Below are positions 1 through 41,926 of a stretch of DNA of 41,926 nucleotides, piece after piece; within the stretch, counting starts at the first letter, position 1, and each line of letters opens with the position of its first letter. Position numbers and translations under genes: made by a program. This DNA comes from a virus. The stretch lies in the UHGV virus genome UHGV-0116964, one strand, 5' to 3'. The notes beneath the pieces were generated by a model, which had not been told where the DNA came from, ran no database searches, and was given only the letters and a program-made list of their open reading frames with translations.

Positions 1-2
1 TT

Positions 3-41
3 TGTGTACACTTTTGTGTACCCAAAAACAAAAATGTGTAC
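3..41 (+). repeat. Three direct copies of TGTGTAC at the 5' end of int (about 3-9, 15-21, 35-41); possible integrase arm-type sites
   Basis: Copies read directly from the sequence; function inferred. Confidence 0.3.
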
Positions 42-48
42 CCATTCA

Positions 49-1242
49 ATGATCACCGACACAAAGCTCAGGAAGGCGCTCGGCAAGAAAAGAGATGATA
101 TCGAGATTATTTCTGATTCGCACGGGCTCAACGCCAGAATCAGCCAGGCCGGAAAAATATCATTTTTCTATCGGTATCGCTGGGCCGGTAAAGCGGTAAA
201 ACTCAATGTTGGTGATTATCCTGCAATGAGTATCACCCAGGCAAGAGAGCGTCGCCAACAATTCAGAAACTGGTTAACTGAGGGACTGGATCCGCGAGAG
301 CAGGTGAAGCTGGATAAGCAGACCCGACAGGAAGCGATGTCCGTTGCCGAAGCGTTCAATTACTGGATTGAAAGGCACTGTATCGCTAACGGGCTAGTTA
401 AAGTCGATTACTATCGCCAGGTGTTTGAGAAACATATCGCCGAACCGATGAAGAATGTCAAAGTCGATAACACAGCGAAAATGCACTGGATCAACGTCTT
501 CGATTCTATAGAAAGCAGGGTGATGGCTCATTACATGCTTTCGCTGTGCAAACGGGCGTTTAGGTTCTGCGTTAACAGAAGTGTGATCGCCTCAAACCCA
601 CTCGAGGGATTACTGCCATCTGATGTCGGGCAAAAGCCTAAAAAGAGAACTCGCAGGATGGACGATGACGATCTGCGCAAAATCTATCAGTGGTTGAAAA
701 GCCATATGTCGATAGAGTCCGTTTTCCTGGTGAAATTTATTATGCTTACCGGATGCCGTACGGCTGAGATTCGACTTAGTGAGAGATCATGGTTTCGATT
801 GGATGATAATGAGTGGGTCGTGCCTGCGGGCAGTTATAAAACTCGGGTACATATTAGAAGGGGACTCTCAGACGCCGCCGTTAACCTGGTCAGAAATCAC
901 CTCAAGAAAATAAACACCAATCACCTGGTGACTTCACAACGTAAAATTGATGGCGGGATCAAAGATTCGCCCGTTCATTCACCTGTGGCATCCAATTACG
1001 CCCGTTCTATTTGGAATGGAACAGGTATGGCAGAGTGGTCGCTTCATGATATGAGGCGGACGATAGCCACAAATCTCTCTGAGTTAGGTTGCCCGCCGCA
1101 CGTAATTGAAAAGCTGCTCGGGCATCAGATGGTGGGGGTTATGGCGCATTACAACCTTCATGACTATATCGATGATCAGAAACACTGGCTCCGCGTTTGG
1201 CAGAGCCATCTTGAAGAGATCATCGGAGAGCCCTTCAGTTAA
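49..1242 (+). CDS. int: Tyrosine integrase (P4-type)
   Basis: Track ORF 4..1242; N-terminus [10 protein letters not shown]... from the ATG at 49 resembles P4-family integrase starts; C-terminal catalytic region (HDMRRT...LLGH...MAHY) fits the tyrosine recombinase fold. Start could also be 34 or 4; no clear SD. Confidence 0.85.
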
Positions 1243-1436
1243 TTTATCTTCTTTTTATCCTCCCACTCTTTGATTGACTCAGAGCGCCAGCGGTTAGGGT
1301 TGCCGGGCCAGTCAGGGGGTGGGAACGGGCATACGAAGCCCCGAGGCATTGTGTCTGCACTTTGCCATGACCAAAGGGTTTTGCGTGAAATTTTGTAGCG
1401 ACTGGTCAGGTCTGACGTTACCAAAATATCATCCAT
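1239..1436 (-). CDS. xis: AlpA/Xis-like HTH excisionase-type regulator
   Basis: Track ORF 1239..1481; the internal ATG at 1436 has a GGAGAGAG SD and gives a ~66 aa protein with an AlpA-like ISRKTLWSW...IKEWE motif; convergent with int, 3' ends overlap by 4 bp. Confidence 0.6.
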
Positions 1437-1477
1437 AGCTCTCTCCAGTTGCCCGTTCGGGCCATTCAAAATCTTTT

Positions 1478-1720
1478 TCAACCAACCTGCCCGGGCAGGG
1501 AGCGGAGACGGCGCATGCCGGTCATCGCTGTGGCCACGTAGCTCGCCTTTCGGTTCACCACCTCCACCCAGACTTTCACGCCTTCAACCTTCACCGTATA
1601 AGTCTCTTTCATCTTGCTTCGCCCATAGTCGCCATATGTTTGCAAGTGAGCTGCCAGCGCGATGTCGCATGCTTGGCGAGCTAAAGGTGATTGCTTACTT
1701 CCTCGATTGATCAGTCGCAT
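1478..1720 (-). CDS. Hypothetical small phage protein (YdaC position of Rac)
   Basis: 80 aa ORF with AAGGAG SD 5 nt upstream of the ATG; no recognised domain. Confidence 0.55.
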   Translation of the reverse strand: MRLINRGSKQSPLARQACDIALAAHLQTYGDYGRSKMKETYTVKVEGVKVWVEVVNRKASYVATAMTGMRRLRSLPGQVG

Positions 1721-1758
1721 ATAATCTCCTTGAGGGAGGGTTACCCCTCCCGGTTTCG

Positions 1759-2877
1759 TCAGGCCACGTATTCCGGTTTCATATCCGCCAGGGTGATGCT
1801 GAATTGATCGTGCAGTTCATCGCCTAAGTGACGCTTTGAAGATGCAAGCATGCGCTCGGCTTCAGCGAACCGTTCGGCTGCATGCGGCTCGTCGGGCTGG
1901 GGCAGGGATTTAATAGCCTCCTCAACCTTGTTGCGTGCATCCACTAGGTAATAACGCTTTACGGCTTTGTTTTTCAGCTCGGTGAATAGTGCGGATCCCA
2001 GCGTAGCTTTCGCCGTTTCAATGTCGGCACGCAGCGATTTGGCGCTATCCACGTCCTGAGCAGATTCGATGCGTTCGCGGAAATCATCGGCAAGAGAGTC
2101 GACATTTACCGACGATTCCTGTGCGCTTTGCGTGGTTGTGACGGTGTCACCTGAGATATCAGCCAGGCTAACGCGTTGCGGCGTTGGGTTGATCTCTTTT
2201 TCTGTGCGCTGTTCAATCTCATCAGGGGTGTACACACCAAGAACAACTGCAGGGCAATACAGGCGCGCCCAGTATTTGAGTGCCAGATAAGCGATCTGCT
2301 GTTTCGGGTTTGATACCCAAAGTGGAGAATTACGTGTGATTACGCTGGAGAGGAAAACAGGCTCTCCCCAGGTGATATCACTTTCACCGCGAATAACGGC
2401 ACCTACCCGTACCGACAGTCCTTGTTCATCAGCACTTTCCCAACCGCGTACCATTTCTTTCTTGTCGTACGTCCCGCCACCTTTCGCAGGCTTTTTAACG
2501 GTTATCTCGCGGCTGCTGGCACATTTCGACCAGTCGCCCTCGTACTCATAGTGAAAGCGGCCAACGATGGCGTTTGAGCTGGAGATCACCGCATTAACCA
2601 GTTGCGCTTCGTATCCCAGGACACCGTTAACCAGGTGCGTCTTTTGCGCCACGGCGTAAGGGTTCATACCCCACTGCATCGCCTGCATGATGATGGCCAT
2701 GCAGTCTGCCGGATTGCCGCGGAGGTGCTCAGGCACCGTTACGGCTGCCTGTGCCATCAACCCGGCGACAGACTGAAGCTGGGTTAAAGCCTGCACGTTG
2801 AAAATGGCATTGCTGGCTGAGATCGTGTTTGGAGTCTGCTGTTCAGCGGTTACGATATTCGTGTTTTCCATCATCAT
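1759..2877 (-). CDS. recT: Single-strand annealing recombinase (RecT/Red-beta family)
   Basis: 372 aa; AIIMQAMQWGMNPY...GYEAQL resembles the Bet/RecT core (lambda Bet ALLIVANQYGLNPW); lies immediately downstream of the RecE-like exonuclease in the same operon. Confidence 0.7.
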   Translation of the reverse strand: MMMENTNIVTAEQQTPNTISASNAIFNVQALTQLQSVAGLMAQAAVTVPEHLRGNPADCMAIIMQAMQWGMNPYAVAQKTHLVNGVLGYEAQLVNAVISSSNAIVGRFHYEYEGDWSKCASSREITVKKPAKGGGTYDKKEMVRGWESADEQGLSVRVGAVIRGESDITWGEPVFLSSVITRNSPLWVSNPKQQIAYLALKYWARLYCPAVVLGVYTPDEIEQRTEKEINPTPQRVSLADISGDTVTTTQSAQESSVNVDSLADDFRERIESAQDVDSAKSLRADIETAKATLGSALFTELKNKAVKRYYLVDARNKVEEAIKSLPQPDEPHAAERFAEAERMLASSKRHLGDELHDQFSITLADMKPEYVA

Positions 2878-2882
2878 TCCCC

Positions 2883-5800
2883 TTATGCCTGAGTACGCAG
2901 CGCTTCAAGGCGGCGCAGGTCGAAGTCGTTCAGTTCGTCGGTGTAGTCAGCAGTGATTGGCGCTGGCCATTCACCTGTGTCGAATCCGGTTGCGATATTG
3001 CGCATCGCTTTGCGGTACTCGAGCATACCCAGCTCCAGTAGTTCAGCGGATGCCTCGATGATGGCGATCCAGTGGTAGTTCTCGTCTTTGTTGACGAAAA
3101 TCCAGAAGAACTGATCCAGCGCTGCGGTTTCGCAGTACATAGCCGCGCTCAGGTGATAATCACGTTCAATAATTTCCCGGTGTAGCCTGGCGCGCAGGCT
3201 TTCCTGCTTAACATTCCACATGCTGATGGTTTTCAGGTCAGCACCGATACGCACGCCGTCTAGGTCGATCTCAAGATCAGGGCGCACACGAACTTCCAGT
3301 CCCGTCTCCTCGTCAAAGCCAAAGTAGCTCACCTCAACGGCGCGGCTCGGGTGGGTTAGCAGCATGCCTGCGGTCGGGTGTGCCAGAAGCGCTTTTTGAA
3401 TATTCAGCGCGGTGCTCAGCTGCTGGCGGGTGACCAGCACTTTTCCTTCCGGGTTATCGCGCCAGGCATCCAGCAGTTCGTCGGCAAATACGGCATCTGG
3501 TTTGACTGCCTTCACGGCCTGGATCATGTCTGCTTTGGTACCGGACACTTTCAGTGGTGCCGGTTTCTGTGCTTCCTGAGCCACAAGGTCAGGGTTGATG
3601 ATTGCCAACTGCTCCAGCAGCGCGTCACGGCTGCCGCTGGTTTTAACCGGCGGCGGCAGGGTGGCGTTGTACTCTTTAATGCATGCCTTCATTGCCGTCG
3701 CCGTCTGCTTCTGGTCACCATCAATACGCTGGAAGTCAGCTGGCAGCGCCATATAGTTCTGTGCCGTTTCTTCCAGGTTAGCGCCAAGCGGAACCTGCGG
3801 CGGCAGGGTGGCGTTGTACTCTTCCAGTAACACCTTGATGTCGTCGGCAGACAGCAGCGCCGGCAGGCTGGCATTGTGCTCATCGATAAAGGCGCGCAGG
3901 GTCGCGGCCGTTGTGAATGCGCCTTCAGGGATCACCGGTTCAACGCTGAATTCTGCGTCCAGTAGTTCAGGCTGCAACGCCAGCGCATGCACCAAGTTGC
4001 CCATGTCCAGCACCGCTGAGCGCTCTTTGACGATGGTTTTCTCTACGTGGCGCGCATTGAAGTACATCAGCGAAACGCGCGCATCTTTCACCTGGGTTGA
4101 GCTGATGCCGTTGGCGGCGTGGTAAACCTCGTTTGGCAGCCCTTCATAGCGGCCTGGCTCGAAATAAGCGGGATAAACAACAGCTGGTTCGTCAGATTGC
4201 GCTTCTGGCTCGGTTTGTGCTGCAACTGGTTCGGTTTGGCTTACAGAATCGCTATTTTTGGCGACAGAATCCGTATTCTGGTTTACATCGTCCTTCTGGC
4301 TGGTATCTGACTCTTCACCAGACTCCAGACTGCTTTCGCCTGGCTGTACTTCATCACCAACATTTTTTTCATCACTGACAGTTTCTTGAACCTGCACATT
4401 GCTGGTGGTTTCCGTAGCCTGTTTCGTGCCATGAGTTGCTGAGTTCTGCAGTAAAGCCGTAACATCGAATATTCCGTTGCCGACATTTTTAACCAGTTCT
4501 TGTTCGGCTTTATGTGGTTGTGCTGTCGCTTCCTCTGCGCGGCGGCGTGCTTCTTCTTCACGTACGCGTTGCAGGTTCTCTTCGTGAGTGCAGAAGGATT
4601 TGCGCGGAGACTCCTTACCTTCAGGTTGGGGAATTTCCTGTGCTGCGGGTTCAGCCTCATGCAACGGCAATAACTCGACCGCGGAATTGAACGCGGCTGT
4701 CATGGTCTGGTTAACAAATTCCAGGTGAGCGACAGGAGTTAAATGAATATTTTCCGGTGCGATACGTACCAGGTTAAAAATAGCCGTGCGGTTAACACCC
4801 AGAACGCCTGGCTGATTGCGCAGGATGTTGCTCCATGATTTCCATGGTTCTTCTTTTTTGGTCACGATTTCTTTAGCGCGACGAAGAATGCTGCCCGGGA
4901 TCTCGAAGTGGTTGAAGTCCATAGGCAGAAGGGCACATGCAATCTCTAAATCGAGAGTGTCAAGGGTATGGTATGTATCAGGTCCACGGTCAGTGACGTA
5001 ACCGCCGTTGGCATTGGTTCCGGAATCAGTACGCTGCACACTACTGATGCGATTACCGGCGGCCCATTCGCGAACAAGGATACCGCGGTCGATGTGATCT
5101 GTAGCGAACCACAATTTCAAAAACTGGATTAAGGTTGCGAGTTCAGGGATTTTTCCATCGACAGGGAAGACTTTCTTAACGGCATTCACGACTTTATGAA
5201 TATCGTGCTCAATGGCTTTTTTGAATGCTTCCACATTCTCAGCTGCCAGCAGCAGGTTCTGGACGTACGCGTCATCGGTGTCCATCTCAAGGCGGACAAT
5301 CTCATTTTTCTGCCCTGCGTCGATGTGATAGAGATATTCACCATCACCGATGAACTGAGCCAGTACGCGCTGGCGGAATGGCAGGGTGGCAACAACGATC
5401 AGGTTCGGTTGCTGTGTCTGCTGGGATTGCTCTTCGGTATCGACTTCACCATCAACGACGCCACCTTCTGCCCGGCCGTTCTCGTCGGTCTGGATACCGT
5501 CCTCAACAGTGAGATCTTGACCAGTTGTAACGTCAGCAGCGTTGCTGGTTTCAGTTTTGAGCAACTGCAACTTACCACTGCGCCAGTCTTCTACCAGTTG
5601 ATTGCGGTCACCGGCATCGGTGTTCACCCAGTCAGACATGAATGCAGCGATCAATCTTGGTTCGTGCTCTTCGTCTGGTGTGAAAATGTCCTTAACCGCC
5701 CGAATCATTTTCCACTCAGCATTCAGGCTGAGTTTGGCGGTCGCGGGCACATCGTTCCTTGCCACAAGCAGGCTATGGAGATATGTATTGCCTTCATCCA

Positions 5801-6272
5801 GTGACATTTCGCTGGCAGCCAACTGCTGCTCTTTAGTGACGTGGGTTTGGTATTTATCGTTCATCAGATGGACGGCAAAGCGGACCGCTGGAGTACGGTT
5901 TTCAACCGGGACAATTTCGGACGCAGTCGCATCTTCAACGATTACGGTCGGAGTAGGTGTGTAGGGGGCGTCAACGGAACCAGTAGACACACCAGCGGCT
6001 TTTGGCAGCCAGGTGCGCCCATCGTCCTGAAGCTCGTAGCGATCACACCAGGTAAAATCAACTTCACCTTCTTTCGGCAGACCGTCGACAACTGGGAAAT
6101 CAGTGCGAATCGGTTTGGCGTAGTCCTTACCCCGACCTGTTTCGATACCTGCATCTTCCAGCGCAACATCCAGCATCAGATTGGCGCGAGCCTCGGTTTT
6201 AGCAGTGAACCAGACCACTGCATCTTGCTTTCCGGATTTCTGAGTGGCTTTAACCACATTAAAGAATTCCAT
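2883..6272 (-). CDS. recE: Exodeoxyribonuclease VIII (RecE-like) with long N-terminal extension
   Basis: 1129 aa; C-terminal ~300 aa has the RecE/lambda-Exo-like nuclease look; long acidic/low-complexity N-terminal region; gene order recE-recT as in Rac. Confidence 0.7.
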   Translation of the reverse strand: MEFFNVVKATQKSGKQDAVVWFTAKTEARANLMLDVALEDAGIETGRGKDYAKPIRTDFPVVDGLPKEGEVDFTWCDRYELQDDGRTWLPKAAGVSTGSVDAPYTPTPTVIVEDATASEIVPVENRTPAVRFAVHLMNDKYQTHVTKEQQLAASEMSLDEGNTYLHSLLVARNDVPATAKLSLNAEWKMIRAVKDIFTPDEEHEPRLIAAFMSDWVNTDAGDRNQLVEDWRSGKLQLLKTETSNAADVTTGQDLTVEDGIQTDENGRAEGGVVDGEVDTEEQSQQTQQPNLIVVATLPFRQRVLAQFIGDGEYLYHIDAGQKNEIVRLEMDTDDAYVQNLLLAAENVEAFKKAIEHDIHKVVNAVKKVFPVDGKIPELATLIQFLKLWFATDHIDRGILVREWAAGNRISSVQRTDSGTNANGGYVTDRGPDTYHTLDTLDLEIACALLPMDFNHFEIPGSILRRAKEIVTKKEEPWKSWSNILRNQPGVLGVNRTAIFNLVRIAPENIHLTPVAHLEFVNQTMTAAFNSAVELLPLHEAEPAAQEIPQPEGKESPRKSFCTHEENLQRVREEEARRRAEEATAQPHKAEQELVKNVGNGIFDVTALLQNSATHGTKQATETTSNVQVQETVSDEKNVGDEVQPGESSLESGEESDTSQKDDVNQNTDSVAKNSDSVSQTEPVAAQTEPEAQSDEPAVVYPAYFEPGRYEGLPNEVYHAANGISSTQVKDARVSLMYFNARHVEKTIVKERSAVLDMGNLVHALALQPELLDAEFSVEPVIPEGAFTTAATLRAFIDEHNASLPALLSADDIKVLLEEYNATLPPQVPLGANLEETAQNYMALPADFQRIDGDQKQTATAMKACIKEYNATLPPPVKTSGSRDALLEQLAIINPDLVAQEAQKPAPLKVSGTKADMIQAVKAVKPDAVFADELLDAWRDNPEGKVLVTRQQLSTALNIQKALLAHPTAGMLLTHPSRAVEVSYFGFDEETGLEVRVRPDLEIDLDGVRIGADLKTISMWNVKQESLRARLHREIIERDYHLSAAMYCETAALDQFFWIFVNKDENYHWIAIIEASAELLELGMLEYRKAMRNIATGFDTGEWPAPITADYTDELNDFDLRRLEALRTQA

Positions 6273-6411
6273 GTGAGATCCTCATTTTTGGGTGTTAGAA
6301 TCCCCGGACCATTGATAGCGCCCATTGGGTTAACTTTGGTTTTAATGTTGTTTCCGGTGTAACTTTGGTCGGTACCACCGGACGTAGATCCCGCCTTGCG
6401 CGGGTTTTACG

Positions 6412-6573
6412 TTAGCCTTCGTGAGCCATCTGGTCGTGCGAAGCGCAACGTTTGGAGCAATACTCTTTTTCTTTGCGCGCCAGCTGTGAGCCGTTGCGAT
6501 AGAGAAGGGTGCTCTTGATTACTTCCTCCGTTTTAACCGGCTTGCCGCAATATCCGCATTTCTTGTCTAACAT
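6412..6573 (-). CDS. Small zinc-binding protein (YdaE-like), 53 aa, absent from the ORF track
   Basis: My own translation: MLDKKCGYCGKPVKTEEVIKSTLLYRNGSQLARKEKEYCSKRCASHDQMAHEG; CxxC...CxxxC pairs; GGAGG SD 6 nt upstream; same slot as ydaE next to recE in Rac. Confidence 0.45.
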   Translation of the reverse strand: MLDKKCGYCGKPVKTEEVIKSTLLYRNGSQLARKEKEYCSKRCASHDQMAHEG

Positions 6574-6584
6574 GACATCCTCCG

Positions 6585-6791
6585 CTAGTGGCTGAGTCCA
6601 TGCCCCAGACCGTTCAGATAAACTTCAACCAGCAAATCCTTGGTGTAAGTCATTTCTACGCCGCGATGCAGATACAAACGTCCGCGAGCGTTAGCTGATG
6701 CCGTCCAGGTTGAGTCTTTGTGTTTGACGAGCATCCCCGGCTGAACTGCGCCGCGGTTTACTGTCTGTGTACCGTAGTGCTGATGAACCAT
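6585..6791 (-). CDS. Small early protein at the Kil position, 68 aa (track ORF extends to 6935 via a TTG start)
   Basis: Internal ATG at 6791 preceded by GGAGAA; first gene downstream of the OL-like operator; function not recognised. Confidence 0.4.
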   Translation of the reverse strand: MVHQHYGTQTVNRGAVQPGMLVKHKDSTWTASANARGRLYLHRGVEMTYTKDLLVEVYLNGLGHGLSH

Positions 6792-7036
6792 GATGTTCTC
6801 CAGTTTTTCTGAGTGAACTTCGCTGGTGGTGCCGCGGCGCTGATCTTCACGGTTGAGCGTTTTAACTCTGCAATTCACCACCGCGAAGCTCACTCTGTGC
6901 TTTGCCCTTGTCGCCAGGCTGGCGGAACGTTTCAAACCTACTGCGCGTTAATCTCACCACCTCATTCCGGTCTTCGTATGCCCCGGACGGCTTCTTCGTG
7001 GGCGTCCTGCTTTGGTGGTTGTGTTGATGGAGTAAT

Positions 7037-7072
7037 TAAACACAATGTTTATTTGCGTGTCAACATAATGAG
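7037..7072. promoter_or_regulatory. OL-like operator pair (TAAACACAATGTTTA ... CAACATAATG)
   Basis: Palindrome TAAACA-CAA-TGTTTA is near-identical to the OR site TAAACA-TAA-TGTTTA at about 9107; the two cores are 23 bp apart at both loci. Confidence 0.5.
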
Positions 7073-7175
7073 TGTTTTTATATAAACAAAAAGTTTAGTT
7101 GGTTGCGCTCGTTGGCACGAGTAGTATGTTTTATGGTCTATTTTGTGGTTATAAAAAAATCGATGAGGGTGAGTT

Positions 7176-7382
7176 ATGGATCGTGACGAACTGGAAGAAG
7201 ACCGCGCAGCGTTTATTGCGGGGGAGATTGGTGGCGCAGTTGTCAGTCTGATAGCTAACGGGATTGTGATCAGCCGCGATGCGATTGTGGATAGTCTAGA
7301 GGCTAAGCGCAGGGTAGTGGGAAACGTCATTCACAAGTGGGTATTGCGGGATGCGGTTGCTATGGTGAGAAAAGGGCAATAA
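7176..7382 (+). CDS. Hypothetical 68 aa protein, convergent with the cassette
   Basis: Track ORF with GAGGGTGAG SD; ends in the shared bidirectional terminator; no recognised domain. Confidence 0.5.
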   Translation: MDRDELEEDRAAFIAGEIGGAVVSLIANGIVISRDAIVDSLEAKRRVVGNVIHKWVLRDAVAMVRKGQ

Positions 7383-7412
7383 AAAACCCAGTTCGGTAAC
7401 TGGGTTATTGCT
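7381..7412. terminator. Bidirectional intrinsic terminator
   Basis: AACCCAGTT-CGGT-AACTGGGTT hairpin flanked by an A-run upstream and T-rich downstream; strongest on the minus strand, directly after cassette gene A. Confidence 0.6.
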
Positions 7413-7838
7413 TTATTCAACAGATGATGGGGGGGTCGGTGCTTTCTTAAAGATCGACCACTGAGAAATGTAGGTCAGCAACCTTGAGCTTAACTCGAGT
7501 TCTTTTCGTAATATTTCGTCATAACGTTTTTTTGCTGCTTGCATGGTCGCATCACTAGCGTGATTGTCATCCATAATGATCTTTAGCCTTTTCTTTTCTC
7601 GGCTTGAGCATATTGTAAATAACAGACCTGTAAATGACATTCCACCAAAATCCTTTAACGTTTTGATTACAAAAAGAAGAATCAAAGACAGAAAAGGAAC
7701 AGATCTGTAGGCCCAATCACGAAACTCACCGTCAGGAAAGAAGATAGGAATAGCATCTGTAGCATAACCACATATGAGGGAGACAATTAGAAAAGGTAGT
7801 CCATTTTTAGCTACATTTTTAACGTTATCGTTAGCCAT
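7413..7838 (-). CDS. Cassette gene A: ~141 aa membrane protein (hydrophobic N-terminal half, charged helical C-terminal tail)
   Basis: Track ORF 7413..7871; the ATG at 7838 has a GGGAAA SD and overlaps the gene B stop (ATGGCTAA); AT-rich codon usage. Confidence 0.6.
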   Translation of the reverse strand: MANDNVKNVAKNGLPFLIVSLICGYATDAIPIFFPDGEFRDWAYRSVPFLSLILLFVIKTLKDFGGMSFTGLLFTICSSREKKRLKIIMDDNHASDATMQAAKKRYDEILRKELELSSRLLTYISQWSIFKKAPTPPSSVE

Positions 7839-8214
7839 GATTTTTTCCCGAGAACGATTTCGAGTCAACATGTAACTTTTGTGTTTTGACTACATAATAC
7901 GCAAATCCAATCTTAACTAACCAATAAGCTACTGGTATGAGTGCTGCGTAAAGAGGGATATAGTACATAACCTTACCTCCTGTTAACCACACTATAACAC
8001 CTAGCATCACTATTAGCGCGACAGAAAATGCTTTCAGCCCAACACAGCTATCAGGATGTGAAACACTGTTCCTTAGCAACAATATCCTGGATTCATCAAG
8101 TGTGTAAGGAATATCGCCAACATGATTTTCGATTTTTGGGAAGGTCTCAAATACTTCAACCCGATCAATCGAAATAATTGAGCTTGATTGATGATCTAAG
8201 CAAACTGCAGCCAC
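7831..8214 (-). CDS. Cassette gene B: 127 aa protein with soluble N-terminal part and two C-terminal hydrophobic helices
   Basis: Track ORF; GTG start with GAGGG SD, 2 nt after the gene C stop; AT-rich. Confidence 0.6.
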   Translation of the reverse strand: MAAVCLDHQSSSIISIDRVEVFETFPKIENHVGDIPYTLDESRILLLRNSVSHPDSCVGLKAFSVALIVMLGVIVWLTGGKVMYYIPLYAALIPVAYWLVKIGFAYYVVKTQKLHVDSKSFSGKNHG

Positions 8215-8216
8215 TG

Positions 8217-8540
8217 TTATCCCTCTCGAACCTTTAGTGATACTCGGTTAGCAGCAAATGTGGCAATGAAACCACATTCTACACATATAACAGGGAATGC
8301 CCATATACCTCGGCCAGCTGAATGAGGTAGAGGAAGGGTAATTATTGCAGGATAGTCTTGACTATCTTCTCGTGGAGGAACTCCCCAAAGCGTATGCTTA
8401 CAAAGCGGACAGGCCATCTCGCCATGTTTTTCTTCGAGGCGTTGAAAATAATCTCGAAATTCTTGTCTTGATATTGATAGCGTCAATGCTGTTGTATTGA
8501 CACTTTCCTGACTTTTTTCTTCTTCAACCTGTTCGCCCAT
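8217..8540 (-). CDS. Cassette gene C: ~107 aa zinc-ribbon-like protein (CPLC...CVEC)
   Basis: Track ORF 8217..8552 (TTG start); internal ATG at 8540 with GAGAG SD; two CxxC pairs; acidic N-terminus. Confidence 0.55.
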   Translation of the reverse strand: MGEQVEEEKSQESVNTTALTLSISRQEFRDYFQRLEEKHGEMACPLCKHTLWGVPPREDSQDYPAIITLPLPHSAGRGIWAFPVICVECGFIATFAANRVSLKVREG

Positions 8541-8651
8541 CTCAGCTCTCAATATAATGATAATTAACTGGTAAGTGAATTTTGCATATCGTTAAGATGT
8601 ATCCCATTGGTACAGAAACATCTGAGGGGTAAGTAGCTTTTAACTACCGTG

Positions 8652-9047
8652 CTACTCACCATCCCCCTTAATCCGCCGTCCCATGTACTTGGCGTACAGT
8701 TCATCGAGTTCTTTCAACCGTAGAGATACGATCCGCAACATGTTCTGTTGTTCTTCTTCGTTTGGGAGTTGATTATAGAGTTCCAACAGTCTCCGTTCGT
8801 CGTGTCTCAAACCGTCCTTAGCATCCACGTCCTGACCTAGAACCCACTCAAGACTTACGCCTAGCGCATCGGCAAGTTTTATTGCTGAGCTTTTTCCTAT
8901 CGCTCCTCTGACAAACCAGTTGTTGACTGATTGTGCGCTCACACCACAGATTCTCGCTATATCCGCTTTGGATATGCGCTTCTTCTCGATGATTTCATTT
9001 AACCGCCGAACCTGCGGGTTATCTGTTTGGTGTGTGTTTTTTCTCAT
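8652..9047 (-). CDS. Prophage repressor, DicA/RacR-like HTH (XRE family)
   Basis: 131 aa; N-terminal HTH (ISKADIARICGVSAQSVNNW); C-terminal LLELYNQLPNEEE resembles the DicA tail; divergent from a cro-like gene across operator palindromes. Confidence 0.8.
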   Translation of the reverse strand: MRKNTHQTDNPQVRRLNEIIEKKRISKADIARICGVSAQSVNNWFVRGAIGKSSAIKLADALGVSLEWVLGQDVDAKDGLRHDERRLLELYNQLPNEEEQQNMLRIVSLRLKELDELYAKYMGRRIKGDGE

Positions 9048-9080
9048 ATATCAAGATTCTAAACTAAAAGTTTATCGCCT

Positions 9081-9121
9081 CAACATTCATAATGTTGACT
9101 TGAACATAAACATAATGTTTA
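9081..9121. promoter_or_regulatory. OR-like operator pair with divergent promoters
   Basis: CAACAT-tcata-ATGTTG (about 9081..9097) and TAAACA-TAA-TGTTTA (about 9107..9121); TTGACT -35 at about 9095 for the rightward promoter; TAGAAT -10 on the minus strand 7 nt before the repressor ATG (near-leaderless). Confidence 0.55.
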
Positions 9122-9150
9122 ATTTGGTTCGTTATTACTTGGAGCCAAAT

Positions 9151-9384
9151 ATGAAAGCACTTGATAAAGCAATATGCATCGTAGGGGGTGCAACCCGTTT
9201 AGCAGAAAAGCTCAATGTATCCCCAATGACGGTCAGTCACTGGCGTCACCGTGACAATGGATTCGTACCGGCTAACCGTGTCATTCCTATTTTCAATGCT
9301 ACAGGTGTAACTCCACATGAGTTACGCCCTGATTTGTACCTCAACCCTACGGATGGATTACCGGCTCAGGAAGCGAGGGCATAA
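9151..9384 (+). CDS. Cro-like HTH regulator (YdaS-type)
   Basis: 77 aa from the ATG at 9151 (GGAG SD); MKALDKAICIVGGATRLAEKLNVS...GFVPA pattern; divergent from the repressor. Confidence 0.7.
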   Translation: MKALDKAICIVGGATRLAEKLNVSPMTVSHWRHRDNGFVPANRVIPIFNATGVTPHELRPDLYLNPTDGLPAQEARA

Positions 9385-9386
9385 CC

Positions 9387-9926
9387 ATGCAGTCACTATC
9401 ACTTCATCAAAATAGCGGATATCAAACGGCTGCGATGATAAATCGCAATCAACCTGTCTCGGTAGATAAACATGACCAGATCCGCGATGCCGTTCGTGCG
9501 TGGGCGGGTGTAGATGGTCAGGATGTCGTTTCTGCTCTGATCATCGAAGAGTACCAGGCTCAAGGGGGAGACGAGATCACTTTCCCTGATGACCTCAGCC
9601 GACAGCGTCAGAAGCTTTTCCGCTTTCTGGATAACCATTTCAACAGCGAACGGTACCGCGAAAACGTTCGCCAGCTGACTCCGGCAATCCTCGCTGTCCT
9701 GCCGATTGAATACCGCAATCGTCTGCTACCAGAAGACAACGTAATGGCTCGTCTGGCAAGGCTGGAGAAGGAAACCAGCGAAGCGAAGATTGCTGTCGCA
9801 ATGGATGCGCCACGTCATCAGAAGCTGAAAGAGTTGAGCGAGGGGATCGTGGAGATGTATCGCGTTGACCCTGGGTTAACCGGTCCGTTGATGGAAATGG
9901 TGCAGATTATGCTGGGGGCTATATGA
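9387..9926 (+). CDS. YdaT-like (CII-position) protein
   Basis: 179 aa; immediately follows the YdaS-like gene as in Rac; family assignment from memory only. Confidence 0.5.
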   Translation: MQSLSLHQNSGYQTAAMINRNQPVSVDKHDQIRDAVRAWAGVDGQDVVSALIIEEYQAQGGDEITFPDDLSRQRQKLFRFLDNHFNSERYRENVRQLTPAILAVLPIEYRNRLLPEDNVMARLARLEKETSEAKIAVAMDAPRHQKLKELSEGIVEMYRVDPGLTGPLMEMVQIMLGAI

Positions 9927-10010
9927 CCGGTTCAAAAATGGCGAAAGCCGCGGTGCTCGAACACCAACGGCTTTCAGGTGCAAAAACAGTGCGTAATTGC
10001 GGAGAACAGT

Positions 10011-10919
10011 ATGTCAAACACCGCTGAAATAATCAATTTCCCAAATAAAACCGAACAACCGGGAGGTCGTATGGCCGACCTGTCGAACGGGTATACCAAG
10101 GTCGCTAACGAGATCCAACAGCTTAAGCCTCGCCTGAGACTGTCAGGCCGGGAATGGCAATGTTTTGAGGCGGTGATCTGGCTTACCTACGGCTGGAACA
10201 AGAAACAGGACCGCGTGACAAATACGGTTATTGCCGAGCTTACGGGCCTGAGCGATACGCATGTATCGGACGCGCTTAAGTCTCTCGCAGAACGCAAAAT
10301 CATCTTTTCACAGAAGCAGGGCATGATGAAAATCGTCGGTGTAAACACTGACCTTTCAGCATGGATTTTAGACAAACCGGAAACGGGAAGAAAATTCCCG
10401 AAAACGGGAAAATCCTTCCCGAAATCAGGAATAACCTTCCCGAAAACGGTAGACACCCAATACAAGAACAAGAACAGTATTAAAAGATCTTCGTCCGAGA
10501 ATTCTGACGAATCCTCTGACGCACGTCTGAAGAAATTTTTATCAACTCATCCTGAAGCTGCGGTCTACACACCATCCGGTGCGAAGTGGGGCTCTGCTGA
10601 AGACCTCGAGACAGCTAAGTGGATTTCCTCCAGGGTGAAGCTGATTAACCCAACCTGCAAAGCCCCGGACATGACCTCCTGGTCTAACACTGTTCGCCTG
10701 ATGCGCCAGATAGACGACCGGTCGCACCAGGACATCTGCGCGCTGTATGACTGGGCTAGCAAACACCACTTCTGGCAGACCAACATCCTGAGTCCCGAAA
10801 GCCTGCGTAAGCAGTGGGACAAGCTGACAATGCAGCGTAACGCCGGAGGTGAGCAGCGCGCTGTCAAGCCAGATCTGGACTTCAACAACACTGACTGGGC
10901 CTATGGGGTGATCCGATGA
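10011..10919 (+). CDS. Replication initiator O (lambda O-like)
   Basis: Track ORF 9978..10919; from the ATG at 10011 (GGAGAA SD) the N-terminus MSNTAEIINF...ADLSNGY matches lambda O MTNTAKILNF...ADLDDGY; iterons embedded in the gene. Confidence 0.8.
   Translation: MSNTAEIINFPNKTEQPGGRMADLSNGYTKVANEIQQLKPRLRLSGREWQCFEAVIWLTYGWNKKQDRVTNTVIAELTGLSDTHVSDALKSLAERKIIFSQKQGMMKIVGVNTDLSAWILDKPETGRKFPKTGKSFPKSGITFPKTVDTQYKNKNSIKRSSSENSDESSDARLKKFLSTHPEAAVYTPSGAKWGSAEDLETAKWISSRVKLINPTCKAPDMTSWSNTVRLMRQIDDRSHQDICALYDWASKHHFWQTNILSPESLRKQWDKLTMQRNAGGEQRAVKPDLDFNNTDWAYGVIR
10377..10454 (+). repeat. Origin iterons: four copies of TTCCCGAAAACGGGAA-like units at 21-bp spacing, followed by an AT-rich stretch
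   Basis: Units at about 10377, 10395, 10416, 10437; encode the FPKTG peptide repeats in O; same arrangement as lambda ori inside O. Confidence 0.6.
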
Positions 10920-11605
10920 AATCTCTTGCAGAGCAGATGCGTAACCACGACCGCGAGCAGATGAGCCGCATGGCCCATAACCTGCCAGAGCAGTACCAGG
11001 AGTGCGCGCCGGTCGAGCAGGTGGCGCAGGTATTCAACAAGCTGTTCAACGAGCTGCGCGCCGCGTTCCCGGCCAGCATGGCGAACTTCCGCACCCAGGA
11101 AGACCTGAACGAATTCCGCCGTCAGTGGCTGCTGGCGTTTCAGGAGAACGGGATCCACACCATGGCTCAGGTCGATGCCGGCATGCGCATTGCCCGCCGC
11201 CAGGAGCGCCCATTCCTGCCGTCGCCGGGCCAGTTCGTCGCCTGGTGCAAGCAGAGCGGCGGCGCGCTGGGCGTCAACGTTGACCAGGTGATCGCCGAAT
11301 ACTGGGACTGGCGTAACCGCTCGTTCGAATTCATCTCCAGCGAGCAATTTCCATGGTCGCAGCCGGTCATGTACCACATTTGCGTAGAATTGCGCCACCG
11401 CAGCACCGAGCGCCAGTTAACGCATGGTGAACTGGCACGCGAGGCAGGCGATCTGCTGGACATGTGGGAAAGGCGCGTCACCGAGGGTAAGCCAGTGCCG
11501 CCGGTACGCCGGGCTATTGCCGCACCAGCTGCCGAGCAAGGGCCGACGCCGATCCAGCTGCTGCTGGCCAAGTACAACCGCAACAAGTCGAACGGGATGG
11601 TGTGA
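10916..11605 (+). CDS. Replication protein P (helicase loader, lambda P-like)
   Basis: 229 aa; MKSLAEQMRNHDREQM...RPFLPSPGQFVAWC is near-identical in pattern to lambda P; ATGA overlap with O. Confidence 0.85.
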   Translation: MKSLAEQMRNHDREQMSRMAHNLPEQYQECAPVEQVAQVFNKLFNELRAAFPASMANFRTQEDLNEFRRQWLLAFQENGIHTMAQVDAGMRIARRQERPFLPSPGQFVAWCKQSGGALGVNVDQVIAEYWDWRNRSFEFISSEQFPWSQPVMYHICVELRHRSTERQLTHGELAREAGDLLDMWERRVTEGKPVPPVRRAIAAPAAEQGPTPIQLLLAKYNRNKSNGMV

Positions 11606-11664
11606 CATGAACATAACAATCCGTGAGCAGGTGCTGGCAGCCCTGCGCAACAACCCAGGGTTGA

Positions 11665-11847
11665 ACAACGCCAAACTGGCAGGGCTTCCCGGAGTGGTAC
11701 ATCATCGATCAGGACTATCGGGGGCAGAAGTACGCGAAGGACAAGCAGGTTGCGCGTTGTGGCAACGCAGTTCCGCCGCCATTCGCCGAGGCACTGGTGA
11801 GGGCTAATTTACCGGAGCTTTGTCAGCAGAAAGAGATCGCAGCTTAA
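11665..11847 (+). pseudogene. C-terminal fragment of a C5-cytosine DNA methyltransferase (motif IX-X remnant)
   Basis: One frame reads ...NWQGFPEWYIIDQDYRGQKYAKDKQVARCGNAVPPPFAEALVRANLPELCQQKEIAA*, matching QGFPD...GNAV; no N-terminal catalytic part upstream (abuts P). Confidence 0.4.
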
Positions 11848-11946
11848 TGTCCGAGTTTCAGAACATGGTGTAACAAATCCTGCTACTTCAATGACGTAGA
11901 TTCAAACCTGATATAATTAGGCTCTTCACAACACGAGGAGCCTAAA

Positions 11947-12183
11947 ATGCACCATTACATGATCCCTATCAACGGAACTGTTCACCTGATCAAGACTGAC
12001 TCTCTAATCCCTGAAGGGACTGAGTATAGCTTTGAAGGAGAAAGTCTAATCTGCGCTCATGCCACTTTTAAATCTGGGACGTATGGCTTCCTGATACCAA
12101 AGGGAAATCAGTTGAATAGAGAGCATGCGTTCTGGCATGTAAGTGGAATTCACCCTAATCCCCTGGGAATGGATAAATCGTAA
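11947..12183 (+). CDS. Hypothetical 78 aa protein (AT-rich insert between the two methyltransferase-tail repeats)
   Basis: Track ORF; no recognised domain. Confidence 0.4.
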   Translation: MHHYMIPINGTVHLIKTDSLIPEGTEYSFEGESLICAHATFKSGTYGFLIPKGNQLNREHAFWHVSGIHPNPLGMDKS

Positions 12184-12299
12184 TCCATAATATGCATGCC
12201 ATCGTCCTGAACATACGGTGGCATGCATCCGGCACTACAACAGAAACGTTAAAGTGCAAACAATACAATTCGAGCAATATTCAACCTGTCACAGATGGC

Positions 12300-12428
12300 G
12301 AATACCACCGCCATTTCGTGCATTCTGTGGTTTCTATTACCCATTGCGTTAATGCTGTCCAATCATCAGCTCGCTGAGGCGCTGGTTAGGGCTAACCTAC
12401 AGGAGCTTTGTCAGCAGAAACAAATAGC
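12300..12428 (+). pseudogene. Second, frameshifted copy of the methyltransferase C-terminal tail
   Basis: The 3' ~55 bp (...EALVRANLQELCQQKQIAA*) is a diverged direct repeat of 11790..11847; upstream HCVNAV resembles GNAV but in another frame. Confidence 0.35.
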
Positions 12429-12452
12429 GGCGTAATAAAACATCGCTAATTC

Positions 12453-12480
12453 AACCCGCTACGGCGGGTTTTCTTTTTTT
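12453..12480 (+). terminator. Intrinsic terminator
   Basis: AACCCGC-TACG-GCGGGTT hairpin followed by TTCTTTTTTT. Confidence 0.7.
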
Positions 12481-12542
12481 ACTACTGACAGAAAATTAAC
12501 AATTTGTGCTCTTAAAGCGTTGATCATTTCCGCGCATAGGTA

Positions 12543-12562
12543 TACTGTATAAAAACACAGTA
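12543..12562. promoter_or_regulatory. LexA (SOS) box TACTGTATAAAAACACAGTA
   Basis: CTGT-N8-ACAG; overlaps a candidate promoter (TTGATC ... TATACT) about 20 nt upstream of the dinI-like gene. Confidence 0.7.
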
Positions 12563-12580
12563 AATGCAATGGGGGCCATT

Positions 12581-12814
12581 ATGAAAGTTGAATTAACCAT
12601 TGATCGCATGAAAGAACTTCCTAAAGGCGCAGTACCAGCACTGGAGAAAGAACTGCTTAAGCGCCTGAATGATCACTATGACAATTGCAGGCTCACAATC
12701 CGCCGTGCCGGGGCCGATGGGTTAAGTGTTTTTGGTGGTGACAAGGACGATAAAAAGAAAATTGAATCAATCCTCCAGGATACCTGGGAAAGCGCTGACG
12801 ACTGGTTTTATTAG
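12581..12814 (+). CDS. dinI: DinI-like protein
   Basis: 77 aa from the ATG at 12581; C-terminal ESILQDTWESADDWF matches E. coli DinI (SEILQETWESADDWF); LexA box upstream. Confidence 0.85.
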   Translation: MKVELTIDRMKELPKGAVPALEKELLKRLNDHYDNCRLTIRRAGADGLSVFGGDKDDKKKIESILQDTWESADDWFY

Positions 12815-12931
12815 AATTGCGCTTAAGGCTGGCGCGCATTTTTCAGAATACCGCAATTTGCGTAACCCTCTGATGCTGCTGCCGACAATCTTTAATCGCG
12901 TCTGTTAGTCGCTCGAAGGGAGAACATAAAT

Positions 12932-13180
12932 GTGAGTGATTCAGCTTTGCAAACGTCAGAAGACAACTGGTATGACATTGTAAGAAGGTCTGACGGCTGC
13001 GTGGTGTTTAGCTTTCCTTCATCGGGCAGGCATCTAATTTATCGCGTCAATGGCATGGTTTCTATGCGGCCTTTGCTGGATGATGAAGAGGTCTTTACTC
13101 CTAATGGTTTTATGCAGTTTATTCACCGTCTCGGCTACCGGGTAACCCCACCTTCTGATAATATGAAATCAACGGTCTGA
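12932..13180 (+). CDS. Hypothetical protein
   Basis: Track ORF (GTG start); no recognised domain. Confidence 0.4.
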   Translation: MSDSALQTSEDNWYDIVRRSDGCVVFSFPSSGRHLIYRVNGMVSMRPLLDDEEVFTPNGFMQFIHRLGYRVTPPSDNMKSTV

Positions 13181-13214
13181 ACAACCGTAACCTACTGCGC
13201 CACGGAGAGAAACC

Positions 13215-13814
13215 ATGGCGCACGAACTACAACTCATCAAGCATTCCTCAGGAATCCTGATCCCCGCTACGCCGGAGACCAGTGATTTACTGCAATCAAA
13301 AATCAAACTCGGCTCCGTACTGGTGGCTGAGTTCCGGCAGGTACGCAACCCGGCCTTTCACCGTCGTTTCTTCGCGTTACTCAATCTCGGTTTCGAATAC
13401 TGGGAACCCACCGGCGGGGCAATCTCCTCCAACGAACGCAAGCTGGTAACCGGCTATGCCAAGTTCCTTGCCTCATTCGCGGGAAGTGAAGCAGCACTCC
13501 TGGATGCTGCTGAGCAATATCTGGACCGCATCGCCGATAAGCGTACTGGTAGCATCTGCGCCTGTAAGTCATTCGATGCATATCGTGCATGGGTCACTAT
13601 TGAGTCCGGCCATTACGACGCCATTCAGCTGCCTGACGGCACCCTCCGCAAACATCCCCGCAGTATCTCATTCGCAAATATGGATGAAACTGAGTTCCAG
13701 CAGCTGTACAAAGCCGCGCTCGATGTTCTGTGGCGATGGATACTCTCCCGATCATTTCGCAGTTGTGAAGAGGCAGAAAACGCCGCCGCCCAGCTGATGA
13801 GCTTTGCGGGGTGA
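13215..13814 (+). CDS. Conserved phage protein of unknown function (nin-region)
   Basis: 199 aa track ORF. Confidence 0.55.
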   Translation: MAHELQLIKHSSGILIPATPETSDLLQSKIKLGSVLVAEFRQVRNPAFHRRFFALLNLGFEYWEPTGGAISSNERKLVTGYAKFLASFAGSEAALLDAAEQYLDRIADKRTGSICACKSFDAYRAWVTIESGHYDAIQLPDGTLRKHPRSISFANMDETEFQQLYKAALDVLWRWILSRSFRSCEEAENAAAQLMSFAG

Positions 13815-14020
13815 TGGCGATGAAATTTTCCTGGTTCCACCATCACGAATGCACCACCGAACAGGCCGACGAGCTGGTGGAGAAATACCGGGCGCGCGGT
13901 GTAAAGACAGAGCGCAGCCTGAATCGCGACAACATCACCTGGACCGTCAGCGCGCAATTGCCGGAAGGCGATAACGCGCCTCGCCCGAGCCGGGTATGGC
14001 AAAGCAAGGCGTGGGGGTGA
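13811..14020 (+). CDS. Hypothetical small protein
   Basis: Track ORF, ATGA-coupled to the upstream gene. Confidence 0.4.
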   Translation: MMAMKFSWFHHHECTTEQADELVEKYRARGVKTERSLNRDNITWTVSAQLPEGDNAPRPSRVWQSKAWG

Positions 14021-14022
14021 GC

Positions 14023-14313
14023 ATGGCAAATTTACGCAAAGAGGCTCGTGGTCGTGATTGTCAGGTTCGAATTCCCGGCGTCTGCAACGGTAACCCGGAA
14101 ACGTCTGTACTGGCGCACATTCGCCTGGCCGGGTTATGTGGCACCGGAATCAAACCGCCTGATCTGATTGCCACCATTGCATGCTCTGCCTGTCACGACG
14201 AGATCGACCGCCGTACACATTTTGTCGATGCTGAGTATGCTAAAGAATGCGCGCTGGAAGGTATGGCGAGAACGCAGGTTATCTGGCTGAAAGAGGGGGT
14301 AATCAAGGCGTGA
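14023..14313 (+). CDS. YbcO-like cysteine-rich putative nuclease
   Basis: ~96 aa from the ATG at 14023 (GTGGGGG SD); [13 protein letters not shown]...[11 protein letters not shown] cysteine pattern; sits just before rusA as in DLP12. Confidence 0.6.
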
Positions 14314-14672
14314 ATACTTACAACATCACATTGCCCTGGCCGCCGAGCAATAACCGCTACTACCGCCATAATCGCGGGCGCACGCACATCAGCGCAGAAG
14401 GGCAGGCATACCGCGATAACGTCGCCCGAATCATTAAAAACGCAATGCTGGATATCGGTCTGGCTATGCCTGTGAAAATCCGCATTGAGTGCCACATGCC
14501 GGATCGCCGTCGCCGTGACCTGGATAATCTGCAAAAGGCCGCTTTTGACGCACTCACCAAAGCAGGTTTCTGGCTGGACGATGCTCAGGTCGTTGATTAT
14601 CGCGTTGTGAAGATGCCCGTTACCAAAGGTGGAAAGCTGGAACTGACAATCACCGGGCTGGAGGCCGTATGA
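14310..14672 (+). CDS. rusA: Holliday junction resolvase RusA
   Basis: GTG start; [35 protein letters not shown]...[28 protein letters not shown] is near-identical to E. coli RusA. Confidence 0.9.
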
Positions 14673-14805
14673 CATTTGAATCCTGTTTTTCCGATCACCT
14701 CCGCGTTCGCTGGCAGCGGCTTCGCTTATACCACTTTCCCGGCTCTGTGCTAACGGACTACCGGATACTGAAGAATTACGTGAAAACTTATGCTGGAGAA
14801 GCGCT

Positions 14806-15588
14806 ATGAACCTTGAAAACACAGTGAAATACCACTTCGCTAAATCCACACTGATTAGCGATTCTCCGCGCGCTACCGCCTCCGATTCACTGACCGGTAC
14901 CGACATAATGGCTGCCATGGGCATGACGCAGGAACGCGCCGCAATGGGTTACAGCGCCTTCCTCGGCAAGATGGGCATAAGCAATAACGACCGGGATCGG
15001 GCGATCGGTCTGCTGGCTGAGTACGCGATGACAAAATGCGACAAGGTTGCCGCACTGCGTAAGCTCGGTGCCGCGGTTAAACCTCAGGTGATGCACCAGT
15101 TGGCCACCTTCGCTTTTGAGGACTATTCCCGCAGCGCTGCCAGCGTGAAGCAGTGCGATTGTTGTGACGGTCAGGGCTTCATTGAGGCTGACGTGTTTAC
15201 CAATAAATTCCGTAAGCCAGAAGGGAAAATGACCGTGTCCGGGATGGTGAAGGTCAAAGAATCCATCAAAGTGCTATGCAAAAAGTGTAATGGCTCTGGT
15301 GTGGTTAGTGCTTCTTGCAGTGATTGCCATGGGCGCGGCAAGGCAGTGAACCAGGCTCTTACTGAGAAACAGGGCGTTCCTGTTCTGGCTGACTGTAAGC
15401 GCTGCGGAGGGCGTGGGTATGAACGACTTCCGTCGACTGAAGCCTATGCTGCTGTATGCCAGATTACTGACGCCATTAGCCTGGACACCTGGAAAAAGTC
15501 TGTTAAGCCATTCTACGACCTGCTGATCACGAAATTTGATATCGAAGAGTCCTGGGCCGAAAAACAGCTTAAGCAGATAACGCGGTAA
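14806..15588 (+). CDS. Late-gene antiterminator Q-like protein with four CxxCxGxG zinc-finger repeats
   Basis: 260 aa; position between rusA and the lysis genes; followed by a terminator about 100 nt downstream. Confidence 0.6.
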   Translation: MNLENTVKYHFAKSTLISDSPRATASDSLTGTDIMAAMGMTQERAAMGYSAFLGKMGISNNDRDRAIGLLAEYAMTKCDKVAALRKLGAAVKPQVMHQLATFAFEDYSRSAASVKQCDCCDGQGFIEADVFTNKFRKPEGKMTVSGMVKVKESIKVLCKKCNGSGVVSASCSDCHGRGKAVNQALTEKQGVPVLADCKRCGGRGYERLPSTEAYAAVCQITDAISLDTWKKSVKPFYDLLITKFDIEESWAEKQLKQITR

Positions 15589-15687
15589 CGCCTATAGCGA
15601 TAGCCTATGATTTTGTCTTGGGCTATTTACTTTTCCCGAATCTGTGTTAATTTTGTCCCAACGATGGGTTAATGCCTTCGTTTCAAG

Positions 15688-15715
15688 CCCTGCGGATAAC
15701 ACCGTGGGGTTTTTT
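15688..15715 (+). terminator. tR'-like intrinsic terminator downstream of Q
   Basis: CCCTGCGG-ATAACA-CCGTGGGG (two GU pairs) followed by TTTTTT. Confidence 0.5.
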
Positions 15716-15792
15716 GCGTTTCTGGAGACAGCAATACCAAGGTTCGAGACATTCAGGTAAAATTGATGCATTACAGGATGTGAGGTTGGGGA

Positions 15793-16362
15793 ATGAATAA
15801 TCTACCCGATGATTACTTTTTGGATGCGGACGACGAACTCGTTGCTTTTCTGGAGAAGCAGGGCGAGGATTGTATACGCGAAATTCACCAGTCCAACGCA
15901 CTAAACAAAGAAAATGGCCAGAAGTTATTGAGTATACTCATTGCTGGCGTGGGCTCGTCATTTTTGTTATTAACGCAACGTACAGGTTTTGATTACCTCA
16001 CCGCTGGAATGTCTGTTTTTTTAGTCTACTGGGCAATGTGTGCGGCTTATCTTGTTCGCTGCGTCCTCGTTGTAAGGTCACGAGCTCTCGTGTCATCGAC
16101 ACCCTATGCGCTTTACCATGATGGCTATAAAGGGTTTACTGAAGATGATTACACTGGTTTTGAGTCGAAAGGATTTTCAGGAAAGCGTTCAACATTGAAC
16201 GTCTTGCGGCGCTACCGGCTTGCGGATTTAACCAGAATGGCTGAAATGAGTAAAAAAGAGAATGCCAGAATAGGCCGAGAACTAGAAAGGGTAAGGATCG
16301 CTACAATCCTCACCCCTGTTTGTGCACTTGTAATCTCAGTACTTACTTACCTTTTTTTCTGA
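15793..16362 (+). CDS. Cargo membrane protein (3 predicted TM helices) at the Q-lysis junction
   Basis: 189 aa track ORF; AT-richer than neighbours; no recognised domain. Confidence 0.5.
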   Translation: MNNLPDDYFLDADDELVAFLEKQGEDCIREIHQSNALNKENGQKLLSILIAGVGSSFLLLTQRTGFDYLTAGMSVFLVYWAMCAAYLVRCVLVVRSRALVSSTPYALYHDGYKGFTEDDYTGFESKGFSGKRSTLNVLRRYRLADLTRMAEMSKKENARIGRELERVRIATILTPVCALVISVLTYLFF

Positions 16363-16492
16363 TGTTTTCAGCAGAATCGGCAACAAAGGTATAACCTGTC
16401 CTCAGATTTCTTTCGGCTGGCTGTGGAGCCGGTTTAGGCTGTGGTGCGGGTTGAGGCTTATTTTCTCCAGATGGTTTGTTTGATTCACTCAT
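16343..16492 (-). CDS. Small proline-rich ORF (49 aa), antisense, absent from the ORF track
   Basis: My translation: MSESNKPSGENKPQPAPQPKPAPQPAERNLRTGYTFVADSAENIRKKGK; GGAGAA SD 5 nt upstream; 3' end overlaps the 189 aa gene. Confidence 0.35.
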   Translation of the reverse strand: MSESNKPSGENKPQPAPQPKPAPQPAERNLRTGYTFVADSAENIRKKGK

Positions 16493-16584
16493 ATAATTCT
16501 CCATGTTTGATAGGGTTATTTTTGGCGATTTAACGATATCAAATACAGTGATTTGCTGCTAGAGCATGCACTTATCTATAACTC

Positions 16585-16610
16585 GCCCCGGCACCCGCTG
16601 GGGCTTTTTT
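16585..16610 (+). terminator. Intrinsic terminator
   Basis: GCCCCGG-CACCCG-CTGGGGC hairpin followed by TTTTTT. Confidence 0.55.
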
Positions 16611-16726
16611 ATTTCCGGCTCACGGTAATCATCCGCTACGTGCTTTGTTGATAAATCCAACCCGTGAAGCCTGAGCCTATTTCCCCTCATACCTGAGAGG
16701 ACTCACAGCAATTAAGAGGGGGCTAA

Positions 16727-17113
16727 ATGTCCGATCCAATTTCCGGTACTGGGCTGGCTGGTGGTGCCCTGACGGGTGCCAGTGTTTATGGACTGCTGAC
16801 CGGAACTGATTACGGCGTTGTATTTGGCGCATTTGCAGGGGCTGTATTCTACATAGCAACAGCAGCGGATCTGAGCGCATCGCGCCGACTGGCATATTTT
16901 ATCGTGTCGTATATTGCCGGGATCCTTTGCTCTGGGTTGGTTGGCTCCAAGCTGGCAAGCTTGACCGGATACAGTGATAAACCTCTGGATGCCATTGGTG
17001 CCGTAATCGTATCTGCTTTAGCCGTTAAGATCCTGACGTTCCTGAATAATCAGGATATCGGGTCGCTGGTGGCGCTCATAACGCGCCGGGGAGGTTCAGG
17101 TGGAGCTAAATGA
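16727..17113 (+). CDS. Holin (multi-TM, Gly/Ala-rich)
   Basis: 128 aa; AGAGGGGG SD; first gene of the lysis cassette. Confidence 0.6.
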   Translation: MSDPISGTGLAGGALTGASVYGLLTGTDYGVVFGAFAGAVFYIATAADLSASRRLAYFIVSYIAGILCSGLVGSKLASLTGYSDKPLDAIGAVIVSALAVKILTFLNNQDIGSLVALITRRGGSGGAK

Positions 17114-17381
17114 CCCGACAGCAACTATAAACGCGCTGTTATGTGCTTGTGTTGTTATTACTCTGATGTTTTATCGTCGTGGTGATTCGCGGCATCGTCC
17201 TTGGGTTTCACGTTTAGCCTGGCTGATTACTGTTACATACAGTGCTGTTCCGTTGGCCTATCTCTGTGGGATTTATCCCCATTCCTCATGGCCCATTATC
17301 GTGGCGAATACTATTTTTCTTTCCGTGCTGGTGGCCGTCAGAGGCAACGTTGCACGCCTGGTTGATCATCTGAGGCACTAA
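17100..17381 (+). CDS. Second holin-like / antiholin membrane protein
   Basis: 93 aa with 2-3 hydrophobic helices, between holin and endolysin. Confidence 0.5.
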   Translation: MELNDPTATINALLCACVVITLMFYRRGDSRHRPWVSRLAWLITVTYSAVPLAYLCGIYPHSSWPIIVANTIFLSVLVAVRGNVARLVDHLRH

Positions 17382-17995
17382 TGAACCAACAATTATTTCA
17401 AAAGGCGGCTGGTATCAGCGCCGGACTGGCTGTGCGCTGGTTTCAACCAGTAGATGCAGCGATGAAAGAATTCGGCATTACAGCACCCGCGGATCAGGCC
17501 ATGTTCATCGCTCAGGTAGGTCATGAGTCTGGTGGCTTTAGCGCTGTAGTTGAAAATTTGAACTACACACCATCTGCGCTGGTGGCGACGTTCGGAAAGA
17601 GGATCACACAGCAGCAGGCTGATGCCCTTGGCAGAACATCCGGACATGCAGCTCGTCAGGATGCTATTGCCAATCTGGTGTATAGCAACCGCCTGGGTAA
17701 CAAAGCGCCCGGCGACGGCTGGAAATATCGCGGCAGAGGGTTAATTCAAATCACTGGCCTCGACAATTATCGCACCTGCGGGGCTGCTCTGAAGTTAGAT
17801 TTGGTGACTTCACCTGAACAACTGGAACAGGAACTACAGGCTGCGCGCTCAGCTGCATGGTTCTACACCTCTAAAGGCTGCATGATCTACGGTGCCGATA
17901 TTAATCGTGTTACTCGCATCATTAACGGCGGTCTGAACGGTATTGAGGATCGTAAGGTCCGATACAACAAGGCGCGGGCGGCGCTGCTGGTATGA
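17381..17995 (+). CDS. Endolysin, glycoside hydrolase family 19-like
   Basis: 204 aa; FIAQVGHESGGF...YRGRGLIQITG...INGGLNG motifs typical of GH19 phage lysozymes. Confidence 0.8.
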   Translation: MNQQLFQKAAGISAGLAVRWFQPVDAAMKEFGITAPADQAMFIAQVGHESGGFSAVVENLNYTPSALVATFGKRITQQQADALGRTSGHAARQDAIANLVYSNRLGNKAPGDGWKYRGRGLIQITGLDNYRTCGAALKLDLVTSPEQLEQELQAARSAAWFYTSKGCMIYGADINRVTRIINGGLNGIEDRKVRYNKARAALLV

Positions 17996-18384
17996 AGATG
18001 AGTTATTGGGCGCTTATTTTAACGTTTATTGCTTGTATTGCTGGTGGTCTTGTCTGGTCAGCGAATCATTACCATGGAAAGTTTCTGGAGGAACAGCGGC
18101 GCGCTGACGATGCAGAACAGCGCGCTGATTCCTTTGAGACCATCACCGCGAATGTCCTGCGCACCGTAGCAATAACGAACATCATTCTGGAGACAAATCA
18201 ATATGCCAGGCAGCAGATCGCACTGGAGTCACAGAGAACCGAGAACGATATCAAGGCTGCTGTTGCGGATGATGATTGTGCTGTTCGTTTTGTGCCTTCT
18301 GGCGCAGTTAAGCGGCTGCACGACTACGCGAACGGTCTACGTTCCAGTTCCGGTGGTTCCGTTACCAGCCAACCTGACGGCTGA
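17992..18384 (+). CDS. Rz-like i-spanin
   Basis: 130 aa; N-terminal TM helix, then a charged coiled-coil region. Confidence 0.7.
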   Translation: MKMSYWALILTFIACIAGGLVWSANHYHGKFLEEQRRADDAEQRADSFETITANVLRTVAITNIILETNQYARQQIALESQRTENDIKAAVADDDCAVRFVPSGAVKRLHDYANGLRSSSGGSVTSQPDG

Positions 18385-18547
18385 AACACCCCAGCCAGAT
18401 TTACCCGATCCGTTTACGTGGGGAGCAAGCCTTAACCTGAATGTTGCGTTGTTGTCAGCGTTAGCACAGTGCAACAGGGATAAGGCTGATATCAGGACTT
18501 TCGAGAACAACAGGGCAGGACAAACAGATGGCACGATTAAACGTTGA
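18269..18547 (+). CDS. Rz1-like o-spanin lipoprotein, nested in Rz in another frame
   Basis: Internal ATG of track ORF 18203..18547; MMIVLFVLCLLAQLSGC lipobox; proline-rich. Confidence 0.7.
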   Translation: MMIVLFVLCLLAQLSGCTTTRTVYVPVPVVPLPANLTAETPQPDLPDPFTWGASLNLNVALLSALAQCNRDKADIRTFENNRAGQTDGTIKR

Positions 18548-18713
18548 AGTTATCCCACCAGACAGCGAGGTGCTGAACGGGATTTTTGCAGAGATTGAGC
18601 GCAAATATGCGCGTCAGCCGCTGACGCCAAAAGTAATTGATGAAATGCAACGCGAAGCGACGCGCCTTGTACGGCGAATGATAACCACAAAGGTTACGTT
18701 CGTCCGGGACTGA
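18528..18713 (+). CDS. Hypothetical small protein
   Basis: Track ORF; weak SD. Confidence 0.35.
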   Translation: MARLNVEVIPPDSEVLNGIFAEIERKYARQPLTPKVIDEMQREATRLVRRMITTKVTFVRD

Positions 18714-18767
18714 CATTACAGAAGCCCTTCACTGAGGGGCTTCGATAATGGAGCACTGGGATTATTC

Positions 18768-19388
18768 ATGAACAGACCACACCCACCAGCGCATTTTACG
18801 ATGCCACCTGACCCGAAGCCTTACATCAGCATAATGCCCGCCATTGACGTTGGCGAGTGGCTGAATCAGCACATCCTGAGCGATGAGGGTGACCTCTACA
18901 ACCCTGACCACCAGCATTTGCTTGAAGCGGATCTGTGCTTTCTCTGGGCGTCGAACACTTTCGAGAAGAAAGGGCGGTCCGTGCTGGGGCAGGCGGAAGA
19001 AGTGGCAATGCGGGCTGGAGGCTGGCAGAAAGCGCGGATGGAGCAGCAGATGTATGAATGGTTCGGCAGGGTGCCGCAGTTCATCATCACGCTGGCCGCC
19101 GATTACTGCTCGCAATGTTCCGATCTGGAATTCTGCGCGCTGATAGAGCACGAGCTTTATCACATCTGCCAAGCGACAGATGAATTTGGTGTGCCGAAGT
19201 TCACGCAGGAAGGGCAGCCAAAGCTGAAGCTGCGCGGCCATGACGTGGAAGAGTTTGTGGGCGTGGTTCGCCGTTACGGTGCGAGCCGTGATGTGCAGGA
19301 AATGATTGATGCGGCGAATCAGCCAGCGGAGGTTGCTCATCTCGATATTGCCAGAGCTTGCGGGACGTGCATGCTGCGACTGGCTTAA
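18768..19388 (+). CDS. Putative HExxH metallopeptidase-like phage protein
   Basis: 206 aa; IEHELYHI contains HExxH; cysteine pairs (CSQC, CGTC). Confidence 0.45.
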   Translation: MNRPHPPAHFTMPPDPKPYISIMPAIDVGEWLNQHILSDEGDLYNPDHQHLLEADLCFLWASNTFEKKGRSVLGQAEEVAMRAGGWQKARMEQQMYEWFGRVPQFIITLAADYCSQCSDLEFCALIEHELYHICQATDEFGVPKFTQEGQPKLKLRGHDVEEFVGVVRRYGASRDVQEMIDAANQPAEVAHLDIARACGTCMLRLA

Positions 19389-19418
19389 AACTGGACTGAA
19401 TAAGACGAATGGTGATTT

Positions 19419-19892
19419 ATGGCTGCATTAAAACCTGATGTGAAAGCCTTCATCATTCAGTCGCTTGCGTGCTATGACACGCCGACGCAGGTGGTTGAGG
19501 CTGTCCAAAAAGAATTCGGGATCAAGATCACCCGCCAGCAGGCTGAATCTCACGACCCCACGAAGGCCAGCGGTAAGACGCTCGCCAAAAAGTGGATCGA
19601 GATGTTCCACGCTACGCGCGAACGGTTCCTGACCGAAACCAGCGACATTCCGATCGCGAACAAATCCTATCGCCTCCGCGTGCTTGACCGCATGGCAACC
19701 AAAACCGAGGGGATGAAAAACTTCTCCCTGACGGCGCAGCTGATTGAACAGGCCGCGAAAGAGGTTGGCGACGCTTACACCAATAAGCTGAAGGTTGAAA
19801 GCACTGGCAAGGATGGCGGCCCGATCAAGACCGAGACGACCAACCTCACCGCAGATCAGGCCGCAGAGATTTACCGCAAGATGATGGGGTGA
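19419..19892 (+). CDS. Putative terminase small subunit
   Basis: 157 aa; immediately upstream of the large terminase; family not confirmed. Confidence 0.45.
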   Translation: MAALKPDVKAFIIQSLACYDTPTQVVEAVQKEFGIKITRQQAESHDPTKASGKTLAKKWIEMFHATRERFLTETSDIPIANKSYRLRVLDRMATKTEGMKNFSLTAQLIEQAAKEVGDAYTNKLKVESTGKDGGPIKTETTNLTADQAAEIYRKMMG

Positions 19893-19917
19893 TAGCCGCA
19901 TGTTGCGGCTATGGATT

Positions 19918-20130
19918 CTAGGCTTGTTTTGGTCGAGTAATACGGCCAAGAGCTTTAATTGCAGCGACTTTGACGTTGTGATTTAGATCCGAAGATAAAT
20001 CAAGTAAGCGATTTACATGAGCTGGCGTTGCTGAAGCACTCTCGCCGAGAGCATAAATTGCAGACAATTTTACTTCGTTGTTAAGGTCGTTGGTTAATTC
20101 CAACAACTTAGCGCTAACTGCTGGTGTCAT
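19918..20130 (-). CDS. Antisense HEAT-repeat mini-protein (~70 aa)
   Basis: Internal ATG of track ORF 19918..20178; perfect AGGAGG SD 4 nt upstream; two repeats of the form NxxVKxxAIxALGxI (PBS-lyase HEAT-like). Confidence 0.55.
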   Translation of the reverse strand: MTPAVSAKLLELTNDLNNEVKLSAIYALGESASATPAHVNRLLDLSSDLNHNVKVAAIKALGRITRPKQA

Positions 20131-20201
20131 AAAACCTCCTGTAATTGGTACATAAACAATATCAACTTTGTTACGCAAAAACTCAATGCCTGGAATTGTT
20201 T

Positions 20202-21824
20202 ATGCCTCTGCCGTTTGAATTCGATTTCAGAAACCCTGATTACCAGATGGTTTTTGAATGGCGGATGGAGCGCTTACAGCGCATTCGCCAGAACCCTGAA
20301 ATGCTGCCAGCACTAAAGCAGTTTTACCGCACCAACCCGGCACAGTTCATCATCGACTGGGGTATGACTACTGACCCGCGTAACATCGATTATGGCCTGC
20401 CGGTCACAATCCCTTTTCTGCTGTTCCCGAAACAGGAAGAGTGGATTCACTGGATCATTGAGCGGCGCGAACGACTGGAGAACGGCATCACCGAAAAGAG
20501 CCGCGAAATGGGGCTCAGTTGGACCGCGATCGGGCTGGCCTGCTCGCTTTGTCTCTTCAACAAAGAAATGGTTATCGGTTTCGGCTCCCGTAAAGAGGAA
20601 TACGTCGACAGCACCGGTGACCCGAAGGCGCTGTTCTGGAAGGCGCGAAAGTTCGTGGAAACACTGCCCATCGAGTTTCGTGGTTCGTGGGACGAGAAGA
20701 AGCATGCGCCGTATATGCGCGTTGAGTTTCCAGATACTGGCGCGGTTATCAAAGGCGAGGCTGGCGACAATATCGGACGTGGTGACCGTACCACGCTCTA
20801 CCTGGTGGATGAAGCTGCATTCCTCCAGCGTCCTCTGTTGATTGATGCGGCGCTGTCGCAAACCACCCGTTGCCGTATTGACCTGAGCTCGGTTAATGGC
20901 ATGGCGAACCCGTTCGCGCAGAAGCGCCACGGCGGAAAAATACCAGTATTCACGTTCCACTGGCGAGATGACCCGCGCAAGGATGAAGAGTGGTATCGCA
21001 GGGAGTGCGAGAAAATCGACAATCCGGTGGTGGTGGCGCAGGAACTTGACCTGAACTACAGCGCATCTGCGGAAGGCGTCCTGATCCCGTCCGACTGGGT
21101 ACAGGCTGCCGTCGACGCGCATATCAAACTTGGTATTCAGCCAACGGGCAAGCGACTGGGCGCGATGGACGTCGCCGACGAAGGCCGGGACAAAAATGCC
21201 TTTTCGACCCGTCACGGCTTCCTTCTGGAGAACGTGCGTGAATGGTCCGGCGTTGGCAGCGACATTTACCAGTCTGTTGAGAAGGTCTTCGGCTTTTGCG
21301 AACAGGACAACCTCGAAGAGTTTCGCTTCGACGAGGACGGCCTGGGTGCTGGCGTTCGCGGCGATGCGCGCGCCATCAACGAACTGCGTTACGCAGCGCG
21401 CCGACCGTCAATACTCGCCACACCGTTTCGTGGTAGCGGCGCGGTATTTGATCCGGACGATGAAGCGGTGCGCGGGGACAACGGACAGGCCGCACGCCTG
21501 AACAAGGACTTCTTCGCCAACGCCAAGGCCCAGAGCTGGTGGTGGCTACGCAAGCTTTTCCAGAACACCTATCGCGCCGTGGTTGAGGGCATGGCCTACA
21601 ACCCGGACGAAATCATCTCAATCAGCAGCGCCATGGCGAGCAAAGACAAACTCATCATTGAGCTGTCGCAGCCGACCTACTCCATTAATGGCGTGGGGAA
21701 AATCGTTGTTGATAAACAGCCTGATGGCACCAAGTCGCCGAACCTCGCCGACTCGGTGATGATCAGCTACGCGCCAATGAATTCAGCCCTGAACATCTGG
21801 GAGCTGCTAGGGAGACAGGCCTGA
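20202..21824 (+). CDS. Terminase large subunit
   Basis: Track ORF 20145..21824 (TTG); ATG at 20202; YLVDEAAF Walker-B-like and DVADEGRD nuclease-like motifs; precedes portal. Confidence 0.7.
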
Positions 21825-23293
21825 TGGCACGAAACAAACAAGCCCTGCGGCGAACGGCACAGGCCACCGCTGACGGCTACGAGAACTTCGTCGCCCGCGT
21901 TGGGATGCAGACGCCTAACCAGCATTCAGCATCGACCTACCGGGCGAACTTCACCAGCCGCAACCGCATGCTGGTGGAATGGTCATATCGCGGTTCGTGG
22001 GTTATCGGTGAAGCGGTCGACGCTATCCCGGACGATATGACCCGAAAGGGCATTCGCATCACTTCGGAGATTGACGCCAAAGACCGTGGCACCCTCGAAG
22101 CGCAACTGGATGAGTTGCAGATCTGGGATGCGCTGAACGACGTGCTGAAATGGTCGCGCCTCTACGGCGGCGCGGTCGGCTTCATCATGATCGAGGGGCA
22201 AGCACCAATGACCCCGCTGCGACTCGAAACCATTGGCGAGGGCAAGTTTAAGGGCATTCTCCCGCTCGACCGCTGGATGATTAACCCGGTGCTGACACGC
22301 CGCATTAAAGAGATGGGGCCGGACCTCGGCAAGCCTGAGTTTTACGACGTGGTGACCACCGCAACGGGCATTCCGGCCTGGCGCATCCATCACAGCCGCC
22401 TGATCCGCTTTGATGGCGTCACGCTGCCATTCCAGCAGAAGATGACCGAAAACGAATGGGGAATGTCGGTTGTAGAGCGTATCTGGGATCGGCTTACTGC
22501 GTTCGATAGCGCTACTGTCGGCGCGGCGCAGCTGGTCTATAAAGCGCATCTGCGTACCTATAGCGTGGAGAAGTTGCGCGAGCTTATCGCGCTTGGAGGC
22601 CCGGCGTTCGAAGCGTTGCTGAAGAACATCGACCTGATCCGCCAGTTCCAGAGCAATGAAGGTATGACGCTCATGGACTCGCGGGATAAGTTCGAAACCC
22701 ACCAGTACAGCTTTAGTGGTCTGGATGACATTCTTTCGCAGTTTGCTGAGCAGATCAGCGGTGCCGTTGGTATCCCGCTGGTACGCCTGTTCGGTCAATC
22801 CCCGAAAGGCTTCTCTACTGGTGATGCAGACCTCGCCAACTATTACGACCGGGTGAGCTCATTGCAGGAGCGCCGCTTACGACTGCCGATGCGCCGGATA
22901 CTGGACATTATGCACCGCTCGGAACTCGGAAAGCCGCTGCCGGACGATTTCACGTTTGAGTTTAACCCGCTATGGCAAATGTCAGACGTTGACCGATCAA
23001 CGGTGGCCGTAAACACCACCAACGCGATCAGTACCGCGCTGGGCGACGGATTGATGACGCGTAAGGCGGCGATGACCGACCTGCGCGAAAACTCTGACGT
23101 CACCGGCATCGGGGCATCCATTACCGACGAGGATATCGAGAATGCCGAAGACGAAGCGCCGCCAGGCATCGGCGAACTTGGCGACAAACCGCCAGAGCCG
23201 CCAGGCGGAGATCCGATATCGAACGAGCCTACGGCAGATAGCGCGGGCGGTCGGGGATATCGTAAATGGTCGCTACGATGGTTCAAACGATAG
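21824..23293 (+). CDS. Portal protein
   Basis: 489 aa; position after the terminase; acidic C-terminus. Confidence 0.7.
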   Translation: MARNKQALRRTAQATADGYENFVARVGMQTPNQHSASTYRANFTSRNRMLVEWSYRGSWVIGEAVDAIPDDMTRKGIRITSEIDAKDRGTLEAQLDELQIWDALNDVLKWSRLYGGAVGFIMIEGQAPMTPLRLETIGEGKFKGILPLDRWMINPVLTRRIKEMGPDLGKPEFYDVVTTATGIPAWRIHHSRLIRFDGVTLPFQQKMTENEWGMSVVERIWDRLTAFDSATVGAAQLVYKAHLRTYSVEKLRELIALGGPAFEALLKNIDLIRQFQSNEGMTLMDSRDKFETHQYSFSGLDDILSQFAEQISGAVGIPLVRLFGQSPKGFSTGDADLANYYDRVSSLQERRLRLPMRRILDIMHRSELGKPLPDDFTFEFNPLWQMSDVDRSTVAVNTTNAISTALGDGLMTRKAAMTDLRENSDVTGIGASITDEDIENAEDEAPPGIGELGDKPPEPPGGDPISNEPTADSAGGRGYRKWSLRWFKR

Positions 23294-23915
23294 CGTCACC
23301 GAAATAATGGATGCGCTGGAGCGCTACAGCGAAATCATCACCCCCTGGGCGACTAAGGTTGCTGAGAGCTTCACCGCCGACATTGCGCGCCAGAATGAAA
23401 AGCAGTGGCGTCAGCACAGCCGGAACATCAGCGCAGAGCTGCGCAACATGGTTGACCGCGCCCCGGTAGGCCAGGTGATGAAATCCATCGTTGCCGAGCA
23501 AATTAAGTACATTAAATCGCTGCCTCTTGAGGCCGCCGATCGGGTGTATGACATTCAGAACAAAGCCATCGAGGCTGTTGTGACTGGTGGCCGCGCTGAG
23601 CCATTCGCGAAAGAGATAGCTGCGTCCGGTGACGTGTCACGCTCGCGAGCGAACCTTATCGCCCGTACCGAGCTTGGACGCGCAACCGGCGCGCTCGATC
23701 AGGCGCGTGCGCTGTCAATCGGCTCGAATGGTTATATCTGGCGTACAGCCGAAGATGGCGACGTCCGGCATTCTCATCGGGAGATGGAAGGTAAGTTTGT
23801 CGAATGGGGCCGACCTCCAACGCTTGACGGTATGACCGGTCACGCTGGTGAGCTGCCGAACTGCCGCTGTTACAAAGAAATCGTCTTCCCCAACCCTCAT
23901 TCTTATCTCGCCTGA
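23142..23915 (+). CDS. Head morphogenesis protein (Mu F / SPP1 gp7 family)
   Basis: RTELGRATGALDQARALSIGSNGYIWRTAEDGDVRHSHREMEGKFVEWG motif; start may instead be the ATG at 23307, avoiding a 150-bp overlap with portal. Confidence 0.7.
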   Translation: MPKTKRRQASANLATNRQSRQAEIRYRTSLRQIARAVGDIVNGRYDGSNDSVTEIMDALERYSEIITPWATKVAESFTADIARQNEKQWRQHSRNISAELRNMVDRAPVGQVMKSIVAEQIKYIKSLPLEAADRVYDIQNKAIEAVVTGGRAEPFAKEIAASGDVSRSRANLIARTELGRATGALDQARALSIGSNGYIWRTAEDGDVRHSHREMEGKFVEWGRPPTLDGMTGHAGELPNCRCYKEIVFPNPHSYLA

Positions 23916-23929
23916 ATCGCAGGTAAACC

Positions 23930-25162
23930 ATGAAATATTTTTTCAATACCCGGCTGGGGGAAACCCGCTATCAGCTGGCTGACGGCTCGCTGTTGTGTAA
24001 AGACGTGCCGATAGGTCGAACGGGTAAGCAGCTCTACGGCGCTGCCGATCTGCCAAACCTCAAACCCGACAAGCTCGGTGAGATAGTCGTAACGCGTTCT
24101 CCTGAGCAGGTATTCCATCCGGCCACGCTCGCCTCATTCGAAGGGATGAGCATCACGATCCTGCATCCTGAAGATGAAAACGGGAATGTGCGGCTGGTAA
24201 ATCCCGAGAACTGGAAAGAGCTTGCGGTCGGGCATTTTCAGAACGTTCGGCGCGGGACTGGTGACCAGTCTGATTTGATGCTGGCAGACCTTATCGTCAA
24301 AGACGAAAGCGCCATTCAGCTTATCGAAGATGGTCTGCGCGAAGTGTCGTGCGGCTATGACGCGGAGTACGAGCAGACCGAGCCAGGTAAAGCCGAGCAG
24401 GTCGATATTACCGGAAACCATGTGGCTCTTGTCCCTAAAGGCAGAGCCGGAAATCGTTGTGCAATTGGAGACAGAGACACAATGGCAAATCAAAAGAAAA
24501 GCTGGTGGACCCGCATGCGCACGGCCATCAAAACGGGTGACGCTGACACCATGAACGAACTGCTGGACTCTGCGCCAGCGGCGGTAACGGGTGACGAAGG
24601 GGATCTGCCGAGCGGCGTTAACCTCAACATTAACCTTTCACCGCAGCAACCATTGCCGGACAAAAAGCCGGAAATGGGCGGAGATCCAACCGGCGACGGC
24701 GAGGACGATATCAAAACCTTGCTCAAAGCCCTGCTGGCTAAGCTCGAAGGAACTGCGACGGGCGATAACGACAATAAGCCTGACGAAAAAGACAAAAAAG
24801 ATCCGACCGGCGACGGCGAGGACGACGAAGAGGAAACCACGATTACCGGTGACTCTGCCTATCGTGCCGAGGTTATCGTCCCGGGTATCGATCTGAGCCG
24901 TAAGGTGAAACCGACCGCGTTCAAACGTGATGTGCTGGCTGCCGCTGACAAAACACTGGTTCGCCAGGTTGTCGGTGATGCGGATATCCGCAAATTGCCC
25001 AAGCAATCGGTAGATATGGCGTTTAACGCCGTGTCAGAGATTGCCAAAGGGCGAAACACCCGCAGCACCACGGGCGATGCACAACGTCCAAATATGGGCA
25101 TGACCAGCATCGCTTCCCTGAACAAACAAAACGCCGACTTCTGGTCTAACCGCAAAGGATAA
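23930..25162 (+). CDS. Scaffold/prohead-protease-like protein with acidic tandem repeats
   Basis: 410 aa; DPTGDGEDD peptide repeat; position between Mu F-like and capsid genes. Confidence 0.45.
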   Translation: MKYFFNTRLGETRYQLADGSLLCKDVPIGRTGKQLYGAADLPNLKPDKLGEIVVTRSPEQVFHPATLASFEGMSITILHPEDENGNVRLVNPENWKELAVGHFQNVRRGTGDQSDLMLADLIVKDESAIQLIEDGLREVSCGYDAEYEQTEPGKAEQVDITGNHVALVPKGRAGNRCAIGDRDTMANQKKSWWTRMRTAIKTGDADTMNELLDSAPAAVTGDEGDLPSGVNLNINLSPQQPLPDKKPEMGGDPTGDGEDDIKTLLKALLAKLEGTATGDNDNKPDEKDKKDPTGDGEDDEEETTITGDSAYRAEVIVPGIDLSRKVKPTAFKRDVLAAADKTLVRQVVGDADIRKLPKQSVDMAFNAVSEIAKGRNTRSTTGDAQRPNMGMTSIASLNKQNADFWSNRKG

Positions 25163-25166
25163 TCCA

Positions 25167-25670
25167 ATGACTGCATATCTGTACCGGATGCCTGTTGGCA
25201 TTGCCGGGGCTATCTCTCGCCCGCAGGACTTAACCGTCGAACCGGTGATCCTTAAATCCGCTAACGCCTTCGCTGCCTATGGTCTGGCTGGCAAATATGA
25301 CGCTGACGGCTTTTTCGTGCCGCTGGCGGACGGTGACACCGCCGACAAGGTGAAGGGGATCTACGTTCGTCCGTATCCGACCACATCGCAGCCAGACATG
25401 GTTCGCCAGGTGGGGACGGATAAGAACTTCCCGGGTGACGCCATGAAGCGTGGCTACATGACCGTTAATCTCGGTTCTGATTTTGATGCCAGCACCATCA
25501 AAAAAGGCGACCCGGTATACGTTGTCGTCTCCACTGATGAATCCATAAAAGTGCCGCTGGGCGGCTTCATGTCCACGTCCGTCAGTGGCAAAAACGTGGC
25601 GCTGACCAACGCCGAATTCACAGGGGCCGGTGACGCTAACGGCAATGTAGAAATCTCCTGGAAGATTTAA
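25167..25670 (+). CDS. Head structural / decoration-like protein
   Basis: 167 aa, immediately upstream of the capsid gene. Confidence 0.45.
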   Translation: MTAYLYRMPVGIAGAISRPQDLTVEPVILKSANAFAAYGLAGKYDADGFFVPLADGDTADKVKGIYVRPYPTTSQPDMVRQVGTDKNFPGDAMKRGYMTVNLGSDFDASTIKKGDPVYVVVSTDESIKVPLGGFMSTSVSGKNVALTNAEFTGAGDANGNVEISWKI

Positions 25671-25681
25671 GGAACAGACAA

Positions 25682-26623
25682 ATGATTACTTTTGATCAGG
25701 CAACCGTAGATAGCTCCGGTGCCTTTCTCATCGGGGAGCTGGAGCGACTCGACCAGACGCTGAACCTGCCTCTGGTGGGGTACACCTGGACCCGAGATAT
25801 TCAACTGCGTGAAGACGTGTCTATCGCAGATGACATTTCCAGCTGGACGAATACCAGCTTCGCCGCTGCGGGTACTGGTGCAAATCCGAATGGTAAAAAC
25901 TGGGTAGGCAAAGACTCCACCGCTATTGCTGGCGTGAACGTGGATATCAGCAAAGACGGCAATCCACTGAACCTCTGGGGTATGGAACTGGGCTGGACCG
26001 TTGTAGAGCTGGCAGCTGCTCAGCAGGTAGGCCGCCCGATTGATACCCAGAAGTACGACGGGATGCAGCTCAAATGGCAGATGGACAACGACGAGCAGGT
26101 TTACATCGGTGATGACGCACTCGGCCTGAAAGGTCTGGCAAACCTCGTCGGTGTGACGCTGAACAACGCGCCGAAGACCTGGGCGAACTCAACCAACGAC
26201 GAGATCCTCGATAGCGTGAACAGCATTCTGTCTAATGCCTGGGCAGCATCCGGTTATTCCATCGTGCCTTCTGATCTGCGCATTCCGCCAGAGCAGTATT
26301 CACTGCTGGCGAGCCGTAAGGTTTCCGAAGCGGGTAACCAGTCACTGCTGACCTATCTGGCTGTGAACACTATCGCTTTCCACCAGAACGGCGTTCCGCT
26401 TGAAATCAAAGCGGTCAAATGGCTGAAAGGGCGTGGGGTTGGCGGTAAAGACCGTATGATCGCCTACACCAACGACAAGAAATACGTGCGCTATCCGCTG
26501 GTGCCGTTGCAGAGCGTTCCTGTCCAGTATCGCGGTCTGTATCAGATTGCGACCTACTACGGCAAGCTCGGTGCGGTTGAGCCAGTGTACAAAGAAACCC
26601 TGTCCTACGTGGACGGTATCTGA
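25682..26623 (+). CDS. Major capsid protein
   Basis: 313 aa; position and size; no fold check possible. Confidence 0.6.
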   Translation: MITFDQATVDSSGAFLIGELERLDQTLNLPLVGYTWTRDIQLREDVSIADDISSWTNTSFAAAGTGANPNGKNWVGKDSTAIAGVNVDISKDGNPLNLWGMELGWTVVELAAAQQVGRPIDTQKYDGMQLKWQMDNDEQVYIGDDALGLKGLANLVGVTLNNAPKTWANSTNDEILDSVNSILSNAWAASGYSIVPSDLRIPPEQYSLLASRKVSEAGNQSLLTYLAVNTIAFHQNGVPLEIKAVKWLKGRGVGGKDRMIAYTNDKKYVRYPLVPLQSVPVQYRGLYQIATYYGKLGAVEPVYKETLSYVDGI

Positions 26624-26664
26624 TAACCAGAACGGCCCCGAAAGGGGCCAGAAGGGAACTGAAA

Positions 26665-27054
26665 ATGGCGAAAGAAAAGCTGGTTACCATCCATGTTCAC
26701 ACCCCGTTTACGCTGACGCTCGGCGATCAGTCAAAAAGGGAGTTTGGCCGGGGACGGCATAACGTACCGGAAGAGGTCGCGTCGCACTGGTTCACCCAGG
26801 CGCACTCCGAGCTTTCCGAAAGCGTGATTAGCGACACCGATGATCTGCAACCCATTATCGACAGCCTGCAAGCTCAGATTGCCGACAAAGATAAGCAGAT
26901 TATCGATAAAGATCAGTTGATTGCCGATCTGCGAGAAGCGCTGCTCAAGCTGCAAGAGCAGAACGACAGCCTGCAAGCGCAGATTGCTGCCGCCCAGACT
27001 GGCGGTAATGGGGCGAAAGATGCCAAAGAATCAAAGCCTGCCAACAGTAAGTGA
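26665..27054 (+). CDS. Coiled-coil head-associated protein
   Basis: 129 aa; heptad-like [32 protein letters not shown]. Confidence 0.45.
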
Positions 27055-27427
27055 TTTTCGGCGCGACTTTCCACAGTTTGCTGACCCTGCCAAATATCCC
27101 GAAGCACAAATCCAGTTTCGTCTGAATCTGGCTGATGTGCTGCTGAGCGAAAACGTCACCGGCAAAGAGTTGTTTCCGTACTTTGTCGAGTTGTTCGTGG
27201 CTCACTACATGACGCTCTGGGCGGCAGATAGCCGGGCAATGCTCGTCGGCGGCCCGGGTGGCTCAACCAATGGTGTTCAGTCCTCCAAGTCCGTTGACAA
27301 GGTAAGCGTCAGCTATGACACCAGCGCGACGCTAAACCCTGACGCAGGCTTCTGGAATAACACCCGATATGGCGCTGAATTTTATCAGCTGATCACGATG
27401 TTCGGTGCGGGCGGTCGCCAGCTATGA
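27020..27427 (+). CDS. Head-tail connector / neck protein (putative)
   Basis: Internal ATG of track ORF 26921..27427. Confidence 0.4.
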
Positions 27428-27978
27428 GTTTCAAAAGTGGTGTAACAACGAGGGTTGATAACGCTCAGGCCATTCTGGATGCGCTCCGGTCGCTAACCAA
27501 AAAGGATGTGCTGGTGGGCATCCCGGAAGAAGACAGCGAGCGTGAGGATGTTCCGTTTGGTAATGCCGGGATCGGTTACGTCAACGAATACGGCTCACCA
27601 GCGCAAAACATACCCCCACGCCCGCACCTGATCCCCGGCGTTAAATCCGTAGAGGAACAGACGGTGCCGCAGCTCAAAGCAGCGGCGCAGGCTGCGCTTG
27701 ATGGAAATGCGGCGGGTGCGGAAAGAGCGCTTAACCGCGCCGGAACGCTGGCCGCGAATGGTGTCAGGCGTTACATGACCATTACCGGCTTTACACCGCT
27801 TGCTGATAGCACCGTTGAAGCACGCGCACGCCGTGGGCGCAAAGGGGCAAAAGAGGAACTTGCGCGGCGCGCTGCTGGTGAGTCTCCTGGAACCGATCTG
27901 GTGAAACCGCTAATCGACACCGGGCAATATCGCAGAGCTATTACCCATATTGTGAGGGATAAAGATGCCGACTCTTGA
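27424..27978 (+). CDS. Neck / head completion protein (putative)
   Basis: 184 aa; ATGA-coupled. Confidence 0.45.
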
Positions 27979-28354
27979 TGTAACAGACGTGCTTTTTGAC
28001 CCCGATTTTTGCGACTTCAACCTGTGGGTAACGCGTCGCGCGCAAACGGTGGACGATGACGGGATCGGCAGCGACAGCGAAGTTAAAACGCAGTTTGCCG
28101 GGGTTGTTACTGTTGACCGCTCCCTGGAAAACCGCCGCATGCAGGCCGGGCAGGTTATCAGCGGCGCGATTCTCATCGTGACAACTGAGCGGCTGACGCA
28201 GGGGCAGACTGGCCGTGATGCCGATATCGTGACGTATCAGAACCGTGATTATCGCGTGACATTCGTCGACCCGTATACGGCTTACGGTGCTGGCTTCGTC
28301 CAGGCTCATTGTGAATTACTGCCGTTTGATGGGGGAACTCCCATTGAGCAATAA
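27965..28354 (+). CDS. Tail completion protein (putative)
   Basis: 129 aa track ORF. Confidence 0.45.
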   Translation: MPTLDVTDVLFDPDFCDFNLWVTRRAQTVDDDGIGSDSEVKTQFAGVVTVDRSLENRRMQAGQVISGAILIVTTERLTQGQTGRDADIVTYQNRDYRVTFVDPYTAYGAGFVQAHCELLPFDGGTPIEQ

Positions 28355-28892
28355 CACCAGCACAGAGCGCGGCTGGCTGATACCAACCAGTGGCGATCCG
28401 GATTATGACGAAGCGCTCGACAGGCTGCTAAGCCAGTGGATGCGCAATGTTTCCGGCTTGCCGTCTGGAATGGTTCGTCCGCGCTGGCAGAAAAATCAGC
28501 CGCCACAGCCACCCGTTGAAACGAACTGGTGCGCGTTTGGCGTTACCGGGTTGCTCATTGATAACAACCCTGCATTCACCAATCAGACCGACGAGGGCGC
28601 TCAGCTCTGGCGGCATGAAACGTTCGAGTGCATGGCGTCGTTCTATGGCCCGGCTGGTATGTCTTATGCGTCCCGTTTTCGCGATGGCATATCTGTCCCG
28701 CAAAACAATGCTGAGCTGAACGCGCTTGGTTTGTCTCTGGGCGACTATACCGGTCTGACCCCTTTCCCCGAACTTATCAACCAGCAATGGGTTCGCCGCT
28801 ACGACATGACGGTGCGCCTGCGCCGGAAGGTCGTGCGCGAGTACGGCATTAAATCGCTGGTGGAAGCGCCAGTCACCTTTTTTGGAGAATAA
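28329..28892 (+). CDS. Structural protein (putative)
   Basis: Internal ATG of track ORF 28287..28892. Confidence 0.4.
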   Translation: MGELPLSNNTSTERGWLIPTSGDPDYDEALDRLLSQWMRNVSGLPSGMVRPRWQKNQPPQPPVETNWCAFGVTGLLIDNNPAFTNQTDEGAQLWRHETFECMASFYGPAGMSYASRFRDGISVPQNNAELNALGLSLGDYTGLTPFPELINQQWVRRYDMTVRLRRKVVREYGIKSLVEAPVTFFGE

Positions 28893-28895
28893 ACT

Positions 28896-30056
28896 ATGAC
28901 GCAGGGCTTACCTGTATCCAACGTTGTAAACGTTGATGTGATCATCTCGCCGAAAGCGGCTACTGGTCGTAACTTCGGCGCGCTGCTGATCCTCGGTTCT
29001 TCCACTGTCATTCCGGTGCAGGAGCGCGTTCGCCTTTATGCGTCCGTTGAGGACATTGGCGAGGACTTCGGAGTCGACAGCCCGGAATATGAAGCGGCGC
29101 AGGTTTTCTTCAGCCAGTCGCCGAAGCCGACGCAGGTTTATGTTGGCCGCTGGGCGAAGACGCTGACCTCTTCCGAAGGTGGAAGCGTGGAAACCATCGT
29201 GCAAGCTGTTAATGCCTGCCTGCAGTATACCAACTGGTATGGGCTGGTTGTCGCTGATGATGTTGCTGATGGCGATGATGTGCTTGATGCTGACGACGTG
29301 ATTGAGGTTGCTAAACTCATCGAAGCGTCCAGCCTGAGCCGCATTTTCGGGGTAACGTCAGCCGACGCTGAGATCATCAGCACGACTTCGACGACCGATG
29401 TTGCGTCTAAATTAAAGGCCGGTAAGTATACCCGTACCTTTATTCAATATTCCACCAGCAGCCCTTATGCGGCGGTTTCAGCTTTCGGTCGCGCGTTTAC
29501 TGTCAATTTCAACGGCAGCAATACTACCATTACCCTGAAATTCAAACAGGAACCGAGCGTAACCTACGAAACGCTGACGGTAGGACAGGCGGCGGCTGTG
29601 GATGCGAAGAATGCGAACGTGTTCGTGTACTACGCCAACGACACGGCGATCCTGCAACAGGGTGTCATGGCGAACGGTGACTTCTTCGACGAGCGCCACG
29701 GGCTCGACTGGTTGCAGAACTACGTTCAGACCAACCTCTATAACCTGCTTTACACCAGCACCACCAAAATTCCGCAGACTGATGCCGGTGTGACCCGTCT
29801 GCTTTCCAACGTTGAACAGTCCATGGATCAGTCCGTCACGAATGGTCTGGTAGCGGCTGGCGTGTGGAATGGTGGCCCTATCGGACAGCTGAATTCCGGC
29901 GATACGCTGACCAAAGGCTATTACGTGTATGCGCAACCGCTGTCCGAACAGGCGCAGGCCGACCGCGAAGCGCGCAAAGCACCGTTAATCCAGGTGGCCT
30001 GTAAGCTGGCTGGCGCAGTTCATTATGCCGATGTGCAGATCAACGTGGTTCGCTAA
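28896..30056 (+). CDS. Tail sheath protein (putative)
   Basis: 386 aa; first gene of the sheath-tube-chaperone-tape measure order. Confidence 0.55.
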
Positions 30057-30066
30057 GGAGCGATAA

Positions 30067-30507
30067 ATGGCAACTTATTCTTTTCTCGATGTAACCGCGT
30101 CGCTCACCGGGCCGACCGGAGTTATCGATCTTGGTCAGGGTTCTGCGAACTCTGAGGAAGGTATCACCCAGACTATGGGCGGCAACAAGAACACCATGAC
30201 CATCGGTGCCGATGGCGAAGTGATGCACAGCCTGCACGCCGATAAGTCAGGCACCATTACGGTGACGCTGCTGAAAACCTCCCCGGTGAACAAGAAGCTG
30301 TCTCTGGCGTATAACGCGCAAAGCCAGTCCTCTGCCACCTGGGGAAATAACGTGATCGTCATTCGCAACACGGCATCGGGTGATATTTCTACTGCGCGTT
30401 CGTGTGCATTCCAGAAACAGCCTGATTTCAATAACGCCAAAGAGGGCGGAACCGTAGCCTGGGTATTCGATTGCGGCAAGATTGACCAGCTGCTCGGGGA
30501 GTTTTAA
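30067..30507 (+). CDS. Tail tube protein (putative)
   Basis: 146 aa, directly after sheath. Confidence 0.5.
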   Translation: MATYSFLDVTASLTGPTGVIDLGQGSANSEEGITQTMGGNKNTMTIGADGEVMHSLHADKSGTITVTLLKTSPVNKKLSLAYNAQSQSSATWGNNVIVIRNTASGDISTARSCAFQKQPDFNNAKEGGTVAWVFDCGKIDQLLGEF

Positions 30508-30510
30508 CGC

Positions 30511-30936
30511 ATGGAATTCGAAATTAAAGGCGTGAAATATCGCACCGCAAAGCTCAGCGTTTTCGAACAGCTGAAGGTGTCCCGAAAGCTGTTGCCGGTG
30601 CTGGCCGGGATGGTTTCTGACTTCCGGAGCGTTCAGGAGAAGATCAGCAGCAAAGACACCGAAGGCGCGATGGCTACCATCCTGCCAAAGATTGCCAATG
30701 CTGTGTCCGATCTGAGCGATGGCGACGTTGACGCTATCCTGTTCCCCTGCCTTTCCGTTGTTTCACGCGAGCACATGAAAGGCTGGGTGCCGGTCTGCCA
30801 GCATGGCGAAATGGCGTTTGACGATATCGACCTGCTGACCATGCTGCAACTGGTGGCGCGGGTGGTCGCCGACTCGCTGGGAAATTTTTTGCAAGGACTC
30901 CCTACCAGCGAGACGCCCACCCCGCCAGCGGAATAA
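30511..30936 (+). CDS. Tail assembly chaperone (short form)
   Basis: 141 aa; slippery heptamer near the 3' end with an open -1 frame downstream. Confidence 0.5.
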   Translation: MEFEIKGVKYRTAKLSVFEQLKVSRKLLPVLAGMVSDFRSVQEKISSKDTEGAMATILPKIANAVSDLSDGDVDAILFPCLSVVSREHMKGWVPVCQHGEMAFDDIDLLTMLQLVARVVADSLGNFLQGLPTSETPTPPAE

Positions 30937-31124
30937 CCTTCAACAGCCTGCCGGGCGGTGAAGACTTTATTCTTCGTCCGGCGCTTGCCTTCCATATTGA
31001 CCAGAAAGACCTTAACAGCGGTGCGGTAGACCTCTGCCGTATCGCGCTTCTCAATGACTACCTCGACATGCGCGAGGATAACGACGCCCGGGTAGATAAA
31101 TGGAGAGCGGCCAATGAGCGGTAA
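30882..31124 (+). other. Programmed -1 frameshift site (A_AAT_TTT) and -1 frame extension of the chaperone
   Basis: Heptamer AAATTTT at about 30882..30888; the -1 frame is open from there to a TAA at about 31122, with no start codon of its own until near its end. Confidence 0.5.
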
Positions 31125-33381
31125 CGCAGATACGATTAAAGACTTCCTTGTTTCGCTGGGATTCGATATCGATCAGGCTGGCGCTAATAAGTTTGAAGCC
31201 GTGCTGAAAGGCGTTACCGCAAACGTTCTGAAGGTCGGCGCGGTGGTGGAAGGCGCAGCGCTGAGCATTGTCGGATTTACCACCCAGATCGCGAATGGTC
31301 TGGATAAAATTTACTGGGCATCCCAACGGACGGGGGCCAGCGTCCAGGGCATCAAAGCGCTGGGCTATGCCGCGTCGCAAACCGGTGCCAGCGCCGAGTC
31401 GGCCATGTCCTCCCTCGAAGGGCTGGCCGGTTTCATGCGTAGCAATCCGGGGGCGGAAGGCTTCCTGAACCGTCTTGGTGTCCAGACCCGAGATGCCAGC
31501 GGAAAGATGCGTGATACTGCGGCCATCTTTACTGGCGTTGGGCAAAAGCTCAACAACATGCCGTATTACCGCGCGAAGCAATACGCGCAGATGCTTGGCA
31601 TCGATGAAAACACGCTGATGGCGATGCGGCGCGGCATGAATGGCTTTACCGCCGATTACCAGTCTATGCTGCAAAAGACTGGGTTCAACGCTGATAAGGC
31701 GGCTGTGCAGTCCAATAAATTCATGACGTCCATGCGCGGGCTTACGTCGCTGTTCGGCATTATGCGGGACAAGATCGGCTCAAACCTCGCTGGTGGTCTT
31801 GCTGGTTCGCTGGACAGCCTGCGGCGGCGCATCCTCGACAACTTCCCGAAGATTGAAGAGACGCTGACCAGAGTTATTAAAGGCGTGATCTGGCTTGCGA
31901 ACGCCTTCACGCGAATGGCGTGGCGGCTCATACAGGGCGCTGGCTCTGTCATTGACTGGTGGAAGCGTCTTGACGATGGCAGTAAAAATCTGCTGAAAAT
32001 ATTCGGTGCTCTACTTGTCGCATGGCGTCTGCTTAATTCTGCGTTCCTGAAATCCCCGATTGGAATTATCACCACGCTGATTCTGGCGATCGGATTACTC
32101 TATGACGATTATCAGACGTGGAAAGAAGGCGGTAAAAGCCTGATTGACTGGTCCAAGTGGGAGCCTGCAATAGAAAAGGCGAAAAAGGCAATTCTCTGGC
32201 TGCGCGATAAGCTTCTGGGGCTGAAAGATTCTGTTGGTGGATGGCAGAACTCGCTGGAAATTTTGGCTACTTTCATCGCTGGGGTATGGGTAACAAAAGT
32301 ATTGGGAGCATTCGCAAAAATATCCGGTCTTCCGATACCTCCATGGCTTAAATTATGGGGAGCGTATGCTGGTTACCTGGTTTCAGATCGTGAAAACATA
32401 AAAGCCAGTGCTAAATCATCTTTGGACTATACCAAAAGGAACATTGGTGATGCTCTTGCTACGGTTGGCATCAAAACCGACCTTGGGCGAAAAGATGTTA
32501 GCGAGGTAAGAGAATGGCCCGCATGGATGGATTGGCTGCATGGTGGCCCAGGTAAGATTATTCGTCAGGCGCAAAGCAATGGCGTCGTTTATGGCGATAA
32601 TGTTCAGCCTGACATTCCCGGGGCGGAACAGCATGTTCGTAGTAATGAAATTGCCCCGCATGAAAGAGATGAAATAAAAAACCGTCAGCAGGCTGCTAAT
32701 GGTTATCTTGAAAAAATCTCAGACGGGATTGCCAAAATCGGTAATTTATTTTTCTCCCCGGCTGGAGCTGCTGAAATCTCTCCAAATATATCGGGTGACC
32801 CCTCCCAGTTTGCGCAATCAGTCAAACGTCCACAGGCCACAGCCCAGGGCAAAGTATTGCTCGACTGGATGGGGCCAATGTTCAATAAACTTGAGTCGCT
32901 TTATCAACTTCCAGCTGGTCTATTGAAAAGTGTGGCGATAACCGAGTCAGGTGGTAACCAGTTCGCCATGTCCGGCGCGGGTGCAAAGGGGCTGTTCCAG
33001 TTCATGGATGGCACGGCGCGAGACATGGGCCTGCGTGGTAACGATGTGTTCGACCCGGAAAAGTCAGCTCAGGCAGCCGCTAAGTACCTTAGCCAGCTAT
33101 TGCGGCAGAACGGCGGAGACCTTAGCAAAGCACTTGCATCATATAACTGGGGAATCGGGAACGTTCAACGTTATGGAATGGGGCTAATGCCGCAGGAAAC
33201 GCGCAATTACATTCCGAAAGTAATGAGCAATATGCCCACCAGCGCCCCGGTGATTCAGCAGGAAACGAACATTAACATCCACGGCGTTTCCGATCCTCGC
33301 GAAGCTGCCCGTTTGACTGTTGACCGTCAAAAGGGTGTGAATTCACAGTTAACCCAGCAACTCCCCGCAGGACCGAGATAA
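31114..33381 (+). CDS. Tape measure protein with C-terminal lytic transglycosylase (SLT) domain
   Basis: 755 aa; ESGGNQFAMSGAGAKGLFQFMDGTARDMG is an SLT catalytic motif. Confidence 0.75.
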   Translation: MSGNADTIKDFLVSLGFDIDQAGANKFEAVLKGVTANVLKVGAVVEGAALSIVGFTTQIANGLDKIYWASQRTGASVQGIKALGYAASQTGASAESAMSSLEGLAGFMRSNPGAEGFLNRLGVQTRDASGKMRDTAAIFTGVGQKLNNMPYYRAKQYAQMLGIDENTLMAMRRGMNGFTADYQSMLQKTGFNADKAAVQSNKFMTSMRGLTSLFGIMRDKIGSNLAGGLAGSLDSLRRRILDNFPKIEETLTRVIKGVIWLANAFTRMAWRLIQGAGSVIDWWKRLDDGSKNLLKIFGALLVAWRLLNSAFLKSPIGIITTLILAIGLLYDDYQTWKEGGKSLIDWSKWEPAIEKAKKAILWLRDKLLGLKDSVGGWQNSLEILATFIAGVWVTKVLGAFAKISGLPIPPWLKLWGAYAGYLVSDRENIKASAKSSLDYTKRNIGDALATVGIKTDLGRKDVSEVREWPAWMDWLHGGPGKIIRQAQSNGVVYGDNVQPDIPGAEQHVRSNEIAPHERDEIKNRQQAANGYLEKISDGIAKIGNLFFSPAGAAEISPNISGDPSQFAQSVKRPQATAQGKVLLDWMGPMFNKLESLYQLPAGLLKSVAITESGGNQFAMSGAGAKGLFQFMDGTARDMGLRGNDVFDPEKSAQAAAKYLSQLLRQNGGDLSKALASYNWGIGNVQRYGMGLMPQETRNYIPKVMSNMPTSAPVIQQETNINIHGVSDPREAARLTVDRQKGVNSQLTQQLPAGPR

Positions 33382-33983
33382 TGGATATTTTATCAGCGAT
33401 TTTTCGCCAGCAATCACGGCGAATTGGCCTGCTGATCCCCAGCGTGGTCGTTTCCGAAAAGCATTCTGATGCGCTCGAAATTACTGAGCACCCGGTGGAG
33501 AAGCCAACAACGAATAGCGCCTCGGGTTTCATCGCCGATCATGCGTATAAGCGCCCCAGCGAAGTCACAATGGAATGCGGCTTCGCTGGGGGCGGTTCGT
33601 TGCTGGACTTCATTGATACATCTTCAATCGGCCTCAGCGCCGGACTGAGCCCGAAAGAGACCTATCAGCAACTGCTGGATCTCCAGTCCTCCCGGGTGCC
33701 GTTCGATGTGGTGACCGGGAAGCGGGTGTACAGCAATATGCTGGTGAGAGCCATCGAGGTGACAACGGACAAAACCAGCGAGAACGTGCTGAACTGCACG
33801 CTTACCCTGCGTGAAGTGATCATGTCGCAAACGCAGAGCGTTAGCGTTGCTGATAAATCAGATATGCAGGATGGCGTCAGCACATCGGCGGTGCAAAATT
33901 CCGGGACGAAATCCACTACACCGCCAAACGAATCTTTGCTGAGCCAGCTGGGCGGAAGCGTTACATCAGCATTCGGGGGATGA
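33381..33983 (+). CDS. Tail/baseplate protein (Mu N-position)
   Basis: 200 aa; ATGA-coupled to the tape measure gene. Confidence 0.45.
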   Translation: MDILSAIFRQQSRRIGLLIPSVVVSEKHSDALEITEHPVEKPTTNSASGFIADHAYKRPSEVTMECGFAGGGSLLDFIDTSSIGLSAGLSPKETYQQLLDLQSSRVPFDVVTGKRVYSNMLVRAIEVTTDKTSENVLNCTLTLREVIMSQTQSVSVADKSDMQDGVSTSAVQNSGTKSTTPPNESLLSQLGGSVTSAFGG

Positions 33984-33984
33984 T

Positions 33985-34290
33985 ATGCAGTTTAACGAAA
34001 TACCGCTTTCTCCTGACAATCAGCAGTTCCGCGTTTTGCTGGGCAATACTACGTATACGCTCAGGATCATCTGGCGCGATGCGGCTGGTTGGATTATGGA
34101 CGTGATGGATAGCGGCGGTGCCGCGCTTCTCTCTGGCGTACCTCTACTGACCGGCGTGAACCTTTTACGACAATTTCCACAGCTTGGCATTGATGGTGCG
34201 CTGGTGGTGGCGACCGATAAGGGCGCACCAGACGAGCCCACCAAAACCAACCTCGGCACATACAGCCACCTCATTTTCGTGCAGGAGTAG
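33985..34290 (+). CDS. Tail protein (putative)
   Basis: 101 aa track ORF. Confidence 0.4.
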   Translation: MQFNEIPLSPDNQQFRVLLGNTTYTLRIIWRDAAGWIMDVMDSGGAALLSGVPLLTGVNLLRQFPQLGIDGALVVATDKGAPDEPTKTNLGTYSHLIFVQE

Positions 34291-34292
34291 AA

Positions 34293-35357
34293 ATGTCTCT
34301 TAACTGGATGCGCCATTTTGAGTTGCAGCTGTTGGACCAGAACGGGCAGGGTATTTCCCTGTCTGATTTTAAGGTCACGTTCCAGATCGAGTGGGCAGAT
34401 ACACGCTGGCCGCGCGTGGCAAACGTGAAAATTTACAACCTTTCGACCGATACCACGAACAAGATACTGGGGCAGGAGTTTGCAAAAATTCGCATCATTG
34501 CCGGGTATGACGGTATTGCGCCGGATGTTGATGCGAGCCAGGTTGGTGTCGCCCGGGAGATTTCACCAGACCAGGTAGGGCAGGTGAACGGTCAGAACTA
34601 CGGCCTGATATTTGACGGTGATATTCGCTTCACCGTCACCGGGAAGGACAACATCACCGATTCCTGGGTGCTGATTCAGGCCATCAGTAACCACGAAGCG
34701 TTCCTCTACGCGACTACCATCACCACGCTTGCCGCTGGCTATACCGTTGCGGATCTGCACCGGGCGACGATGCAGGATTTCAACGCGTTCGGCGTGACAC
34801 AGGGCATTACCGGCGATTTTCCTGATACCGTGTTTCCTCGTGGCCGCGCGATTTACTCATCCAGCCGCAACGTGATGGATAATATTGCTGCGCAGTGCAA
34901 AGCGACATGGCAACTGGTGGATGGTCAGGTCCAGATGGTGCCGGAGGATAAATATATTCACGAAGCCATTGTGTTGAATGCCAATACTGGCCTGATCGGT
35001 ATGCCGCAACAAACGATGGGCGGCGGAGTAAACGTGCGGTGCCTGATAAACCCAAACATCCGTATTAATGGTCTTATCCAGCTCGATCAGGCTTCGGTGT
35101 ACCGCGCCACGCTCGGCAATAGCGAAATAGCACAGTCGCCCGGGCGTATCACCGAAACAGAAGAGAACGGCAACCGTGTGCTGACCGGCACGACGTCACA
35201 GGCTGCCAGCATTGCGACGGATGGCGTTTATATCGTCAAAGCTATCGACTATACTGGCGACACCAGAGGTCAGGCGTGGTACATGGATTTGATGTGTTTT
35301 GCGCGTGGCGCTCGTGATCTTTATAGCCCGAAAGCAATGCAAGGGACGACGAATTAG
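34293..35357 (+). CDS. Baseplate hub-like protein (putative)
   Basis: 354 aa track ORF. Confidence 0.45.
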   Translation: MSLNWMRHFELQLLDQNGQGISLSDFKVTFQIEWADTRWPRVANVKIYNLSTDTTNKILGQEFAKIRIIAGYDGIAPDVDASQVGVAREISPDQVGQVNGQNYGLIFDGDIRFTVTGKDNITDSWVLIQAISNHEAFLYATTITTLAAGYTVADLHRATMQDFNAFGVTQGITGDFPDTVFPRGRAIYSSSRNVMDNIAAQCKATWQLVDGQVQMVPEDKYIHEAIVLNANTGLIGMPQQTMGGGVNVRCLINPNIRINGLIQLDQASVYRATLGNSEIAQSPGRITETEENGNRVLTGTTSQAASIATDGVYIVKAIDYTGDTRGQAWYMDLMCFARGARDLYSPKAMQGTTN

Positions 35358-35369
35358 TGAGGTGGGGCC

Positions 35370-35714
35370 GTGAGACATTTACTTTGCACTGTTACCGTGT
35401 TCGCGGTGCTTATATCAGCACCCGCTTTTGCGGATCAGCAATGTGGTGATTTTAAAATCCATTGGGCAGATGATGGCTTAGCCAGAATCAATGGCGCAAA
35501 GCCAGAAATGCAAAAAATCACCTTCCTGAAAAACAAAGGCGATTATAACAATATCAAGATGGATTGGCGTATGGCTACCGATCAGCCTGGAAGATGGGTT
35601 GGTCTTGAGTACATCAATCGAAACGGCAAAGCCATTCTCAACGCACAGTGGTTGCAAGCCAGCATGGATTCGCCGCGTCAGTATGCAACATACGACTGCC
35701 GAAAAGTAAAATAG
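35370..35714 (+). CDS. Cargo secreted protein with signal peptide
   Basis: 114 aa; MRHLLCTVTVFAVLISAPAFA then DQQ (signal-peptidase-like AxA site); two cysteines; followed by an AT-rich island. Confidence 0.55.
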   Translation: MRHLLCTVTVFAVLISAPAFADQQCGDFKIHWADDGLARINGAKPEMQKITFLKNKGDYNNIKMDWRMATDQPGRWVGLEYINRNGKAILNAQWLQASMDSPRQYATYDCRKVK

Positions 35715-35732
35715 CCCGCCAGATAGGCGGGC
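35701..35732 (-). terminator. Intrinsic terminator for the minus-strand cargo gene (hairpin shared with the + gene)
   Basis: GCCCGCC-AGATA-GGCGGGC perfect 7-bp stem; U-tract only on the minus strand. Confidence 0.55.
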
Positions 35733-35737
35733 ATGCG

Positions 35738-36028
35738 TCAAAAATATTGAGCTTTAATTATAATAAACACAATAATTACGAACAGGATGTTTCTAATTAT
35801 TTTTTGCTTATGAGTAAGTTGTTTTTTTTCTGTCGATTTCCCGGGAGAGTAAAGGTTAGTGGTATGCGACAGCCCCGTGCCGGGAAGGCCATTTGTCATC
35901 TTTACGCCTTTTTTCCCGATGTTAATGGTGGAACCTTTACCACCAATTGAAGTGCTTACTCCGCTTTTATTAATGTTGATCGCGAGTCCGGGCGCAATCC
36001 GGATTCTTTTACGAAATCTAAATCCCAT
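35738..36028 (-). CDS. DUF4236-like protein with C-terminal TM anchor (antisense cargo gene)
   Basis: 96 aa; MGFRFRKRIRIAPGLAININKSGVSTSIGGKG matches the conserved DUF4236 N-terminus as I recall it; AGGAG SD 7 nt upstream. Confidence 0.6.
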   Translation of the reverse strand: MGFRFRKRIRIAPGLAININKSGVSTSIGGKGSTINIGKKGVKMTNGLPGTGLSHTTNLYSPGKSTEKKQLTHKQKIIRNILFVIIVFIIIKAQYF

Positions 36029-36215
36029 TTGTTACTCCTGTAGTCAATAATGCGATGGTGCAGGTCCACTCTATGGCGGCTTCATGGCTGAAATTGATTT
36101 TCAATGCTTACTTGTTGCAAACATATCCTAATACACCTTGTGAATGTGTGCCATTGCAGCGGAAAAGCCTTACTTCACACTGATGTAGCTTAGTTACTAA
36201 GAGATAATTGATACC

Positions 36216-36239
36216 AAACCAGCTTCGGCTGGTTTTTTT
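36216..36239 (+). terminator. Intrinsic terminator
   Basis: AAACCAGC-TTCG-GCTGGTTT perfect stem followed by a T-run, 12 nt before the next tail gene. Confidence 0.6.
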
Positions 36240-36250
36240 ATGGGGGTTTT

Positions 36251-36991
36251 ATGCCAATTCCAACTCAATCACAGATCGGCGGTGAGCAGCAGACCGCGCA
36301 GGCCATTGCCGATTCGGTGTCGACCCAGATGCGCGTAGCGATGCCCGGCATCATTCAGTCGTTCGATCCTGAGACTGTTACCTGCACAGTAGAGGTGGCG
36401 CTACGCGGTATTGTTGGCGATGGATCCACCGAATTAAAACCGCTGGTGGATGTGCCGGTCATCTTCCCGCGCGGCGGCGGTTGCACGCTGACCTTTCCGG
36501 TAAAAGAAGGCGACGAGTGCCTCCTGATTTTTGCTGACCGTTGCATCGATTTTTGGTGGCAGAGCGGCGGCGTTCAGGAGACCGTCGACCCGCGCCAGCA
36601 TGACTTATCTGATGCGTTCGCCATCGTTGGCCCGCAGTCGCAAGCACGGAAAATCAGCGGTATCAGTACCAGCGCCGCGCAGCTGCGAACCGATGATGGT
36701 GCGGCGTTTGTAGAAGTCGCCGCAGGACATAACATCACCATTAAAACACCGGGCCAGCTTACAGCTACGGCTGAAGGTGGAACGACAATCACATCCCCGA
36801 CTATCACGCTGAACGGCAACGTAACGATTAATGGCAACTTGTCTCAGGGAATGGGCGAAAGCGGCGGTACTGCGACGATGCTTGGGCCGGTGACGGTAAC
36901 GAATGACGTAACAGCTTCTGGTATCAGTGTCGCCACGCATAAACATGGCGGAGTACAGACTGGCGGGGGAACTACCGGAGGGCCGCAATAA
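36251..36991 (+). CDS. Baseplate spike / central protein (Mu gp45-like)
   Basis: 246 aa; Gly/Thr-rich C-terminal repeats typical of spike proteins. Confidence 0.55.
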   Translation: MPIPTQSQIGGEQQTAQAIADSVSTQMRVAMPGIIQSFDPETVTCTVEVALRGIVGDGSTELKPLVDVPVIFPRGGGCTLTFPVKEGDECLLIFADRCIDFWWQSGGVQETVDPRQHDLSDAFAIVGPQSQARKISGISTSAAQLRTDDGAAFVEVAAGHNITIKTPGQLTATAEGGTTITSPTITLNGNVTINGNLSQGMGESGGTATMLGPVTVTNDVTASGISVATHKHGGVQTGGGTTGGPQ

Positions 36992-37344
36992 TGCGATACC
37001 GTCGCGAAGATACTGAAGGCGATTACACTTTCGGCCAGGGTGACGATACTTTCCTTATCGACAGTCCGGAATGTGTCGCCCAGGCCGTAAAAACCCGTTT
37101 CGAGCTGTGGCGCGGTCAGTGGTTTCTCGATCTGACGGAAGGCACGCCGTATGTTCAGTCAGTGCTTGGGAAGCAGCGATCAGATGTCTACATCCTGGCT
37201 ATACGCGAACGCATACAGGATACACCGGGCGTTCTGTCGATTCTTTCCTTCGATACCAATTATGACGGCACCAGCCGTCGCGTCACCTTCACTTCCTCCA
37301 TTGACACAATCTACGGCCAGACGACTGTAACAAGCGAGGCATAA
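36991..37344 (+). CDS. Baseplate protein (putative)
   Basis: 117 aa; ATGA-coupled. Confidence 0.45.
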   Translation: MRYRREDTEGDYTFGQGDDTFLIDSPECVAQAVKTRFELWRGQWFLDLTEGTPYVQSVLGKQRSDVYILAIRERIQDTPGVLSILSFDTNYDGTSRRVTFTSSIDTIYGQTTVTSEA

Positions 37345-38544
37345 ATGGCTTTGAACCTCGACACGCTGGGGCTATCGGCAACGGTAACCGCCCAGGGGAT
37401 TAGTGCGCCTGATTACCAGACAATCCTAGATACACTGACCAGCTATTTCAGGCAGATTTACGGTAGTGATGCCTACCTCGAACCAGACAGCAAAGACGGG
37501 CAGATGGTCGCGCTGGTGGCTCTTGCCGTGCATGACGCTAACAACACCGCTATCGGGATCTACAACTCTTTTTCACCGACGACAGCGCAGGCCGCAGCGC
37601 TTAGCAGCAATGTGAAAATTAACGGGATCACGCGAAAAGTAGCGACAAACTCTACTGCTGACCTTCTGTTAACCGGTACGGCAGGCACGACTATCACGAA
37701 TGGCTCCGCACGGGATAAAAACGGCATTATCTGGAATTTTCCCGCAAGTGTAGCGATCGGCGTTGATGGTACTGTGCTGGTGACGGCCACATGTGCGAAT
37801 AGCGGTTCGGTTGCGGCGCTGGCCGGGACTATTACCACTATCAACACCCCGACCCGAGGTTGGGTGTCGGTAACCAATCCAGTTGCGGCTACTGTCGGTT
37901 CACCAGCCGAAACCGACGCAGAGCTGCGCATTCGGCAGGGGCAAAGCGTCGCGCTACCATCGATCACACCGTTTGAAGGTGTCGACGGTGCTATCGCTAA
38001 TGTTGCTGGCGTGACACGTCACAAACTATATGAGAACGACACTGGGGCAACCGACAGCAACGGGCTGCCGCCACACTCTATTTCCGCCATCGTCGATGGA
38101 GGGGATGTTACCGAGATAGCCCAAACAATCCGGGGGAGTAAAGGGCAGGGAACCGCAACTTACGGTACAACTTCTGTCACCGTGCCGGATACTTACGGTA
38201 ATCCTCACGTCATCAGTTTTTCGCGTTCTACCGATGTGCCAATTTTTGTAGCCATTACCCTGAAAGTTTTTACCGGGTATACATCTCAAATCGGCGAGCA
38301 GATAAAACAGGCTGTTGCCGATTATATAAATGGCCTGGCAATTGGCGATGACGTTCTGCTGAGTCGTATTTATTCCCCGGCAAACCTTGGCGTGGTAAGC
38401 GGAGGCAGTGCTCGCTATTACGACATTCAGGAGCTGCTCATCGGCAAATCCTCTGACTCAGTCGCAAGCGGAAATATCGATATTGCTTATGACGAATCTG
38501 CGTCATGCGTTGCGAGTCACGTCACTATCACGGTGACCTCATGA
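37345..38544 (+). CDS. Baseplate J-like protein
   Basis: 399 aa; size, position and ETDAELRIR motif fit the baseplate J family. Confidence 0.7.
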   Translation: MALNLDTLGLSATVTAQGISAPDYQTILDTLTSYFRQIYGSDAYLEPDSKDGQMVALVALAVHDANNTAIGIYNSFSPTTAQAAALSSNVKINGITRKVATNSTADLLLTGTAGTTITNGSARDKNGIIWNFPASVAIGVDGTVLVTATCANSGSVAALAGTITTINTPTRGWVSVTNPVAATVGSPAETDAELRIRQGQSVALPSITPFEGVDGAIANVAGVTRHKLYENDTGATDSNGLPPHSISAIVDGGDVTEIAQTIRGSKGQGTATYGTTSVTVPDTYGNPHVISFSRSTDVPIFVAITLKVFTGYTSQIGEQIKQAVADYINGLAIGDDVLLSRIYSPANLGVVSGGSARYYDIQELLIGKSSDSVASGNIDIAYDESASCVASHVTITVTS

Positions 38545-39221
38545 GCAAATACACCGAACTGATCACTAACTACCATGCTACCAAGCCACTCTTTTTTGAC
38601 CATATAGATCTGAGCACCCGCCCGCTGATTGATGTGTCCAGCACTATGTCAGGGCTTGTAACAGCCTTCGATATCGATACGGCGGTTGGCGTGCAACTCG
38701 ATATCCTCGGCCTGTGGATTGGGCGTAGTCGTATAGTCAGCCAGCCAATTAGCGGCGTTTATTTCAGCTGGGACACTGACGGGCTCGGATATGACCAGGG
38801 CATCTGGCAAGGGCCATATGATCCTGATTCTGGCTATACGACGCTGAGTGATGAGACGTACCGCATCATTCTGAAAGCGAAAATCGCTATCAACAACTGG
38901 GATGGTCGGAACGACTCTCTGCCTCCCATCCTTGACGCTGCTACCGCAGGCTCTGGACTGAAGATGCAGATCGTCGATAACCAGGACATGACGATATCGG
39001 TCTGGGTTTTTCCCGAGACTGATATTTCTGATGTGTCACTCGAACTGATAGCCGCTATCAAACAGGGTTATCTCACCGTTAAAGCTGCTGGTGTATGGGC
39101 TGGCGGCGTTGAAACACCCTCAGTCGAAACACCGTCCGAAGGAACAAAATTCTTTGGATTTGACATGGATAACGAATACATCGCCGGTTTTAATGACGGC
39201 GCATGGGGGAGATTACTTTAA
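38541..39221 (+). CDS. Baseplate/tail protein (Mu gp48-position)
   Basis: Internal ATG of track ORF 38505..39221; ATGA-coupled. Confidence 0.5.
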   Translation: MSKYTELITNYHATKPLFFDHIDLSTRPLIDVSSTMSGLVTAFDIDTAVGVQLDILGLWIGRSRIVSQPISGVYFSWDTDGLGYDQGIWQGPYDPDSGYTTLSDETYRIILKAKIAINNWDGRNDSLPPILDAATAGSGLKMQIVDNQDMTISVWVFPETDISDVSLELIAAIKQGYLTVKAAGVWAGGVETPSVETPSEGTKFFGFDMDNEYIAGFNDGAWGRLL

Positions 39222-39847
39222 TGGCTGGAACTAATGATTTTAAAGCGTTTGCGACAGATGCTAATGCAAATGTTACCTCGCAGGAGGAATGGGAGACGCT
39301 AACCGCACTGAAGAAAGGATTCTCCTCGGGTAAAGCATCCAGCGCACAGGTCAGTAAAGCGCTGCGCCAACCGTCGACGATGGCGGCTGTACTGGGGCAG
39401 TTTATCGCGAACGCCGAACTGGACGCGCTCGATGATGGTGACGTTGATGGACTGGTGGCAAAGCTGGCGACAGCGATTACCACAAACCTTGGTTTAGGAG
39501 AAGCGGCGAAAAGGGATGTGGGCACAGGAGATAATCAGATACCGGATATGGGAGCATTCGCTTCTGGTTCGGGATGGTTCAGGCTACCAGGTGGATATAT
39601 TGTTCAGTTTGGCACTTTTTCAGGAAACACGACCCGCTTTATCAGTGGACACTTCCCTATACCATTCCCTAATCAGCCGATGGTTTCAGTCAGTGTTATG
39701 TCTGATGCCGTTCAGTCAGACCCGTCGAATCCTGCCCCGCAGGTTTTGTCTGTAAATTTTGAACATATCAGTAATTCAGCGTGGCGTGTGGCAACCAGTG
39801 ATATCTCACAGCAATACAGATTCAGTTATATTTCGATAGGACGGTAG
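39221..39847 (+). CDS. Tail fibre protein (constant N-terminal ~93 aa plus current variable C-terminus)
   Basis: Internal ATG of track ORF 39203..39847; crossover site lies in codons ~88-94. Confidence 0.6.
   Translation: MAGTNDFKAFATDANANVTSQEEWETLTALKKGFSSGKASSAQVSKALRQPSTMAAVLGQFIANAELDALDDGDVDGLVAKLATAITTNLGLGEAAKRDVGTGDNQIPDMGAFASGSGWFRLPGGYIVQFGTFSGNTTRFISGHFPIPFPNQPMVSVSVMSDAVQSDPSNPAPQVLSVNFEHISNSAWRVATSDISQQYRFSYISIGR
39477..39502. promoter_or_regulatory. Invertase crossover site 1 (TTACCACAAACCTTGGTTTAGGAGAA)
   Basis: AAACC-TT-GGTTT core as in hix/gix/cix sites; inverted partner at about 41293. Confidence 0.6.
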
Positions 39848-39849
39848 AA

Positions 39850-40290
39850 ATGCAGAAATATATTTTCAGTGCCGATAAAAATGCGTTTTTCCCTGTGGAG
39901 CTTAAAATCGCTTATCAGGAATCCGGCGAATGGCCCGATGATGGAATCGAAATTGACGACACTGTTGCCGCCGAATTTATGAAGGAAGCACCAGAAGGAA
40001 AATACAGAGGTGTCATCGACGGAATGCCAGCATGGATTGATATTCCACCGCCAACTCATGAGGAACAAATTGCCGCAGCCGAACTGGAAAAGCAGCAATT
40101 GATTAATCAGGCCAACGATTATATGAACAGTAAACAATGGCCTGGTAAAGCGGCTATTGGTCGTCTGAAAGGTGACGAGCTGGCGCAATATAATTTGTGG
40201 CTGGATTATCTGGACGCACTGGAGCTGGTCGATACTTCCGGTGCGCCAGATATTGAATGGCCTACACCTCCGGCAGTTCAGGCCAGATGA
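39850..40290 (+). CDS. Tail fibre assembly protein (Tfa/U-like)
   Basis: 146 aa; C-terminal DIEWPTPP motif. Confidence 0.75.
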   Translation: MQKYIFSADKNAFFPVELKIAYQESGEWPDDGIEIDDTVAAEFMKEAPEGKYRGVIDGMPAWIDIPPPTHEEQIAAAELEKQQLINQANDYMNSKQWPGKAAIGRLKGDELAQYNLWLDYLDALELVDTSGAPDIEWPTPPAVQAR

Positions 40291-40870
40291 CATCCGGCGC
40301 GGTGCTGGTATCTGTTGCCGTCACCGCGTCAATGTAATCCAGCACAGCGTTAAGGCGGGTTGTTTCTGCCTGCGTCAGTTTACGTCCGGCCTGCAATTTC
40401 AGTTGAATCAGACTGATGGAAGCCATAGCAGCATCAATCAGCGACTGGCGCTGTGCTTCTGCCGCGTCTACTGCGGCGCTATATTGTGCCTCGGTATCGG
40501 TCACCCATTTCTCTCCATCCCATTTATCGTATGGCGTTAATGGGGCGATAGTGGTGGTTCCTTCCGGGTATTCTCCCAACTGTGAAATAGTCACAGGTTT
40601 GCCAGTAGCCGTGCTGTAAACGGTTTCGCCGCGATGGTCTGCAACGTATTCCCAACCGGTCAAATCAGCCGTCCGGCAGACAGCAAAGCCGTCCTTTTTG
40701 CTGATTGGCGCATCCACGCATGAATTGCCTGGAACGCCAACGCCAACGGGAAGATATTCTAACGATGCGGAAGTAAACTCCATCGTTTCTCCGTTGTAGT
40801 TGTAAACAGTGATAAAGCCAGCTTCCGTGGCGAACCCGTTTTCATCCAGGGTGATTTCTTTTGTGGTCAT
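40262..40870 (-). CDS. Alternative tail fibre assembly protein (U'-like)
   Basis: 202 aa on the opposite strand; C-terminal DVIWPELP motif; 3' ends of the two assembly genes overlap. Confidence 0.75.
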   Translation of the reverse strand: MTTKEITLDENGFATEAGFITVYNYNGETMEFTSASLEYLPVGVGVPGNSCVDAPISKKDGFAVCRTADLTGWEYVADHRGETVYSTATGKPVTISQLGEYPEGTTTIAPLTPYDKWDGEKWVTDTEAQYSAAVDAAEAQRQSLIDAAMASISLIQLKLQAGRKLTQAETTRLNAVLDYIDAVTATDTSTAPDVIWPELPEV

Positions 40871-41292
40871 TATACTGCCCTTACAATGTAGTTGAATGCA
40901 ATGTTGCGCGGACGGGTTTCTGAACCACCTGGCGCGTTGGTCGCTATAGTTTTCAAGTTAATTCTCGCGCCAGTGGCATCAGCCCCCACGACGTATGGGC
41001 CGCCCGTTCCGTCTGGACCAGTCGCCCCCCATATTTCTTGGAAATAGTGGTCGTGGGCTTTAAACGTATCACTTTGTAACGAAAGGATTGTTCGCCCTGA
41101 ATCCACACCACGCCCGTCATCCCAGCCACGAATGAATTCACCGCGTAAATCAGGCAATTTATTTGTCGGGTAAGCCTTTGCCAGTTCCGGGTATTCTTCA
41201 GCAGAAAAATCCGCACCATTGCATTTCAGCCAGCCTGTTGGCGGTGTGGCTGAAGGCCACGGAACAGGCACCCCAACAGGTAATGCTGAGCC
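40870..41292 (-). CDS. Alternative tail-fibre C-terminal segment (Sv'-like), expressed only after inversion
   Basis: Track ORF 40870..41325; begins inside crossover site 2; tail-collar-like motifs; shares GLGE with the constant-part junction. Confidence 0.6.
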   Translation of the reverse strand, partial: GSALPVGVPVPWPSATPPTGWLKCNGADFSAEEYPELAKAYPTNKLPDLRGEFIRGWDDGRGVDSGRTILSLQSDTFKAHDHYFQEIWGATGPDGTGGPYVVGADATGARINLKTIATNAPGGSETRPRNIAFNYIVRAV

Positions 41293-41318
41293 TTCTCCCA
41301 AACCAACCTTTTTTATAA
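41293..41318. promoter_or_regulatory. Invertase crossover site 2 (TTCTCCCAAACCAACCTTTTTTATAA)
   Basis: Matches the reverse complement of site 1 at 20 of 26 positions, including the central AA. Confidence 0.55.
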
Positions 41319-41377
41319 CCATCAAAAATCTGGTGATGCTTCGCCGTTTCTCCTGTTTTCATAACAGGAGAAATCCC

Positions 41378-41926
41378 ATGATTTACGGTTATGCCCGAGT
41401 ATCAACAAACCACCAGGACACTGAATTGCAACTAACGGCGCTCAAGTCAGCGGGTTGTGAGAAAATTTTTGAAGAGCATGCCAGCGGGAGGAAATCGAAT
41501 CGGCCGGTTCTAAAACGGCTGATCGCCACTATGCAGCCGGGGGATGAACTGGTGGTCTGGAAGCTGGACAGGATAGGCCGCAACGTTCTGCATGCGCTGT
41601 TGATGTTCCAGCAGTTACAGGAAAAGGGTATCAACTTCCGCAGTATTACCGATGGCGTGGATCTCAAAACAGCCAGCGGCCGCTATAACTTTCGTAACAT
41701 CCTTTCCGCAGCACAATATGAATCTGATCTTAATAGCGAACGTACCTTAGCAGGGCTGGCCGTAGCCAGGGCAAAAGGGCGAGTTGGTGGTCGCAGGCCT
41801 AAGTTCACGGATGAGCAATGGTGGGAAATGGGGGAGCGGATGGCAACCGGTGAATCACGACAAAGCGTATCAAAAACATATGGAGTAGGGCTCTCAACTC
41901 TGTATAAAAAGTTTCCAGCTAGCTGA
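41378..41926 (+). CDS. Serine DNA invertase (Hin/Gin/Cin/Pin family)
   Basis: Internal ATG of track ORF 41219..41926 with AGGAG SD; MIYGYARVSTNHQDTELQ...GRRPKF is the resolvase/invertase catalytic N-terminus with a C-terminal HTH. Confidence 0.9.
   Translation: MIYGYARVSTNHQDTELQLTALKSAGCEKIFEEHASGRKSNRPVLKRLIATMQPGDELVVWKLDRIGRNVLHALLMFQQLQEKGINFRSITDGVDLKTASGRYNFRNILSAAQYESDLNSERTLAGLAVARAKGRVGGRRPKFTDEQWWEMGERMATGESRQSVSKTYGVGLSTLYKKFPAS

Follow-up and report, generated by a model that had tools for sequence, protein, structure and literature searches.

The window analysed here, meaning the whole 41,926-nucleotide stretch of viral DNA (UHGV virus genome UHGV-0116964), carries genes for an integrase (4-1242), RecT, RecE, O, P and a Q antiterminator (14806-15588), and by this gene set it is a lambdoid, temperate phage. 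Between its small (TerS) and large (TerL) terminase genes lies a short minus-strand gene, which we call mini-HEAT. The locus comprises the following features:

19419-19892, plus strand: probable small terminase (DUF2280), 157 aa, convergent with mini-HEAT; Pfam DUF2280 at 9e-50
19893-20201, no strand: the whole cassette, 309 bp replacing a 2-nt TerS-TerL spacer; net indel 307 bp; 41% GC
19892-19912, no strand: 9-bp GC-rich hairpin between the convergent TerS and mini-HEAT stop codons
19918-20130, minus strand: mini-HEAT gene, 70 codons plus TAG; two HEAT repeats, corresponding to four predicted helices
20135-20140, minus strand: Shine-Dalgarno sequence AGGAGG, 4 nt 5' of the ATG
20158-20163, minus strand: promoter-like -10 hexamer GATATT, conserved as (G/C)ATATT across lineages
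20181-20186, minus strand: promoter-like -35 hexamer TTGAGT, 15 nt from the TerL start codon on the opposite strand
20202-21824, plus strand: large terminase, 540 aa, divergent from mini-HEAT; phrog_2 at 3e-31

Results

The mini-HEAT gene and its neighbours

Read from the sequence, the mini-HEAT frame runs on the minus strand from an ATG at 20130-20128 to a TAG stop at 19920-19918 and encodes 70 amino acids (MTPAVSAKLL...GRITRPKQA; in full MTPAVSAKLLELTNDLNNEVKLSAIYALGESASATPAHVNRLLDLSSDLNHNVKVAAIKALGRITRPKQA). An earlier note on this DNA had described a minus-strand open reading frame of about 70 amino acids between the terminase genes, directed against the late operon and preceded by a perfect AGGAGG, and both the frame (20130-19918) and its Shine-Dalgarno sequence (20140-20135) were confirmed. 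The gap that holds it, given there as 250 bp, measures 309 bp from the TerS stop, which ends at 19892, to the TerL ATG at 20202. The open reading frame listing also contains an 86-aa form starting at TTG 20178, a start that PGAP uses in some genomes. We rejected this longer form: its extension is not conserved, the related locus L102 has a stop four codons 5' of its ATG, and TTG 20178 precedes the predicted -10 box. We thus take the form of 70 aa as the real one.

The large terminase named by the earlier note stands (phrog_2), and in E. coli PGAP gives it the name 'TerL protein'. A distance of 71 nt separates its start codon from that of mini-HEAT, its N-terminus MPLPFEFDF is common to relatives in which the two terminase genes adjoin tightly, and the portal gene comes next. 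The small terminase is probable rather than proven. PHROGs places the 19419-19892 product in phrog_546, 'unknown function'; because the gene lies directly before TerL and the last 24-40 residues of its protein recur at the C-terminus of other types of annotated TerS, we regard it as the probable small terminase.

A cassette absent from a close relative

Citrobacter phage Omnitron is 97.5% identical to the window up to the TerS stop and 98.9% identical from the TerL start on, and its junction reads GGGGTGA-TC-ATGCC, with 2 bp where the window has 309. Related phages had been proposed as a check on the presence or absence of the gene at this junction, and here a near-identical one lacks exactly the cassette stretch. 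The TerL genes of the two phages differ by a pS of only 0.03, yet Omnitron has no cassette. Their early halves are unrelated at megablast level, so that the near-equal lengths of the two genomes are a coincidence. Of the 80 TerL loci in IMG/VR that come closest (protein identity of 95.5% or more), 75 have the order TerS stop, 2 nt, TerL ATG, two have a 4-nt gap and four have a mini-HEAT gene. A different insert, of 176 bp, occupies the TerS-TerL junction of one of the closest loci (L023). In complete E. coli genomes, the cassette occurs at 5 of 369 TerL places, and an identical cassette is present in E. coli chromosomes, among them those of AR_0118 (NZ_CP020048, 404851-405159) and LR-33.

The base composition of the cassette (41.1% GC) is far from that of TerS (55.3%) and TerL (56.7%) and falls within the lowest 3% of 309-nt windows; no other low-GC island occurs from about 16.6 to 35.5 kb, i.e. 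among the packaging and head genes. The alignment with Omnitron revealed neither target-site duplications nor terminal inverted repeats at the cassette boundaries, which disfavours an origin as a transposon or MITE. A better fit is that the cassette spreads by homologous recombination within the two conserved stretches that flank it, the 3' end of TerS and the 5' end of TerL. One HEAT allele (98.6-100% identical) was found beside three TerS types that have only their last 24-40 residues in common, while TerL is conserved; with a conserved TerS 3' end on one side and TerL on the other, homologous recombination in both flanks could move the cassette in and out. Searches with cassette and protein (blastn/tblastn) against 50,697 GenBank phage records returned no match, and Rfam gave a single sub-threshold match over 19800-20300 (18.1 bits against a gathering score of 34.1, E = 0.35).

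Conserved putative expression signals

We aligned the cassette of the window with those of Enterobacter kobei (97% protein identity), Salmonella (62%), Yersinia (61%) and two viral contigs (56% and 50%). The aligned cassettes present the same order of elements, namely TTGAnn, 17 nt, (G/C)ATATT, about 20 nt, AGGAGG, 4-5 nt and ATG, and the TTGA of the -35-like hexamer is invariant in four lineages. The arrangement TTGAnn-N17-(G/C)ATATT is kept in the window, Salmonella, Yersinia, L102 and L112 cassettes, with spacers that differ in sequence, and near matches occur in L113 (TTGTTC) and L101 (CAAATT). The Shine-Dalgarno sequence is likewise kept, as AAGGAGG or CAGGAGG, in the Salmonella, Yersinia, L101 and L102 cassettes. 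With its threshold set to 9 of 12 positions, a sigma-70 consensus scan of 19400-20700 reported no promoter and missed this element because it scores 8 of 12; it is therefore the conservation across lineages on which we call it promoter-like.

Folded as minus-strand RNA, the hairpin at 19892-19912 reaches -13.3 kcal/mol (z = -4.6). The same hairpin is present in Salmonella, a different GC hairpin occupies the same place in Yersinia, and most other lineages have a stem and T-run directly after the mini-HEAT stop codon. This pattern suggests that the hairpin is a probable terminator of the mini-HEAT transcript; termination in the window is not assured, since its T-run is weak. The uninterrupted TGA-TC-ATG junction looks like a case of translational coupling of TerS and TerL. 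Insertion of the cassette breaks this junction, and the Shine-Dalgarno sequence of TerL is weak or absent in the window and Salmonella copies.

A HEAT protein of two repeats with a near-invariant face

The window protein passed the Pfam cut-offs for HEAT_2 (PF13646, 35.1 bits against 27.7) and HEAT (PF02985, 31 bits against 23.5), and its two repeat copies read N17-x-x-V-K-x-x-A-I-x-A-L-G and N50-x-x-V-K-x-x-A-I-x-A-L-G-x-I. Of the two PBS-lyase HEAT-like repeats claimed before, the repeats thus hold, whereas the sub-type falls short of its Pfam threshold: HEAT_PBS (PF03130) scored 15.6 bits, below its cut-off of 20.9. Structure prediction, which had been suggested for the HEAT reading, supports it. 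AlphaFold2, run with five family sequences, returned four helices (3-12, 18-29, 36-45 and 51-65) with a pLDDT of 92 and a pTM of 0.80, and the model agrees with the paired antiparallel A and B helices per repeat of about 31-40 residues, stacked as a solenoid, that define HEAT repeats.

The best PDB matches of the model are engineered alphaRep binders (TM 0.78-0.83, rmsd 1.3-2.3 A, 24-32% identity). The PDB fold search gave only generic HEAT, ARM and alphaRep matches, none with an E-value of 1e-3 or below, and a search of a viral structure library gave nothing useful; the family profile, in turn, matches alphaRep sequences at E = 9e-21. Across 23 non-redundant family members (36-97% identical), E30, R63 and R66 are present in all 23, K59 in 22 and Y26 in 21, and residues 18, 19, 51 and 52 vary. 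Y26, E30, K59 and R63 are the equivalents of alphaRep positions 26 and 30 of each repeat. Read most simply, Y26, E30, K59, R63 and R66 would form a conserved protein-binding patch; alternatively, an uncapped unit of two repeats could need them to fold or to associate with itself. Many members have a basic C-terminus, and the window protein has a pI of 9.3. As pI spans 6.1 to 10.0 across members, mini-HEAT is a poor fit to a general nucleic-acid binder.

Profile libraries offered no specific family. The best PHROGs match of mini-HEAT was phrog_3609, a family of unknown function (E = 1.1e-3, residues 1-21 only), PADLOC-DB gave a generic HEAT-ARM_XIII repeat-array match (18 bits, E = 9e-5) besides noise, and NCBIfam gave no specific family for these proteins. 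The relatives P0005 and P0006 matched PRK09687, NblB and CpcF in NCBIfam at 13-20 bits, with cut-offs of 220-300. A whole-library profile search yielded 15,259 matches, mostly long HEAT arrays, and was of no help for small relatives; Pfam identified seven top matches as NACHT-HEAT, TIR-NACHT-HEAT and Ank/U-box-HEAT proteins. We treat the likeness to NACHT-HEAT-type proteins as that of a common repeat type, not as specific kinship.

A prophage family that adjoins terminase genes

A word-indexed search gave only seven relatives, and scans of viral, genome and metagenome contigs gave many more. The prophage relatives are 36-62% identical, and more than 20 distinct intact variants of the protein exist. 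They occur in two arrangements. In the first, mini-HEAT lies between TerS and TerL, 70-74 nt from the TerL start, as in the window, E. kobei, Salmonella, Yersinia, L101, L102, L107 and L112-L114; TerS is of the DUF2280 type in some of these and of Terminase_2 or other types in the rest. In the second, found in Enterobacter soli, Citrobacter sedlakii, C. pasteurii, Tatumella and several metagenome contigs, the gene stands just upstream of TerS and points away from it, with the lysis genes on its other side; in these cases TerS belongs to Terminase_2 or Sf6_terminase and TerL to Terminase_6 or other types. In every prophage lineage with readable flanks, mini-HEAT is antisense to the late operon and adjoins TerS or TerL. 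This adjacency spans the TerS families DUF2280, Terminase_2 and Sf6_terminase as well as several types of TerL, usually at 17-76 nt from the terminase start codon, and its constancy is not predicted by a pure 'random cargo' model.

The sequences scanned show the family only on mobile elements of Enterobacterales: prophages and conjugative plasmids of the IncI type. Literature searches found no paper on the mini-HEAT family, its plasmid paralog included, and only unrelated work on genes between TerS and TerL.

A plasmid paralog beside a terminase relic

A paralog of 67-69 aa, 42% identical and with the same invariant residues, occurs in 1,215 PLSDB plasmids, 1,201 of them conjugative, and on at least 1,000 contigs; many of the carrier plasmids have resistance genes, e.g. 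blaCMY-42. WP_000062603.1, a 69-aa IncI-plasmid 'HEAT repeat domain-containing protein', is one such paralog. The carriers are mostly IncI-type (two inspected loci were typed IncI-gamma/K1, and a metagenome locus has an IncI1-type ExcA), and the gene lies between excA, with which it is convergent, and the pndA/hok, dqlB, trbA region. ExcA-type proteins were found in 2,032 plasmids.

Directly 5' of the plasmid copy, the opposite strand reads MALTYKQE...stop. The same site in Citrobacter prophages reads LVLTDKLEMCCCEYLI, and at the corresponding place the E. soli prophage has an intact TerS whose first residues are MALTDKQEMFCREYLID. This relic of a TerS 5' end shows that the plasmid gene descends from a phage cassette that stood head-to-head with a Terminase_2 TerS.

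Selection and mobility

The mini-HEAT coding sequence is under purifying selection. By Nei-Gojobori counts, close pairs have dN/dS values of 0.04-0.36, and in distant pairs synonymous sites are saturated (pS 0.63-0.87) while pN is 0.26-0.45. The exact window protein is present on 515 contigs in public assemblies and is everywhere named only 'HEAT repeat domain-containing protein'; a single contig carries a truncated, frameshifted relative of 42 aa (P0007). Synonymous divergence is smaller in the HEAT gene than in the adjacent TerL, at 0.08 vs 0.24 in E. kobei, 0.13 vs 0.29 in L107 and 0.16 vs 0.42 in L098, which indicates that the cassette moves relative to the genes on either side. At L102, pN is 0.35 for mini-HEAT vs 0.05 for TerL.

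Discussion

The 309-bp stretch is almost certainly a moron, i.e. an autonomous accessory-gene cassette in a lambdoid late operon. The earlier note had suggested independently expressed cargo, and the Omnitron indel, the 41% GC, the conserved promoter-like, Shine-Dalgarno and hairpin signals and the purifying selection all support this; its further reading as a protein-binding inhibitor is plausible in the light of the predicted structure. We consider it likely that mini-HEAT is an independently expressed small binder with a partner that is shared by prophage and plasmid hosts and is not the cognate terminase. For the binder part of this explanation alone, we see the chances as about even.

From its own predicted sigma-70-type promoter, mini-HEAT would probably be transcribed from the repressed prophage and early in infection. 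Because the gene opposes the Q-dependent late operon and has a promoter-like element of its own, its expression should be independent of late transcription, and the Q-modified late polymerase, if lambda biology is a guide, would read through the hairpin to reach TerL. The protein may act as a stand-alone binder that clamps its partner via the concave face of the two B-helices, where Tyr26, Glu30, Lys59, Arg63 and Arg66 are the candidate binding residues. The partner would be common to prophage- or plasmid-bearing cells, such as a host protein, a defence component or a protein of a rival element. It is presumably not terminase-specific, because the plasmid paralog has the same invariant residues and the plasmids carry no terminase. 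The benefit could lie in the carriage or competition of the element, for example through anti-defence, exclusion or host modulation.

The antisense position beside TerS or TerL in every readable prophage lineage, across several terminase types, could also mean that mini-HEAT tunes or chaperones the neighbouring terminase, or blocks the terminase of a rival phage or satellite while linked to a resistant allele, and the TerS 5'-end relic beside the plasmid and Citrobacter copies shows that the adjacency is old. We nevertheless hold such a terminase-linked role to be fairly unlikely: the putative binding residues do not change although the terminases beside the gene come from different families; the gene persists on IncI-type plasmids, which have no terminase; being antisense, it is cut off from late expression, the phase in which terminase is made; and the zone between the lysis and terminase genes is in any case a usual site for morons such as lambda bor. 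The plasmids also speak against a role in cis, in which antisense promoter activity or an antisense RNA would lower or time TerL relative to TerS and the peptide would be secondary, since they offer no terminase to regulate. Such a role would account for the broken TGA-TC-ATG junction, for the weak or absent TerL Shine-Dalgarno sequence in the window and Salmonella, and for a promoter-like element that stands head-to-head with a terminase gene in all prophage lineages, but it leaves aside the purifying selection on the protein, the conservation of a strong AGGAGG and the surface residues that stay invariant at 36% overall identity, and we regard it as very unlikely.

The same residues could be read differently if mini-HEAT were a nucleic-acid-binding HEAT-like protein of the AlkD/AlkC class, acting on DNA or RNA near the packaging site: K59, R63 and R66 do not vary, many members end in a basic C-terminus, the pI of the window protein is 9.3, and pac or cos sites usually lie near terminase genes. 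However, family pI values range from 6.1 to 10.0, the invariant Glu30 and Tyr26 belong to the same patch, two repeats offer a very small surface for DNA, and the closest structures are protein binders, all of which makes this reading improbable. That the frame is a spurious or decaying one in a non-coding spacer, as the truncated, frameshifted copy of 42 aa might suggest, has a negligible probability in view of dN/dS values well below 1, more than 20 intact variants, homologs down to 36% identity, 515 contigs with the exact protein, at least 1,000 with the plasmid paralog and a confident fold prediction. Finally, mini-HEAT could be a conflict-factor family of mobile elements that arose at phage terminase loci, neutralises a conserved conflict component and was later captured by IncI-type plasmids. 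Candidate targets would be the packaging protein of a rival element or the repeat-array sensor of an NLR-like defence protein, and the repeat type of the family is also found in TIR-NACHT-HEAT and NACHT-HEAT proteins; the TerS relic would mark the capture from phage, after which the gene would have spread on the plasmids as a near-backbone gene. We consider this more specific scenario unlikely.

The favoured reading, an independently expressed small binder, gives the locus a wider interest. Identifying the partner could bring to light a host or defence function whose control matters to temperate phages and IncI-type plasmids alike, and the junction with and without the 307 bp provides a natural isogenic control. 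The family is very common though known only by a repeat annotation. The TerS relic, in addition, documents the move of a cassette from phage to conjugative plasmid, with a piece of a terminase gene dragged along. Most noteworthy in our view are the constant terminase-side position, this phage-to-plasmid transfer indicated by the relic, and a natural protein that resembles a minimal alphaRep.

Comparison with known systems

Morons are reportedly 'more DNA' units of phages of the HK97/HK022 type. The lambda genes bor and lom are morons, bor lying antisense near the lysis-terminase boundary, and the zone between lysis and terminase genes is a usual place for such units. Like morons, the cassette is a single small gene of foreign base composition that separates two genes which adjoin in a near relative. 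Its promoter-like element and hairpin may correspond to the promoter and terminator of a moron, and its orientation appears suited to expression from the prophage. Unlike in known morons, the payload is a two-repeat HEAT protein, the cassette splits an apparently coupled TerS-TerL pair, and the family keeps its terminase-side position across unrelated terminases. The architecture is thus that of a textbook moron, and the payload is one without a PHROG, NCBIfam or PADLOC family, annotated in RefSeq by its repeat only.

In function, an analogy may be drawn to Ocr, ArdA, anti-CRISPRs and anti-Avs proteins. Like these, mini-HEAT is small, single-domain and encoded by a mobile element, with a predicted promoter of its own, a sporadic distribution and a protein that evolves faster than the neighbouring structural genes; it differs from them in that there is no relation in sequence or fold.

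The plasmid paralog WP_000062603.1 has the same length as mini-HEAT, the same two repeats and the same invariant motifs AIYALGE and AIKALGR..R, and it too lies antisense within a long operon region. It differs in its N-terminal helix (MPPAIANTFLFEMM) and in its neighbours, which are pndA/hok, dqlB and trbA instead of terminases.

By repeat motif, mini-HEAT also resembles the PBS-lyase-type HEAT proteins CpcE/F, NblB and E. coli YibA (PRK09687), and the relatives P0005 and P0006 match PRK09687, NblB and CpcF weakly (E 4e-4 to 5e-2). These proteins differ, however, in having 200-285 aa and six or more repeats, and mini-HEAT stands in no lyase context. Despite the shared repeat motif, membership in the lyase family was rejected, as the scores of P0005 and P0006 are far below the family cut-offs (e.g. 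19.7 vs 275 bits).

The nearest structural likeness is to the alphaReps (PDB 4JW2, 4JW3, 3LTJ, 4ZV6), with which mini-HEAT has in common a 31-residue helix-turn-helix repeat (..VRxxAAxALGxI..). AlphaReps bind through their concave side, on which positions 18, 19, 22, 23, 26 and 30 of each 31-residue repeat are randomised, and one that consists of an N-cap plus a single internal repeat reaches an affinity of 3.7 nM for its target (PMC3754942). Unlike these engineered proteins with their N- and C-caps, mini-HEAT occurs in nature without caps and has fixed residues at positions 26 and 30, Y/E in one repeat and K/R in the other. If it is indeed a binder expressed from the prophage, mini-HEAT would be among the smallest natural stand-alone HEAT-repeat proteins and a natural counterpart of the alphaRep binders.

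Cargo at the terminase junction

In L023, a related viral contig (IMGVR_UViG_3300045988_069121), the large terminase TerL is 99% identical to that of the window, which makes this contig a close relative, yet it carries a different insert at the exact junction that holds the mini-HEAT cassette in the window:

L023:2325-2500, late-operon strand, alternative insert of 176 bp at the TerS–TerL junction

The junction between the small (TerS) and large terminase genes is therefore open to more than one cargo type. The 3' end of the L023 insert forms a hairpin with a T-run, and its full length matches the sRNA family STnc100 below threshold (31.8 bits, E = 1.9e-5; gathering score 47).

In relatives that lack the cassette, the tight TGA-TC-ATG junction resembles an arrangement for translational coupling, which the cassette would abolish. 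After the insertion, the TerL start in the window (20187-20204) is preceded by a weak Shine-Dalgarno motif only (GGA), and the equivalent stretch of the Salmonella cassette (L009) has none. Two further loci with mini-HEAT between TerS and TerL carry AAGGAGGG (L102) and AAGGTGG (L101) as TerL Shine-Dalgarno.

The TerS proteins paired with window-type TerL differ in family and length (157 aa DUF2280, about 190-210 aa, and 340 aa Terminase_2) and have only their last 24-40 residues in common, at 62-78% identity. This common tail looks like a swappable segment for TerL docking:

19773-19892, shared tail, TerS residues 119-158 of the window; also found at the TerS C-termini of L002, L003, L007, L057 and L099

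Extra genes, relics and transfer of the cassette

Two Citrobacter prophages (L108 and L109) contain an additional ORF between TerS and mini-HEAT, which is oriented like mini-HEAT and forms with it an antisense block of two genes; neither extra ORF has a Pfam match. Upstream of the Citrobacter copies and of the copy on an IncI-type plasmid contig (L140), a decayed 5' remnant of a Terminase_2 small-terminase gene, comprising its first 8-16 codons, lies on the strand opposite to mini-HEAT.

L108:2859-3329, +, extra ORF, 156 aa
L109:2893-3159, +, extra ORF, 88 aa
L140:3400-3474, opposite to mini-HEAT, TerS relic
L108:3370-3432, opposite to mini-HEAT, TerS relic
L109 about 3370-3440, opposite to mini-HEAT, TerS relic

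The presence of this relic beside the plasmid copy indicates that the cassette was transferred from phage to plasmid.

Start codon and a defective copy

Public annotation of mini-HEAT is inconsistent, with 86 aa from a TTG in some genomes and 70 aa from an ATG in others. The AGGAGG motif, which is conserved, and the position of the predicted promoter favour the 70-aa form. The stretch in dispute is:

20131-20178, -, disputed N-terminal extension (RefSeq WP_136769304.1)

In one copy, the 42-aa P0007 of a Logan assembly, the reading frame shifts beyond residue 30 (…AIYALGECFSNASSCKSLT), which reflects either decay of the allele or a mistake in the assembly.

Genome mosaicism

Further low-GC islands (GC <=42%; window mean 52%) at 7331-9359, 12301-12779, 16231-16579 and 35501-36269 may be accessory genes or regulatory regions. 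Within the immunity/replication region, a gene for a YdaT_toxin-domain protein (9387-9926; 1.9e-25) adjoins the replication genes O and P as well as Rac-like RecE/RecT.

Against Citrobacter phage Omnitron, the window falls into two parts, 1-18713 and 18714-41821. The early half (1-18713) has no megablast match to Omnitron, identity is 97-99% over 18714-31628 (packaging and head region, minus the cassette), and stretches beyond 33 kb are 88-97% identical. Judged from these alignments, the window is a mosaic lambdoid genome, and its near-equal length to Omnitron (41,926 versus 41,923 bp) is a coincidence.

Follow-up and report, generated by a model that had tools for sequence, protein, structure and literature searches.

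The window, that is, the whole stretch of DNA analysed here (41,926 nucleotides of virus genome UHGV-0116964), carries a contractile-tail module on its plus strand, in which the order is sheath, tube, tail assembly chaperone (G), a gap of 177 bp with no called open reading frame (ORF; 30937–31113), tape measure, Dit-like, plug and hub proteins. A second reading frame, T, runs from the 3' end of G through this gap, and the pair lies between the tube and tape measure genes (G at 30511–30936, T extending to 31124), as in tail chaperones of the G/GT type. The features of the locus are as follows.

28896–30056, plus strand: tail sheath gene (386 aa); Pfam DUF3383, 5.7e-104; PHROG 205 'tail sheath', 6.6e-129.
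30067–30507, plus strand: tail tube gene (146 aa); Pfam KPP10_Orf10, 5.8e-60.
30511–30936, plus strand: G, tail assembly chaperone, 0-frame product (141 aa, 15.4 kDa); Pfam Phage_TAC_15; PHROG 1688 'tail assembly chaperone'.
30511–31124, plus strand: GT, predicted frameshift fusion (204 aa, 22.7 kDa); the constructed sequence matches both Pfam domains.
30860–30865, plus strand: Shine-Dalgarno (SD)-like GGGTGG upstream of the slippery run, a candidate stimulator.
30879–30891, plus strand: slippery run G_GGA_AAT_TTT_TTG, with three overlapping in-phase X_XXY_YYZ heptamers starting at 30879, 30882 and 30885.
30882–30888, plus strand: A_AAT_TTT, the heptamer named in the first-pass annotation; in phase, in the middle of the 13-nt run.
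30885–30891, plus strand: T_TTT_TTG, core heptamer, common to all lineages.
30891–31124, plus strand: T, the -1-frame extension; a slip at T_TTT_TTG would be followed by 77 codons and the TAA; PHROG 4364, 4.1e-17.
31002–31109, plus strand: DUF6889 domain within T; Pfam PF21829, 2.1e-11.
31102–31107, plus strand: GGAGAG, ribosome-binding site of the tape measure gene, within the conserved KWR motif of T (context GATAAATGGAGAGCGGCCAATGAGCG).
31114–33381, plus strand: tape measure protein (755 aa) with an SLT lytic transglycosylase domain at its C-terminus; PHROG 2276, 7.2e-220; Pfam SLT, 1.2e-24, residues 589–689.

G was matched to Phage_TAC_15 (PF21822) over residues 6–128 with 114.9 bits (gathering cut-off 22, E 4.4e-33). 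The DUF6889 (PF21829) match reached 43.8 bits (gathering cut-off 23.9) and covered residues 61–96 of the -1 translation starting at 30822. No NCBIfam model was found for G or T, and T had no match up to E = 10 among other T-domain Pfam families, such as P2 GpE. The tube homologue in Logan contig L154 is labelled PF11681 Phage_Tube_PhiTE, with the RefSeq name DUF3277.

Reading in the -1 frame can proceed from 30822 as far as the TAA at 31122–31124, giving 100 codons in total and 80 sense codons when counted from 30882. This bears out the first-pass annotation, which had described about 79 open codons spanning the 177-bp gap and ending just within the tape measure gene; re-indexing of the frame exposed no stop codon between 30822 and the terminal TAA, which is completed within the first 11 nt of the tape measure ORF, counted from its ATG at 31114. 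The sole ATG, GTG or TTG of the -1 frame across 30822–31124 is the ATG at 31068, 18 codons ahead of the stop, and the absence of an own start until near the end of the frame was thereby confirmed. The -1 ORF consequently overlaps the 3' end of G without an initiation signal of its own, as is usual for G/GT pairs. Within 12 structural genes of the window, 252 open stretches in the -1 frame averaged 16.5 codons with a maximum of 84, compared with 100 here.

The 0-frame codons near the 3' end of G are CTG GGA AAT TTT TTG CAA. The codon GGA occupies 30880–30882, so A_AAT_TTT at 30882–30888 stands in the X_XXY_YYZ phase that had been proposed for it, and it is one of three in-phase heptamers placed inside the overlap of the two frames (30879–30891). 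Bare TTTTTTG is not enriched in the window (11 occurrences against 9.8 expected), and the complete 13-mer, GGGAAATTTTTTG, is unique there (0.12 expected). Single in-phase heptamers were found at 0.34% of the 4374 codon positions of the 12 structural genes, and the triple run occurred among these positions only once.

Conservation of the frame and of the slippery run

In total, 152 related loci were gathered from GTDB genomes, IMG/VR and one phage record, making 153 with the window, and the frame of T relative to G was assigned by tblastn. Two subsets were used, namely, 120 distinct loci and 66 non-redundant loci (thinned to <95% nucleotide identity). The frame of T is offset by -1 from that of G in 152 of the 153 loci, at identities down to 49% for G and 47% for T, and the T-run heptamer is retained in 66 of the 66 non-redundant loci; these loci are not phylogenetically independent, and such conservation counts are inflated accordingly. 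The arrangement and the slip site are thus both kept among diverged relatives. The exception, locus L028, keeps the slip motif intact and carries a duplication of 5 nt within T; its apparent +1 frame is explained by this duplication, and another mode of recoding was rejected for it.

In nearly all loci, 79 codons separate the slip site from the T stop (range 77–84). Beyond the G stop, the column entropies at the three codon positions of the T frame are 0.77, 0.65 and 1.42; variation is dominated by the third position, the pattern left when purifying selection acts on translated codons. The -1-frame peptide ARTPxQRDA, whose codons fall after the slip site and before the G stop, is also conserved.

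All three heptamers are present in 110 of the 120 distinct loci. In the non-redundant set, the codons of the run were compared with the share that each takes among its synonymous codons across these genes (background):

GGA: 64/66 loci; background share 8%.
AAT: 64/66 loci; background share 40%.
TTT: 66/66 loci; background share 52%.
TTG: 64/66 loci; background share 12%.

Codons at -3 to -5 of the run vary freely (Ser as TCG, TCA, AGC, TCT or AGT; Asp as GAT or GAC), so neutral sites have had enough divergence to be randomised.

The heptamer T_TTT_TT[G/A/T] is in phase in all 66 non-redundant loci. Two of these, L032 from Limnobaculum (GGT AGT TTT TTT) and L061 from Rosenbergiella (GGT GAT TTT TTG), have neither A_AAT_TTT nor G_GGA_AAT, and a -1-frame stop (TAG or TGA) stands directly before their T-run. 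Because these stops adjoin the T-run, T_TTT_TT[G/T] (30885–30891 in the window) is the only site that could join G to T in every lineage, and, judged from the aligned loci, the indispensable slip site is T_TTT_TTG. The proposal of A_AAT_TTT as the slip site is therefore modified: its phase and its near-frozen synonymous positions speak for it, but it is one of three heptamers, is missing from two lineages, and lies 3 nt upstream of the core. The -1 codons upstream of the slip are never decoded, so the freezing of synonymous positions in GGA and AAT is not due to coding in either frame. As coding leaves this freezing unexplained, the upstream heptamers, A_AAT_TTT included, probably contribute as well.

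Proposed frameshifting, its possible stimulators and the alternatives

We infer, with a probability of about 0.9, that programmed -1 ribosomal frameshifting in the chaperone gene fuses G and T. A conserved frameshift of the G/GT type had been suggested for this gene in the first-pass annotation, and the position, the overlap, the signal, the conservation, the coding signature of T and the annotation of the homologous locus in Klebsiella phage Mulock all support that suggestion. Most ribosomes would translate 30511–30936 and release the 141-aa G, and a minority would slip back by one base on G_GGA_AAT_TTT_TTG (30879–30891) and read the -1 frame to the TAA at 31122–31124, yielding the 204-aa GT. 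In a slip at T_TTT_TTG, tRNA-Phe would occupy the P site and tRNA-Leu the A site. The two upstream heptamers would probably offer extra chances to slip into the same frame with a near-identical product: the predicted junction is GNFFAR for slips at the first two heptamers and GNFLAR for slips at the third. The corresponding predicted tryptic peptides are VVADSLGNFFAR for a slip at A_AAT_TTT or G_GGA_AAT and VVADSLGNFLAR for a slip at T_TTT_TTG. A natural variant with a T7 run, P0004, has G and T in one frame, and its junction (...GNFFA...) is as predicted for GT.

Reporter data from E. coli bear on the relative strength of the heptamers. A_AAU_UUU belongs to the H_HH.U_UU.Y class, which is efficient in E. 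coli (Sharma et al., PMC4066793), and with the IS3 pseudoknot it gave 11.4% frameshifting versus 0.77% for U_UUU_UUG (PMC4066793, supplement). In reporters without a stimulator, the values were 0.118% for UUUUUUG and 0.070% for AAAUUUU, with a background of ~0.055% (PMC4066793). The signal might be a composite multi-site run, G3-A3-T6-G, instead of a single heptamer; a lambda-like GGGAAA would then be joined to a P2-type TTTTTTG, possibly with the upstream GGGTGG, and slipping could take place at any of the three codon pairs into the same frame. We put this forward tentatively and consider it somewhat doubtful. If true, such a run would provide a useful GT:G ratio without downstream structure from heptamers that are individually very weak in E. 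coli.

A downstream stem-loop or pseudoknot had been named as a feature to look for, and none was found. The fold of the 99 nt at 30892–30990 gave z = -1.9, a value that 8 of 200 shuffles also reached, and the first substantial stem begins 16 nt downstream; signals of the dnaX/IS type have a stem-loop or pseudoknot 5–9 nt past the heptamer, and this arrangement was absent. Across 66 loci the mean z of the downstream fold was -0.30. RNAalifold on 23 diverse sequences returned a consensus of -0.37 kcal/mol with 3 pairs, which is essentially no consensus structure. The lack of a conserved downstream structure counts against the frameshift, since it leaves the efficiency unexplained, as does the weakness of the isolated heptamers in the E. 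coli reporters; in the reading preferred here, downstream RNA structure would not be involved.

The upstream GGGTGG (30860–30865) may stimulate the slip, a hypothesis drawn from comparison of the loci. The best anti-SD duplex located 4–20 nt upstream of the T heptamer had a mean of -7.75 kcal/mol versus -3.69 kcal/mol in equal-sized blocks elsewhere in the same genes (65 loci, which share ancestry). The Arg codon in the SD-like element is CGG in 44 of 66 loci (67%) against a background of 7%, a preference confounded by the conserved RVV peptide and by shared ancestry. Lineages without GGTGG tend to carry GGGGA(G) or GGAGA nearer the run. In the window the element sits 13–19 nt from the heptamers, a distance at or past the optimal SD spacing in the dnaX and IS911 systems.

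Among the alternatives, transcriptional slippage would produce the same protein. RNA polymerase would add one U on T6 (30885–30890), and some mRNAs would then encode an in-frame G-T fusion. The homopolymer run is the sole invariant element of the site, and the T7 variant at the DNA level is a sign that polymerases can slip at this point. In line with this route, U7 and A7 runs are shunned in every frame, perhaps on account of such slippage (PMC4066793). In bacteria, however, slippage by RNA polymerase is as a rule efficient at runs of about 8–9 or more, and T6 is shorter than this. Slippage on the T-run also leaves the frozen synonymous positions of GGA and AAT, which lie in heptamer phase, unexplained, and the identical site in phage P2 is described as translational. 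We consider this route very unlikely, and ribosomal frameshifting is preferred.

Slightly less probable still is that T forms a separate small gene, expressed from a non-canonical start or by termination-reinitiation at the G stop as a free DUF6889 protein of ~60 aa. This is how public annotation presents it: the extension is a separate 'DUF6889 family protein' CDS in 12 of the 12 RefSeq records listed, the RefSeq/PGAP CDS starts at an ATA (window position 30933), and Hafnia phage yong1 has an annotated 58-aa ORF. Database ORF calls are ragged, however, and other resources hold T as fragments of 42–75 aa, many of them misnamed 'lytic transglycosylase'. In some relatives an ATG or TTG follows 51–90 nt past the slip, in a few cases together with an SD-like sequence, but such start-like codons have no conserved position, in many loci the first 165 nt or more from the slip contain none, and the window has none in the -1 frame before 31068. 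A separate gene would also fit poorly with the conservation of ARTPxQRDA upstream of the G stop and with a -1 frame that in every locus stays free of stops as far back as the slippery run, opening exactly there in two lineages. An independent T start as the main route was rejected, as neither a conserved start codon nor a conserved ribosome-binding site was present.

Coincidence, with only G being made, appears already effectively refuted by the comparative data: bare TTTTTTG does occur at its expected frequency, but the -1 frame matches Pfam and PHROG families, shows coding periodicity, exceeds in its open length every one of the 252 stretches from 12 neighbouring genes, and keeps its frame, length and motif across 153 loci.

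Related and analogous systems

The G/GT-type tail chaperone frameshift is a textbook feature (Xu, Hendrix & Duda 2004). The nearest annotated example is Klebsiella phage Mulock (MN098327.1, CPT_Mulock_014/015), a true homologue with about 67% nucleotide identity over the locus, which shares with the window the TTGGGAAATTTTTTG motif, the gene order and a T stop overlapping the tape measure start. Its CDS is recorded as a two-piece join, 'tape measure chaperone frameshift product', at the level of annotation only, and the frameshift is not mentioned in the Mulock genome announcement.

Phage P2 provides a close analogy. It is a phage of E. coli with a contractile tail, in whose FETUD operon the chaperone gene (E/E+E') lies between tube (FII) and tape measure (T); a -1 shift occurs at the identical T_TTT_TTG, about 20 nt before the 0-frame stop, and the extension ends inside the tape measure gene, as here. 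The E+E' product of P2 arises by a proven shift at this heptamer (PMC3091744, with reference to Christie et al. 2002 and Xu et al. 2004), and no downstream structure is reported for it (PMC3091744). The P2 RefSeq record marks the frameshift site, with the sequence GGT TTT TTG. Upstream of the P2 site, too, is GGTGGTCG, with an SD-like sequence 4 nt upstream, compared with 13–19 nt here. P2 further differs in the length of E (91 aa versus 141 aa here) and in having a single heptamer and not the G3A3T6G triple run. Homology of the window chaperone to P2 E+E' was not demonstrable (hhalign E 0.2 over 14 columns), and the comparison is one of analogy only.

Lambda has the heptamer G_GGA_AAG, the first six bases of which are the same as those of G_GGA_AAT here. 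Lambda differs in its non-contractile tail, its unrelated sequence family and its A-site codon AAG (tRNA-Lys), on which slipping in E. coli is far easier than on AAT. The tape measure protein of lambda is coated by gpG and by the G portion of gpGT, and the T portion binds the tail tube protein and recruits it; gpG and gpGT stand at a ratio of about 30:1, and the virion contains neither of them (PMC5009743). The frameshift efficiency of P2 is 2- to 3-fold above that of lambda (PMC5009743).

A further set comprises the TAC-N/TAC-NC chaperones of Pakpunavirus/Vandenendeviridae and Andersonviridae, which have a conserved stop-free -1 frame and a poly-T GTTTTT at the 3' end of TAC-N, and in which a downstream ORF is routinely misannotated as a separate hypothetical gene (PMC12846349). 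A 2025 paper argues for a -1 frameshift at the poly-T motif in the Pakpunavirus/Andersonviridae lineages (PMC12846349). They differ from the window phage in infecting as lytic phages of Pseudomonas and other hosts and in carrying GTTTTT instead of AAATTTTTTG. By their tail architecture these lineages look related to the window phage, and KPP10, the phage behind the Pfam name KPP10_Orf10 of the window tube protein, is presumably a Pakpunavirus. A search of the literature under DUF6889, Phage_TAC_15 and the two accessions yielded no papers.

Predicted protein roles, distribution and significance

Structure prediction was applied to P0004, the natural in-frame homologue with the T7 run, which is 60% identical. 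The model had a mean pLDDT of 84.7. Its G domain (residues 1–137) was mostly confident, with pLDDT 77–84 over residues 31–70; the linker at 139–156 was disordered and started a short way past the slip site, two residues beyond the end of a helix; and the T domain consisted of three helices with pLDDT of about 90. GT is accordingly predicted by this model to consist of the fold of G, to which a flexible linker attaches the helical T domain with DUF6889. If the analogy with lambda gpG/gpGT and P2 E/E+E' applies, the tape measure protein would be coated by G together with the G portion of GT. The T domain would likewise recruit the tube protein, the slip efficiency would set a fixed low GT:G ratio, and neither protein would be present in the virion.

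The window is 99–99.8% identical to Citrobacter phage Omnitron, the record of which carries no annotation. Among 5426 complete E. coli genomes, 119 match the locus, and in 37 the match reaches ≥95% identity; the prophages in these 37 complete genomes are 98–99% identical to it.

The frameshift is already known in kind and already annotated in the homologue Mulock, and the window is an unannotated further example; no concept is changed by the finding, which adds an ordinary case of a short and a long chaperone made from one gene. The prophage family is common in Enterobacteriaceae, and the main value of the result lies in annotation. Reading DUF6889 as the frameshift-encoded C-terminal domain of the Phage_TAC_15 chaperone would give this domain a concrete role and allow its records to be corrected. 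The locus also adds a well-conserved natural P2-type T_TTT_TTG site, set in a triple-heptamer run without downstream structure, and could serve as a test case for how weak heptamers reach useful efficiency in bacteria.

Sequence context and frame variants of the slippery run

The slippery run G_GGA_AAT_TTT_TTG (30879-30891), at which the tail assembly chaperone (G) is predicted to be fused to its -1-frame extension (T), is preceded in the window by the following feature:

30850-30866: G-rich Shine-Dalgarno-like sequence, with GGTGG at 30852-56 and GGGTGG at 30860-65

The rare Arg codon CGG is unusually frequent within this sequence across the relatives. The contractile-tail phage P2 of E. coli is similar, with GGTGGTCG located directly upstream of its own TTTTTTG.

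The T segment lies outside the -1 frame at only one of the 153 loci compared (L028, Enterobacter sp. R1(2018)), where a 5-nt duplication, CCGGC, was observed within T at about 1960-1975. The frame of T is broken by this duplication, the slip motif is still intact, and the cause is either prophage decay or an error in the assembly. A run of seven T rather than six was observed in a relative (L154, 1897-1910; Logan SRR23924998), thereby placing G and T in one frame and yielding a 213-aa fusion protein (P0004) with the junction GNFFA. The extra T may be genuine, which would make this a constitutive-GT mutant, or it may stem from a sequencing error in the homopolymer. Two further proteins, P0001 and P0110, look like indel variants of the same kind with the shift placed earlier.

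Overlap with the tape measure gene and annotation of T

The end of T and the tape measure gene (31114-33381, + strand; ATG at 31114) share the following features:

31102-07: tape measure ribosome-binding site GGAGAG, inside the KWR motif that is conserved in the T domain
31122-24: stop codon TAA of T, 11 nt within the tape measure gene
residues 589-689 of the tape measure protein: C-terminal SLT lytic transglycosylase domain (Pfam, 1.2e-24)

Given the position of GGAGAG, constraint on the ribosome-binding site may account for part of the KWR conservation.

In RefSeq/PGAP, the T segment is a separate CDS for a 63-aa 'DUF6889 family protein' (window 30933-31124; 2034-2225 in the related locus L153), whose ATA start codon overlaps the chaperone stop. 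In other databases it appears as fragments of 42-75 aa, many of them labelled 'lytic transglycosylase', a name apparently carried over from the adjoining SLT-containing tape measure protein.

Relationship to Citrobacter phage Omnitron

Citrobacter phage Omnitron (CP115737.1) matches the window at 99.8% identity over 30400-31250, and with 28896-33381 as the query at 99% across the first 2.7 kb; the two diverge in the tape measure gene past about 31630. Their lengths are nearly equal (41,926 and 41,923 bp), and the window is therefore probably the complete genome of a temperate myophage of the Omnitron group. Given the SLT domain on its tape measure protein, the tail presumably degrades peptidoglycan during phage entry.

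Follow-up and report, generated by a model that had tools for sequence, protein, structure and literature searches.

A conserved gene for a predicted exported protein and an exchangeable cargo slot in the baseplate operon of a temperate enterobacterial myovirus

The stretch of DNA analysed here (the window, UHGV virus genome UHGV-0116964, 41,926 nt) belongs to a temperate myovirus, an E. coli prophage, with lambdoid regulation, encoding a CI-like repressor, Q and a holin-endolysin-spanin set, and its phage relatives include Citrobacter phage Omnitron, Salmonella phage SEN34 and Klebsiella phage GZ7. Its baseplate hub gene (34293..35357, + strand) matches phrog_196 (baseplate hub, E 2.4e-83) and scores 26.6 bits against Pfam E217_GP41, slightly below the 27-bit cut-off. 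The gpV-like baseplate spike gene (36251..36991, + strand) has the PF18352 phage spike N-terminal domain (E 9.5e-42) and a GpV Apex motif. Between the two lie two small convergent genes, here called sec and DUF4236, a hairpin between them and a terminator just 5′ of gpV, in a block (35250-36300) with a GC content of 0.41-0.47 compared with 0.52-0.59 in the flanks. An earlier note had described an accessory block within the baseplate operon, and the genes, hairpin, terminator and GC dip on which that description was built are borne out. Since tail operons commonly host morons of any function, position alone is weak evidence for what the products do.

The first gene, sec (35370..35714, + strand), has a GTG start behind the Shine-Dalgarno (SD) sequence GAGGTG at 35359-35364, and encodes a predicted exported protein of 114 aa belonging to the phrog_3443 family of unknown function (E 6.9e-46; full-length, residues 2-114 on profile positions 2-114 of 115). 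The N-terminus, MRHLLCTVTVFAVLISAPAFA followed by DQQ, obeys the n/h/c and −3/−1 rules, with MRH, LLCTVTVFAVLIS and APAFA before D as the three regions; these are the features of a Sec-type (type I) signal peptide (aa 1-21, 35370-35432), and cleavage is predicted. By a simple rule-based test an export signal was recognised in 108 of 113 sec homologues, four more carry a lipobox and one is frameshifted. The sequence of the N-terminal 20 residues varies, yet a hydrophobic core and a small-x-small site are always kept. Cys25 and Cys110 are invariant among 32 aligned homologues, so that the secreted protein with a cleavable signal peptide and two cysteines, as it was first described, is upheld at the level of prediction. 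The mature protein is predicted to be an 8-stranded beta-barrel.

Nothing in Pfam, NCBIfam or PADLOC matched sec, and no similarity to known virulence families was found. Avidin and streptavidin barrels are also 8-stranded, and MliC/PliC are periplasmic barrel inhibitors. The likeness of sec to these proteins is one of fold class only, with no sign of a ligand pocket or of inhibitor motifs: a PDB profile search with sec returned weak avidin and nanobody matches only, sequence identity to avidin/streptavidin-like barrels is 4-10%, and there is no match to Pfam avidin or MliC at E up to 0.01. Judged by Pfam avidin membership and biotin-binding residues, sec falls outside the avidin/streptavidin family. 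When 1.84 billion representative proteins were searched exhaustively with the profile, only 57 sec relatives emerged, none of which bridges to a known family, and a literature search found no functional study of phrog_3443, DUF4236 or the two RefSeq proteins.

A sec homologue lies directly after the hub gene in 76 of 79 close relatives and in 32 of 36 distant enterobacterial prophages or genomes, among them Pantoea, Serratia, Yersinia and Rahnella; in three loci a lipoprotein stands in place of sec. In alleles with an unambiguous start, this start abuts or overlaps the hub stop within a few bases, and the intergenic space 5′ of sec is 12 nt or less. Being fixed after the hub and adjoining or overlapping its stop, sec sits in the late tail operon. 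The core of the gene is under purifying selection (dN/dS about 0.07), and its dS is about 1 or higher compared with 0.19 for the hub. When hubs are at least 94% identical, the median identity of sec is 68%, against 93-98% for the neighbouring genes. The last ~14 hub codons (from about 35310-35328) are part of the variable exchange block: the sec-allele homology break lies at 35309-35328, inside the hub 3′ end, and hub dN is 0.81 in codons 341-354 as against 0.009 in codons 1-340. Judged by these comparisons, sec is a real, selected gene, of which many old alleles have been shuffled as a module onto near-identical backbones, and it is a core gene of the phage lineage and not swappable cargo; its annotation is thereby corrected. 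Variation among the alleles did not follow that of gpV, plug, Dit, W or J (rho 0.02-0.08), nor that of the SLT or motif regions of the tape measure protein, TMP (rho 0.05-0.07), and thus gives no sign of a matched phage partner.

The second gene lies on the minus strand (35738..36028) and encodes a predicted tail-anchored membrane protein of 96 aa. Its DUF4236 domain (Pfam PF14020, aa 3-55, 35864-36022) scores 71.7 bits against a gathering score of 27, with residues 3-55 on profile positions 1-54 of 55. The AlphaFold2 model (pLDDT 82) has six beta-strands and a C-terminal hydrophobic helix at aa 72-94 (35747-35815), and this layout of domain, linker and hydrophobic tail is common to nearly all of 38 aligned DUF4236 homologues. 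The SD sequence AGGAG is located 6 nt before the ATG, at 36035-36039, and the proposed minus-strand DUF4236-like protein with a C-terminal anchor and a strong SD is therefore well founded. NCBIfam and PADLOC gave no match for the protein, and Pfam gives DUF4236 only. The gene is preceded by a 187-nt non-coding leader (36029..36215, minus strand), a presumed promoter region without a convincing σ70 consensus. This leader (100% to about 93% identical) was found only in loci carrying DUF4236, save for its last ~35 nt, which occur also in L053.

DUF4236 was found in 24 of the 79 close relatives, always at 95-99% identity irrespective of the sec allele, whereas the sec alleles beside these cassettes are only 62-75% identical to one another. 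On this pattern the DUF4236 gene behaves as horizontally exchanged cargo. The same slot is used in Hafnia, Klebsiella and Serratia phages, whose DUF4236 genes are 57-67% identical to that of the window. A survey of relatives thus splits the cargo island that the earlier note had proposed: the term holds for the exchanged DUF4236 gene, but not for the near-universal sec, fixed after the hub. Nor do the two form one unit, since each is found without the other.

From the comparison of these loci, the true cargo slot is the interval from the sec stop codon to the lineage-wide terminator 5′ of gpV. Homology places the boundaries of the cargo at 35698-35717 on the left, relative to relatives without DUF4236, and at 36216-36233 on the right. 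At least 12 alternative cargoes occupy the slot among relatives, one of them a Phd/Doc toxin-antitoxin pair. Secreted or membrane proteins account for about half of the cargo families. Two minimal loci consist of hub, sec, terminator and gpV only. Neither sec and DUF4236, compared with the PADLOC-DB 2.0 defence models, nor ten alternative cargo proteins, compared with PADLOC models, gave a significant match. P2/P4-type hot spots are sites flanked by conserved core genes at which defence or accessory genes are exchanged. The present slot resembles them in its fixed insertion point, conserved core bounds and many alternative cargoes, and differs from them in lying inside a baseplate operon, in having a stop codon and a terminator as its limits, and in having a conserved gene for an exported protein ahead of it. 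Morons, in the sense of Juhala and Hendrix, are extra DNA of deviating composition with a promoter and terminator of their own and with expression from the repressed prophage (PMC3594210). The DUF4236 cassette shares with them its presence in some genomes only (the relatives without it hold other cargo or none), the deviating GC content of the block and a terminator of its own at 35714-35732, and the + strand genes of the slot have theirs at 36216-36239; sec departs from them in being present nearly everywhere. The block is in these respects an ordinary kind of prophage accessory-gene hot spot, of the tail-operon moron type.

The terminators deserve separate consideration. The central element (35714..35732, minus strand), found by scan at the left end of the cargo cassette, is a GC-rich hairpin, GCCCGCC and GGCGGGC separated by 5 nt, followed on the minus strand by TATTTTACTT; its 7-bp stem is all GC and its fold energy is −16.4 kcal/mol. 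It had been regarded as shared by the two convergent genes. The hairpin is indeed present, but its T-run is on the minus strand only, which makes it the intrinsic terminator of DUF4236 and not an evident two-way terminator. Hairpins with different stem sequences occur at the same place in the Hafnia, Klebsiella and Serratia loci. A second element found by the scan (36216..36239, + strand) forms the right edge of the slot. It is composed of AAACCAGC, TTCG, GCTGGTTT and a T-run, with an 8-bp stem and a 4-nt loop, and is located immediately 5′ of the gpV ribosome-binding site, 11 nt before the gpV ATG at 36251. In nearly all of 107 loci a terminator can be seen directly before the gpV start, irrespective of the cargo, and RNAalifold finds 7 consensus pairs, 4 of them with compensatory double changes. 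With its stem-loop, its U-tract and a pairing kept in evolution, the sequence at 36216-36239 has the features of an intrinsic terminator. The terminators said to bracket the island are therefore real and conserved, but the downstream one is present even in the two sec-only loci and is thus part of the backbone and not of the island.

A consensus terminator scan gave 4 sites where 2.1 were expected from shuffled sequence, which is no excess, and the reality of these elements accordingly rests on their conservation in relatives. No σ70 promoter above shuffle expectation was found for sec or DUF4236, and a relaxed scan upstream of DUF4236 gave 8/12 matches only. The window encodes a Q-like late antiterminator (14806..15588, + strand; phrog_127, anti-termination protein Q-like, E 5.7e-104), so that read-through of these terminators in late transcription, which had been suggested at the outset, is plausible; we infer from the sequence that the Q-like protein would act on them. 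Rfam matches to isrK, Trp-leader and rsmX at 36107-36241 were rejected as below threshold and terminator-driven; that to RF01394 (isrK sRNA) reaches 23.4 bits against a gathering threshold of 50, and its alignment rests mainly on the terminator hairpin. A 42-aa ORF on the + strand (36055-36183) was likewise considered spurious, being seen only in near-identical copies of the cassette and having no independent support.

These observations, function included, are best explained by an accessory module of two layers within the baseplate operon, a reading to which we assign a probability of roughly 0.5. The architecture of this module is very probable, and superinfection exclusion as its function is suggested tentatively. 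In the first layer, sec would be co-transcribed with the late tail genes, as its start at or next to the hub stop suggests, and its product would be exported through Sec, cleaved after AFA and folded in the periplasm as a disulfide-closed, 8-stranded beta-barrel. The second layer would be the slot between the sec stop and the conserved terminator, here taken by the antisense DUF4236 cassette, whose protein would place a basic beta-sheet domain in the cytoplasm and its C-terminal anchor in the inner membrane. The DUF4236 terminator would stop transcription running back into sec and hub. Polymerase unmodified by Q would halt at the terminators and leave the downstream tail genes silent in the lysogen, and Q-modified late transcription would pass both. 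The products probably act on the cell envelope of the host and not in the virion, perhaps keeping related phages out, and of the functions one may propose for them superinfection exclusion at DNA entry would be the most likely. An envelope location is supported by the export signal or lipobox in 112 of 113 sec homologues, by the invariant cysteine pair, by the lipoprotein that takes the place of sec in three loci, by the share of secreted or membrane proteins among the cargo and by the distant sec homologues outside tail clusters.

The hints for a role at DNA entry are indirect, and consist of the recurrence of DUF4236 in unrelated tail modules and of a TMP motif copied in fusions of sec. Tail modules of several unrelated phages contain a short DUF4236 gene: between TMP and M in a lambda-like Leclercia prophage, between K and I in Pseudomonas syringae, at a distance of two genes from the hub of a Pasteurella phage, and between chaperone and TMP in C. 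difficile phiCD38-2, a position equivalent to that of HK97 gene 15, the gp15 exclusion moron (PMC3594210). HK97 gp15, of the YebO family, resides in the inner membrane; the prophage expresses it, and it keeps DNA from entering in a manner dependent on the incoming tail (PMC3594210). Like gene 15, the DUF4236 gene of the window encodes a small membrane protein within a tail operon, deviates in GC content, has its own terminator and occurs in some relatives only. It differs in being antisense to the operon, in lying between hub and spike and in the predicted combination of a cytoplasmic beta-sheet domain with a C-terminal anchor, and no sequence relationship was detected between the DUF4236 protein and gp15.

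The second hint concerns the TMP, in which a motif census identified DDYQTWKEGGKSLIDWS (TMP aa 331-347, 32104..32154, + strand), nearly invariant in the lineage. Relatives of the phage encode 296-aa sec fusions with a ~35-residue copy of this TMP segment in their N-domain (fusion N-domain against TMP: BLASTP E 3e-6, hhalign probability 95.9%; phrog_3824 matches both proteins), and most of these fusion homologues have a lipobox, L-x-S/T-G-C. An SLT-like reading of the fusion N-domain, raised by a second BLASTP segment (E 0.003), was rejected because hhalign gave it no support. The window's own sec has no TMP-like N-domain.

Small phage proteins exported to the envelope, such as T5 Llp and P1 Sim, prevent related phages from binding their receptor or from delivering their DNA. 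Llp and Cor are encoded beside tail or receptor-binding genes, an action via the tape measure protein has been reported for Ltp, and Sim is a processed periplasmic protein. Cor of phi80 and N15 and Ltp of Streptococcus TP-J34 are envelope exclusion factors against related phages (PMC3594210, PMC3952083). Like Llp, Cor, Sim and Ltp, sec is small, phage-encoded and predicted to be exported to the envelope; unlike them, it has a type I signal peptide without a lipobox and belongs to a different fold family (phrog_3443), and it is not known to exclude phages. With AFA before DQQ and no lipobox, the window's sec is not a lipoprotein of the Llp/Cor/Ltp type; a lipobox together with the TMP-like motif is confined to the 296-aa fusions. 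One may go further, and rather doubtfully, to propose from these sequence likenesses a new family of periplasmic anti-injection factors, built on the phrog_3443 barrel as their shared module and present in almost all phages of this enterobacterial myovirus lineage. Such factors would intercept the incoming TMP, or the host factor that TMP binds, in the periplasm, the lipoprotein fusions would display their DDYQTWKEGGKSLIDWS copy as a decoy or poison subunit, and the short tail-anchored DUF4236 proteins would be the widespread inner-membrane counterpart in tail modules of Proteobacteria and Firmicutes phages.

Embedded in the operon, sec may be made only late in lytic growth, and it could then be a late lytic-cycle helper and not a lysogen function, exported to mask a receptor or envelope component, which would spare progeny from loss on infected cells or debris, or to tune lysis. 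The gene abuts or overlaps the hub stop, so that a promoter would find no space between the two. Phages recovered as free virions (Omnitron, GZ7 and SEN34) retain sec, and its near-universal presence in the lineage is what one would expect of a function required by the phage itself. We nevertheless consider this unlikely, since the window's holin/endolysin/spanin set is complete and has no need of sec, and since distant sec homologues stand alone outside tail clusters. Furthermore, the conserved terminator after the slot matters only for transcription unmodified by Q, which suggests some upstream promoter activity in the repressed state.

The earlier note proposed a secreted lysogenic-conversion factor expressed from the prophage. 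Such a factor, or a virulence factor, might affect adhesion, serum resistance or host interaction. Export, low GC and bracketing terminators agree with this, and lambda Lom and Bor offer examples of envelope morons with an effect on the host: lom and bor are expressed from the prophage and insulated by terminators that Q-antiterminated late transcription passes (PMC3594210). The resemblance lies in envelope proteins encoded within or beside a lambdoid late operon with terminators; lom and bor, however, are sporadic outer-membrane or lipoprotein genes with host-interaction phenotypes, and sec is lineage-universal and predicted to be soluble in the periplasm. Indeed, a type I signal peptide only would, on sequence grounds, bring sec to the periplasm, with no evident way out of the cell. 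The lineage is found in gut isolates but also in environmental or plant-associated genera (Pantoea, Rahnella, Rouxiella and Rosenbergiella), one sec allele is common to E. coli, Citrobacter, Salmonella and Enterobacter, and sec is unlike any known virulence family. A conversion factor is on balance improbable.

That sec and DUF4236 make up a single two-component system, such as an exported effector and its partner in the membrane, or a toxin and the matching immunity protein, is suggested by the recurrence of the convergent pair in diverged phages, as in Klebsiella GZ7 (sec 39%, DUF4236 60%) and in the Hafnia, Klebsiella and Serratia loci. This is very improbable: in about 70% of close relatives DUF4236 is missing and sec stands by itself or beside unrelated cargo; lambda-like prophages and the Firmicute phage phiCD38-2 have short DUF4236 genes but no sec; and near-identical DUF4236 cassettes stand beside divergent sec alleles. 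Equally hard to credit is a baseplate structural or assembly role for sec with the hydrophobic N-terminus being no signal peptide, which the conserved hub-spike position and the start coupled to the hub stop might suggest, given the varying N-terminus that keeps its core and cleavage site, the lipoboxes of some homologues, an invariant cysteine pair suited to an oxidising compartment, the lack of co-variation with any baseplate neighbour, the standalone copies outside tail clusters, and the lack of profile similarity to hub, plug, Dit, gpV, W, J and TMP when sec was compared with every tail protein by hhalign.

If the exclusion reading of the two-layer module is true, two widespread families, phrog_3443 and the short tail-anchored DUF4236 proteins, gain a testable role in blocking phage DNA entry, and the TMP motif in the exported fusions points to the targeted step and to the tape-measure segment concerned. 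The slot, between a stop codon and a conserved terminator, is also a recognisable place to mine for accessory or defence genes in SEN34/Omnitron-like prophages. Should the architecture alone prove right, the annotation is still corrected, the secreted protein being encoded by a lineage core gene and not by cargo. The prophage of E. coli TOK-001 is 99.9% identical, and RefSeq annotates the same sec CDS there.

The block between the baseplate hub gene (34293-35357; phrog_196, E 2.4e-83) and the gpV-like spike gene (36251-36991; spike N-terminal domain and Apex motif) holds two small convergent genes, a + strand ORF of 114 aa encoding an exported protein (35370-35714, here called sec) and a minus-strand ORF of 96 aa encoding a DUF4236 protein (35738-36028). 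A 7-bp all-GC hairpin (35714-35732) lies between their stop codons, and a stem of 8 bp followed by a T-run (36216-36239) stops 11 nt short of the gpV start. The GC content is 0.41-0.47 in the block versus 0.52-0.59 on both sides. RefSeq has exactly these two coding sequences in the E. coli TOK-001 prophage (99.9% identical) and names them "hypothetical protein" and "DUF4236 domain-containing protein", respectively. The convergent pair, the hairpin, the terminator and the AT-rich dip reported in the earlier note were all found, and the finding is real: the locus is a moron hot spot of a recognisable kind in the tail operon. Both genes belong to uncharacterised families and their functional reading is one that we infer. 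A terminator consensus scan gave about as many sites as shuffled sequence does (4 found versus 2.1 expected), and both terminators are credible because they are conserved in relatives, not because of the scan.

The earlier note took the secreted protein for cargo, but it is instead a conserved gene embedded in the operon. Among relatives sampled with the hub protein as query (80 viral contigs), a sec homologue immediately follows the hub in 76 of 79 close loci, and among those sampled with a sec profile it does so in 32 of 36 distant genomes, whose hubs are just 51-74% identical and which come from Pantoea, Serratia, Yersinia, Rahnella, Rouxiella and other genera. In alleles with an unambiguous start, the sec start overlaps the hub stop or is only a few bases away, which places sec in the late tail operon without intergenic space for a promoter. 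Two loci have sec as the sole gene in the hub-gpV gap of ~400 nt. The suggested survey of the island among related phages thus bore out the idea for the DUF4236 cassette, which is patchy (24 of 79 loci), and not for sec, which is near-universal.

Among 1406 locus pairs with hubs at least 94% identical, the median sec identity is 68%, and Dit, plug, gpV, W and J are 93-98% identical. This is not rapid evolution in place, since sec dS is saturated (~1 or more) versus 0.19 for the hub, and purifying selection on the mature core is strong (dN/dS 0.07). Sec is therefore present as many old alleles (34 clusters at 85% identity) which have been recombined onto similar backbones. The exchanged block extends from the last ~14 hub codons (35310-35328) to the terminator. 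Hub codons 341-354 (35310-35357) change along with the sec allele (dN 0.81, dN/dS ~0.8) while the remaining hub is nearly invariant, and the recombination boundary falls within the hub coding sequence. In three relatives (L026, L061 and L063) an unrelated 240-aa lipoprotein (lipobox LTSC) stands in place of sec, and the first gene after the hub still codes for an exported protein.

Sec N-termini vary in sequence and keep a hydrophobic core and a small-x-small site. A simple export-signal test was passed by 108 of 113 homologues; four more carry a lipobox, and the last, the sole apparently decayed copy (L007, 5078-5125), has a frameshifted N-terminus and has lost the signal peptide. Cys25 and Cys110 are invariant in all 32 aligned homologues, and in the AlphaFold2 model, a signal helix followed by eight beta-strands (pLDDT 82), a disulfide between them would link the first and last strands. 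Sec had no match in Pfam, NCBIfam or PADLOC, and none of the predicted viral structures matched it significantly. When 1.84 billion representatives were searched exhaustively with a profile, only 57 relatives came up; phrog_3443 is thus a narrow family, confined to Enterobacterales as sampled and nearly always in this prophage context.

The swappable cargo is limited to the stretch between the sec stop codon and a terminator that belongs to the backbone. Compared with relatives that carry other cargo, the window loses homology at 35698-35717, at the sec stop, and regains it at 36216-36233, at the terminator. Of 107 loci, nearly all have a hairpin with a T-run just 5′ of the gpV ribosome-binding site, irrespective of cargo and also where sec stands alone. 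Its stem varies by locus (AACCAGC, AACCCGCC, AAGCCGC, GGTCGCA, CCCCACC), with compensatory double changes in 4 of 7 consensus stem pairs. It follows that this terminator is part of the backbone and that cargo is inserted directly upstream of it. An Rfam isrK candidate (Hfq-binding sRNA; 36156-36238, + strand) was rejected at 23.4 bits versus a gathering score of 50; its alignment overlaps this terminator and is based mostly on the hairpin. Besides the DUF4236 cassette, the slot can contain two further secreted proteins (one of 128 aa, as in Omnitron, and one of 106-131 aa), a Phd/Doc toxin-antitoxin pair, ribbon-helix-helix proteins, anti-repressor-like proteins and several of unknown type. 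Membrane proteins occur there too: one is multi-pass, and another is anchored at its N-terminus and has a Mu-F-like end rich in cysteine. Of the cargo families, about half are secreted or membrane proteins, and none of those tested matches a PADLOC model. In the slot after sec (loci L021, L025, L046 and L074), some relatives carry the Phd/Doc-type pair and others a HEPN-like pair, anti-repressor-like proteins or the multi-pass membrane protein.

In the window the cassette extends from the hairpin at 35714 to ~36215. The hairpin described in the earlier note as shared is present, but its T-run is on the minus strand only, so that it serves the DUF4236 transcript, which would be ended before running antisense into sec. 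In Hafnia, Klebsiella and Serratia loci, hairpins with different stems occupy the matching place. Residues 3-55 of the protein match Pfam DUF4236 (71.7 bits), and the layout of domain, linker and hydrophobic tail recurs in almost every one of 38 aligned homologues, which come from many Proteobacteria. Since the N-terminus is basic and there is no signal peptide, a cytoplasmic domain with a C-terminal anchor in the inner membrane is likely. In close relatives, cassettes 95-99% identical stand beside sec alleles just 62-75% identical to each other, which marks recent exchange; the same slot holds DUF4236 genes 57-67% identical to that of the window in Hafnia, Klebsiella (GZ7) and Serratia phages, and the association with the site is therefore also old. 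Among complete E. coli genomes this allele occurs at 19 chromosomal sites, one per genome, and all 19 strains are among those matching the island.

Tail modules of unrelated phages also contain short DUF4236 genes: antisense between the tape measure gene and gpM in Leclercia/Enterobacter lambda-like prophages (L122-L125), between gpK and gpI/J in Pseudomonas syringae (L126-L129), two genes away from the baseplate hub in Pasteurella phage Pmp2 (L139), and between the tail chaperone and tape measure genes in C. difficile phage phiCD38-2 (L137), the position of the HK97 gene 15 moron. HK97 gp15 is a prophage-expressed inner-membrane protein that blocks DNA entry depending on the incoming tail (PMC3594210). 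A literature search found no functional study of DUF4236, and one alphaproteobacterial chromosomal copy sits outside any phage.

Ten fetched loci, nine from close relatives and one from a genome, encode a 296-aa protein in which the sec barrel forms the C-terminal domain behind a ~200-aa N-domain; these proteins are exported and mostly lipoproteins. The relatives are L029 (5031-5921), L032, L036, L038, L051, L056, L058, L060 and L062. A large protein collection holds eleven 296-aa clusters, all fusions and most with a lipobox. The N-domain contains DDCQTWKSKGKSLIDWSGE, a copy of a motif of the tape measure protein, which in the window reads DDYQTWKEGGKSLIDWS at residues 331-347 (32104-32154), directly after hydrophobic segments. 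The two segments match by BLASTP (E 3e-6) and hhalign (probability 95.9% over the segment), and the phrog_3824 profile matches both proteins. Throughout the lineage, E. coli, Hafnia and Pantoea included, the motif hardly varies, unlike its flanking sequence. Fusions displaying the most conserved tape measure segment would look like a decoy, or a poison subunit, acting at DNA entry; this is no more than suggestive, and the window's own sec is without this N-domain.

During lytic growth, Q-modified polymerase would start at the late promoter and transcribe hub, sec, the antisense cassette and the terminator before reaching gpV. In the repressed prophage, any unmodified transcription that starts in the cassette or in + strand cargo would halt at the two terminators, and the tail genes would thereby stay silent. 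A terminator with compensatory changes in a Q-antiterminated operon is sensible only if unmodified transcription exists. The protein products would go to the envelope and act there.

Cor, Llp, Sim and Ltp are precedents for phage-encoded envelope exclusion. Our best guess, to which we give a probability of about 0.35, is that the envelope products block DNA entry by related phages, because DUF4236 occurs in tail modules, sec fusions carry the tape measure motif, the slot is biased to the envelope, and HK97 gp15 and these four proteins offer precedents. Against this guess, sec alleles showed no co-variation with tail proteins or tape-measure regions, promoter scans gave nothing above chance for sec or DUF4236, and neither protein matched a defence model. 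The main rival, rather improbable in our view, is that sec helps late in the lytic cycle and is produced along with the tails, in whose operon it lies; distant copies (31-38% identity), solitary in Pantoea chromosomes and off tail clusters (L109, L117 and L118), argue that the protein can work without the baseplate. Two of these copies have a CI-like repressor, DinI and a glycosyltransferase nearby and lie close to fliF/fliG. Roles of sec in virulence or conversion, a two-gene system of sec and DUF4236, and a structural role of sec are less likely.

The window, ~42 kb, spans an entire temperate phage with lambdoid regulation genes, comprising a CI-like repressor (8652-9047), a Q-like antiterminator (14806-15588; phrog_127, E 5.7e-104) and a lysis set of two holins, endolysin and spanin (16727-18384), and with a contractile tail of the DUF3383/DUF3277 type. 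Citrobacter phage Omnitron is 92.5% identical across the genes flanking the block, and tail-gene order is unchanged in the more distant relatives Salmonella phage SEN34 and Klebsiella phage GZ7. The backbone is rare in E. coli (42 of 5426 complete genomes). A 189-aa ORF of unknown function (phrog_11870; 15793-16362, + strand) lies between the Q-like antiterminator and the holins, the classic lambdoid site for toxin or accessory genes. In TOK-001, where the prophage adjoins yciI, the equivalent of window ~39800-41900 has inverted tail-fibre-assembly and gp53-like genes beside a recombinase-family gene and looks like an invertible host-range segment.

Follow-up and report, generated by a model that had tools for sequence, protein, structure and literature searches.

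The right end of the viral genome UHGV-0116964, analysed here over a window of 41,926 nucleotides (the whole stretch of DNA), very probably carries a site-specific inversion switch for phage host range, as judged from its sequence and from its relatives. Switches of this kind are well known from phage Mu, phage P1 and the E. coli e14 element, and every structural element of a Mu-G, P1-C or e14-P type switch is present and intact in the window. Both segment orientations exist among natural relatives, with breakpoints in the crossover sites. We infer that this particular copy still flips and that the neighbouring invertase is the enzyme doing the flipping.

In the proposed mechanism, invertase dimers would bind the two 26-bp sites and bring them into synapsis. 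Both sites would then be cut at the central AA/TT, half of the tetramer would rotate by 180 degrees and the ends would be religated, so that the 1.8-kb segment 39491-41304 flips. In the sequenced orientation, the late operon would yield the constant fibre part with a gp53-like tip, together with the chaperone encoded at 39850-40290; in the flipped orientation, the constant part would be joined in frame to a collar tip, followed by the chaperone encoded at 40870-40262. With one operon supplying either tip according to orientation, a lysogen population would thus release two kinds of virion differing in receptor specificity.

Crossover sites and fibre cassettes

Two sites of the hix/gix/pix type, 26 bp each and inverted relative to each other, have the core dinucleotide AA in common. 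The left site (site 1, 39477-39502; core 39489-39490) reads TTACCACAAACC TT GGTTTAGGAGAA on the + strand and TTCTCCTAAACC AA GGTTTGTGGTAA on the − strand, and it spans codons 86-94 (ITTNLGLGE) of the fibre gene 39221-39847. The right site (site 2, 41293-41318; core 41305-41306) reads TTCTCCCAAACC AA CCTTTTTTATAA on the + strand and spans KVGLGE, among the first codons of the reverse ORF 41325-40870. They form the arms, 1788 nt apart, of the longest inverted repeat within 38500-41926. A sequence-only reading of this DNA had proposed two inverted 26-bp sites about 1.8 kb apart with a common central AA, the first in the TNLGLGE codons of the fibre gene and the second in the KVGLGE codons of the reverse segment, and both were located where it had placed them. 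Its further proposal of a shared AAACC-NN-GGTTT architecture stands for site 1 and fails for site 2, where the invertase-side half is CCTTT and not GGTTT. Read outward, this outer half is TTATAAAAAAGG, a good half-site save for two core-adjacent bases. The same degenerate half also precedes the invertase in relatives that belong to other genera, with the AAACCAACCTTT motif kept; in distant genera this motif is always present before the invertase.

The sequence CCTTCTCCCAAACCAA (41291-41306) exactly matches the right-hand inverted repeat of the P segment in e14, and the inner half of site 1 is one base off the e14 inverted repeat TTGGTTTGGGAGAAGG (PMC12529663). Position 39496, in this inner half-site, is T here and C in all relatives. 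Across the whole window, a hix-like consensus with at most three mismatches occurs at only two places, sites 1 and 2, and it occurred in none of 100 dinucleotide-preserving shuffles of the window, so none is expected by chance. A multi-site system of the Min or shufflon type was ruled out, since just these two consensus matches exist. A further inverted repeat was seen at 39496-39510 and 41340-41354, about 0.25 such matches being expected by chance.

The constant N-terminal part of the tail fibre gene (39221-39490, + strand, about 90 codons) is the fixed portion of the ORF that joins either variable part. Its identity across E. coli prophages and IMG/VR contigs is 98-99.9% with the segment in either orientation, and its sequence has no relation to the N-terminal parts of e14 StfP and Mu S. 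The variable C-terminal part now expressed (39491-39847, + strand) holds a gp53-like receptor-binding domain (PF21882 Gp53-like_C, E 1.5e-8, residues 121-208) and is followed by its TfaP-like Caudo_TAP assembly chaperone (39850-40290, + strand; PF02413, E 3.5e-34; 57% identity to e14 TfaP). On the − strand lies the silent cassette, which comprises an alternative C-terminal part with a phage tail collar domain (40870-41304; PF07484 Collar, E 2.2e-15; 60% identical to e14 StfE over 169 aa) and a TfaE-like Caudo_TAP chaperone (40262-40870; PF02413, E 1.7e-31; 78% identity to e14 TfaE). The two chaperone genes converge with an overlap of 29 bp, in agreement with the earlier reading, which had put two chaperone genes on opposite strands between the sites. 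Given the unrelated tip domains PF21882 and PF07484, the two tips presumably bind different receptors.

Inversion in silico gave an in-frame, uninterrupted fibre of 234 aa, running from MAGT...TTNLGLGE into GSALPVG...IVRAV, whose stop codon overlaps the ATG of its chaperone gene. The expected exchange of fibre C-terminus and chaperone is therefore borne out as far as the frame is concerned, and the same fusion is a contiguous gene in relatives. All five ORFs of the locus are open. NCBIfam assigned neither the invertase nor the fibre nor the chaperones to a specific family. The reverse ORF 41325-40870 has a TTG start and encodes 151 aa; it is the counterpart of e14 stfE.

Segment orientation in natural relatives

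Among complete E. coli genomes that share the constant fibre part and the invertase, at least four carry the segment flipped and at least six unflipped, and in IMG/VR five contigs have the flipped junction versus four with the unflipped one. The junction predicted by in-silico inversion was found as one contiguous piece, at 94-98.5% identity, in four complete E. coli genomes. In the records of E. coli PSJ-22, TOK-001 and LR-33, the fusion of constant part and collar tip is a contiguous gene (Sc::collar), followed by Tfa, Tfa (reverse), the gp53-like part (reverse) and invertase WP_000639140.1, all beside yciI-tonB. Local BLAST against flipped relatives aligned the flanks on the + strand at 99.3-99.8% identity and the interior on the − strand, and the strand switches fall at 39489-39503 and 41292-41306, i.e., within the two sites.

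Between Escherichia coli PSJ-22 and Citrobacter phage Omnitron the segment is 93-94% identical and lies the opposite way round. A search of complete E. coli genomes turned up no near-identical pair of segments facing opposite ways within the prophage family, so the flips seen could be old. In these genomes the cassette is also common to unrelated prophages, and the shared stretch ends at the sites. A screen for programmed inversions has found DUF2612 neighbours, tail fibre and Tfa proteins to be enriched at inversion targets (PMC9881135).

The neighbouring invertase and its control

A serine DNA invertase of 182 aa is encoded at 41378-41926 on the + strand, with Resolvase and HTH_7 domains (PF00239, E 3.7e-39; PF02796, E 5.1e-9). 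It starts 60 bp outside the right site, the centre of which lies 72 bp 5' of the ATG, and its stop codon ends at the last base of the window. The protein aligns end to end (residues 1-181) with the Gin structure 3UJ3 (E 3e-56). It shares 52% of its residues with Gin and 55% with PinE; those two are closer to each other, at 79% identity. The sequence-only reading had predicted a serine invertase just outside the segment and had named disruption of its catalytic serine region as evidence to the contrary; on examination, the catalytic Ser9, Arg7 and the D-R-x-x-R motif are intact, and the enzyme has counterparts of Hin R8, S10 and R43. One residue (99.5% identity) separates the enzyme from WP_000639140.1 and likewise from the invertase of phage mEp237, and relative to the common allele it carries R149W. 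Its clade numbers 120 cluster representatives at least 79% identical to the query, from at least 10 enterobacterial genera and mostly annotated as 'recombinase family protein'; the E-helix YNFRNILSAAQY is invariant across all 120. By these identities the enzyme is a member of an outlying clade of the invertase family, one that is widespread but unstudied.

Upstream of the gene, a perfect 12-bp hairpin (41346-41374, + strand; fold energy −25.5 kcal/mol, z −3.8) sequesters the Shine-Dalgarno sequence of the invertase. The hairpin sequence is kept in relatives 87-88% identical, and covariation was not found in the relatives. From the folding model, the hairpin probably keeps translation of the invertase low. 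A role as terminator was ruled out, as no T-run follows it on either strand.

Residues Q151, R154 and L155 of Hin, which contact Fis, and the basic residues 47, 48 and 51 of helix B are described as uniquely conserved in Fis-dependent invertases (PMC3798978). At the corresponding positions the window enzyme has E, E and R (151, 154, 155) and K, R and A (47, 48, 51); of the 120 clade representatives, 2 have a basic residue at position 51, 44 retain R154 and 55 retain L155. The exchanges R154D and L155R leave Hin with hardly any Fis-activated inversion. The F105N exchange makes Hin invert independently of Fis, and N, R and I occupy Hin positions 105, 107 and 109 in the window enzyme. The Hin-type enhancer consists of two Fis sites 48 bp apart. 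With a Fis consensus and this spacing, a simple scan found sites centred at nt 30 and 78 of gin and pinE and, in the window, at nt 30. This candidate proximal site, TATCAACAAACCACC (41400-41414), sits at the position equivalent to the proximal candidate of gin and pinE, and it has no matching distal partner 48 bp further downstream: the nt-78 equivalent, CAGCGGGTTGTGAGA, lacks the G at −7 and the C at +7. Synonymous variation in the clade dips over codons 1-20 only, a test of low power because the dip in the Pin/Gin control is modest too and gene 5' ends are constrained anyway.

The search for an enhancer in the 5' part of the invertase gene, as the earlier reading had suggested, thus turned up the nt-30 candidate and no distal site with the key bases, by a simple consensus scan. 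Likewise, the 'Hin/Gin-family' label given by that reading holds for the domains, the catalytic residues and the sites, but has to be qualified for an outlying clade, 52% identical to Gin, in which the Fis and enhancer signatures are not conserved. Dependence on Fis is doubtful, because the enzyme lacks the Fis-contact residues of Hin, has Asn at the F105N position and is encoded by a gene whose distal site is without key bases. Tentatively, and with a somewhat low probability in our estimate, the clade may work without Fis and enhancer, or under other control, e.g., the hairpin over the ribosome-binding site; the reading of Fis independence is based on the invariant E-helix, Asn at Hin F105, Arg at H107, the rarely basic position 51, Fis-contact positions that vary within the clade, and a scan that gave no distal Fis site carrying the critical G and C.

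The same residues bear on whether the neighbouring enzyme does the work at all. The segment might be flipped mostly in trans by invertases of other prophages (PinE, PinQ, PinR, P2-type Hin/Fin), the neighbour being weak or inactive. Its inner half-sites and AA core equal those of e14 pix, and the P segment of e14 is inverted by each of PinE, PinQ and PinR; cross-action is documented for Hin, Gin, Pin and Fin (PMC12529663). The E and R of the window enzyme also stand where R154D and L155R nearly abolish Fis-activated inversion by Hin. We nevertheless consider trans action quite improbable: the clade of this intact invertase is strongly conserved, down to the invariant E-helix in 120 representatives, and the AAACCAACCTTT site always precedes the invertase in distant genera. 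This conserved clade with its constant upstream motif argues for selection on the enzyme-site pair, and inversion by the neighbouring enzyme remains the preferred reading.

Relation to known switches and significance

Among known systems, the locus is most like the e14 P segment in gene order and sequence; that segment, found with PinE in the E. coli K-12 cryptic prophage, inverts experimentally (PMC12529663). Both loci have a baseplate gene, a short fibre of about 209 aa, Tfa, Tfa (reverse), a variable part (reverse) and the invertase; the segments measure 1797 bp in e14 and about 1816 bp here, and both have their crossover in NLGLGE codons. The inner half-site TTCTCCCAAACC and the core AA are identical (PMC12529663), and the outer half-site is CGTTT there and CCTTT here. 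The cassette proteins are related at the 60% (StfE), 78% (TfaE) and 57% (TfaP) identity given above, whereas the constant N-terminal part of the fibre is unrelated, the neighbouring baseplate protein is DUF2612 here and DUF2313 in e14, and the invertase is just 55% identical to PinE. In addition, e14 is a 15-kb remnant, in contrast to the full-length prophage found here, which combines lambdoid early genes with myovirus-type tail genes.

The e14 parallel also raises the idea that the switch serves the lysogen, additionally or mainly, in phage defence, the leftward ORF starting at 41325 giving a short protein that bears whichever fibre tip is turned towards it and would block the receptors of other phages. 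Inversion of e14 creates StfE2, reported to block T2 adsorption (PMC12529663). Here the ORF 41325-40870 is the counterpart of stfE, and a weak promoter-like site lies on the − strand at 41405-41378. Nevertheless, the ORF has a TTG start and no evident ribosome-binding site, the promoter matches at 9 of 12 positions, and such promoter-like sites are no commoner here than in shuffles. Since the surrounding phage looks complete and its relative Omnitron was isolated as a phage, a virion function would suffice, and the defence role appears very improbable. That this copy is a frozen relic with the gp53-like fibre as its sole product, for which the T at 39496, R149W and the decayed cassettes of some relatives (frameshifted Tfa genes in G3/10, truncated genes in TD225-C4) could be cited, is highly improbable in view of five open ORFs, identical core dinucleotides, catalytic residues in place and orientations about equally frequent among relatives.

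With the G segment of Mu and its invertase Gin, the host-range switch proposed here shares a fibre split into constant and variable parts at a 26-bp site encoding NLGL(Q/G)E, the S-U / U'-S' arrangement of cassettes with convergent chaperones, and an invertase just beyond the right-hand site with its start codon about 70 bp away. By contrast, the G segment is 3 kb long and Mu fibres have about 500 aa, the gix core is GA with both gix sites fully symmetric (AAACC/GGTTT), and Gin has the Fis-contact Q, R and L and the basic helix-B residues that the window enzyme lacks; fibre and chaperone proteins show no significant similarity.

Salmonella Hin, whose hixL, hixR and hin sequences were used for comparison, has the same chemistry and site architecture (26 bp, 2-bp AA core). 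One site with a degenerate outer half is also common to the two, hixR being the degenerate one there. Unlike the window enzyme, Hin flips a promoter and not a coding cassette, and hin sits inside its own segment; the E, E and R at 151, 154 and 155, the Ala at 51 and the N, R and I at 105, 107 and 109 set the window enzyme apart, as does a distal Fis-like site missing 48 bp from the proximal one by the consensus used. From the centre of the right site to the candidate proximal Fis site the distance is about 100 bp, as reported for hixL (PMC3798978).

The lambdoid phage mEp237 has a 99.5% identical, uncharacterised invertase, the same right-hand site 5' of it and the same phi80-type attachment site and integrase module adjoining. 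An invertible fibre cassette to match is absent from its genome, where msgA and a lambdoid stf gene lie in between, and its sole site-like 26-mer has a different core. The mEp237 invertase looks orphaned, whereas the enzyme in the window appears to have a complete substrate.

The locus offers a clean and complete example of a host-range switch of the P-segment type, set in a mosaic prophage whose early genes are lambdoid and whose late genes are of myovirus type. This is useful for annotation: the product labelled 'recombinase family protein' at the right end of such prophages is a DNA invertase whose substrate is defined. Any one assembly shows one of two alleles of the fibre gene, a point to bear in mind when predicting host range and when assembling, as contigs can break or be mis-joined at the sites. 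If the clade is naturally independent of Fis, it would be a natural counterpart of the engineered hyperactive Hin and Gin mutants and may provide a compact, enhancer-free invertase for synthetic switches.

The fibre-tip segment and its crossover sites

Five ORFs occupy positions 39221-41926 of the window, and genes for a baseplate spike, a gp25-like protein and a baseplate J protein lie 5' of them. The first ORF encodes a tail fibre of 208 aa (39221-39847, + strand), the last 88 residues of which match Gp53-like_C (E 1.5e-8, a Pfam domain assignment), and the stop of the preceding gene, for a DUF2612 baseplate protein (38505-39221), overlaps the fibre start. It is followed by a tail fibre assembly chaperone (Tfa) gene on the same strand (39850-40290; PF02413, E 3.5e-34) and by a second, convergent one on the - strand (40262-40870; PF02413, E 1.7e-31), the two overlapping by 29 bp. 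The remaining ORFs encode a phage tail collar domain protein (40870-41325, - strand; PF07484, E 2.2e-15) and a protein of 182 aa that combines a resolvase catalytic domain with an HTH_7 domain (41378-41926, + strand), whose stop codon ends on the last base of the window. The sequence-only reading had placed two chaperone genes on opposite strands between a pair of crossover sites and a serine invertase just outside them; the PF02413 proteins and the resolvase protein beyond site 2 agree with this.

The longest inverted repeat within 38500-41926 pairs 39477-39503 with 41292-41318. Of the two 26-bp sites (12 + 2 + 12) located there, site 1 (39477-39502) reads TTCTCCTAAACC AA GGTTTGTGGTAA on the - strand and site 2 (41293-41318) reads TTCTCCCAAACC AA CCTTTTTTATAA on the + strand. 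When up to three mismatches were allowed, a hix-like consensus matched only these two sites in the 41.9-kb window and had no match in 100 dinucleotide-preserving shuffles. The earlier description of the sites held save in one point: AAACC-NN-GGTTT had been claimed for both, but in site 2 the outer half has CCTTT in place of GGTTT. The difference is not a sign of decay, since AAACC AA CCTTT(T/A) is found again 5' of the invertase in Trabulsiella, Kluyvera, Shimwellia, Morganella and other relatives. For comparison, the records give TTCCTGTAAACC GA GGTTTTGGATAA for Mu gix, TTCTCCCAAACC AA GGTTTTCGAGAG for the e14 left site and TTCTCCCAAACC AA CGTTTATGAAAA for the e14 right site, which has CGTTT where site 2 has CCTTT. 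Positions 41291-41306 (CCTTCTCCCAAACCAA, 16 bases) reproduce exactly the published right inverted repeat of the e14 P segment (PMC12529663).

Inversion was modelled by swapping the DNA between the cores (39491-41304) for its own reverse complement. In the inverted form, the 90 constant codons are fused in frame to the collar-domain cassette, giving a 234-aa fibre (MAGT...TTNLGLGE joined to GSALPVG...IVRAV) that ends in a stop codon overlapping the second chaperone's ATG. The proposed exchange of fibre C-terminus and chaperone is thus reproduced in silico, with the frame kept and the collar tip followed directly by the second chaperone gene. The apparent start of the reverse ORF is a TTG at 41325 (MMVIKKV), outside the segment, and this 5' end is the counterpart of the 5' end of e14 stfE.

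Both orientations among relatives

Escherichia coli prophages beside yciI-tonB share with the window the DUF2612 gene, the constant fibre part and the invertase (WP_000639140.1, one residue from the window's). The segment is oriented as in the window in strains G3/10, COL60J and TD225-C4. When the in-silico flipped junction was used as query, one contiguous match of 94-98.5% identity was obtained in four complete genomes. The three flipped genomes that were read (PSJ-22, TOK-001 and LR-33) are annotated in the order constant::collar fibre, Tfa, Tfa (reverse), gp53-like (reverse) and invertase. In local BLAST against the window, both flanks of these three loci gave + strand alignments (99.3-99.8%), their interior aligned on the - strand, and the switch points (39489-39503 and 41292-41306) fell within the two sites. 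PSJ-22 and Citrobacter phage Omnitron, whose record is circular and 41,923 bp long, carry the same segment (93-94% identity) in opposite orientations. Exact-pattern scans of IMG/VR found the flipped junction in five contigs and the unflipped one in four, and BLAST upheld the orientation in the eight contigs reaching into the segment.

Both orientations are therefore present in relatives' genomes and viral contigs, with breakpoints inside the sites, and from these counts the two are about equally common in this phage lineage. Near-equal frequency is what an active switch would produce, and it bears on the lineage rather than proving the case for the window's own copy. It is highly probable that the segment is a working inversion switch of fibre tip and chaperone, now or very recently. 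The observation of the sequence-only reading, an invertible tail-fibre segment comparable to Mu G or P1 C, is confirmed and its interpretation supported.

Prophage context and exchange of the cassette

An integrase gene (4-1242) stands at one end of the window and the invertase stop at the other. At 1-16683 the sequence matches mEp237, a lambdoid phage, in the integrase and early region (97%, covering about half of a 25-kb query). The late region (18714-41926) has a 98.9% match in Omnitron, and SEN34-like phages match its terminase, portal and head genes at 88-90%. The prophage reads as a mosaic of an mEp237-type integrase and early region and an Omnitron/SEN34-type structural region. In mEp237, the same invertase adjoins a phi80-type attP and integrase; from this and the ends of the window, the latter is an integrated prophage trimmed to gene boundaries, in which the invertase is the final gene ahead of attR. 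Several IMG/VR loci stop at the same base. The mEp237 invertase (5001-5549) is 99.5% identical to the window's and has the same right-hand site; msgA and a lambdoid stf gene separate that site from the fibre gene. The right-hand site and the sole site-like 26-mer in stf, the core of which is TC instead of AA, account for positions 2917-2942 and 4916-4941; by its sequence context, this invertase looks orphaned. Amid the tail genes of the window, a 96-aa reverse ORF (35738-36028, - strand) resembles a moron that has entered the late operon, and E. coli TOK-001 has a DUF4236-annotated gene at the same position.

Similarity to unrelated phages and prophages, including P2-like phages, HK97, HK106, Klebsiella phages and more than 2,700 E. 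coli genomes, begins at one crossover site (39481-39487) and stops at the other (41306-41311). Because of these limits, fibre-tip and chaperone cassettes appear to be exchanged horizontally among phages with the crossover sites as borders. Such exchange has already been described for systems of this type. In the draft genome of Kluyvera sichuanensis 090646, contigs L013 and L024 are identical inside the segment and split within the outer half-site into two invertase flanks, that of L024 matching the window's; this may reflect either two prophages with a common cassette or an assembly ambiguous at the site.

The genes of the e14 P segment are arranged as in the window (baseplate gene, 209-aa StfP, TfaP, reverse TfaE, reverse stfE and pinE), and the cassette proteins of the two are 57-78% identical, whereas the constant fibre N-termini are unrelated. 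This segment inverts, and PinE, PinQ and PinR each act on it (PMC12529663).

The invertase clade and its possible control

The window invertase gives an end-to-end alignment with Gin (3UJ3, E 3e-56), with 52% identity to Gin and 55% to PinE, as against 79% between PinE and Gin. Searching a database with it yielded 120 cluster representatives (79% identity or more) in Escherichia, Citrobacter, Klebsiella, Enterobacter, Salmonella, Serratia, Morganella, Kluyvera and other genera, nearly all carrying only the name 'recombinase family protein'. Residues were mapped to Hin numbering using a Hin sequence checked against the residue numbers in PMC3798978. Catalytic R8, S10 and R43 are present, and the enzyme is predicted to work like a Hin/Gin invertase. 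In the E-helix, Y104, N105, F106, R107, I109, A112 and Y115 are invariant in the clade, whereas Hin, Gin and Pin have F, F, F, H, M, L and M at these positions. Hin F105N is among the substitutions permitting inversion in fis mutant cells (PMC4513852). Q151, R154 and L155 together with basic residues 47, 48 and 51 were described as uniquely conserved among Fis-dependent invertases, and Hin R154D and L155R nearly abolished Fis-activated inversion (PMC3798978). The window invertase has E, E and R at the Fis-contact positions 151, 154 and 155, which vary across the clade (R154 kept in 44 and L155 in 55 of the 120 representatives), and helix-B position 51 is basic in two of the 120. Codon 149 (41822-41824) encodes Trp in the window and Arg in WP_000639140.1 and mEp237 (EQWWEMG vs EQWREMG); the equivalent Hin residue is E150, which tolerates substitution by Ala.

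A simple Fis-consensus scan of gin and pinE gave two candidate sites in each gene, separated by 48 bp and with centres at nt 30 and 78; those of hin lie at nt 33 and 81. In the window, the candidate first site is TATCAACAAACCACC (41400-41414). Between its centre and that of site 2 there are about 100 bp, a distance also reported for hixL (PMC3798978). The second position reads CAGCGGGTTGTGAGA and in the same scan has no G at -7 and no C at +7. Synonymous variation in the clade is 0.33-0.37 over codons 1-20 vs 0.5-0.7 elsewhere, a weak test given that the Pin/Gin control dips only modestly. Dependence of this invertase on Fis and an enhancer is doubtful; that the clade is naturally Fis-independent, or regulated otherwise, is rather unlikely.

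A perfect 12-bp hairpin (41346-41374, fold z-score -3.8) lies directly 5' of the invertase start and buries the Shine-Dalgarno AGGAG (41366-41370) ahead of the ATG at 41378. Among relatives 87-88% identical its sequence is conserved and shows no covariation. A role as terminator was rejected, since no T-run follows it. The hairpin may be a translational brake on the invertase, keeping the flipping rate low, or an operator. A 15-nt inverted repeat (39496-39510 and 41340-41354, 14/15 matching) connects the inner flank of the left site with the left arm of the hairpin, about 0.25 such matches being expected by chance.

The kind of element, even beside this type of baseplate gene, is already known, since a systematic screen for programmed inversions places DUF2612, tail fibre and Tfa proteins in the group of families with the strongest enrichment at or beside inversion targets (PMC9881135), and the nearest system is the e14 P segment. 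The sole notable point of the locus is the unstudied invertase clade.
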